A DNA stretch of 32,000 nt from Thermodesulfobacteriota bacterium (GTDB lineage: Bacteria > Desulfobacterota > WTBG01 > JAGOGO01), in NCBI GenBank assembly GCA_026625185.1, contig CP113000.1, positions 3,072,651-3,104,650 on the forward strand. Direction: 5' to 3'. A program made the position numbers and the translations under genes. The notes under the pieces are model-generated. The model did not search any database. It was not told the origin of the DNA and saw only the letters and a program-made list of their open reading frames with translations. How positions within the stretch are numbered: the stretch's first letter is position 1; each line of letters opens with the position of its first letter. This document shows, piece by piece, positions 1 through 32,000 of the stretch.

Positions 1-191
1 ACCACCCGGTCAAGGCCGTGCTCCTCGATATCCTTTTTTATTAGCTGTTGACCAGGTTCAGAACACATATATAAGTAATCCCTGGCCACCCGAACGCGCG
101 GCAGTTGTTCAGCAAATTTGGTGAGCTTTGCTACATTTACGTTAGCCTTGATATTTACCCCGCAGTGACAAATATAAACACCTAACTTCAT
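1..191 (-). CDS. HdrA-like heterodisulfide-reductase subunit A family flavoprotein, N-terminal ~63 codons only (runs off window)
   Basis: Not in the ORF track. Minus-strand ATG at 191..189, 21 nt after the upstream stop. Translates MKLGVYICHCGVNIKANVNVAKLTKFAEQLPRVRVARDYLYMCSEPGQQLIKKDIEEHGLDRVV, which matches my memory of HdrA N-termini (GVYxCHCGxNI; ARDYxYMCSxPGQxLIKKDI). Confidence 0.7.
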   Translation of the reverse strand, partial: MKLGVYICHCGVNIKANVNVAKLTKFAEQLPRVRVARDYLYMCSEPGQQLIKKDIEEHGLDRV

Positions 192-212
192 GTTGTTTTT
201 CCTGTGCTTGGG

Positions 213-1349
213 TTAGTTCAATACCAGGTCAATGATCTCCATAATATCCATCACTTTGAGTCGCTCTTCATAGCGGCCAATCTTTATCGCGTCCTCAAGC
301 GTTAAAAGACAAAATGGGCAGGAAGTGGCAATAACCTCAACTCCTAAGTCAATGGCCTCTCTGACCCTCAGGTTGGCAGTTCTATCTTTTGCATCAAAGG
401 CTTCGATCCACATCCGTCCGCCACCCCCTTCACAACACAAACTCCGCTCCCGACAGCGGTCAAACTCAACATAGTTTAGACCGGGAACACGCTGAAGTAT
501 CCTTCGAGGTTCATCAAAAACCTGGTTGTGTTTTCCGAGAAAACATGGATCATGAAAGGCCACCTTCTTGGTAAACTCCCCGGTAAAAGCAAGACGGCCC
601 TCGGTGAGCAACTCGTCAATTTTTTGGGTATAGTGTTTTACTTCCACATCCAAGCCGGGATAATCATGGATAAAACTGTTATAACAATGGGGCGAGGTGA
701 CCACTATCTGCTTGATGGGGTATTTCTTAAAGTTTTCCAAATTTTTCTCCCTCAGCGCTTCAAAATTCCAGAGGTCTCCTAACCTCTTGATCTCATTGCC
801 GCAACAGACTTCCTCAAGCCCTAAAATACCAAAATTTACTCCTCCCTTATTAAAAGCTTTAACAATAGCTCTCGGCACTTTCTGAAGCCTTTGGTCAAAG
901 GCTGGGGTACAGCACACGTAATAGAGGACTTCTGCATCCGCGATGTTTTTTACCTCCAACCCTCGCGTCCAGTCAGTCCTTGAATCCTTTCCCATTCCCC
1001 ATGGATTCTTGCGAACATCGATACTTTTGAGGACATCCCTCACCTTTGCCGGAATTTCACCGTCTTCTACCAAAACACTCCGCAGGGTAAGCACCATTTC
1101 CATCGGGTCAACTCCTTTGGGGCATCGACTCATACAGGTCCCGCATGCAGAACAGTTCCAAAGATAGTCCTTGTTATGGGCTACTTCTTCTCCTTCAGTA
1201 TATAACACTTCATTAAGAATGCGCCGCACATTAAAGGTTTTGCAAACCAGGGCAATCGGGCACCCACCCGTACACTTGCCGCATTGGATACATGGAAAGA
1301 GTCGTTCCCGGCCAATCGTTACTAATCGTTTCCATTCTTCTTCCGGCAT
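213..1349 (-). CDS. HdrD-like (Fe-S)-binding oxidoreductase with two CCG cysteine-rich domains
   Basis: Two CxxCxxCxxxCP ferredoxin motifs (CIQCGKCTGGCP, CSACGTCMSRCP), then CCG-type Cys repeats (VCCGNE, DPCFLG, CCEGGGG, SCPFC). The ATG at 1349 (MPEEEW) has GGTGG 5 nt upstream. The track's GTG at 1358 has essentially no SD spacing. Confidence 0.8.
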   Translation of the reverse strand: MPEEEWKRLVTIGRERLFPCIQCGKCTGGCPIALVCKTFNVRRILNEVLYTEGEEVAHNKDYLWNCSACGTCMSRCPKGVDPMEMVLTLRSVLVEDGEIPAKVRDVLKSIDVRKNPWGMGKDSRTDWTRGLEVKNIADAEVLYYVCCTPAFDQRLQKVPRAIVKAFNKGGVNFGILGLEEVCCGNEIKRLGDLWNFEALREKNLENFKKYPIKQIVVTSPHCYNSFIHDYPGLDVEVKHYTQKIDELLTEGRLAFTGEFTKKVAFHDPCFLGKHNQVFDEPRRILQRVPGLNYVEFDRCRERSLCCEGGGGRMWIEAFDAKDRTANLRVREAIDLGVEVIATSCPFCLLTLEDAIKIGRYEERLKVMDIMEIIDLVLN

Positions 1350-1436
1350 AAAATCCACCTTTCCTCACAAACAATCGCAGAACTAACGGAAGAGAGACTT
1401 TTTAAATTGTCCCTCCTCACCTGGCTCATATTAGGT

Positions 1437-1475
1437 AAAAAAAAAGTAGCTGGATATGCCCCCCCAAGCTACTTT
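1437..1475 (-). terminator. Rho-independent terminator ending AOR module 1
   Basis: Minus strand reads AAAGTAGCT-TGGGGGGGCATATCC-AGCTACTTT followed by a T run. The 9-bp stem is perfect and extendable by GG/CC. It lies between the ferredoxin gene and the HdrD-like gene. Confidence 0.65.
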
Positions 1476-1644
1476 CTGGTAGTCTTGTCAATTCTAAAAA
1501 ATGTTAGTTGAGCTTTGTAATATCCTCGGATCCACCCTTAGTAAAAAACCAAAAATTTTTTGATTATCAGCCTTATGGGAAAAAATAAAACACGGTACTA
1601 ATTAGGATCAAAAATTCGCCTCTGCATCCCCGTAAAGGCGTAAT

Positions 1645-2025
1645 TTAGATTTCCATAATAGATAAAGCCCCTTTCTCACAAACTTTGACGCAGTGCGGGT
1701 CTGGTGGATCGCCACAGAAATCGCACTTCAAAGCTACTCCGGTGTCCGGTTCGGTAAACCACGGTCTCGCCGGACAGGAAGATCGGCAAAGCGTGCAGCC
1801 ATCATATTGTTGCCCTGCGATAACAACATCGAATTTGGAGGTACATTCCGCAGTAGTAGTTGGTCCCGCAATGATCAAAAAAAATCGTTGTTCTTCTTCA
1901 TCCTCAAAAACCCGTATGCGGGACTTTTTGGGGTTAACCTCGTTGGTGTAATGCTTCATAGAACATGCTGTCTCACATTCTTGACAACCAGTACACTTAC
2001 CATGGTCTATTTTTAACCTTATCAT
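1645..2025 (-). CDS. 4Fe-4S dicluster ferredoxin-type protein (probable AOR electron-transfer partner)
   Basis: MIRLKIDHGKCTGCQECETAC, CTLCRSSCP and CDFCG..CVKVCE cysteine motifs. GGAGG lies 7 nt upstream of the ATG at 2025; the track ORF extends to 2070 without an SD. Last gene after AOR and the MoaD-like gene. Confidence 0.75.
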   Translation of the reverse strand: MIRLKIDHGKCTGCQECETACSMKHYTNEVNPKKSRIRVFEDEEEQRFFLIIAGPTTTAECTSKFDVVIAGQQYDGCTLCRSSCPARPWFTEPDTGVALKCDFCGDPPDPHCVKVCEKGALSIMEI

Positions 2026-2077
2026 TTTTGTTCCTCCTTCCTGGGAACTATGGTTAAAATCCCTCCCCAACTATTAT

Positions 2078-2335
2078 TTATCCCCCTCCTGACGGAGGGA
2101 AGATTGCCACCACGTCTCCATCAGTCAACGTTTCAGCATTTACTGTATTTGAGACACCTCGGGAGATTCCATTGATAATAACAAGCTTAGGAACATCCGG
2201 TGGTATACCAAGCGTATCCAGTAAGTCTCCCAACGTTCCTCCATCCTTCAAAGAAACCATCGCTTTTCCATCGGACGAACTTGCGGGAAGATATTGCTTA
2301 AATTTCATAAACATCCTTATCTCAATACGCATCAC
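2078..2335 (-). CDS. MoaD/ThiS-family ubiquitin-like sulfur-carrier-type protein
   Basis: 85 aa ending DGDVVAIFPPSGGG (C-terminal Gly-Gly). Sits 55 nt after the AOR stop. Start is GTG 2335 or ATG 2332, with AAAGGAGGA upstream. Confidence 0.75.
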   Translation of the reverse strand: MMRIEIRMFMKFKQYLPASSSDGKAMVSLKDGGTLGDLLDTLGIPPDVPKLVIINGISRGVSNTVNAETLTDGDVVAIFPPSGGG

Positions 2336-2390
2336 TCTTTTATTTTCCTCCTTTAAAGAAGGTTAAGGCGTAATACCCCCACCACAATTT

Positions 2391-4226
2391 TTATTGTAAG
2401 CCAAGTCCTGACAGTTTATCCGTTGTGGGGACTCCATTCTCATCCCATCCCCGCAACTGATAGTATTCTGGGAGCATTTCATTGAGTCTGCACACATCAC
2501 CTTTTGGTCCCCCTGGTTCTTCGAGGAGCCTTTTCGGGAGGGTGTCGTCGGCTTTAGTTAATCCGGCCTTGAGATTGAATAATCGCTCCAGATTAGAGAT
2601 CCTTTCGCCAATGCTAACTAACTCGTCCACGGTGTAACCCGCTCCGCTGGCTGCATTTATAAGGGACTGGATTTCTTCGTAGAGAAAGTTCGTTGCCAGA
2701 GCAACAAAAAGGCACAATCCGGAAGAATCAATCACGGCGGTGATATCTTGAAAAGTTTTGACCATTTCCGCCTTGCCTTCAGTTATCAGAGGATCAGTTT
2801 TGACATGAACTCCCAGAATCTCATTGGCGATAGCATAACCTCTCACGTGACAAGCTCCCCTATTCGAAGTAGCATACTGAAGTCCCATGCTTTGAACTCC
2901 CCGGGGATCATAGGCAGGAGCCTCAAGTTTTTTTACCCCCATGAATAGTTCGGGATGTCCGTATTGTTCAGCCAACCGATAACCTCCTTCAGCCATTATA
3001 TCGCCGATACCTTCCCTTTTCCCCATTTTTTCAGTTAATATAATAAGTGCATCCGCATTTCCAAAGTTCGCCTTCAAACCTAAATCCTTCTCGGGGAGAT
3101 ATCCCTTCTCATATAACTCCATAGCAGTTGCCACAGTGGCTGCCGCCGAGATAGTGTCCATACCCATTTCATTACAAAGATAATTCGCTTTTGTTATGGC
3201 GGCAAGATTATCGATTCCACAGGAGGCCCCCATCAGCTCTACCGTTTCATATTCCGGCCCCTCTCCCTTAAAATATTTTGGGCTTCCCATGCCAGTATTT
3301 TGTGGATCACTGATTTCTGTTAGCCGACCACAGGCAATTGGGCATGCAAAACAACCCTTGGGCCTTTTGAGGATAGTTTCTGCAATTGTCTCTCCAGCAA
3401 TCTTATTGGCGGTTTCGAAGTAAGTCACCTGCCAGTTGTTGGTGGGGAGTATCTTGGCCTCATTAATGATATTCACCAATACCGCCGTGCCATAAGCAGG
3501 TAACGCTTCCCCGGTTACCGGCCCCGCCCTTATTACATCCCTCGCATGCAAAACCGCTTTGTGAAAAGCTTCTTTATCGGGCAGCATAATTTTACCGGTA
3601 CCCCGAACAGCAATCGCTTTCAACTTCTTTGATCCCATGACCGCACCAACCCCGGATCGGCCAGCCGCCCTATTCTTATCATTGATCACACAGGCAATCC
3701 GGGACAGTTTTTCCCCAGCAGGACCGATTGAGGCAACCCGTATTTCTTTAGCAAGATATTTGTTTTCTATCTTTGCACGTATAAAATCCTCGGTTTCATG
3801 AGTGGTCTTACCCCAAAATTCAGCGGCTGATCTAATCTCCACTTCATCGTCATTTATCCATAAATATACCGGTTCATCTGCAACACCTTCGAAGATAATC
3901 CCGTCGTACCCGGCAAACTTTAATTCAGGGCCGAAAAACCCTCCGGAATTGCTACAGGCTATTGTTCCGCTCAGTGGTGATTTGGTAATCACCATGTATC
4001 GTGAACTACATGGCGCACCTGTCCCCGTCAGAGGGCCGGTCATAAAAATCAACTTGTTCTCCGGACTAAAAGGATCAACCTGGGGATCTACCTCATCATA
4101 AAGTATTTTTGAACCCAATCCCCTCCCTCCCAAATAAGGTCTTAAATAGTCAGGATCTATTTCTTCAATATGGTAGTCTCCATAACTTAAATTGACTCTT
4201 AAAATTTTTCCCATCCACGCTTCCAT
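2391..4226 (-). CDS. aor: Tungsten-type aldehyde:ferredoxin oxidoreductase family protein (AOR paralog 1)
   Basis: 611 aa. Strings MGKILRVNLS..GGRGLG, GCFACPIACGR (cluster cysteines), EGPEYETV and YATSNRGACHVRGY are typical of the AOR family. GGGAGG SD upstream. Confidence 0.9.
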   Translation of the reverse strand: MEAWMGKILRVNLSYGDYHIEEIDPDYLRPYLGGRGLGSKILYDEVDPQVDPFSPENKLIFMTGPLTGTGAPCSSRYMVITKSPLSGTIACSNSGGFFGPELKFAGYDGIIFEGVADEPVYLWINDDEVEIRSAAEFWGKTTHETEDFIRAKIENKYLAKEIRVASIGPAGEKLSRIACVINDKNRAAGRSGVGAVMGSKKLKAIAVRGTGKIMLPDKEAFHKAVLHARDVIRAGPVTGEALPAYGTAVLVNIINEAKILPTNNWQVTYFETANKIAGETIAETILKRPKGCFACPIACGRLTEISDPQNTGMGSPKYFKGEGPEYETVELMGASCGIDNLAAITKANYLCNEMGMDTISAAATVATAMELYEKGYLPEKDLGLKANFGNADALIILTEKMGKREGIGDIMAEGGYRLAEQYGHPELFMGVKKLEAPAYDPRGVQSMGLQYATSNRGACHVRGYAIANEILGVHVKTDPLITEGKAEMVKTFQDITAVIDSSGLCLFVALATNFLYEEIQSLINAASGAGYTVDELVSIGERISNLERLFNLKAGLTKADDTLPKRLLEEPGGPKGDVCRLNEMLPEYYQLRGWDENGVPTTDKLSGLGLQ

Positions 4227-4432
4227 AGCAATTAACCTCCCTACCCAAAGGGTTAATGGTTAAATTTTAGGTAACCCAAGCATATTATTTGAGCAACTTT
4301 CTATTGAAAGTTCTCTCTCCTTTTACATGCCGAGTACCGTGACCTTTCCTCAATAAAAGTAAGCCATTTTAAAATTGACTTCTTATTGAAGTATAAAGTT
4401 AATCAAGAAGGTCGAATAACAGAAGGAAGAAT

Positions 4433-4459
4433 ATTTTCATTGAATCGCCCAATGAAAAT
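4433..4459. repeat. 10-bp perfect inverted repeat (ATTTTCATTG-7nt-CAATGAAAAT)
   Basis: Read directly. Lies in the 505-bp non-coding gap upstream of AOR-1. On the minus strand it is followed by T-rich ATTCTTCCTTCTGTTATTC. Confidence 0.6.
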
Positions 4460-4495
4460 TACTAAAAGAAATGCATTCGGGAACACAGTACAGTA

Positions 4496-4530
4496 GTTTT
4501 GTCGTAAACACGGTATTTTTTCGACAAAAC
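4496..4530. repeat. 9-bp perfect inverted repeat (GTTTTGTCG-17nt-CGACAAAAC)
   Basis: Read directly, in the same non-coding gap. Could be an RNA hairpin in the AOR-1 leader or a protein-binding palindrome. Confidence 0.6.
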
Positions 4531-4651
4531 TTCTTTAACTCGCGCAATAAAACTGAGCCATGTGAATAAGAAGTGCCTCCAAGCTCAACGCCATGGGCAA
4601 AACCAAAACAAGAAGCTTCAATGGTAAAATCCCAGATTAATATTATAATTT

Positions 4652-4680
4652 AATATACTTAAAAAAATCTTTCCTGTCAA
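4652..4680 (-). promoter_or_regulatory. Putative sigma70 promoter (TTGACA-17-TATATT) facing AOR-1
   Basis: Minus strand: TTGACA GGAAAGATTTTTTTAAG TATATT. It sits about 50 nt after the radical-SAM stop and about 420 nt upstream of the AOR-1 ATG. Confidence 0.45.
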
Positions 4681-4731
4681 GAAAATTAAAAACTTGACCC
4701 CTTTTCTTTTTCATCAGGTCTTATAAAGCGG

Positions 4732-6030
4732 TCAGGAACAGTTGAGTATTCCTCGGCTCCAGAGACAGTCACCACACGGTTGCTCATACATATTACAGTC
4801 ACAAAAAAAGTCTACATCTGGAGAAAGGTACCCGCATCCATTTGACAACCCACAATCACCACAGGGCGAAAAAGGAAACTCTTCGACGTTCCTTCTAAAC
4901 ATTTGATAAATTTGTGAGTTCCAGATGGCTTCCAGATCTTCTTCCGGAACTTTGCCAAAACTGATGCTTTTCACTCGCTTAGGCCGCCCGTAATGAAAAC
5001 AAGAGTAGTCGTGGGATAACTGGTTGCAGGGCCTCACCCACCCATCCCAGGTGATAAAGCACGTCTGATTTTTAATAAAATTACATTCCCGTTTTGCTCG
5101 GGGAATGATCAAAGGGAGGTGAATTGCGAGATTCCGGGAAGTTGCAACCTTCTGACATTTTTCAAAAATCTTTAAATAATTTAAAAAGTTATTTCCATCT
5201 CTTTCAAGTACCTGAAGCATACTGCTAAGGATTCCTCCCATAGAAAATCCTTCTAAGGATACTTCATTAGCGAACTGTAGGACCAACTTCTCCTCTGGAG
5301 AGGGTTTTGATACTCCACTCCTGAATCTTTTTGTGCAAAGCCTTATTGCTAAAAGTCGAAATATTGAGGGGTTGATCCCCATTGCTTGAAGCCGTTCTTT
5401 GGCTTTCGTCAGTAGTTCCAAAACTTCCTGAGAGTGAGAGTCATAAATTACTTCTTTGGCGATAAGCTCGTTGGGTGGCAAAAGATTGTTAACCCACAGC
5501 TCATTCACCTCTTTTTCTGCAGCGAAGTGAACCAAATCCGGTAATTCCTCAACATTACTCTTCATTGCTACAAAGGATAAGGCAATTTTAAAGGGTTTTC
5601 GAGCTTTTTTTCTTATATCTCGAAACGTTTCTAAACCCTCAATCAATGACTCAAAATTTCCCTTTTCCCTGATCTGTGAAAACTTTTTCGGATCAAGACT
5701 ATCAATGGAGAGGGAAATACCGTCAAGACCAACTTTAATCATCTCCTTTGCCAGAGATCGGTCAACCAGGATAGCATTGCTGGTCAACTCAATTTTGCAA
5801 TGAGAAGGTGTATGAGTTCTGGCAATAAAAATCATATCGAGCAATTGACGCTGCAATAATGGCTCTCCGTAGCCGTTGAGGTTGATAGAATCTAAGGTGG
5901 CAAAGGAGGGAATAAGCCCCTTAAATGTGTCAATATCCATGTCACCGGTTTTCTCAGACCATGTTTGCCGGAGACAAATAGTACACGATAAATTACACTG
6001 AGAAGTTATTTCAATAATGAGATTTTTCAT
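4732..6030 (-). CDS. Radical SAM/SPASM-domain protein, candidate tungsten-cofactor-enzyme maturase
   Basis: CNLSCTIC (CxxxCxxC) at residues 12-19. C-terminal Cys-rich SPASM-like region (CGDCGLSNGCG, CDCNMYEQPCGDC). The position beside AOR and MoaD-like genes fits the family I remember as tungsten cofactor oxidoreductase radical SAM maturase (cf. cmo beside aor in Pyrococcus). The role is unproven. Confidence 0.8.
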   Translation of the reverse strand: MKNLIIEITSQCNLSCTICLRQTWSEKTGDMDIDTFKGLIPSFATLDSINLNGYGEPLLQRQLLDMIFIARTHTPSHCKIELTSNAILVDRSLAKEMIKVGLDGISLSIDSLDPKKFSQIREKGNFESLIEGLETFRDIRKKARKPFKIALSFVAMKSNVEELPDLVHFAAEKEVNELWVNNLLPPNELIAKEVIYDSHSQEVLELLTKAKERLQAMGINPSIFRLLAIRLCTKRFRSGVSKPSPEEKLVLQFANEVSLEGFSMGGILSSMLQVLERDGNNFLNYLKIFEKCQKVATSRNLAIHLPLIIPRAKRECNFIKNQTCFITWDGWVRPCNQLSHDYSCFHYGRPKRVKSISFGKVPEEDLEAIWNSQIYQMFRRNVEEFPFSPCGDCGLSNGCGYLSPDVDFFCDCNMYEQPCGDCLWSRGILNCS

Positions 6031-6206
6031 GATTTCTTCAAGGTCAGCTTTTTTAATGCGCCGATATCCACCGACAGCTTAAAAGGCTTTGATATGATCC
6101 GACTCTATCCAATTGATAATGGTTTTTACGATCGTGAATAGTTTATTTGTTAATCTATATTTAGTTTACTACAATTCTTTTGACTTTTCACTTTAGGCAA
6201 CTCATG

Positions 6207-6264
6207 AAAAGAAAAGGATAAATAGAACCTCCGAGCCATAACAAAATGGTTGGGAGGTTCTATT
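6207..6264 (-). terminator. Rho-independent terminator after the binding-protein gene
   Basis: 12-bp perfect stem AATAGAACCTCC / GGAGGTTCTATT with a 20-nt loop containing an inner CCAT/ATGG pair. On the minus strand it is followed by TATCCTTTTCTTTTC. It lies 30 nt past the stop at 6294. Confidence 0.65.
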
Positions 6265-6293
6265 TAATGGTCTTTTTAAATATTCTGGAAAGA

Positions 6294-7394
6294 TTATTTC
6301 TGTTTTTTTGCTTCTTCCCACATTTCTCCAAAAGCTTTTTCGGTTTTTTCACTCATGACCCGCCAAATCGCCACTGTTTTGAAGTAATCGTTATTGCCAA
6401 CATGAAACAGCGCCTTTTCTTCCGGGATTACAAGGTTACTCACATTGTTTACCACCGGGGAGACACCCTGCTGTTTAACAACTGCAGCTTGGAATTTAGG
6501 AGACAGTTGCAGGTTGATCCACTCTTCGCAAAGTTTTTTGGTCATTCCTTTTGCCGCCTGGGTTATGCACCAGTAATCGATCCAGGCGGTGCCCCCTTCT
6601 TTCGGAGCAGCCAATTTCCAGTTGCCACCCTTTTGGTTTGCCTTAACCACCGCAAACCCCCAGGTTGTTGCCAGGTCTAACTGAGGAAACTCATCCGCAT
6701 TAGCTTCTCCATCCCAGAGGCTCTTGGCATTTTTTGCCAAAGCATTCAATTTTTCCTGAATCTTGGCTCTATCCAGTTTGTCAATGTCGAATATCTTATT
6801 ATATTTATAACCTAGTGAAAGGGCGGTAACCCAAATGTTGACCTTATGAAAGTTGTTGTTGATGGTGTACTTCTTGGCATATTTCGGATCCCAGAAGATA
6901 TTCCAGGTGGTCGGAGCCTCTTTAAAGACATTCGCGTTATAGGCAAGTCCATAAGGGCCACAGTTATAGGGAACGCCATACCGCTTTTCTCCGTGGATAA
7001 GCGAAGAATCCTTTTTGAAAAAGGGAAGAAGGTTTTTCAAATTAGGTAACGCGTCGGGTTTAATTGCCGAAAGAAGAATCTTACCTTTTTCGAAACAATT
7101 AAACCGGGGGGTCTTGGCCATATCAGCCGGGGGAGAAATCAGATCCGCGGTGCCATTTTTGGCAGCATTATAAAAATCCTCTTGACCTACAGCATAGGTT
7201 GGTTTTATTTCTACGTCTACTTTATATTTTTCTTTAACTAAACTCTTAAAGGCATCAATGACTGCCTGGTCAGCATAACCCTCCCAGCAGGTGATCCGTA
7301 TGGTTTCTTTTTTTACCTCCTGGGCAAGGCCATAACTGCAGAAAGAAATCGCCACAACCAATGCTCCGAGTAACAGCGCTAAAACTTTTTTCAT
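6294..7394 (-). CDS. Periplasmic solute-binding protein, PotD/PotF-like (ABC-type, orphan)
   Basis: MKKVLALLLGALVVAISFCSYGLAQE signal peptide, with GGAGG 6 nt upstream of the ATG at 7394; the track's 30-codon extension lacks an SD. Body length and strings (CWEGYAD, YGVPYNCGPYGLAYN, FWDPKY) look polyamine-type SBP. No permease or ATPase is adjacent. Confidence 0.65.
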   Translation of the reverse strand: MKKVLALLLGALVVAISFCSYGLAQEVKKETIRITCWEGYADQAVIDAFKSLVKEKYKVDVEIKPTYAVGQEDFYNAAKNGTADLISPPADMAKTPRFNCFEKGKILLSAIKPDALPNLKNLLPFFKKDSSLIHGEKRYGVPYNCGPYGLAYNANVFKEAPTTWNIFWDPKYAKKYTINNNFHKVNIWVTALSLGYKYNKIFDIDKLDRAKIQEKLNALAKNAKSLWDGEANADEFPQLDLATTWGFAVVKANQKGGNWKLAAPKEGGTAWIDYWCITQAAKGMTKKLCEEWINLQLSPKFQAAVVKQQGVSPVVNNVSNLVIPEEKALFHVGNNDYFKTVAIWRVMSEKTEKAFGEMWEEAKKQK

Positions 7395-7631
7395 TGTAGC
7401 CCTCCATTCTCCCCTTATGAGGGGATCTATAAGGTAAGAATAAATAACCAGTTGCACCTGAGAGAAACTAAAAAAATCTTTCACCCTCCCTTTTACAATA
7501 GGGAAGGTAGTTTTTTCTGCACCTCCTTTCCCATAACAAAAAACTTAATAAATTAAGAAAACATAAATGACTTTGTTTTTGATACCTCAAAAGGCTTTAC
7601 TCCCCGGCTTTCTCCCGTGATTTTAAGGGGG

Positions 7632-7850
7632 TTATCCTCCTCCTAATACAGGAAAGACAGCAAGAATATCATCTTCTTGCAAAGTATAGTCAGGTCCTAC
7701 ATGGAGGGAATTGACTAAAAGAGCACCTACCTCCACCTTATTAATATTGAGCTTTCCCAGAATATGGCTGACAGTAATGCCTTTAACATATTCCCACTCT
7801 TTTTCTTTAAATCTCCCTTCGCGAAGTGACGCAAATAATTTAACTTTCAT
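7632..7850 (-). CDS. MoaD/ThiS-family ubiquitin-like protein (paralog 2)
   Basis: 72 aa, MKVKLFASLREGRF...DDILAVFPVLGGG. Classic MoaD opening and Gly-Gly end. Sits 42 nt after the AOR-2 stop. Confidence 0.8.
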   Translation of the reverse strand: MKVKLFASLREGRFKEKEWEYVKGITVSHILGKLNINKVEVGALLVNSLHVGPDYTLQEDDILAVFPVLGGG

Positions 7851-7892
7851 GCTTAGCCGTGAGCCCCAAAATTTAATTAGTAGTCGTGGTTC

Positions 7893-9620
7893 TCAGAAAT
7901 TCCAGAAGGAATCAATTTCCTCATCCGTGAAATCCCACACCGCATTGTGGGGCAGCACCGGATCTTCAAAAAATTCCGGGAGCCGGTCATTTTTGTTGGT
8001 AAAGCCGGCCGCCAGATTAAATTCATGTTCCGTCCGCAGGATCTGTTTGCCCAGTTTGGTTATATCATCGGCGGTTAACGAGATGCCAAACCGGGCATTA
8101 ACCATATCAACCATGGCCGTAAAGCCCGCGGGAATGTCAATGATAGGAAAAGCGACAAAAATACACAAACCGGTGCTGTCGATAAAAGCGGTTGCAATCT
8201 GCAGGTTGCGGGAAAGCTCTATCTGCCCTTCTTTCTTCAAAGGATCAACAAAACCGCCGACCTTGAGAATATTGGTAGCAATAGTGTACCCGGCAGTATG
8301 GTCTGCTCCCATGGGTGAGGTTGCATAGGTAATGCCGATGCCCTTTACCGACCGGGGATCATACGCCGGGATGCCCTGATTCTTTACGACCGGCACTCTG
8401 GTGATACCGTAAGCTTTTCCGACTGCTGCTGCACCGCATCCGAGGATTCTTCCCAGTGGTGTTCCTGAACCAATTTCCTTAAGCAGCCCAAGCATACCCT
8501 GGCCGTCACCAAAGGGTATGATCCCGGCTTCCATGGCCACCCCGATCATGACCCCGGTTTCAATCGAATCAACTCCAATATCATCCATAAGGTGGTCCGC
8601 CTGGGCAATCACATCCAGATCATCGATACAGCAGTCCGCACCAAAAGCCCAGATGGTTTCATATTCAAACCCCGAAGTCATATACTTCTGGTCTTTATCA
8701 TTATAAACCTGGGAACACTGGATAACGCACCCGGTATGGCAGCCGTGACTTACTTTGCCTGATCGGCCGGCAATCGTGTCATGCATGGTTTCACCACTTA
8801 TCTTTTCATGTCCCGCAAACTTGCCATAGCGAAAGTTTTTGGTAGGCAGGCCACCGGCTTCATTCAGAATATTCACCAATACATCGGTGCCGTAATTCTT
8901 CAACGCCCCCCCACTGACCGGATGCTCAGCCAAAGCCTTGGCAAATATCTTACCGGCGGCCTTGAATTTCTTCGGATCAGCAATCGGAACACCCGGGGTA
9001 TCAGAATCATCAATGGTTATATACTTTATCTTTTTTGACCCCATCACCGCGCCGAGTCCACCCCGACCCAAACTGCGGATATAATCATCCCGGGTCCTTA
9101 CCGAGATATTGGCTGCTGCCAGACGCATCTCTCCCACCGGTCCCATACTGATGATTCCAATCTTTTTCCCCAACTTCTCAGTAAGGTTTTTTACCACCTC
9201 ATAGTTGCCTTTACCCCCAAGCTCGGTTTCTTCTTTTATGGTAACTCCATTTTTATCAACCTTGAGACTATAAAAAGTATCCTTCTCGGGCAGTCCATCA
9301 ATAATCAGGACTTTTATTCCCAACCGGGCAAAATTCGCGGCAGCCGTGCCTCCCGCATTACACTCTTTAATCCCTCCGGTTAAAGGGCTTTTCGCCCCAG
9401 CAGAAAGTCTTCCGGAGTTGGCACAGGTTGTACCCGATAGCAAACCCGGGGCAAATACCAGCTTGTTGTACTTACCCAACGGGTGACAGGTGGGCTTTAC
9501 TTCCTGAGCCACAATTGTGGAAGTCAAACCCCTGCCCCCCAGCCCTTTCCATTGTTCCGGTACTTCTTCATTCGTAACCTTCAAATCGGTCATATTAATA
9601 CGATAAATTTTATCGGGCAT
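7893..9620 (-). CDS. Aldehyde:ferredoxin oxidoreductase family protein (AOR paralog 2)
   Basis: 575 aa. Strings KIYRINMTDL..GGRGLTS, GCHTGCVIQC, FEYETIWAFG and YATSPMGADHTAGY are AOR-family hallmarks. Clearly divergent from paralog 1. Confidence 0.9.
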   Translation of the reverse strand: MPDKIYRINMTDLKVTNEEVPEQWKGLGGRGLTSTIVAQEVKPTCHPLGKYNKLVFAPGLLSGTTCANSGRLSAGAKSPLTGGIKECNAGGTAAANFARLGIKVLIIDGLPEKDTFYSLKVDKNGVTIKEETELGGKGNYEVVKNLTEKLGKKIGIISMGPVGEMRLAAANISVRTRDDYIRSLGRGGLGAVMGSKKIKYITIDDSDTPGVPIADPKKFKAAGKIFAKALAEHPVSGGALKNYGTDVLVNILNEAGGLPTKNFRYGKFAGHEKISGETMHDTIAGRSGKVSHGCHTGCVIQCSQVYNDKDQKYMTSGFEYETIWAFGADCCIDDLDVIAQADHLMDDIGVDSIETGVMIGVAMEAGIIPFGDGQGMLGLLKEIGSGTPLGRILGCGAAAVGKAYGITRVPVVKNQGIPAYDPRSVKGIGITYATSPMGADHTAGYTIATNILKVGGFVDPLKKEGQIELSRNLQIATAFIDSTGLCIFVAFPIIDIPAGFTAMVDMVNARFGISLTADDITKLGKQILRTEHEFNLAAGFTNKNDRLPEFFEDPVLPHNAVWDFTDEEIDSFWNF

Positions 9621-9670
9621 AATATCACCATGACCTTTTATTAATTATTTCAATGTGTTTTAATACAATT

Positions 9671-9698
9671 ATTTTATTCCAGCCATTAAATTAGTCAA
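9671..9698 (-). promoter_or_regulatory. Putative promoter for AOR-2 (TTGACT-16-TAAAAT)
   Basis: Minus strand: GTACTTGACT AATTTAATGGCTGGAA TAAAAT, about 45 nt upstream of the AOR-2 ATG. Shares the TACTTGACT box with two other promoters in the window. Confidence 0.4.
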
Positions 9699-9726
9699 GT
9701 ACTTAATGAGTTAAAGTTTAAATGCC

Positions 9727-9789
9727 TTCAAAAAAGACGAAATAATACTTTTTTATTTATTAAACTTACCATCAAACTGCTTTTTTGAA
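9727..9789. repeat. 10-bp perfect inverted repeat TTCAAAAAAG ... CTTTTTTGAA, 43-nt spacer
   Basis: Read directly (9727-9736 and 9780-9789). Lies between the two divergent promoters and ends 8 nt before the plus-strand -35. Low-complexity A/T runs, so chance is possible. Confidence 0.4.
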
Positions 9790-9797
9790 AAACTTAC

Positions 9798-9826
9798 TTG
9801 ACTTTTTTGATTAAATATAATATAAT
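9798..9826 (+). promoter_or_regulatory. Consensus sigma70 promoter (TTGACT-17-TATAAT) for the porin/EutBC unit
   Basis: TTGACT at 9798-9803, a 17-nt spacer, TATAAT at 9821-9826. Preceded by TAC, giving TACTTGACT. About 185 nt upstream of the first ATG. Confidence 0.6.
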
Positions 9827-10011
9827 TTGATTTTGTAGACCAAGAAAATGTTTAACCTTTAAAACCCCAGCAGAGGTCTTTTCCTCTTACGTTGCGCTTG
9901 TTGGTTGAATGTTGCTTATTATTTTAACTAAGGTTAGGGTTTTTTTGGTTTTGATTGCTTAACCAAACAATATTCATCAATACTAACTCTTCTAAAAAGA
10001 AAGGAGGCAGA

Positions 10012-10914
10012 ATGATGGGTAGATTAAAAAAAGGAAGAATTATTTACGTTTTTATTGCGATGTTTGCTCTGGTGGTTGCATTGGCTCCATTTTGTTACGC
10101 CCAGGGGGAAGCCCAGGGAGGAACTAAAGAGCTCGAAAAACCGACGCCCGTTCCCGGAGAAACTGAAACACCTGCCCCGGAGAAAGTGGAAATGCCTACA
10201 GTCAACATCAACACATCATTTTATTCACAATACATCTGGCGTGGATATGAACTAAGTCACAAAAGTTTTGTTATGTTCCCTTCTGTGACAGTCAGTTACA
10301 AAGGGTTTTCCCTGAATTGGTGGGGTGATATCGACACCGATTATGGAGCGGGACATCACTCAACAACTCGCCCCAATGATTTACAATGCTGGGAACAAGA
10401 TTACCTGCTATGGTACAGTAACTCCTGGCAAAAGTTTAATTATACTATTGGTTATATTTATTACCACACGATGCCTTCCCATACTCAGGAAGTCTGGGTG
10501 GCTTTAGGTTACAGTAACTTTCTCAATCCCACTTTCAGTGTCTGGCGGGATATAGAGCATGGTCCATCCTGGTATTATAATCTTGCACTGTCACACAGTT
10601 TCCCGATTTCCAAGGATCGCACCTGCTGGAAATATGATATGTCTTTCGATGTCGGGGGGTGGGTGAGTTATTACGACCAGGATCATTACTGGCAACCGGG
10701 TGTTCATCCAAAAACTGATTATAGTGGCTTCCATGATGGACAAGTCTGGACCGGCCTCAAGGTTCCGTTGAGCGATGTATGTTCCATTACGCCAAAAATT
10801 CAATACTCATTTCCTCTAAGTACCAAGGCAAGAAACAATATCAAATCTCTAAGTTTTGACGGGGATGATGCAAATTTTCTGTATGGTGGCCTAATCCTAG
10901 ATTATAATTTTTAG
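10012..10914 (+). CDS. Outer-membrane beta-barrel candidate, Gcw_chp/TorF-like
   Basis: AAGGAGG lies 4-7 nt before the ATG ATG at 10012/10015. Signal peptide MMGRLKKGRIIYVFIAMFALVVALAPFCYA|QGE, then a Pro/Glu-rich linker. NINTSFYSQYIWRGYELSHKSFVMFPSVTVSYKGFSLNWWG resembles the Gcw_chp opening as I remember it. Aromatic-rich alternating pattern ending in ...LDYNF (terminal F). Confidence 0.6.
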   Translation: MMGRLKKGRIIYVFIAMFALVVALAPFCYAQGEAQGGTKELEKPTPVPGETETPAPEKVEMPTVNINTSFYSQYIWRGYELSHKSFVMFPSVTVSYKGFSLNWWGDIDTDYGAGHHSTTRPNDLQCWEQDYLLWYSNSWQKFNYTIGYIYYHTMPSHTQEVWVALGYSNFLNPTFSVWRDIEHGPSWYYNLALSHSFPISKDRTCWKYDMSFDVGGWVSYYDQDHYWQPGVHPKTDYSGFHDGQVWTGLKVPLSDVCSITPKIQYSFPLSTKARNNIKSLSFDGDDANFLYGGLILDYNF

Positions 10915-10987
10915 GAATGACTCTTGTTTCTTTAGCTTAAAGATAAAGAGTAGTTGACCTTAAAATTTTTAAAAAAGGAGGTCCAAC

Positions 10988-13279
10988 ATGAAGAAGCAAT
11001 GCTTAAAATTACTAATGGCGAGCTTTGTCTGCCTCGGGTTATTCTTCCTGAGCACTTACTGCGGAGCGGTTACCATCAAAGATGTCAAGCCCGGGGAAGA
11101 CGTCTTTAGCTATATCGCCAGGGAAAAGGGGGGTTTTGACCAGACCCTCTACCAGCAAGTGATTGGGGCTGCAAATGCCTTTAAGGAAGGCGATGTGGCA
11201 ATTGGCGTGGGCGCGGATGATGAAGCAACCCGTCAAAATGCCCGCACCCTTCTGGCGAACACCAAAATAAAGGACCTGCATGCGCACCCCCTTTTGGTGG
11301 ATAGCGTCCAGAAGTTTATCTGGGCATCAACTGACAAGGCTAAGTTGTTAGTGGTTCAAGACTGGACCATGGGAAAGTTGAAAACCTTTCTTCTGACCAA
11401 ACCTGAACTGGAAATCAAGGCCATCATGGGCGGTTTAAACAGTGATGTGATCGGCTGTGTTCCCAAGCTCATGAGCAACCAGGAGCTGATTAAGGTGGAT
11501 GCGAAAATCTTTAATCCTCTCCCGGGTACCAAAATCGGGGCAAAAGGCTATCTGAGCGCCCGCATCCAGCCCAACTCCCCTACTGATGATCCTGAGGAAA
11601 TTGTCTGGCAGACCTTTGACGGTTTTTCCTATGCCGTAGGGGATTTGGTAATTGGGACCAACCCGGTGGACGGTTCAAAAGAAAGCACCACGAAAATAGA
11701 AACAGCCCTCAAGGATGTTGTTGATACCTTCAAATTAAACGGGGTTGTTCCCTGGTGCGTATTGGCCCATGTTGACGTTCAGGGTGAAATTTTTAAAGAA
11801 AATCCAAAGCTGGTTGATTTCTATTTCCAGAGCCTTGCCGGAACTGAAGCAGCCAACAAGGTCTTTGATGTGACCGTGGAAAAGATGATAAACCATGCCA
11901 AAGAACGCAAGGGTCAACGGTACGGGCTCTATTACGAGACCGGCCAGGGTTCTGACTTCACCAACGGCGCCGCCGAAGGTGTGGACATGGTGGTGCTTGA
12001 ATCACGCAAGTACGGTTTTGCCCGTGGGTTGAAAGAGGAACTTGCTAAAGTTCAGCCGCAGGGTGCCTATACCCACTTCAATGATGTGGCAGGTTTTATT
12101 GGGCCGGAAGTTTTCCGGACCAAGGAACAATTGGTGCGCTGCTGCCTGGAGGATATCTGCATGGGCAAACTCCACGGGCTTTCTGCCGGGCTTGATATTT
12201 GCTCAACCCTCCACATGTCAGTCAGCCTTGATGACCTCGACTGGTGCCAGGACCAGATTATGCCCGCAAATCCCTGTTATCTCATGGCGCTTCCAACCAA
12301 GAATGACCCCATGCTGAGCTACCTGACCACTTCCTATCAGGATCACGTGCGCCTGCGGGAAAAGTTCGGCTTCAAAGTTAATGATGCCATGTGGGAGTTC
12401 TTCAAGCGAATTCAGGTTATCGATCAGGCCGGCAAGCCCACGAAACATTTTGGCGATCCCATCTGGGTGTATTATCAGTACTGCCTGGCCAAGGGCGACA
12501 AGCGTGCCCAGGATGTAATCATGGCTGAAGGCAAAAAGAAGTTCGATGACATTCACGGCACCTGGCTGAAAACCGGCTACAAGGTTCCTCTTGCCTCCGG
12601 GCATGGGAAAACCATGGGTGATCTGAATCCCGAACTCGACAAAAAAATCCGCGCTCTCTACGCTGACGCCAAAAAAGCGATCTGGGCGGAATTCACTCCG
12701 GAATTTATAAAAACCATCCCCAATTCCCTTCAGGTTGCGACCATGTCAACAGACCGGGAAAACTACATCGTGCGTCCGACTACTGGTGAACAGTTGAACG
12801 ACCAGGCCGTAGCAACGCTAACCAAACTGAGAGACTCCTGGCAGGGCAAAGACCCGGACGTCCAGATTGTCATTGCTGATGGTTTAAACGCCAATTCAAT
12901 AATGGCACAGGGGCATCTCATCCCGTATATCAATGAAGTGAGAAAAGAACTCAAAGCTGCGGGCATAACGGTTGGTGAGCAAAATATAGTGATGACCAGC
13001 GGCCGCGTGAGAGCCGGTTATGCTGTTGGCGATCTTTTGTTTGCAAAATCTGATCCCAATAAGCACCGGGCAGTGCTCAACATTATTGGCGAGCGGCCAG
13101 GGACCGGCCAGAATGCCTTCTCCGTGTATATTGCGGCCCCCAAGGCGCAGGTCTGGGCGGAAAAGAAATGCGACCACAATATCGTGAAAGTGGTGTGTGG
13201 TATTTCCACCATGGCTACCAAACCGGAAACTGCAGCTCAAATGACAGTCAAACTGCTCAAACAAATGTGGGCAATGTAA
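10988..13279 (+). CDS. eutBC: Fused ethanolamine ammonia-lyase large+small subunit (EutB-EutC) with N-terminal signal-peptide-like segment
   Basis: AAGGAGG 6 nt upstream of the ATG. Residues 1-27 are MKKQCLKLLMASFVCLGLFFLSTYCGA. The EutB-like block runs ~55-500 (GDLVIGTNPVDGS, CVLAHVDVQ, YYETGQGS, GFIGPEVF, MGKLHGLSAGLD). The EutC-like block runs ~590-763 (DVQIVIADGLNANS, GRVRAGYAVGDLL, NIIGERPGTGQ). Aligned by eye against remembered E. coli EutB/EutC. Confidence 0.85.
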   Translation: MKKQCLKLLMASFVCLGLFFLSTYCGAVTIKDVKPGEDVFSYIAREKGGFDQTLYQQVIGAANAFKEGDVAIGVGADDEATRQNARTLLANTKIKDLHAHPLLVDSVQKFIWASTDKAKLLVVQDWTMGKLKTFLLTKPELEIKAIMGGLNSDVIGCVPKLMSNQELIKVDAKIFNPLPGTKIGAKGYLSARIQPNSPTDDPEEIVWQTFDGFSYAVGDLVIGTNPVDGSKESTTKIETALKDVVDTFKLNGVVPWCVLAHVDVQGEIFKENPKLVDFYFQSLAGTEAANKVFDVTVEKMINHAKERKGQRYGLYYETGQGSDFTNGAAEGVDMVVLESRKYGFARGLKEELAKVQPQGAYTHFNDVAGFIGPEVFRTKEQLVRCCLEDICMGKLHGLSAGLDICSTLHMSVSLDDLDWCQDQIMPANPCYLMALPTKNDPMLSYLTTSYQDHVRLREKFGFKVNDAMWEFFKRIQVIDQAGKPTKHFGDPIWVYYQYCLAKGDKRAQDVIMAEGKKKFDDIHGTWLKTGYKVPLASGHGKTMGDLNPELDKKIRALYADAKKAIWAEFTPEFIKTIPNSLQVATMSTDRENYIVRPTTGEQLNDQAVATLTKLRDSWQGKDPDVQIVIADGLNANSIMAQGHLIPYINEVRKELKAAGITVGEQNIVMTSGRVRAGYAVGDLLFAKSDPNKHRAVLNIIGERPGTGQNAFSVYIAAPKAQVWAEKKCDHNIVKVVCGISTMATKPETAAQMTVKLLKQMWAM

Positions 13280-13291
13280 TAATGTAATCCG

Positions 13292-13340
13292 AACCCCAAA
13301 GGAGGCACTATTTAGGTTCCTCTTTTGGGGTTTCTTATTC
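13292..13340 (+). terminator. Rho-independent terminator after eutBC
   Basis: AACCCCAAAGGAGG-(13 nt)-CCTCTTTTGGGGTT gives a 14-bp stem with one G-U pair, followed by TCTTATT. Starts 13 nt after the stop. Confidence 0.7.
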
Positions 13341-13407
13341 CCTTCCTCAAGTAATCGGGCCGCATTAATTCCTCAAACATTTCAAAACGATTGTTGAGCG
13401 TCCGGAA

Positions 13408-14199
13408 ATGGAAAAAAGTCAGACAACAATACTTCCACAGTACACCAGCCCGAAATTACTTCAAAAAATAAAATTATATATTTCTGCCTTTATCAGTGTT
13501 CCTTTTTACCGGTATGGTGAAATTGGAAATATCTGCTATACTATCGGTAAAAACATTCTAGATGGGGTTATTCTTTATACCATGTTTTCAATGGCTGAAG
13601 AGGAGTTAAAGGTAGCCGCCATCCTCGGAGTGGTAGTGAAATATGCTTATCCAGGAATAACTATGATATCAAGCACTTATACTTCAGCGTTTATTGACCA
13701 TATTGATTACCTGGAGGCGCTGGGAGAAGTAAAAAATCAAATTAAAAAATTAATTACCGCCCATGTAGGGATTGCCATTGGTCAGTCCTTGGGTGCGGTC
13801 TGGTTGCTTCTTTGCTTTCCGCCGTTTTTTAAGTTCTTTTTCCACAACCTGTCATGGGCAGCCCATTTGCTGGTAGTGATCTATTTTCTGCACCATGTGT
13901 GCGACGGTTCGGCACAAATCGTTGAAGGCAGAACCTGGTTTAAAATCGTGGAAATTAAAATTCGTCGCGGGGATGATATAAAACTGTCAAAAAATTTTTG
14001 GGTAATATATACCCTGGCTCAGAATTTTCAGCTTCTGCTCGGCCAGGTGTTCATATGGACAGCATTGGGCATTACCACCGCTTATTCACCGCATTTCACC
14101 GCCCCGCTGGTTATGGTTACGGTATTATGTGGCTTTTTCGGAGTAGTGATCTCAAAATTTATTCTGCCGGTTGCGTATAAATTAAAGTTTTGTTATTAA
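13408..14199 (+). CDS. Polytopic integral membrane protein, unknown family
   Basis: 263 aa with about 6-7 hydrophobic helices (e.g. GIAIGQSLGAVWLLLCFPPFF, WAAHLLVVIYFLHHV, APLVMVTVLCGFFGVVISKFILPV). Abuts the ABC ATPase gene. Weak SD. I recognise no family. Confidence 0.5.
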   Translation: MEKSQTTILPQYTSPKLLQKIKLYISAFISVPFYRYGEIGNICYTIGKNILDGVILYTMFSMAEEELKVAAILGVVVKYAYPGITMISSTYTSAFIDHIDYLEALGEVKNQIKKLITAHVGIAIGQSLGAVWLLLCFPPFFKFFFHNLSWAAHLLVVIYFLHHVCDGSAQIVEGRTWFKIVEIKIRRGDDIKLSKNFWVIYTLAQNFQLLLGQVFIWTALGITTAYSPHFTAPLVMVTVLCGFFGVVISKFILPVAYKLKFCY

Positions 14200-14222
14200 A
14201 TTATATCAGTCGCCCAAAGGAT

Positions 14223-14984
14223 ATGCTCGAATTAAATGACATCCGTTTTTCAATCGAAAACAAAACGATTCTGGATGGGATTTCAGTAAAGTTTGACCCG
14301 GGGAATATTCACGGAATCATAGGACCGAATGGTTCCGGCAAATCAACCATGCTGAAAAATATTTGCCGTATCTGGGAACCACAAACTGGCACGATTTTTA
14401 TTAATACCCAAGACTATCGGTCAATACCAAGAAAAGAGCTGAGCAAAATTGTTACCCTGGTTCCTCAACATACCAATGTTAGCTTTCCGATACCGGTTTA
14501 TGATATCGTTGCTATGGGGCGCAATCCTCATTTGGGACGTTTCGAGGCATTAAAAAAAGAGGATCAGGAAATAATCGACCGCGCTTTAAAGCAAACAAAT
14601 ATTTATGAGCTGAAGGATCGCAATATCAATGAATTGTCCGGCGGTGAGAGTCAGCTGTCAATTATCGCGCGCGCCTTTGCGACCGAGGCAGCGCTCATAT
14701 TGCTTGATGAACCAACCTCCGAGCTGGATATAAAACATACGCTGGCAATCATTAGTATTTTATACCGGCTAAAAGAACAAGGGAAAACTATCCTCGTTAC
14801 CATGCACGATCTGAATCTTGCCAGAAAGTTTTGCGATACCATATCCATCATTCACCAAGGGAAAATCTTCTTTACCGGTTCACCGGAACAAGCATTTTCT
14901 GAAAACAATATCCGACAGGTGTTTGAGGTCAATGTCAGAGAGGTCAAAAAAAACTCCAGCGTTTTTCTTGAGTTTTATGCATAG
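14223..14984 (+). CDS. ABC transporter ATP-binding protein, FecE/BtuD (iron-siderophore/cobalamin) type
   Basis: Walker A GPNGSGKST, signature LSGGESQL, Walker B LILLDEPTSELD, H-loop TMHDL. The MLELNDIRFS start at 14223 is preferred over the track's TTG at 14190. Confidence 0.85.
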   Translation: MLELNDIRFSIENKTILDGISVKFDPGNIHGIIGPNGSGKSTMLKNICRIWEPQTGTIFINTQDYRSIPRKELSKIVTLVPQHTNVSFPIPVYDIVAMGRNPHLGRFEALKKEDQEIIDRALKQTNIYELKDRNINELSGGESQLSIIARAFATEAALILLDEPTSELDIKHTLAIISILYRLKEQGKTILVTMHDLNLARKFCDTISIIHQGKIFFTGSPEQAFSENNIRQVFEVNVREVKKNSSVFLEFYA

Positions 14985-14987
14985 TAG

Positions 14988-16034
14988 ATGAAATATTTAA
15001 ATATGAAAAAAAAATTATTGTTCAACAGCGGATTGATATTGTTTTTGTTACTGGTCAAGGCCGCTAACTGCCAGGACAACGCACAGGCCAAAACCGTTAC
15101 TCCTCTCAATATGGGTGAGGTAAAAAATGCGTTAAGTTTTGTGAGAGGATGCGAAACAGCAAAAGAGGTGTGGCCACGGGTGGTCAGGTATAATTTCAAG
15201 ATTTACAATTTTAAGACTGACACCTTCGCTCAGGAAGAAAAAACTATCACGCTTAACAAGAAGCCTTTGAGAATTATACCCCATGCTGTCGGTGTAACTG
15301 ATATTTTATGGGCAATTTGTCCCCGGGAGCGCCTGGTTGGTTTTAATGAATTTTCTGCTGATCCCGAATTCAGCTTAATTGCCGACAAGGTGCGAGCAAA
15401 AGGCCCGATTTTTCAATCCAAGCAAACTGAACTAATCATCGGTTACCAACCGGATCTGGTTTTTACCGTGTTTTATTCTGGCGGTGATTTTAAAGAAAAA
15501 TTAAAGCAGGCAAAAATCCCTTATTGTGATTTGGGATACTTTGGAACGATCGAGTCAATTAAAGATCAAATTCTTCTTATCGGCAAAATTATCGGCGAAG
15601 AGAACAATGCCCAGGCACTGGTAAAGCTGATAGATGACAAGATCATGGAATTAAAAAGCAAGCTTCCCAATGTAACCAAACCAATTCGGGTCCTCTATTA
15701 TGATGAGGGAGGATATATTCCGGGAATATCGTCAAACTTTAATTCAATTTGTAAAATTATTAACGCCATCAATGTTGGTGCTGAGCAGGGGATTAAATCA
15801 TGGTCTCAGATTGATAATGAAACCCTGCTCAAATGGAATCCTGAGGTAATCGTTGTCCCTGAAGGCAGCAATCTTAAAACACAACTGATGTCAAACAAAG
15901 TCCTTTCCCATGCCCAGGCAATTAAAAACAACAAAGTTTTTTATATACCGGGGGTTTATCTGAGGGTTGATTCTCAGTATATGGTGCTAAGCGCCAATCT
16001 GCTCGCGGGGATTATTTATGCCCAAAGGCTTTAA
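14988..16034 (+). CDS. Periplasmic binding protein, BtuF/FecB-like (Peripla_BP_2 type)
   Basis: Signal peptide MKKKLLFNSGLILFLLLVKAANC. PLRIIPHAVGVTDILWAICPRERLVGF and PEVIVVPEG are typical of this cluster-A SBP class. An alternative start is at 15003. Confidence 0.75.
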   Translation: MKYLNMKKKLLFNSGLILFLLLVKAANCQDNAQAKTVTPLNMGEVKNALSFVRGCETAKEVWPRVVRYNFKIYNFKTDTFAQEEKTITLNKKPLRIIPHAVGVTDILWAICPRERLVGFNEFSADPEFSLIADKVRAKGPIFQSKQTELIIGYQPDLVFTVFYSGGDFKEKLKQAKIPYCDLGYFGTIESIKDQILLIGKIIGEENNAQALVKLIDDKIMELKSKLPNVTKPIRVLYYDEGGYIPGISSNFNSICKIINAINVGAEQGIKSWSQIDNETLLKWNPEVIVVPEGSNLKTQLMSNKVLSHAQAIKNNKVFYIPGVYLRVDSQYMVLSANLLAGIIYAQRL

Positions 16035-17067
16035 GCTTATTATCAAAAAAGAATTTTTATTATTTGTTGTCTTATCTGGTTTAATACTCATGGGAGGATT
16101 TTTTGCCCTGACCTCTGGCCCCTGGTTTATAGCCGTCACTGATGTTTTTAAAATTGTGATGTACAAATTGGGATTATTTTCAGGAAGCATTAATAACGTT
16201 GAAACCACCATCGTCTGGGATGGACGGCTTCCCCGTTTTATCGTGGGTGTTCTGGTGGGTTTTTCTCTTGGAGCGGCAGGCACTATTATGCAGGGACTTT
16301 TTAAGAACCCGATGGCCAGCCCTGGCGTCATTGGTATTGATTCCGGGGCTGCGCTGGGAGCAGTGGTGGTGATTTATTTGGGACTGGCCGCCAAGTCGCT
16401 CTTTGCCCTTCCGCTTTCTGCCATAGTATTTTCCATCCTCACCCTTATTATGGTCTTTACCATCGCAACGTCACGGGGGCAAACCTCGATATCCACGCTT
16501 TTGCTTGCCGGGATTGCTTTTAATTTTATCTTTAGCGCCCTAACCTCCTTTGTTATCACCCTGAGCACCAGGGAGTTTGATGTCGGGCGGGTCATTGTAA
16601 CCTGGCTCATGGGTGACCTCAATAATCGTTCCTGGGAGCATGTCGGCATTGTTTTCCCCACGACGCTTATCGCTCTGGTGGGAACACTTTTCTTTGTTAA
16701 GGATCTCAACATTCTCATGCTCGGAGAAGAAACCGCAGCCAACCTGGGAGTCAATATCAGACTTGCTCGTAATGCCCTCCTGTTTTTTTCTTCGGTGGAA
16801 ACTGGGGGGGCGATTGCGGTTTCCGGAGTGATCGGGTTTGTCGGTCTGGTTGCGCCGCACATTATGCGCAGTCTTATCGGCCCGGATAACAAAAAGCTAA
16901 TATTTTTTGCCGGGCTGCTGGCAGCGGTATTTGTTATCTATGCCGATCTTTTTGTCAGGCTCATCGTTAAGGTTGATCTTAAGATCGGTATTGTTACTTC
17001 ATTGCTGGGAGGACCATTCTTTCTCTATCTGATTATAAAACATAAAAAACGCTTTGAGTATATGTGA
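16018..17067 (+). CDS. FecCD-family ABC permease (BtuC-like)
   Basis: 349 aa, about 9-10 TM. RLPRFIVGVLVGFSLGAAGTIMQGLFKNPMASPGVIGI and GVIGFVGLVAPHIMRSLIG are FecCD hallmarks. Overlaps the SBP gene by 17 nt. Confidence 0.85.
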   Translation: MPKGFKLIIKKEFLLFVVLSGLILMGGFFALTSGPWFIAVTDVFKIVMYKLGLFSGSINNVETTIVWDGRLPRFIVGVLVGFSLGAAGTIMQGLFKNPMASPGVIGIDSGAALGAVVVIYLGLAAKSLFALPLSAIVFSILTLIMVFTIATSRGQTSISTLLLAGIAFNFIFSALTSFVITLSTREFDVGRVIVTWLMGDLNNRSWEHVGIVFPTTLIALVGTLFFVKDLNILMLGEETAANLGVNIRLARNALLFFSSVETGGAIAVSGVIGFVGLVAPHIMRSLIGPDNKKLIFFAGLLAAVFVIYADLFVRLIVKVDLKIGIVTSLLGGPFFLYLIIKHKKRFEYM

Positions 17068-17121
17068 TGTTATCGGCGATTTACTCCCAAGCGATCTAAC
17101 GTCTAACGAGGTTTATAAATT

Positions 17122-18144
17122 ATGCAAGCAACGATATTGGATACCAAGAGCACAGAAACTTTATTTGATCTTTATGCACAAAAAATTGAGCGGGTTAAAG
17201 CTGAAATTGCTAAAGTGGTTATCGGCCAGGATAAGATGATACAGCTTATGATTTTATCACTTCTTTCCAAAGGACATATCCTACTCGAAGGAGTTCCTGG
17301 ACTGGCAAAAAGTCTTGCGGTTGAGACCTTTGCGAAATCGATCGGCGGGGATTTTAGGCGTTTTCAGTTCACCCCGGACAAGATGCCCAGTGACGTAACC
17401 GGAACCATGGTATACAATGACCGAGATAAAAAATTTGTTTTTTTCTTTGGCCCTATTTTTTGCAACATTTTCCTCGCCGATGAGATAAATCGGGCTTCTC
17501 CCAAGGTGCAATCGGCCTTATTACAAGCAATGCAAGAAAAGGAAGTAACGATTGAATGCAATCGCTATGATATCCCCAATCCTTTTATGGTGCTTGCCAC
17601 TCAGAACCCGATTGAGCAAATTGGTACCTACCCGTTGGCTGAATCCCAAGTTGACCGCTTTATGGTGAAATATGATGTCGGGTATCCGGACAAAGAGGAG
17701 GAGCTCGAACTTATCCAGAGAAAAAATTCGAATTTTGACCAATTAAAAGCGGAGGTAAAAACTGTCCTTGCGCTGGAAGACATTATCAACACTCAGCAAC
17801 TCATTCATGACCAGGTGCGAGTGAGCCAGAAGGTCATGGACTATATATTAAATATTTGCATCGCCACCCGACCTAATGAGACCTATAAATCTCAAAAAAT
17901 TAAAACGGACATTCATAAGTACATCAGGCTCGGGGCATCTCCCCGGGCGACAGAATTTTTGCTTGCCTTGTCAAAATCTTTTGCTTTTTGTCAACACCGG
18001 GACTTTGTTAATTTTGATGATGTGTTGACATGCGCAGCCCATGTTCTCAGACATCGCATCTTGCTTAACAGTTTTGCCCTTTCACAACAAGTTTCGTCGG
18101 ATATGCTGATTGAAGAAATAATTAAGATAATAAATCCTTATTAA
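17122..18144 (+). CDS. MoxR-family AAA+ ATPase
   Basis: VIGQDKMIQLMILSLLSKGHILLEGVPGLAKS (Walker A), FLADEINRASPKVQSALLQAMQE (Walker B/sensor), ATQNPIEQIGTYPLAESQVDRF. Classic MoxR strings. Confidence 0.9.
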   Translation: MQATILDTKSTETLFDLYAQKIERVKAEIAKVVIGQDKMIQLMILSLLSKGHILLEGVPGLAKSLAVETFAKSIGGDFRRFQFTPDKMPSDVTGTMVYNDRDKKFVFFFGPIFCNIFLADEINRASPKVQSALLQAMQEKEVTIECNRYDIPNPFMVLATQNPIEQIGTYPLAESQVDRFMVKYDVGYPDKEEELELIQRKNSNFDQLKAEVKTVLALEDIINTQQLIHDQVRVSQKVMDYILNICIATRPNETYKSQKIKTDIHKYIRLGASPRATEFLLALSKSFAFCQHRDFVNFDDVLTCAAHVLRHRILLNSFALSQQVSSDMLIEEIIKIINPY

Positions 18145-18147
18145 CGT

Positions 18148-19026
18148 ATGGCCAAAACTGAGAAAAGTCTTCTGTCCAAAAAAGAGTTGTTAGACATTTT
18201 TATCAATCACCGGGTACATTCTCCCTTTCCCGGTGATTGGGAAAGCACTTTCAAAGGGCTGGGGTATGAGTTTTGGTCACTCAGGGAACTGGGGCCGGGT
18301 GATCCCTTCAGTCATATTGACTGGAAGGCAACTGCAAAGACCGGCAAATACTATGTACGGGAATATCTTGCGGAAAGTTATTTCAACGTCATGATTCTGT
18401 ATGATATCAGCGCATCGGTTGGATTCGGCAGAAAAGAACTAATACAGGCTCATATCGCAGTTTCCATCGCCTATAGTGCGATCACCAGCAACAACGGATG
18501 CGGATTAATTTTGTTTGCAGATGAGGTCAAAGGATACATTCCCCCGCGCATGGGGAGGTCACACTTCATGGAAATCATAACCGCAATTGTAAATGCAGCA
18601 CCAGTATCGTGCCGGGAGACAAAAATCCAGAACGTAATGACAAAATTAATGACCGAGGTTCCGGAAAGCTTAACTTTCATCCTGTCCGATTTTATGTACC
18701 CGCTCGATTTCACTTACAGTTTTCATAGCACCGTCCATGGAACTAACAAACATGAGGTAAAGGCCGTTCAGGTGCTTGAGGAGGGAGAAATTTCCCTGCC
18801 ACCCCATTCCCGAGGTCTTCTCCCCCTTTATGATTATGAGAGCGGAGAAAACATTCTGTTTGACCTAAGCAAGTGGAGCCTTTACAATCAAAAAATGCAG
18901 GAGACACGGGACACGATCAAACATCGCCTCGATCGTGCCGGAATCGATGTTGTAACCATAACTCCGACCGATGACATCGGGAAAAAGATTAACACCTTTA
19001 TGAAACGACCACCATCATCCTACTAA
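18148..19026 (+). CDS. DUF58 domain protein (MoxR-associated)
   Basis: HIDWKATAKTGKYYVREY motif and a VWA-like fold without MIDAS. Starts 4 nt after the MoxR stop, which is the canonical MoxR-DUF58 pairing. Confidence 0.8.
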   Translation: MAKTEKSLLSKKELLDIFINHRVHSPFPGDWESTFKGLGYEFWSLRELGPGDPFSHIDWKATAKTGKYYVREYLAESYFNVMILYDISASVGFGRKELIQAHIAVSIAYSAITSNNGCGLILFADEVKGYIPPRMGRSHFMEIITAIVNAAPVSCRETKIQNVMTKLMTEVPESLTFILSDFMYPLDFTYSFHSTVHGTNKHEVKAVQVLEEGEISLPPHSRGLLPLYDYESGENILFDLSKWSLYNQKMQETRDTIKHRLDRAGIDVVTITPTDDIGKKINTFMKRPPSSY

Positions 19027-19044
19027 GATAGTGAGCATACCGAC

Positions 19045-20661
19045 ATGAAAGAGGTCTACCTAAAAAGACTTTTGCTGCTTTCTATTTTGATCGTTTTTAT
19101 CGGTTTGTCTTATACTCAAGCCCATGCCGTAACCCAGTTTGGACAATTCATGCCGGGGAAAAAACCACCAGCTGAATTCAGTTTTGACGACATCTGGTTT
19201 GACAGCGAGGGGGCAAAAATGATTCCCGACATTAGCATGAATTGGCTCACGGTTGTGTTTGATCCCCGTTATACCAATGTTAATATGTCTACCACTGAAA
19301 CCGGAGAAGTCAATGAAAGTTTCATTCAAGAAAAAGCAAAAGCCCTGATCAGTTCCAATTCCAATCTGAGGGACTTTCTGTATGATAAAAATCTTGCCGA
19401 AGATGCCTGTTTTTTCCGGCTGCGTGAAGGAATGACCGCAGCCGAACTCAAACAGCTAATTGTCCAATTAAATCAGGATGAAGCAGTTAACTATATTCAC
19501 CCAACCATTATTCTTAACAATAAAATCTATGCCTTTTTCAATGCGCTCCGTATTAAATGGAAGGCAGGTGCTGATACCGCCCGCAAAGACCGGCTCCTCC
19601 GGCAGGTTTTTGCGGTTTTTGACAAGCCGGAAAATCTATATCGGGTGAATGTCCTGGAGATACCATTTTTTACCGCACTCCATTTGCTGGGAGAGGATAT
19701 TGGCGTTCTGGAGGCTACTCCGTATCTCATGGAAATCAAACCGACTATTAGGGTGAACCTTGGCTTAACGATGAATGGAGCGCGCATCGGTGATAGTATA
19801 CCATTTACTTTCACCATTGTATTTTCAGACCGAGTCAGTATTGATCCGAGTTCTGTTTCCAACATAAATCTCCGACCGTTCAATCTTCAACGAGAGCTTT
19901 TTGACACTACCTTTGATCCCTACGATCCCACAAAAGTTGTCCTGCGAAGCCCGGTAAGAATTACCGGCACAATCACCTGCTACGCCTCAGGAGAATTTGT
20001 GTTACCCCCTGTTAACATAAGCTATAGCTGTCAGGAATGCTCCGGGAACCCCGTGCGGTCGGTTGAAAGTAAAACCATCCCGTTTAAAGTTTCATCTCTG
20101 TTGCCGACAGCCAAAGAGGGAAATCGCCTTCTGGTGCCCACCAATGTCATACAACCGGATTTTCAGTTCGATACCCTCCGGACCCAGAAAAAATGGTTCT
20201 TCACGGCCGCATTAGTAACATTGGTACTGTTTTTTGTTTGTGTCGGTTGGGTTGTGGTACTATCCTACCGGGCAAAAAAGGAAAGGGGGGAACTGATGGA
20301 AAAAACCAAAGACGAGTTTTTGGCTGAAGAACTTCGTCAAATACTGCTTTCCCCTATACCAACACCACACTGGAAATATCTTACTGACGCCGGCACCTTG
20401 GTGCGGAAGTATATCGCAGCCCGTTATCATATCCCGCGGGAACACCTAGGAGGAAGCGGAAATCAGTTTGTCAATAGCATTAGCAATCACCTACCAGAGA
20501 ACTGCACCGGGCTTTTGCATACTATATTGGAAACCGTTGACAATGCTGTCGCGCTTGAACTGGAGACCTATCCCGATTTAGCGAAACTTCGAACCGACAT
20601 AGCAACCCTCATTGATTTCACAACGCGGCAAAACAATTATGAGGTTAAAAATTATTCATGA
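19045..20661 (+). CDS. Signal-peptide, single-C-proximal-TM protein, BatD-like (tentative)
   Basis: Signal peptide MKEVYLKRLLLLSILIVFIGLSYTQAHA. The middle region (IGDSIPFTFTIVFSDRVSI, VRITGTITCYASGEFVLPPVNISY) resembles the BatD beta-sandwich repeat. TM WFFTAALVTLVLFFVCVGWVVVLSY, then a ~130-aa tail. Family assignment is weak. Confidence 0.45.
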   Translation: MKEVYLKRLLLLSILIVFIGLSYTQAHAVTQFGQFMPGKKPPAEFSFDDIWFDSEGAKMIPDISMNWLTVVFDPRYTNVNMSTTETGEVNESFIQEKAKALISSNSNLRDFLYDKNLAEDACFFRLREGMTAAELKQLIVQLNQDEAVNYIHPTIILNNKIYAFFNALRIKWKAGADTARKDRLLRQVFAVFDKPENLYRVNVLEIPFFTALHLLGEDIGVLEATPYLMEIKPTIRVNLGLTMNGARIGDSIPFTFTIVFSDRVSIDPSSVSNINLRPFNLQRELFDTTFDPYDPTKVVLRSPVRITGTITCYASGEFVLPPVNISYSCQECSGNPVRSVESKTIPFKVSSLLPTAKEGNRLLVPTNVIQPDFQFDTLRTQKKWFFTAALVTLVLFFVCVGWVVVLSYRAKKERGELMEKTKDEFLAEELRQILLSPIPTPHWKYLTDAGTLVRKYIAARYHIPREHLGGSGNQFVNSISNHLPENCTGLLHTILETVDNAVALELETYPDLAKLRTDIATLIDFTTRQNNYEVKNYS

Positions 20662-21761
20662 GTATTCAGTATCCCTGGGCTTTGCTTCTTCTGTCCCTTG
20701 TTCCGTTAGCGCTCTACGGGCGGAGGAAATATGTTACAAAAACTGGCTTTGCTCAGGTATCGCTCTTTGACCAAAACCTCCAGCCCAGCGCTGTAAAACG
20801 GTATGGAGGCGATGTGTTGGCTGCTTTGTGCATGCTATTGTTAGTGTTTGCTGTTACCAACATTCAATATTCAAGTTACTGGCACAAAACCTATCTCGAG
20901 ACCAAGTGGATAATGCTGGTTCAGGATTTGTCTGGTTCAATGCAGCGCGCCAGTGGGGAAAGTGATCGAAGTACGTTAGGAGATGTGGCGCTTGAAGGTG
21001 CACGGTCATTTATTGACATGCGAAACAAAGATGATCTGATCGGAATCGTGGCTTTTTCCAGTTTTGCAAAACTGATAGCTCCCCCGTCATTCGATAAGGA
21101 AATTCTCAAAAAAAAACTTGATCTTTTGAGTAGACGAGGCGATTCATTTATTTTCAGAGACCTGACGGTGGGAGGAGCAACCAATGCTTCATACGCTGCG
21201 TGGCTGGCACTATGCGTTTTCTTTATGTTGGTACCGGAGGAAAACCAGCCGTCCTATGAGGAAATAAACGACCTACGGTATTCGTTGATGGGGAAAACGG
21301 TTAAGAAACTACCAATCCCTGAAAAACTTAAAAATATTAAGTTTGGACAAGGAATGGCAATTGTATTGTTTACTGATGGCCGGATTGAGGCAAATGCAAG
21401 CAACGAAGATGTTAAAAAAGGGTTGCTTAATTTCGTCAATGTGGTGGATTTGGTTAAAGAGCTGGGAATAAAACTTTATTTTATTGTGGTCGGAGGTAAC
21501 GTTAACAGTGAAATTCGAATGGCTCTTGAAGGGCCGGAGGGAAGTTCTCCGGCAGGTGATATATTCTATATGCCTCCTACCTTTAACCGGCAAAAAATTG
21601 GGGAGGTGTATAAAAAAATTAACGATTTAGAAAAAAATCGATTATTGGAAAAAATTTTTAAACGAAAAAAAGATACCCGGTGGCCACTTGCTGCAACTGC
21701 TTTTGGTGTTTTATTTTTTTACTGTATTATACAAGCAACCCCCCAGTTTAGAAAGATATAG
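20658..21761 (+). CDS. VWA-domain membrane protein, BatA-like
   Basis: N-terminal YPWALLLLSLVPLALYGRRK (aerotolerance-regulator N-terminal type helix). MIDAS DLSGSM. C-terminal TM WPLAATAFGVLFFYCII. 4-nt overlap with the upstream gene. Confidence 0.8.
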   Translation: MSIQYPWALLLLSLVPLALYGRRKYVTKTGFAQVSLFDQNLQPSAVKRYGGDVLAALCMLLLVFAVTNIQYSSYWHKTYLETKWIMLVQDLSGSMQRASGESDRSTLGDVALEGARSFIDMRNKDDLIGIVAFSSFAKLIAPPSFDKEILKKKLDLLSRRGDSFIFRDLTVGGATNASYAAWLALCVFFMLVPEENQPSYEEINDLRYSLMGKTVKKLPIPEKLKNIKFGQGMAIVLFTDGRIEANASNEDVKKGLLNFVNVVDLVKELGIKLYFIVVGGNVNSEIRMALEGPEGSSPAGDIFYMPPTFNRQKIGEVYKKINDLEKNRLLEKIFKRKKDTRWPLAATAFGVLFFYCIIQATPQFRKI

Positions 21762-21768
21762 GTCCACT

Positions 21769-22527
21769 ATGGTAAAAAGATACCGTATAATGATATTCAT
21801 TTTTTCTGTTATTGCGGTAGGATGTCTGGCACTTAGCATATATTTCCTGAGTCAGTACCGTCACGTGAGGACCATGGAAAAACAAAACCGACATTTACAG
21901 CAAGCACTTCAAATAGCTGATGCGTCTGCTGACAATGAGGCTGCTGTGAAGGGGTATAACAATATCAAACCGATGCTTCCTGAAGTGCAGCTGCGAATTT
22001 TACAAAGACAATGGGGCATTGCGTTGGCAAAACTTCAACAGATAAACCTTGTCCGGGTAAACAGTTTTTTGCAAGATGATTCACCCGAATATATTCAACT
22101 ACTCAAAAACTATCTCGATGAAATGCGTGACCGATGCAACAACACTTTGGCCGATACTACATCACTTTCACCTGAAATCGCGTGGCAGATACATAATATA
22201 GAAGCCTCAATAAAACTATTAGCGGCATTCCTCATGTTCTCTAATGAGCAAAACCCGGATAAGGTACAGGGTGTTATACGAGAAGCATTGTCGGATTTTA
22301 AAGCGGCCATTGAGGCCGTTGATAAAACCGATGTGCCTGCCTATGTAAAAAATATTCCCCGGTGGAACTTTGAAATGCTCACCGGTGAGGACTACATAAA
22401 AAAGATAGAGGTAGCTAAAACTGAGCTGGAAAAAAATCAGGCATTAAGCGAGAGCCTTGAGGCCCTTATTCCTGAAATGGGTGGCTATGCCCCGGGCGAA
22501 CCCATAGAAACAAAAATTAAAAAATAA
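21769..22527 (+). CDS. Single-TM helical protein (BatC-position; TPR-like character unverified)
   Basis: ATG at 21769 (MVKRYRIMIFIFSVIAVGCLALSIYFL), 8 nt after the upstream stop; the track's earlier start overlaps the preceding gene. The rest is predicted helical by eye. No motif recognised. Confidence 0.4.
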   Translation: MVKRYRIMIFIFSVIAVGCLALSIYFLSQYRHVRTMEKQNRHLQQALQIADASADNEAAVKGYNNIKPMLPEVQLRILQRQWGIALAKLQQINLVRVNSFLQDDSPEYIQLLKNYLDEMRDRCNNTLADTTSLSPEIAWQIHNIEASIKLLAAFLMFSNEQNPDKVQGVIREALSDFKAAIEAVDKTDVPAYVKNIPRWNFEMLTGEDYIKKIEVAKTELEKNQALSESLEALIPEMGGYAPGEPIETKIKK

Positions 22528-22541
22528 GCGGTCACTGAACC

Positions 22542-23558
22542 ATGGCTCTCGAAAATAGTTATTATCTTTGGTTACTTCTATTGCTCCCCATCTTTATTTC
22601 TTGCGCAATTTATTCCTATCGAAGTTCAAACGCCTGGCTATACAAATTTTCGGGCCGGAGTAAAAAAATATCCTCTTGTGTAACTACAACGAGTTGTTTA
22701 TGCCTCGCTCTCGCAGCACTTATTCTGTCTTTGTCAGAACCAAAAGTTCAATATACTCGAACAGTCTTTAACCGGGGTGGCATCGACATTGCAATTGGCA
22801 TTGATGTTTCAAAATCAATGCTTGCTGAAGATGAAACGCTCTCGGCCGAAGGGAAAAAACTATTCACCATCCCCAACCGTTTAAATCGCTCTCGCTACTG
22901 CGCGCTTAACCTGATTGCTGGGCTACGAGGCGAGCGGATAGGGGTCTTTCTGTTTGCCAGCCGGGGCGTTGAGGTGATACCACTTACCATCGACTACGGA
23001 TACTGCCAATACCTTTTAAAACACATCAATGACACCACGATCACTATTCCTGGGAGTGATTTAAACCAGGCAATCTTAACCGGAAAGGCAATGCTGGAAA
23101 ATATTTCGTTTCGTAAGATTAAGGTTATTGTTCTCATTTCCGATGGGGAAGACATTACTAATGACCCCACGGCATTTATTGAATCATCTCGACAAGCTCT
23201 TTCTCAAGGAATTAGCATTTATACCGTTGGCACCGGAATGGGTCGAGGTGTTCTTATTCCCATACGAGATGCAAGGGGAATAACGATTAGGGACTATTAC
23301 CGGGATGAGGATGGGACATATTTGAAAACCCGGTTGGTGCAAGATACATTAAAGACCATTGCGAGTTTGACGGGAGGAGCTTACTACCGTGTAAGCGAAC
23401 AAAATTGTGAAGAAAAAATAGTATCTACCATTCTGCACCGCGCCAGAACAGTTGAATACACAAAAGTAAAAGAACGAGCATGGTTTTATTTATCACCAAT
23501 TTTACTTATCCTCAGTGTTCTTATGTTTGCTATCGGCATCATCAGCAACCAAAGATAA
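22542..23558 (+). CDS. VWA-domain membrane protein, BatB-like
   Basis: N-terminal YYLWLLLLLPIFISCAIY helix. MIDAS IGIDVSKSM. LISDGEDIT and YTVGTGMG. C-terminal TM WFYLSPILLILSVLMFAIGII. Confidence 0.8.
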   Translation: MALENSYYLWLLLLLPIFISCAIYSYRSSNAWLYKFSGRSKKISSCVTTTSCLCLALAALILSLSEPKVQYTRTVFNRGGIDIAIGIDVSKSMLAEDETLSAEGKKLFTIPNRLNRSRYCALNLIAGLRGERIGVFLFASRGVEVIPLTIDYGYCQYLLKHINDTTITIPGSDLNQAILTGKAMLENISFRKIKVIVLISDGEDITNDPTAFIESSRQALSQGISIYTVGTGMGRGVLIPIRDARGITIRDYYRDEDGTYLKTRLVQDTLKTIASLTGGAYYRVSEQNCEEKIVSTILHRARTVEYTKVKERAWFYLSPILLILSVLMFAIGIISNQR

Positions 23559-23666
23559 TCTCCCGTTGGTAATTTTCAAATCAAACTTATCGTTTCCGAC
23601 CCACCTAACAATAAACTACTCGGAGAAAAAGTAATTTTTTTATTTTTTTCCTTCTTCAAATAATTT

Positions 23667-25655
23667 TCATTTTTGGCGAAAGGACATCCGATCGATAGCA
23701 CTGGAAATCTGACCGGCAAATGTATCAAGCAAGGCCTTTTGTTCAATCGTAAGAGGTTCAGCACGATGGGTGCGTAGGCCGATAACCCCGACAACGTGAG
23801 TGGGCGTGAGCAGCGGAACGAAATAGGCTTCCGCCATCGGTAAGGTGTCAGTAAAACGTCCAGCAGGTTTCCGTAGATTAAATACCCAGGTAGCAACGCT
23901 GAGATCTTTTTCACTAAGAACAAACGAACTCGCAGAATGCAGCACCAGACGGCCAGTTGAGAGTTGATCGGGAAGTAAGATCGAAATTTTTGCGCAAAAT
24001 ATACTGCCTAATTGTTTGACAGCAGTAACCAGGACTTCGTCAATGTTCGCGGCATTTGCGACTTCACGCGCGAGTGTGTAAAGCGCAACAGATTGCTCTT
24101 CGCGGTGCTGGAGGGCAAGCTGTTGGGCCCGAATGCGGGAAGTGAGATTGCCAAGAATCGAGGCGATGACGAAATACATCCCCAGCATGAGCGCATCTTG
24201 TGGCTCCGCAATATGAAAAGTGAAGGGAGGAGAAATAAAAAAGAAATCCCAGAGCAATGCGCTAAAAGTCGCAGAAAAAATAATAGGCCCGCGACCGACA
24301 AAAAGCGCGAGCAATACAATGGCAAACAACAAAACCAGTCCGACTGTTTGGTACCCAATGATGGGTAAAGCGCTGTAGCAAATTCCTGCCAAAACGATCA
24401 CTGTGATAAATCCATAGGCATATTGTTGCAAGGCTAATGAAATGTCAGGCTGAAGTTGCTTTTGTTTGAACGTTTGAATTTTGTTACTAGCGATCACTGA
24501 AATATCAATATTTCCGCTCTGTTTAATAAGACGAGGAACAAATGAATCCTCTCTAAAAAGTTTTACTAAAGGGGAATCCTGGGTTTTGCCAACAATAATT
24601 TGCGTCACATTGTGGTGCCGCGCAACTCGAACAATTCCTGAGACAAGGTCAGTGTCGGTGGTCGTGATAATTTCCGCGCCAAGTTCCCGGGCTAATTCCA
24701 GATTTTTTTCCTGTCGTCTTTTTGCTTCTGGTGAAAGTGGGCGATGGGGCAACTCCACGCTTGCGGCGATCCAGGGTGATTGCAGCGCATATGCCACGCG
24801 TCGTGTCGATCGCACCAGCTCGGCAGACATGGGACTTGGTCCAACGGCAACCAATAAGCGTTCGCCTGATTTCCACGGGCCGGAAATCTTGTGAATTTGC
24901 ATGTAGTCGCGCAATTGCTGATCAACATGTTGTGCGGTCAACCGTAGCGACATCTCCCTCAATGCGGTCAAATTGCCGCGGCGGAAAAATTTTTGTGCGG
25001 CAAGCTGCGCCTTGTCCGGCACATAGACTTTTCCTTCCGCAAGGCGTTTCAACAACTTTTCCGGCGAAATATCAACAAGCTCGATCTCATCGCTTCGATC
25101 AAAAATTGAATCCGGAACCGTTTCTCGCATCACCAGACCGGTAATCTGCTGCACCGCGTCAGCGCGACTTTCCAGATGCTGCACGTTGACAGTTGTATAA
25201 ACGCTGATACCGGCATCGAGCAATTCGACCACATCCTGATAACGTTTGGCATGCCGGCTACCGGGGATATTAGAATGAGCAAGCTCATCAACCAGCACAA
25301 GCTGGGGTTTGCGAATAAAAATAGCATCCAAATCCATTTCATCGAAGATTGCGCCGCGGTAGTCCATTTTCCGTCGTGGAATAATCGTCAAGCCTTGTAG
25401 AAGTGCATCAGTTTCAGCACGCCCATGGGTTTCAACATATCCCACGACAATGTCTACCCGCTCTGATAAAGCTTGACGTCCGGCTTGCAACATAGCGTAC
25501 GTTTTGCCGACCCCGGCAGCCATGCCGAAAAAGATTTTCAGCCTGCCTTTCTGTTGCCGGCTCTCTTCTTTTTTTATTGCTGCCAGCAAGGCGTCCGGGT
25601 CGGGACGTTGTTCGATGTTCACAGCTTTGGTTTCTCCGTCACTTGATTTGATCAA
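23667..25655 (-). CDS. kdpD: KdpD-type sensor lacking the histidine-kinase core (KdpD-N + Usp + TM + GAF only)
   Basis: RLKIFFGMAAGVGKTYAML (KdpD N-domain P-loop), VDELAHSN, a Usp-like middle, a 4-TM block and a GAF-like end. The ORF stops (…AIDRMSFRQK*) where HisKA would begin. Only ~105 nt remain before the convergent VWA gene. Confidence 0.85.
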   Translation of the reverse strand: MIKSSDGETKAVNIEQRPDPDALLAAIKKEESRQQKGRLKIFFGMAAGVGKTYAMLQAGRQALSERVDIVVGYVETHGRAETDALLQGLTIIPRRKMDYRGAIFDEMDLDAIFIRKPQLVLVDELAHSNIPGSRHAKRYQDVVELLDAGISVYTTVNVQHLESRADAVQQITGLVMRETVPDSIFDRSDEIELVDISPEKLLKRLAEGKVYVPDKAQLAAQKFFRRGNLTALREMSLRLTAQHVDQQLRDYMQIHKISGPWKSGERLLVAVGPSPMSAELVRSTRRVAYALQSPWIAASVELPHRPLSPEAKRRQEKNLELARELGAEIITTTDTDLVSGIVRVARHHNVTQIIVGKTQDSPLVKLFREDSFVPRLIKQSGNIDISVIASNKIQTFKQKQLQPDISLALQQYAYGFITVIVLAGICYSALPIIGYQTVGLVLLFAIVLLALFVGRGPIIFSATFSALLWDFFFISPPFTFHIAEPQDALMLGMYFVIASILGNLTSRIRAQQLALQHREEQSVALYTLAREVANAANIDEVLVTAVKQLGSIFCAKISILLPDQLSTGRLVLHSASSFVLSEKDLSVATWVFNLRKPAGRFTDTLPMAEAYFVPLLTPTHVVGVIGLRTHRAEPLTIEQKALLDTFAGQISSAIDRMSFRQK

Positions 25656-26199
25656 GAGCTACGTTCAAAAGAAAAACATTGACGCGCGGCTCGCCAAAAA
25701 TACCCCATTGCGGTGTCTCAATAAGGTGTTCCATTAAGTCAACAATTTTTTGCCTTTGCTCCACTCGAAACCCACGAACATGTGCAATGCGGTTAATTTG
25801 TAACCGCGCCGCATCCGGACTTAAATGGGGGTCAACTCCGCTGCCAGAAGCAAAAAGCATATCAGATGGAACAGCCCTCCAATCCAGATCCTCAAATTGT
25901 TTCCGGCACTGCTGCAGGGCATTTGGTAAACCGACGCTGGTCGGACCAAAATTTGTGGCACCCGACGGCATGGGATTATAATCTATCGCGGATGGGCGGC
26001 CCCAGAAATAACGAGAGCTAATAAATTTTTGTCCAACCAATTCCGAGCCCTTAATTTTTCCATCAACCGTTATAATGCTGCCGTTGGCCTGGCGGGGAAA
26101 GACGATTTGTCCTATCCCGGTGATGATAAGGGGATAAATTATTCCGGTCAGAACGGTCATAATGAGGAAAAGACGTAACGCTGAAAAAAGATGTCTCAT
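25639..26199 (-). CDS. kdpC: K+-transporting ATPase subunit C
   Basis: 186 aa. N-terminal TM then GIIYPLIITGIGQIVFPRQANGS, SGSGVDPHLSPDAA: KdpC hallmarks. Positioned between kdpB and kdpD. Confidence 0.85.
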   Translation of the reverse strand: MRHLFSALRLFLIMTVLTGIIYPLIITGIGQIVFPRQANGSIITVDGKIKGSELVGQKFISSRYFWGRPSAIDYNPMPSGATNFGPTSVGLPNALQQCRKQFEDLDWRAVPSDMLFASGSGVDPHLSPDAARLQINRIAHVRGFRVEQRQKIVDLMEHLIETPQWGIFGEPRVNVFLLNVALDQIK

Positions 26200-26208
26200 A
26201 TATTCACC

Positions 26209-28326
26209 TTATGCGAGTTTCAAGGCGATAACCAAAATATCAATCACTTTAATGCCGAGGAATGGAACAATAAGGCCGCCGATACCGTAAATCATCACAT
26301 TACGCAGTAAAATAGCGTTCGCGCCCCGTGGACGATAGGCAATACCCCTCAATGCCAGCGGAATCAGGGCGATGATAATAAGCGCATTGAAAATCACAGC
26401 CGAAAGAACAGCGCTTTGCGGAGAAGCCAGCTTCATAATATTGAGAGCTGCCAGGGGGCCATTTGCCCCCGAAACAGCATAGAGCGTAGCAAAAAGCGCT
26501 GGTAAGATTGCAAAATATTTCGCCACATCGTTGGCAATGCTGAAAGTAGTGAGAGCGCCTCGCGTCATGAGTAACTGCTTCCCGATTTCAACAATCTCGA
26601 TTAGTTTAGTCGGATTGCTGTCTAAGTCAACCATATTTCCGGCTTCGCGTGCAGCTTGCGTGCCGGTATTCATGGCTACGCCGACATCAGCTTGCGCCAG
26701 CGCAGGAGCATCATTCGTTCCATCTCCAATCATGGCAATAAGTCGCCCCTGCGCCTGTTCCTCGCGAATGCGTTGTAATTTGGTCTCCGGTGTGGCTTGA
26801 GCAATAAAGTCATCCACCCCAGCTTCCGCCGCGATTGATGCTGCTGTAAGCTGATTATCGCCCGTGATCATCACCGTGCGAATACCCATGGCTCGTAGTT
26901 GTTCAAAACGTTCCTTTATGCCCCCTTTTACCACATCCTTGAGCTGAATCAATCCTAAAATTTCAAGATTTTCGATTACCACCAGCGGTGTGCCTCCTGA
27001 CCAGGCGATATCCGTTCCGATCATCTGCGTAACATGCATGCTCATGCTGGAAACCTGATTTTCTGCGCCGTTTGCAATTAAATAAGCGCGTATGGCCTCA
27101 AGGGAACCCTTACGAATGCTTCGTGCTGAACGTCCATCCATGGCGGGAATATCAACACCACTCATCTGTGTCTGCGCGCTGAAGGGAACAAACCGTGCCC
27201 CCAACTCCTTGATGTTCCGACCACGGAGGCCAAAGTCTCTTTTCGCCAGCACCACAATCGAGCGGCCTTCCGGGGTTTCATCGGCAAGCGACGCTAATTG
27301 AGCGGCATCCGCTAAGCGTTCTTCAGTCACTTCCGGAGCGGGCACGAATTCCATTGCCATGCGATTGCCCAGGGTGATAGTTCCCGTTTTGTCAAGCAGA
27401 AGCACATCAATATCCCCGGCCGCTTCAACGGCGCGACCGCTCACCGCCAACACATTATGCCGAATCAGTCGATCCATGCCGCTGATGCCGATGGCACTGA
27501 GTAGGCCGCCGATGGTCGTCGGAGCCAGGCAAACAAGCAAGGCCACAAGAACCGGAAGTGTCAGTGAAGAATGTGATTTCATCATGCCCGCAGCTTTTTC
27601 GCTGTAAATGTCGAATGGAAGCAATGAAACGACGACCAGTAAAAAGATAATGGTAAGCGCCCCGAGCAAAATCGTCAAAGCAACCTCATTCGGGGTTTTG
27701 CGGCGCTTGGCTCCTTCCACCAGGGCAATCATGCGGTCGAGAAACGTGTTGCCCGGTTCCGATGTTATGCGGATAATAATTTTGTCACTCAACACCCGGG
27801 TGCCGCTGGTGACGGCGTTGCGGTCACCGCCGCTTTCCCGTATTACCGGAGCGGATTCACCGGTGATGGCAGATTCATCAACACTCGCAATACCTTCGAT
27901 AACTTCCCCATCGCCAGGAATAACATCATTAGCTTCGCAGACCACGATATCCCCAACTTTCAATTCCGTAGCAGAAATTTTTTCTTCCTGACCGTTAACG
28001 AACCGGCGAGCGACCGTTTTCGTTCGCATTTTGCGGAGGCTTTCGGCTTGAGCCTTGCCGCGGCCCTCTGCAACCGCTTCTGCAAAATTCGCAAACAGCG
28101 CCGTGAGCCACAACCAGAAAGTGATTTGTATATTAAACATATCAGATTTCCCGCCGGTGAGCTCGTGGATAACGGTGGCAGTTGTCAAGATCGCTCCAAG
28201 AAAAACTACGAACATCACCGGGTTTTTGATTTGCCAACGCGGATCGAGCTTGACAAAAGTATCCACGAGTGCGCGTAAAATGATTGCTTGATCGAAGAGC
28301 TTAGGTGATTTTTTTATCGAGTCCAT
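26209..28326 (-). CDS. kdpB: K+-transporting P-type ATPase subunit B
   Basis: 705 aa. DKTGTIT phosphorylation site, [22 protein letters not shown]: the P-type ATPase core in KdpB arrangement. Confidence 0.95.
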
Positions 28327-28367
28327 GTGAACGTTCTTAAATAAAAGTCAATTTAACGAGCAATGTT

Positions 28368-30059
28368 TTAAAATACATGACCAGCGAGCATAAGAAGGTG
28401 TTCGACAATCGGGCCGAGTGAAAGTGCAGGGAAAAACGTCAGCCCGCCAACAATAATAACGATTGCAACCAACAAAACAACAAAAGTAGCATTATCGGTT
28501 TGAAAAGTCCCTGCGGAAAACGGCGCATTTTTTTTGTTGGCCATACTGCCGGCGATGGCCAACACCGGCACGATGACGGCGAAACGTCCGATGAGCATAG
28601 CAATGCCGAGCATAATGTTATAGAAAGTGGTGTTGGCATTCAATCCGGCAAACGCACTGCCATTATTCCCCCCCGCTGAAGAAAAGGCATAAAGTATTTC
28701 ACTCAGCCCATGCGGGCCTTTGTTTCCAAGGCTCGATAAACCGGCATCCGTCACGCAGGCAATCGCTGAAAAAACCAGGATGACAAGACTCGGTGCAATC
28801 ACCGCCAGCATGGACATTTTAACCTCAAAAGCTTCAATTTTTTTGCCGAGATATTCGGGCGTTCTGCCGACCATCAAACCCGCAATAAACACAGTAATAA
28901 TGACAAAAATAAGCATCCCGTAAAGTCCCGCGCCCACGCCGCCAAAAATCACTTCACCGAGCATGATGTTGAACATTGCCACCAAACCAGCGAGCGGCGA
29001 AAGGCTATCGTGCATTGCATTCACCGAACCATTGGAGGCGGCAGTGGTTGCGGTTGCCCAAAGCACGCTGTTCGTGACACCGAAACGCACCTCCTTGCCC
29101 TCCATTGACCCGGCGATACCGGTCACCGGATTATAGCCGTATTCGGCCCAAAGCGAAACCATCAATCCCATGAGAAAAAGCACCATCATCGCCGCGAAAA
29201 TTACCCAGCCTTGTCGTCTGGAATTAACCATTATCCCGTAGGTATAGGTCAACGCGGCCGGAATAAGCAAAAGGGAAAGCATTTGAAAAAAATTGCTGAG
29301 TGGTGTTGGGTTTTCAAGTGGATACGAGCTGTTGGCGTTAAAAAAACCGCCGCCGTTGGTGCCCATCTGTTTGATCGCTATTTGCGAGGCGGCCGGCCCA
29401 AGCGGAATGATTTGGGTATGACTTTCGAGTGTCTGTATGTGCAGGGAGGGTGAGAACGTTTGCACAACGCCTTGTCCAAGGAGTAGGATCGCAAGAATGA
29501 AAGCAAGGGGCAGAAGAACATACAGCGTCGTGCGAACAAGATCGACCCAAAAATTACCGATCGTTTGCAGAGAGCGTCGCGTCAAACCGCGTGTCAGCGC
29601 CAGCAACACCGCCACGCCAGTGGCGGCACTCAAAAAATTCTGCACTGTCAGACCGAGCATCTGCGTGAAATAGCTGAGGCTGGTTTCCCCCGCATAGCTT
29701 TGCCAGTTGGTGTTGGTCATGAAGCTGACCGCCGTGTTAAAGGCTAAAACCATAGAAACCCCCGGCAATTTTTGCGGATTGAGCGGCAACTTATCCTGAA
29801 TCATTTGCATGACGAAAACAACGACGAACCCGATAAAATTGAAGATGAGCAATGCCCATACGTAGGTTGACCAACGCATTTCAGTATTTTCATCAATCCC
29901 CGCAAGCCGGTAAATTGCTTTTTCCAGAGGCCGCAGTAAGGGCGTCAGCCACGTATGCCCGCCATTAAAAACTTTTGCCATAAATAAACCGAGAACCGGG
30001 GTCAGCGCCAACAGAAAAAACAGATAAAGCACTATCTGTACAACTTCATGGAGATGCAT
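28368..30059 (-). CDS. kdpA: K+-transporting ATPase subunit A
   Basis: 563 aa polytopic. NTNWQSYAGE, MGTNGGGFF, SNGSVNAMHDS and GNNGSAFAG selectivity-filter-like repeats typical of KdpA. GGAGAA SD. Confidence 0.95.
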   Translation of the reverse strand: MHLHEVVQIVLYLFFLLALTPVLGLFMAKVFNGGHTWLTPLLRPLEKAIYRLAGIDENTEMRWSTYVWALLIFNFIGFVVVFVMQMIQDKLPLNPQKLPGVSMVLAFNTAVSFMTNTNWQSYAGETSLSYFTQMLGLTVQNFLSAATGVAVLLALTRGLTRRSLQTIGNFWVDLVRTTLYVLLPLAFILAILLLGQGVVQTFSPSLHIQTLESHTQIIPLGPAASQIAIKQMGTNGGGFFNANSSYPLENPTPLSNFFQMLSLLLIPAALTYTYGIMVNSRRQGWVIFAAMMVLFLMGLMVSLWAEYGYNPVTGIAGSMEGKEVRFGVTNSVLWATATTAASNGSVNAMHDSLSPLAGLVAMFNIMLGEVIFGGVGAGLYGMLIFVIITVFIAGLMVGRTPEYLGKKIEAFEVKMSMLAVIAPSLVILVFSAIACVTDAGLSSLGNKGPHGLSEILYAFSSAGGNNGSAFAGLNANTTFYNIMLGIAMLIGRFAVIVPVLAIAGSMANKKNAPFSAGTFQTDNATFVVLLVAIVIIVGGLTFFPALSLGPIVEHLLMLAGHVF

Positions 30060-30130
30060 GTTTCATTCTCCGGTTAAAGTGAAAATAAATAAATCCGGCA
30101 CGTTCAGTACGACAAAAACCTCTATAGCAA

Positions 30131-30211
30131 CTATGCTTTATTAAGACACCCAACATAGTAATAACCATATAAGATCAAAGGGAAAAACGCAATAAGATTC
30201 CTCGTGCCCAT
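30131..30211 (-). CDS. kdpF: Candidate KdpF small hydrophobic subunit (26 aa)
   Basis: An internal ATG of the 66-aa track ORF gives MGTRNLIAFFPLILYGYYYVGCLNKA: one hydrophobic helix with a Tyr-rich end, loosely like KdpF (…LLGYLVYALINAEAF in E. coli). Correct position and strand, but a weak SD and an atypical 71-nt gap to kdpA. Confidence 0.35.
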   Translation of the reverse strand: MGTRNLIAFFPLILYGYYYVGCLNKA

Positions 30212-30269
30212 GATTTTCTTAAAAAATGTTCTTTCAGCTTGATTATGCTCACCTCCTGAAATACAGGAA

Positions 30270-30309
30270 GAAAATAAAAAAGACTGCTGGCATGGCAGCA
30301 GTCTTTTAT
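30270..30309 (-). terminator. Intrinsic terminator (riboswitch expression platform) in the kdp leader
   Basis: Minus strand: AAAAGACTGCTG-CCATGC-CAGCAGTCTTTT followed by TTTATTTTC. The 9-bp GC-containing stem is extendable by A-T pairs. Sits immediately 3' of the aptamer and 5' of kdpF/kdpA. Confidence 0.65.
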
Positions 30310-30319
30310 TCTCTGTCCA

Positions 30320-30450
30320 ATGCCCTCCCAAATGCCTACGAGGTTAGCTGACGGGCTTGGGCTTGGAAGTGCCCTATTCTTCTCAATGAGAAATTAGCCC
30401 CTGTTACTTGGGTCCCCCGCATCCATGGTTTCCATGGATCTCGGCGACAT
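30320..30450 (-). promoter_or_regulatory. c-di-AMP riboswitch aptamer (ydaO-yuaA class)
   Basis: Minus strand reads ...GAGATCCATGGAAACCATGGATGCGGGGGACCCAAGTAACAGGGGCTAAT...GAATAGGGCAC...CCCAAGCCCGTCAGCTAACCTCGTAGGCATTTGGGAGG. The blocks GCGGGGGACCCA, GGGGnnAAU, UAGGGC and CCCGUCAGCUAACCUCGUAnGC match my memory of the B. subtilis ydaO aptamer almost block for block. Confidence 0.8.
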
Positions 30451-30472
30451 AATATTATTTATATTTTGATAA

Positions 30473-30501
30473 ATTATCGATCGCAAAAATCAAAAAGTCA
30501 A
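30473..30501 (-). promoter_or_regulatory. Putative sigma70 promoter of the kdp operon (TTGACT-17-GATAAT)
   Basis: Minus strand: CTACTTGACT TTTTGATTTTTGCGATC GATAAT. The predicted start is about 15 nt before the riboswitch 5' end. Shares TACTTGACTTTTT(T)GATT with the porin/eutBC promoter. Confidence 0.5.
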
Positions 30502-30619
30502 GTAGAAAAACAGCAACGAATTGCCTCAAATTAAATGTTACCCAAAGAGTGATTAAAAAGGGATCGTTGACTCATAAATAGATGTTGCCGAACATCGACT
30601 TCCAAAAGGAGGGATAATT

Positions 30620-31156
30620 ATGAGTCCACGGTCCAAACGAGAGTATCGGGAGGCAGTTTATTTGCGGTATAAAAATGCCCCTCGTCGTGAAAAAACCGCC
30701 ATCCTAGATGAATTCTGCGCTACCTGCGGATGTCACCGCAAACACGCCATCCGAGTCCTCAAAAGGTTCAAACGCTTTACCAAACCAAAGGGGAAAAGAA
30801 GAGGAAAACCAACCATTTATCAGAATGAGGCTATCGGTAAACCCCTTAAAGAAATCTGGCTTAAAGCTAATCTGCCCTGTTCAAAACGCCTCAAGGTCAT
30901 TTTGCCGCTCTGGCTTCCTGGATATGTTGAACTCTTCGGCCAACTCCCTGCGGATGTTACCAGTGCCTTGCTGAGAATCTCTCCTCCAACTATAGACAGG
31001 CTTCTTAAGCCTATTCGAATCCATTACACAAAACGGGGCCGCTCTACCACAAAGCCAGGAACTCTTCTACGAAAGAAAATCCTCATAAAAACCAACCAAT
31101 GGGATGAGTCACGCTGGGTTTACCCCTCGGCCCACTCCGATATAGTGATACCCTAA
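30620..31156 (+). mobile_element. Truncated transposase remnant (N-terminal HTH part of an integrase-core/DDE transposase; catalytic domain missing)
   Basis: AAGGAGGG SD. MSPRSKREY..REKTAILDEFCATCGCHRKHAIRVLKR...ISPPTIDRLLKP...TKPGTLLRKKILIKTNQWDES resembles N-termini of ~450-aa rve-type transposases (IS481/ISNCY-like; family uncertain). After WDES the frame runs into the antisense of the ugd 3' end, and no DDE core follows. Confidence 0.6.
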
Positions 31157-32000
31157 TTCAGACATTCTTTCCGGTTCATAAATATTTCTCAAGTCTACGA
31201 TCAATGGCTGCGCCATGAGCTTTTTCACCTCTTTGAGATCAAGGTTCCTGAATTCGTTCCACTCCGTAAGAATAACGAGACCATCTACTCCTTTAACTAC
31301 CGAATAGGCATCTATTCCGTAAGTAAGATTTATAGAATTTACCGCCTTTTTAAACTCATCCATCCCCTCGGGATCATACGCTTTTACTTTTGCCCCTTTT
31401 TGCAGTAAGGCCTGAATAATATCAATAGCCGGAGATTCTCTCACATCACTGGTGTTGGGCTTAAAAGCAAGGCCTAAGATAGCGATCATCTTCCCTTCTA
31501 AGGATCCTACTGCTTTCTCAATCTTTTCCACCATTACCCTGCGCTGATTCCGGTTTACTTTAATGACTGATTCAACAATACTGACGGGGCTTCCGAGTTT
31601 TTTTCCCAAAAAGGCAAACGCGTGAGTATCCTTGGGAAAGCATGACCCTCCAAAGCCTGGACCAGGGTGAAGAAATTTCGAACCGATCCTTTTGTCCAAC
31701 CCCATGGCTTTAGCTACCTGATGCACATCTGCCCCGACCTTTTCACAAATATTAGCCACCTCATTAATAAAGGAAATTTTAGTAGCAAGAAAAGCATTGG
31801 AAGCATATTTAATTATTTCTGCGGTCTCCAAATTGGTAAAAACAAAGGGGGTCTCGATCAAGTAAAGCGACCGATAAATATCTTTCATAATTGCCAAGGC
31901 GCGGGGACTCTCCGCACCAATTACCACCCGGTCGGGCCGCATAAAGTCTTCAATGGCAGATCCTTCCCGGAGAAATTCAGGATTAGAAACAATATCAATG
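31109..32000 (-). CDS. ugd: UDP-glucose/GDP-mannose dehydrogenase family protein, probably UDP-glucose 6-dehydrogenase (C-terminal ~296 codons; 5' end off window)
   Basis: The frame stays open upstream of the track's Met to the window edge: IDIVSNPEFLREGSAIEDFMRPDRVVIG, then GFGGSCFPKD (catalytic Cys) and GLAFKPNTSDVRESPA. These are hallmarks of the family. Confidence 0.85.
   Translation of the reverse strand, partial: IDIVSNPEFLREGSAIEDFMRPDRVVIGAESPRALAIMKDIYRSLYLIETPFVFTNLETAEIIKYASNAFLATKISFINEVANICEKVGADVHQVAKAMGLDKRIGSKFLHPGPGFGGSCFPKDTHAFAFLGKKLGSPVSIVESVIKVNRNQRRVMVEKIEKAVGSLEGKMIAILGLAFKPNTSDVRESPAIDIIQALLQKGAKVKAYDPEGMDEFKKAVNSINLTYGIDAYSVVKGVDGLVILTEWNEFRNLDLKEVKKLMAQPLIVDLRNIYEPERMSELGYHYIGVGRGVNPA

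Follow-up and report, generated by a model that had tools for sequence, protein, structure and literature searches.

A single-chain ethanolamine ammonia-lyase with a Sec-type signal peptide, probably periplasmic, in a Thermodesulfobacteriota bacterium

Every characterized ethanolamine ammonia-lyase (EAL) is, to our knowledge, cytoplasmic or enclosed in a microcompartment, with its cofactor and repair system also in the cytoplasm. A 32,000-nucleotide stretch of contig CP113000.1 (here called the window) carries a fused EutB-EutC gene, eutBC, whose product begins with a hydrophobic segment, and this raises the question of where the enzyme works (Table 1). On sequence comparison, we consider it likely that EutBC is a single-chain adenosylcobalamin (AdoCbl)-dependent EAL with a cleavable signal peptide, working in the periplasm. 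A supposedly cytoplasmic enzyme would then probably be periplasmic, and export signals are also present on its relatives in many bacteria. The earlier note on this DNA had placed the catalytic body outside the cytoplasm, with a barrel as its partner, a proposal strongly supported by the -3/-1 residues of the close homologs, by the twin-arginine (Tat) and lipobox signals of sister lineages and by the adjacency of the barrel gene to eutBC of both signal types. It also knew of no description of the arrangement, and we found no paper on an exported EAL in the searchable literature.

Table 1. Features of the window that bear on the location and maturation of EutBC
Feature	Position	Strand	Basis or remark
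PotD/YdcS-like periplasmic binding protein	6294-7484	-	Pfam SBP_bac_6; NCBIfam PotD/YdcS
ThiS/MoaD-like protein	7632-7850	-	Pfam ThiS
Aldehyde:ferredoxin oxidoreductase (AOR)	7893-9620	-	Pfam AFOR_N + AFOR_C; unit 6294..9620
Sigma-70-like promoter TTGACT-17-TATAAT	9798..9826	+	Ahead of barrel gene; 11/12 consensus positions
Predicted outer-membrane beta-barrel, divergent Gcw_chp/TorF-family	10012..10914	+	300 aa; homologs, AF2, Foldseek
Shine-Dalgarno AAGGAGG of eutBC	10975..10981	+	Direct sequence reading; 6 nt before ATG 10988
eutBC ORF	10988-13279	+	763 aa, EutB-EutC fusion
Predicted signal peptide	10988..11068	+	Residues 1-27; hydropathy and homolog statistics
EutB (large subunit) domain	11126..12496	+	Residues 47-503; NCBIfam NF011649, Pfam PF06751
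EutC (small subunit) domain	12644..13270	+	Residues 553-761; Pfam PF05985
Terminator-like hairpin, probably partial	13291..13333	+	After eutBC; 15 pairs
Orphan polytopic membrane protein TM263	13408..14199	+	Constant neighbor of Sec-type EutBC, on its downstream side
Type II ABC system, ATPase	14190-14984	+	Pfam ABC_tran; system 14190..17067
Type II ABC system, periplasmic binding protein	14988-16034	+	Pfam Peripla_BP_2
Type II ABC system, FecCD/BtuC-like permease	16018-17067	+	Pfam FecCD
MoxR AAA+	17122-18144	+	Pfam/NCBIfam; module 17122..23558
DUF58	18148-19026	+	Pfam/NCBIfam
Signal-peptide protein g538	19045-20661	+	MoxR module member
VWA1	20658-21761	+	Pfam/NCBIfam
g279	21688-22527	+	MoxR module member
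VWA2	22542-23558	+	Pfam/NCBIfam

The eutBC start that had been proposed from the ribosome-binding site reads AAGGAGG-TCCAAC-ATG in the sequence. Both subunits are matched by Pfam within the one ORF, as first claimed, and are joined by a linker of ~50 residues. EutB similarity was expected from residue ~55, which is where the Pfam match begins (residues 55-486, E 1.7e-144); the NCBIfam match scores 631 bits against a cut-off of 554 bits, and the domain can be aligned to the solved EutB structures 2qez and 3abo. The EutC-like part, previously placed from residue ~590, already begins near residue 553 (E 6e-34; 117.8 bits versus a 25.8-bit cut-off), and EutC PDB chains align to residues 558-760; the protein stays under the cut-off of the NCBIfam EutC equivalog (96 versus 230 bits). 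The window retains the equivalents of E. coli EutB R160, Q162, N193 (window N225), E287 and D362; of 85 sequences in the exported clade, at least 84 keep these residues as well, and window R192, Q194, N225, E317 and D403 are invariant or nearly so there. Judged by these matches and residues, the fusion is real and the active site intact, and the eutBC product is probably a catalytically competent single-chain AdoCbl-dependent EAL. Like canonical EutB/EutC (E. coli, Salmonella, Listeria; PDB 3abo, 2qez), it has domains above the Pfam cut-offs and the substrate-binding and catalytic residues, and it presumably converts ethanolamine to acetaldehyde and ammonia with AdoCbl in the same way. The canonical enzyme, however, has two subunits, and the EutC N-terminus bears a microcompartment targeting peptide where the window enzyme has its linker. 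The window also differs in the export signal ahead of EutB and in having no shell genes, eutA or eutT nearby.

EutBC opens with a Sec-type signal peptide whose (-3,-1) motif is invariant among close homologs. Its N-terminus reads MKKQCLKLLMASFVCLGLFFLSTYCGA/VTIKDVKPGEDVF; hydropathy analysis divides the signal into an n-region (MKKQCLK), an h-region (LLMASFVCLGLFFL) and a c-region (STYCGA), with cleavage predicted between A27 and V28. In all 112 close homologs, position -1 is Ala and position -3 is small (S/C/A/G); the earlier description of a signal-like N-terminus with a basic n-region and a small-residue c-region holds. The signals of these homologs average 24.7 residues, with a net n-region charge of +2.1 and an h-region of ~20 uncharged residues. 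Identity to the window is 34% within the signal versus 79% over the next 33 residues in the same 112 sequences; what is conserved at the hydrophobic N-terminus is its signal-peptide character rather than its sequence.

In other lineages, including rhizobia, Smithella and other Desulfobacterota, a canonical Tat signal stands ahead of the same mature N-terminus. Among 80 genome loci, 63 have this RR signal, 11 a Sec-like signal and two no signal, one of the latter being truncated where its contig ends; a lipobox is also present in some distant members. In a distance (NJ) tree without support values, signal-less fused forms branch outside a monophyletic exported clade, and the Sec clade is monophyletic inside it. 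Given the signals in 112 homologs, the Tat signals in most genome loci and the position of the signal-less forms, the whole exported EutBC clade is probably extracytoplasmic. In the window lineage, a Tat signal appears to have been replaced by a Sec-like one, although this direction is provisional, coming from an unsupported distance tree. The earlier worry, that export of an enzyme already folded and loaded with cofactor is not obviously provided for, is answered in part by the family, most of which uses Tat; the window lineage is the exception. Reductive dehalogenases are corrinoid enzymes that the Tat pathway places on the outside of the cytoplasmic membrane, and the Tat-type EutBC relatives would be exported likewise. 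The dehalogenases differ in that their corrinoid has a redox or nucleophilic role together with Fe-S clusters, whereas EutBC would use adenosylcobalamin radical chemistry, and the window EutBC lacks the RR motif.

We considered that EutBC might still be exported via Tat without an arginine pair, folding and binding AdoCbl in the cytoplasm, the presumed route of its RR-bearing relatives, while its hydrophobic KK/KR signal engages TatBC, and we regard this as unlikely. The passenger is evidently Tat-compatible, canonical Tat signals being the majority type in the family; a K-R or R-K pair persists at the n/h boundary in 85 of 113 Sec-like close homologs, with RR in three. As shown by Huang and Palmer, the hydrophobic twin-lysine Sec signal peptides of DsbA and OmpA can direct Tat export (PMC5539426). 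However, the window n-region contains no arginine, the signal is short compared with the ~35-45 residues of Tat relatives, and h-region hydrophobicity is far higher (2.6-2.9 in the Sec class versus 2.06 in the Tat class), a classical Sec/SRP signature. A lineage-specific accessory gene set is also present exactly where RR was lost. Less probable again is an uncleaved signal anchor that would hold EutBC to the periplasmic side of the inner membrane, beside TM263 and the ABC system, instead of leaving it soluble. This would suit the long and very hydrophobic h-region and the conserved membrane protein encoded directly downstream, and the family seems to tolerate membrane attachment, given that distant members are apparently lipid-anchored via the lipobox. 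Yet the -1 Ala and small -3 residue stay invariant in a segment that otherwise varies, the pattern expected from selection for cleavage by signal peptidase I. We give very little weight to a cytoplasmic EutBC whose N-terminus would be a mis-called start, an inward tether or another targeting helix, even though this would match all characterized EALs, with their cofactor and repair, and even though the NCBI annotation begins at M10. A start at M10 still retains the hydrophobic core, beyond M10 the ORF offers no other start before residue 57, and a strong Shine-Dalgarno serves ATG 10988. Furthermore, the positive charges lie N-terminal to the core and predict an N-in, C-out orientation, encapsulation peptides are amphipathic rather than uniformly hydrophobic, the window has no shell genes, and the Tat signals and lipoboxes of the relatives would be senseless on a cytoplasmic protein. 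An assembly, frameshift or gene-calling artefact behind the fusion or the signal peptide, a concern that the earlier note had raised for the fusion, has no point in its favor and is refuted by the same ~760-aa architecture in more than 110 independent homologs from metagenomes and genomes, among them complete genomes (Geomonas sp. RF6, Sinorhizobium chromids), and by the fusion already recorded in the finished Pelobacter carbinolicus genome (PMC3543383).

The gene preceding eutBC encodes a protein with its own signal peptide, as had been noted (residues 1-30, ending APFCYA before QGE). Its claimed likeness to the Gcw_chp/TorF putative porins (PF09694, TIGR02001) stands by way of its homologs: 340 were found, and 18 of 22 sampled match PF09694. 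The window protein itself falls under every Pfam and NCBIfam model, a weak PagP match aside, and its affiliation is transitive. The AF2 model (pLDDT 78) is all beta-strand after the signal helix, and the top Foldseek matches are PcoB, FapF, OmpG, NanC and Tsx; like the family, the protein is predicted to be a small monomeric beta-barrel. We know of no Gcw_chp/TorF member with a demonstrated substrate. The barrel gene adjoins eutBC in genome loci L001-L006, L057, L071 and L081; in L011, L014, L058 and L075 its place is downstream of a Tat-type eutBC. Its synteny with exported EutBC thus extends to both signal types, and the co-occurrence raised as a check is found. A Gcw_chp-family paralog in P. 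carbinolicus adjoins an ammonium transporter gene (PMC3543383).

A 12-gene cluster is syntenic in L002-L004, L019, L057, L071 and L081. TM263 is found in L001-L004, L019, L057, L071 and L081 and is absent from all Tat-type loci; it has ~314 homologs, all of them unnamed, with identities of 71-91% among the best 120, and neither it nor they have a Pfam domain. Its AF2 model is unusable (pLDDT 51). The best NCBIfam matches of the ABC system are a corrinoid ABC ATPase and BtuC, both below cut-offs, and a similar trio lies beside a distant Tat-plus-lipobox EutBC (L085). The MoxR-DUF58-x-VWA-x-VWA module is syntenic in L002-L004, L019, L057 and L081, and each of its VWA domains is flanked on both sides by hydrophobic segments; no known family was matched by g538, g279 or TM263. 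Only the Sec-type lineage carries TM263, the corrinoid-type ABC system and the module together, and L007, which lies in the same clade with a Sec-like signal, has no accessory genes. Outside this setting, MoxR-DUF58-VWA ("Bat") operons are common among bacteria; the accessory genes are tied to EutBC by synteny, and this commonness counts against a functional link.

A precedent for such a gene set is MxaFI, a periplasmic PQQ methanol dehydrogenase that receives its cofactors in the periplasm, its loading helped by the binding-protein-like chaperone MxaJ and a MoxR AAA+, DUF58/VWA, x, VWA, x, VWA set (PMC12276312). In the window module, next to an exported enzyme, the domain types follow one another as in MxaRSACKL, and a periplasmic binding protein is likewise encoded beside the enzyme. 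The likeness is one of domain order; the enzymes and cofactors are unrelated (PQQ and Ca2+ versus AdoCbl), and Mxa-like "Bat" operons are widespread without any such enzyme link. By analogy with MxaJ and MxaRSACKL, TM263, the ABC system and the MoxR module are the best candidates for cofactor supply, insertion or exchange.

With EutBC in the periplasm, ethanolamine would cross the outer membrane through the barrel and be split in the periplasm into NH4+ and acetaldehyde; the latter would diffuse inward, and the cytoplasmic AOR of the divergent unit would oxidize it to acetate. The periplasm would thus stand in for the Eut microcompartment by confining aldehyde formation to a space outside the cytoplasm, and an ethanolamine permease would be unneeded. 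If the ancestral Tat signal was swapped for a Sec-like one, apo-EutBC would leave the cytoplasm unfolded and take up AdoCbl in the periplasm, where TM263, the MoxR module and the ABC system with its BtuF-like binding protein could supply, insert or exchange the cofactor. AOR and/or the PotD/YdcS-like protein is encoded beside EutBC in L004-L006, L008, L057, L071, L075 and L081; neighbors of Tat-type eutBC include genes for handling acetaldehyde, namely a Zn-ADH in ~17 rhizobial loci and an acetate kinase in L010. Profile searches found no BMC shell genes or eutA among the ORFs of the window. AdoCbl-dependent EALs are prone to suicide inactivation, and the known repair system (EutA) needs ATP, which the periplasm lacks; this dependence counts against a periplasmic enzyme.

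The closest described counterparts are eutBC1 and eutBC2 of Pelobacter (Syntrophotalea) carbinolicus, which are fused as in the window (Aklujkar et al. 2012, PMC3543383). As described in that paper, their neighbors include a conserved hypothetical protein, a periplasmic binding protein, a multi-transmembrane protein, AOR, a corrinoid-like ABC transporter, VWFA proteins and an ATPase, all as in the window (PMC3543383). P. carbinolicus grows on ethanolamine, and its genome has no eutA; the authors termed the fusion "unusual" and treated the neighbors as uptake systems, with no mention of a signal peptide or an extracytoplasmic location (PMC3543383).

The boundary of a two-gene operon of barrel and eutBC is not secure. 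The promoter and the hairpin said to bracket exactly these two genes are both present, but exact bracketing is doubtful, given that promoter-like sites are not enriched (8 in the region versus 8.6 in shuffled sequence), that the U-tract tail of the hairpin (UUUCUUAUU) is interrupted, and that ten same-strand genes, syntenic in relatives, follow after a gap of 128 nt. The hairpin folds at -26.7 kcal/mol (z = -4.65; none of 200 shuffles folds as well) and is not listed by a consensus terminator scan of the region. The promoter is the best such site of the region, and it shares an extended -35 context, TACTTGACT, with a divergent site at 9698-9671.

Profile searches of the window protein recovered both ethanolamine ammonia-lyase (EAL) domains in one polypeptide, as the earlier note had proposed. 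The EutB domain was matched at residues 55-486 by Pfam PF06751 (482 bits, E 1.7e-144) and at residues 47-503 by NCBIfam NF011649 (631 bits against a cut-off of 554). The EutC domain was matched at residues 553-761 by Pfam PF05985 (117.8 bits against a cut-off of 25.8, E 6e-34), which moves the start of the EutC part to about residue 553 from the residue ~590 given earlier. The score for the NCBIfam EutC equivalog lay under its cut-off (96 versus 230 bits), consistent with a divergent, N-terminally truncated, fused EutC. The solved EutB structures 2qez and 3abo aligned to window residues 56-492 and solved EutC chains to residues 558-760. In the structure-chain alignment, the window protein was identical to E. 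coli EutB at R160, Q162, N193, E287, D362, and M392, which we take to be the substrate-binding and catalytic residues and which were reportedly listed by Shibata et al. in 2010. Together, the domain matches and the aligned active-site residues argue that the window protein is a genuine EAL with the large and small subunits in a single chain. The fusion is not an artefact, given that almost all of the best 120 matches from a search of 5.8 billion proteins were ~760 amino acids long and carried both domains; these came from Thermodesulfobacteriota, Geobacter, Geomonas, and Desulfuromonadales. Textbooks describe EAL as a B12 radical enzyme of the cytoplasm or the microcompartment, and the classic layout of two subunits in the cytoplasm or the Eut microcompartment with EutA is not matched here, where a single chain bears a signal peptide. 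Domain and profile searches found no microcompartment shell gene, eutA, or eutT among the open reading frames of the window. The apparently exported EutBC is a variant of the known EAL enzyme system.

The spacing of the Shine-Dalgarno sequence supports the ATG at 10988 as the true eutBC start rather than the Met10 used in NCBI record WAC09159.1, a 754-amino-acid form from which the charged n-region (window 10988-11014) is cut off; the JGI gene call is the 763-amino-acid form. A start farther downstream was rejected, given that there is no ATG, GTG, or TTG from M10 to V58 and that the Shine-Dalgarno sequence belongs to the ATG at 10988. The coordinates of the features discussed here are collected in the table.

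Features of the window around the fused ethanolamine ammonia-lyase gene
Feature	Position	Strand	Remark
Ferredoxin-like and CCG-domain proteins	213-2070		beyond the second AOR
Second AOR (aldehyde:ferredoxin oxidoreductase)	2391-4226	-	adjoins the radical-SAM/SPASM protein (pair, 2391-6030)
Radical-SAM/SPASM protein	4732-6030	-	
ThiS/MoaD-like protein	7632-7850	-	72 aa, Gly-Gly end; between AOR and PotD-like genes
Inverted repeat, 17 nt	9685-9701 / 9795-9811		TACTTGACT
Promoter-like site	9798-9826		11/12 consensus positions
Barrel gene	10012-10914	+	own signal peptide, ..CYA before QGE
Shine-Dalgarno sequence AAGGAGG	10975-10981		ATG six bases on
eutBC	10988-13279	+	763-aa ORF
Hairpin 3' of eutBC	13291-13333		U-tract interrupted
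TM263	13408-14199	+	orphan polytopic membrane protein
g538	19045-20661		in the MoxR/VWA run
g279	21688-22527		in the MoxR/VWA run
kdpA-kdpB-kdpC operon and KdpD-like sensor	23667-30456	-	
c-di-AMP (ydaO-type) riboswitch	30318-30456		full-length, 90 bits; upstream of the kdp operon

The N-terminus of the window protein reads MKKQCLK / LLMASFVCLGLFFL / STYCGA, followed by a predicted cleavage site and then by VTIKDVKPGEDVF. Signals for Sec and signal peptidase I have a positive n-region, an h-region of 10 to 20 residues, and small, uncharged residues at positions -3 and -1. Residue inspection and hydropathy found all of these in the window protein, with three lysines and no arginine in the n-region, a strongly hydrophobic h-region of ~14 residues ahead of the STYCGA c-region, and Cys25 and Ala27 at -3 and -1. 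Tat signals have an S/T-R-R-x-F-L-K motif and then a moderately hydrophobic h-region; the window signal is arginine-free and lacks this motif, so the earlier reading of no twin arginine stands. A signal that is short, arginine-free, and very hydrophobic fits Sec, which would imply that the cofactor is bound in the periplasm. We considered that the window protein could be exported by Tat despite the absence of twin arginines, given that hydrophobic twin-lysine signal peptides have been shown to engage Tat (PMC5539426), and we regard this as unlikely. Conservation was measured in the 112 of the best 120 homologs that have a complete N-terminus, in which the signal region was on average 24.7 residues long and the n-region carried a net charge of +2.1. 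Identity to the window was 34% in the signal region and 79% in the following 33 residues, and the mean column entropy fell from 1.6 bits in the signal to 0.56 bits after it, while position -1 was Ala in 112/112 homologs and position -3 was Ser, Cys, Ala, or Gly in 112/112. The hydrophobic N-terminus is thus conserved among homologs, as a pattern rather than as a sequence, and the drift of the signal beside a fixed -3/-1 site suggests that selection maintains the signal peptidase I site and the physical pattern of the segment. By this evidence the segment behaves as a cleaved signal peptide, and the invariant -3/-1 pattern makes an uncleaved signal anchor quite improbable. A lipoprotein reading of LSTYC/G was also rejected, given that Tyr at -1 is unfit for a lipobox and that the Cys is Ser in 74/112 homologs.

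The signal of the window protein was compared with those of related loci in a survey of one genome per species (185,579 species), with the upstream open frame inspected in 80 loci. Canonical twin-arginine (RR) signals were found in 63 of these, Sec-like signals in 11, unclassifiable N-termini in 4, and no signal in 2, one of them cut short where its contig ends and the other from an Anaerolinea metagenome-assembled genome. The RR signals included GLSRRDLLVMAGTAAATLASYSHTARAA in Ensifer, Sinorhizobium, Rhizobium, Mesorhizobium, and Bradyrhizobium, MSRRRFLSVMGAAGVTLAG..ANAA in various Desulfobacterota, and ISRRKFCRIMAGTLISSGLLPPLLQA in Smithella; examples of the motif are GLSRRDLLVMAG and MSRRRFLSVMG. 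The maximum 10-residue Kyte-Doolittle mean of the h-region was 2.06 +/- 0.28 in the RR class versus 2.6-2.9 in the Sec-like class, a difference as expected if two pathways are used, and a conserved mature N-terminus (..I.(D/E)VK.GEDVF.Y..) lies behind all signal classes. More RR signals were seen among distant relatives sampled as representatives clustered at 50% identity, followed in P0371, P0378, and P0430 by a lipobox Cys; in P0361 an RK motif is combined with a lipobox. That a single mature protein should carry three different means of export or anchoring would be hard to explain unless that protein is extracytoplasmic. A cytoplasmic EutBC, which would give no account of why the relatives carry Tat signals and lipoboxes, seems to us exceedingly improbable.

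A neighbour-joining tree built from 93 mature sequences placed the fused proteins that are signal-less (P0379, P0381, P0418, P0429, P0438, P0440, P0444, and P0467) outside the exported clade, and the first branch within that clade was the Smithella Tat group. The Sec-like group (the window, L001-L004, L007, L019, L057, L071, Geobacter, and Geomonas) was monophyletic, and its sister was a large Tat group that holds the rhizobia together with other Desulfobacterota. The most parsimonious course is a Tat ancestor with a switch from Tat to a Sec-like signal in the lineage of the window, a direction that is provisional because the tree is without support values. The Tat signals of most members would suit an enzyme that is exported folded and with adenosylcobalamin (AdoCbl) already bound, and the signal of the window lineage appears to fit Sec. 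Across the exported clade, the aligned R, E, and D were each present in 85/85 sequences and the aligned Q and N each in 84/85, with I instead of M at the position of E. coli M392 in 48/85; this near-invariance of catalytic residues argues that these are working enzymes and not relics. The export proposed in the earlier note is supported and extended, given that nearly all clade members have export signals. Rather than a one-off oddity, the window protein appears to belong to a large family of exported single-chain EALs, in which it represents the Sec-type branch. Among the distant representatives, P0362 (1110 aa) and P0499 (1144 aa) have N-terminal extensions of ~400-480 residues ahead of the EutB-matching region, and the P0362 match continues through the EutC part. 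P0361 and P0364 are stand-alone genes with no informative neighbours.

The gene directly upstream of eutBC had been read as a Gcw_chp/TorF-like outer-membrane barrel. The barrel protein of the window itself gave no match at E <= 0.01 to PF09694 (Gcw_chp) or to other Pfam and NCBIfam models, but PF09694 was matched by 18/22 of its homologs (41-71% identity, best E 1.5e-07), one of which is labelled TIGR02001 at source. The AlphaFold (AF2) model, with a pLDDT of 78, is all beta-strand past the signal helix, and its best Foldseek matches in the PDB were PcoB, FapF, OmpG, NanC, and Tsx (E 1.5e-06 to 1e-04), which are small monomeric outer-membrane channels. The upstream protein is thus predicted to combine a signal peptide with an outer-membrane beta-barrel fold, and its Gcw_chp affiliation comes through the homologs. 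The barrel gene lies 5' of Sec-type EutBC in L001-L006, L057, L071, and Geomonas sp. RF6 and 3' of Tat-type EutBC in L011, L014, L058, and L075. The co-occurrence of barrel and enzyme was therefore found beside both signal types, and the link is independent of the export type.

Downstream of eutBC lies a block of accessory genes that begins with TM263. This protein has ~314 homologs, is as conserved as EutBC (71-91% identity within the best 120), has the invariant polar motifs YRYGE, KYAYPG, HHxCDGS, and EGRTWFK, and belongs to a family that occurs only beside Sec-type EutBC. TM263 had no Pfam match at E <= 1 and no NCBIfam match at E <= 0.01, a PDB profile search gave a chance-level match only (E 1.4), and the AF2 model had a pLDDT of 51, too low for a fold search. 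A type II ABC system follows on the same strand. The best NCBIfam matches were a corrinoid ABC ATPase for the ATPase (232 bits against a cut-off of 537) and BtuC for the permease (264 bits against 461), with heme and siderophore models scoring similarly, and the binding protein weakly matched BtuF (E 2e-05). The next genes, also on the same strand, encode MoxR, DUF58, g538, VWA, g279, and VWA proteins, with AAA_3 (E 4e-58), DUF58 (E 1e-38), VWA_2, and BatA/BatB-like domains; g538 and g279 had no Pfam or NCBIfam match. By hydropathy, MoxR and DUF58 have no membrane segment, and hydropathy with the positive-inside rule tentatively places the two VWA domains in the periplasm between membrane segments. 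Synteny of the MoxR/VWA module with Sec-type EutBC extended to six further genomes, and the whole block was syntenic in L002-L004, L019, L057, and Geomonas RF6 and partial in L001 and L071, where contigs end. It was absent from 63/63 Tat-type loci, and the accessory genes were absent from L007, a Sec-like locus of the same clade. MoxR/VWA (Bat-type) operons are common elsewhere, so the synteny here may reflect something besides EAL maturation. In a separate locus (L085 528-5749), the gene for P0371, a distantly related EutBC that bears both a Tat motif and a lipobox, is directly preceded by its own Peripla_BP_2, FecCD, and ABC ATPase trio; here an exported EAL is associated, independently, with a corrinoid-type (BtuFCD-like) transporter. 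An SbmA/BacA-type ABC gene near Ensifer EutBC was rejected as a conserved B12 link, being present in 5 loci only.

This gene set has been seen before in another genome. Pelobacter carbinolicus, which grows on ethanolamine, has duplicate "unusual" fused eutBC genes and no eutA in its genome (Aklujkar et al. 2012, PMC3543383). Its eutBC neighbours are conserved hypothetical, periplasmic binding, multi-transmembrane, and VWFA proteins, a corrinoid-like ABC transporter, an ATPase, and AOR, the same set as in the window; they were read as uptake systems, and no signal peptide was mentioned for EutBC (PMC3543383). A 2018 review of ethanolamine utilisation mentions neither the fusion nor export. The exported single-chain EAL family is apparently undescribed in the searchable literature, which is mostly non-subscription, although an incidental listing in a table of Tat substrates is possible. 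A precedent for cofactor loading after export is the PQQ methanol dehydrogenase, a Sec-exported periplasmic enzyme that is loaded in the periplasm, with PQQ requiring the binding-protein-like chaperone MxaJ and Ca2+ requiring MxaR (MoxR), MxaS (VWA-domain), MxaA, MxaC (VWA), MxaK, and MxaL (VWA) (PMC12276312). The window run has the MxaRSACKL order of domain types and a periplasmic binding protein beside an exported enzyme, a likeness in domain types, and for this reason we propose a role for the accessory genes in corrinoid handling.

In the mechanism we favour, ethanolamine would enter the periplasm through the barrel and be converted there by EutBC to ammonium and acetaldehyde, which would diffuse to the cytoplasm and be oxidised by AOR. 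Such an arrangement would dispense with an ethanolamine permease, and aldehyde would be generated outside the cytoplasm with no need for a microcompartment. TM263, the BtuF-like system, and the MoxR/VWA module might supply, insert, or exchange corrinoid. A bolder proposal, which we hold tentatively and think possible though doubtful, is that the Sec-type lineage encodes a new system that assembles, and perhaps repairs, an AdoCbl enzyme in the periplasm. TM263, together with the BtuF-like binding protein and its ABC system, would deliver or recycle corrinoid across the inner membrane, and cytoplasmic MoxR-DUF58, acting via membrane-anchored VWA proteins, would drive cofactor insertion or exchange in the exported EutBC. 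The module would then substitute for the ATP-dependent EutA reactivase, and the periplasm would be a functional alternative to the Eut microcompartment.

The apparently exported clade is large and phylogenetically broad, extending to Geobacter relatives, syntrophs, and Sinorhizobium, Rhizobium, and Bradyrhizobium strains, and it apparently uses Tat, Tat with a lipid anchor, and Sec. If this is true, AdoCbl radical chemistry occurs in the periplasm, acetaldehyde production can be kept outside the cytoplasm by microcompartment-free means, and new routes must exist by which a periplasmic enzyme receives AdoCbl and by which its inactivation is handled where ATP is lacking. The periplasmic problem of B12 supply and repair can be addressed by direct tests in cultured, genetically accessible hosts (S. 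meliloti strains, Geomonas sp. RF6, and Syntrophotalea carbinolica), and the apparent Tat-to-Sec switch with its lineage-specific accessory genes offers a tractable comparative system for periplasmic cofactor loading. The findings also bear on how the turnover of B12 and ethanolamine is interpreted for sediments, soils, and the rhizosphere.

Synteny also ties EutBC to cytoplasmic acetaldehyde-consuming enzymes, namely AOR in the window, a Zn-dependent alcohol dehydrogenase (Zn-ADH) in rhizobia, and acetate kinase, whose gene lies near EutBC in L010. The Zn-ADH gene is directly 5' of Tat-type eutBC in ~17 rhizobial loci (including L025, L032, L035-L037, L041, L044, L045, L047, L048, L051, L052, L060, and L073; position ~8.6-9.8 kb), and in Sinorhizobium meliloti and S. 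fredii the pair is carried on chromids of the pSymB type. In the window, the divergent unit on the opposite strand encodes a cytoplasmic AOR, the ThiS/MoaD-like protein, and a PotD/YdcS-like periplasmic binding protein, and AOR or the binding protein recurs beside EutBC in relatives. The ThiS/MoaD-like protein may be a sulfur carrier for the tungsten/molybdenum pterin cofactor of AOR. The 17-nt inverted repeat forms the extended -35 context of divergent promoter-like sites, which suggests common regulation of the AOR unit (minus strand) and the barrel/eutBC unit (plus strand).

A promoter and a terminator had been thought to bracket exactly the barrel gene and eutBC. The promoter match is good and folding indicates that the hairpin is real, but the region shows no excess of promoter-like sites, and the downstream synteny together with the interrupted U-tract makes it more likely that the hairpin attenuates rather than ends the transcription unit. 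No riboswitch, cobalamin or other, was found in 9500-14300 at Rfam gathering thresholds or E <= 1, and the 184-nt leader folded no better than shuffled sequence (z = -0.42). In Geomonas sp. RF6 (L081 77-2923, CP087999.1), a hybrid of a PocR-domain sensor histidine kinase and a response regulator lies upstream of the EutBC cluster and is a candidate ethanolamine- or B12-responsive regulator; it has no counterpart in the window. The far end of the window holds the kdp operon, preceded by the c-di-AMP riboswitch.
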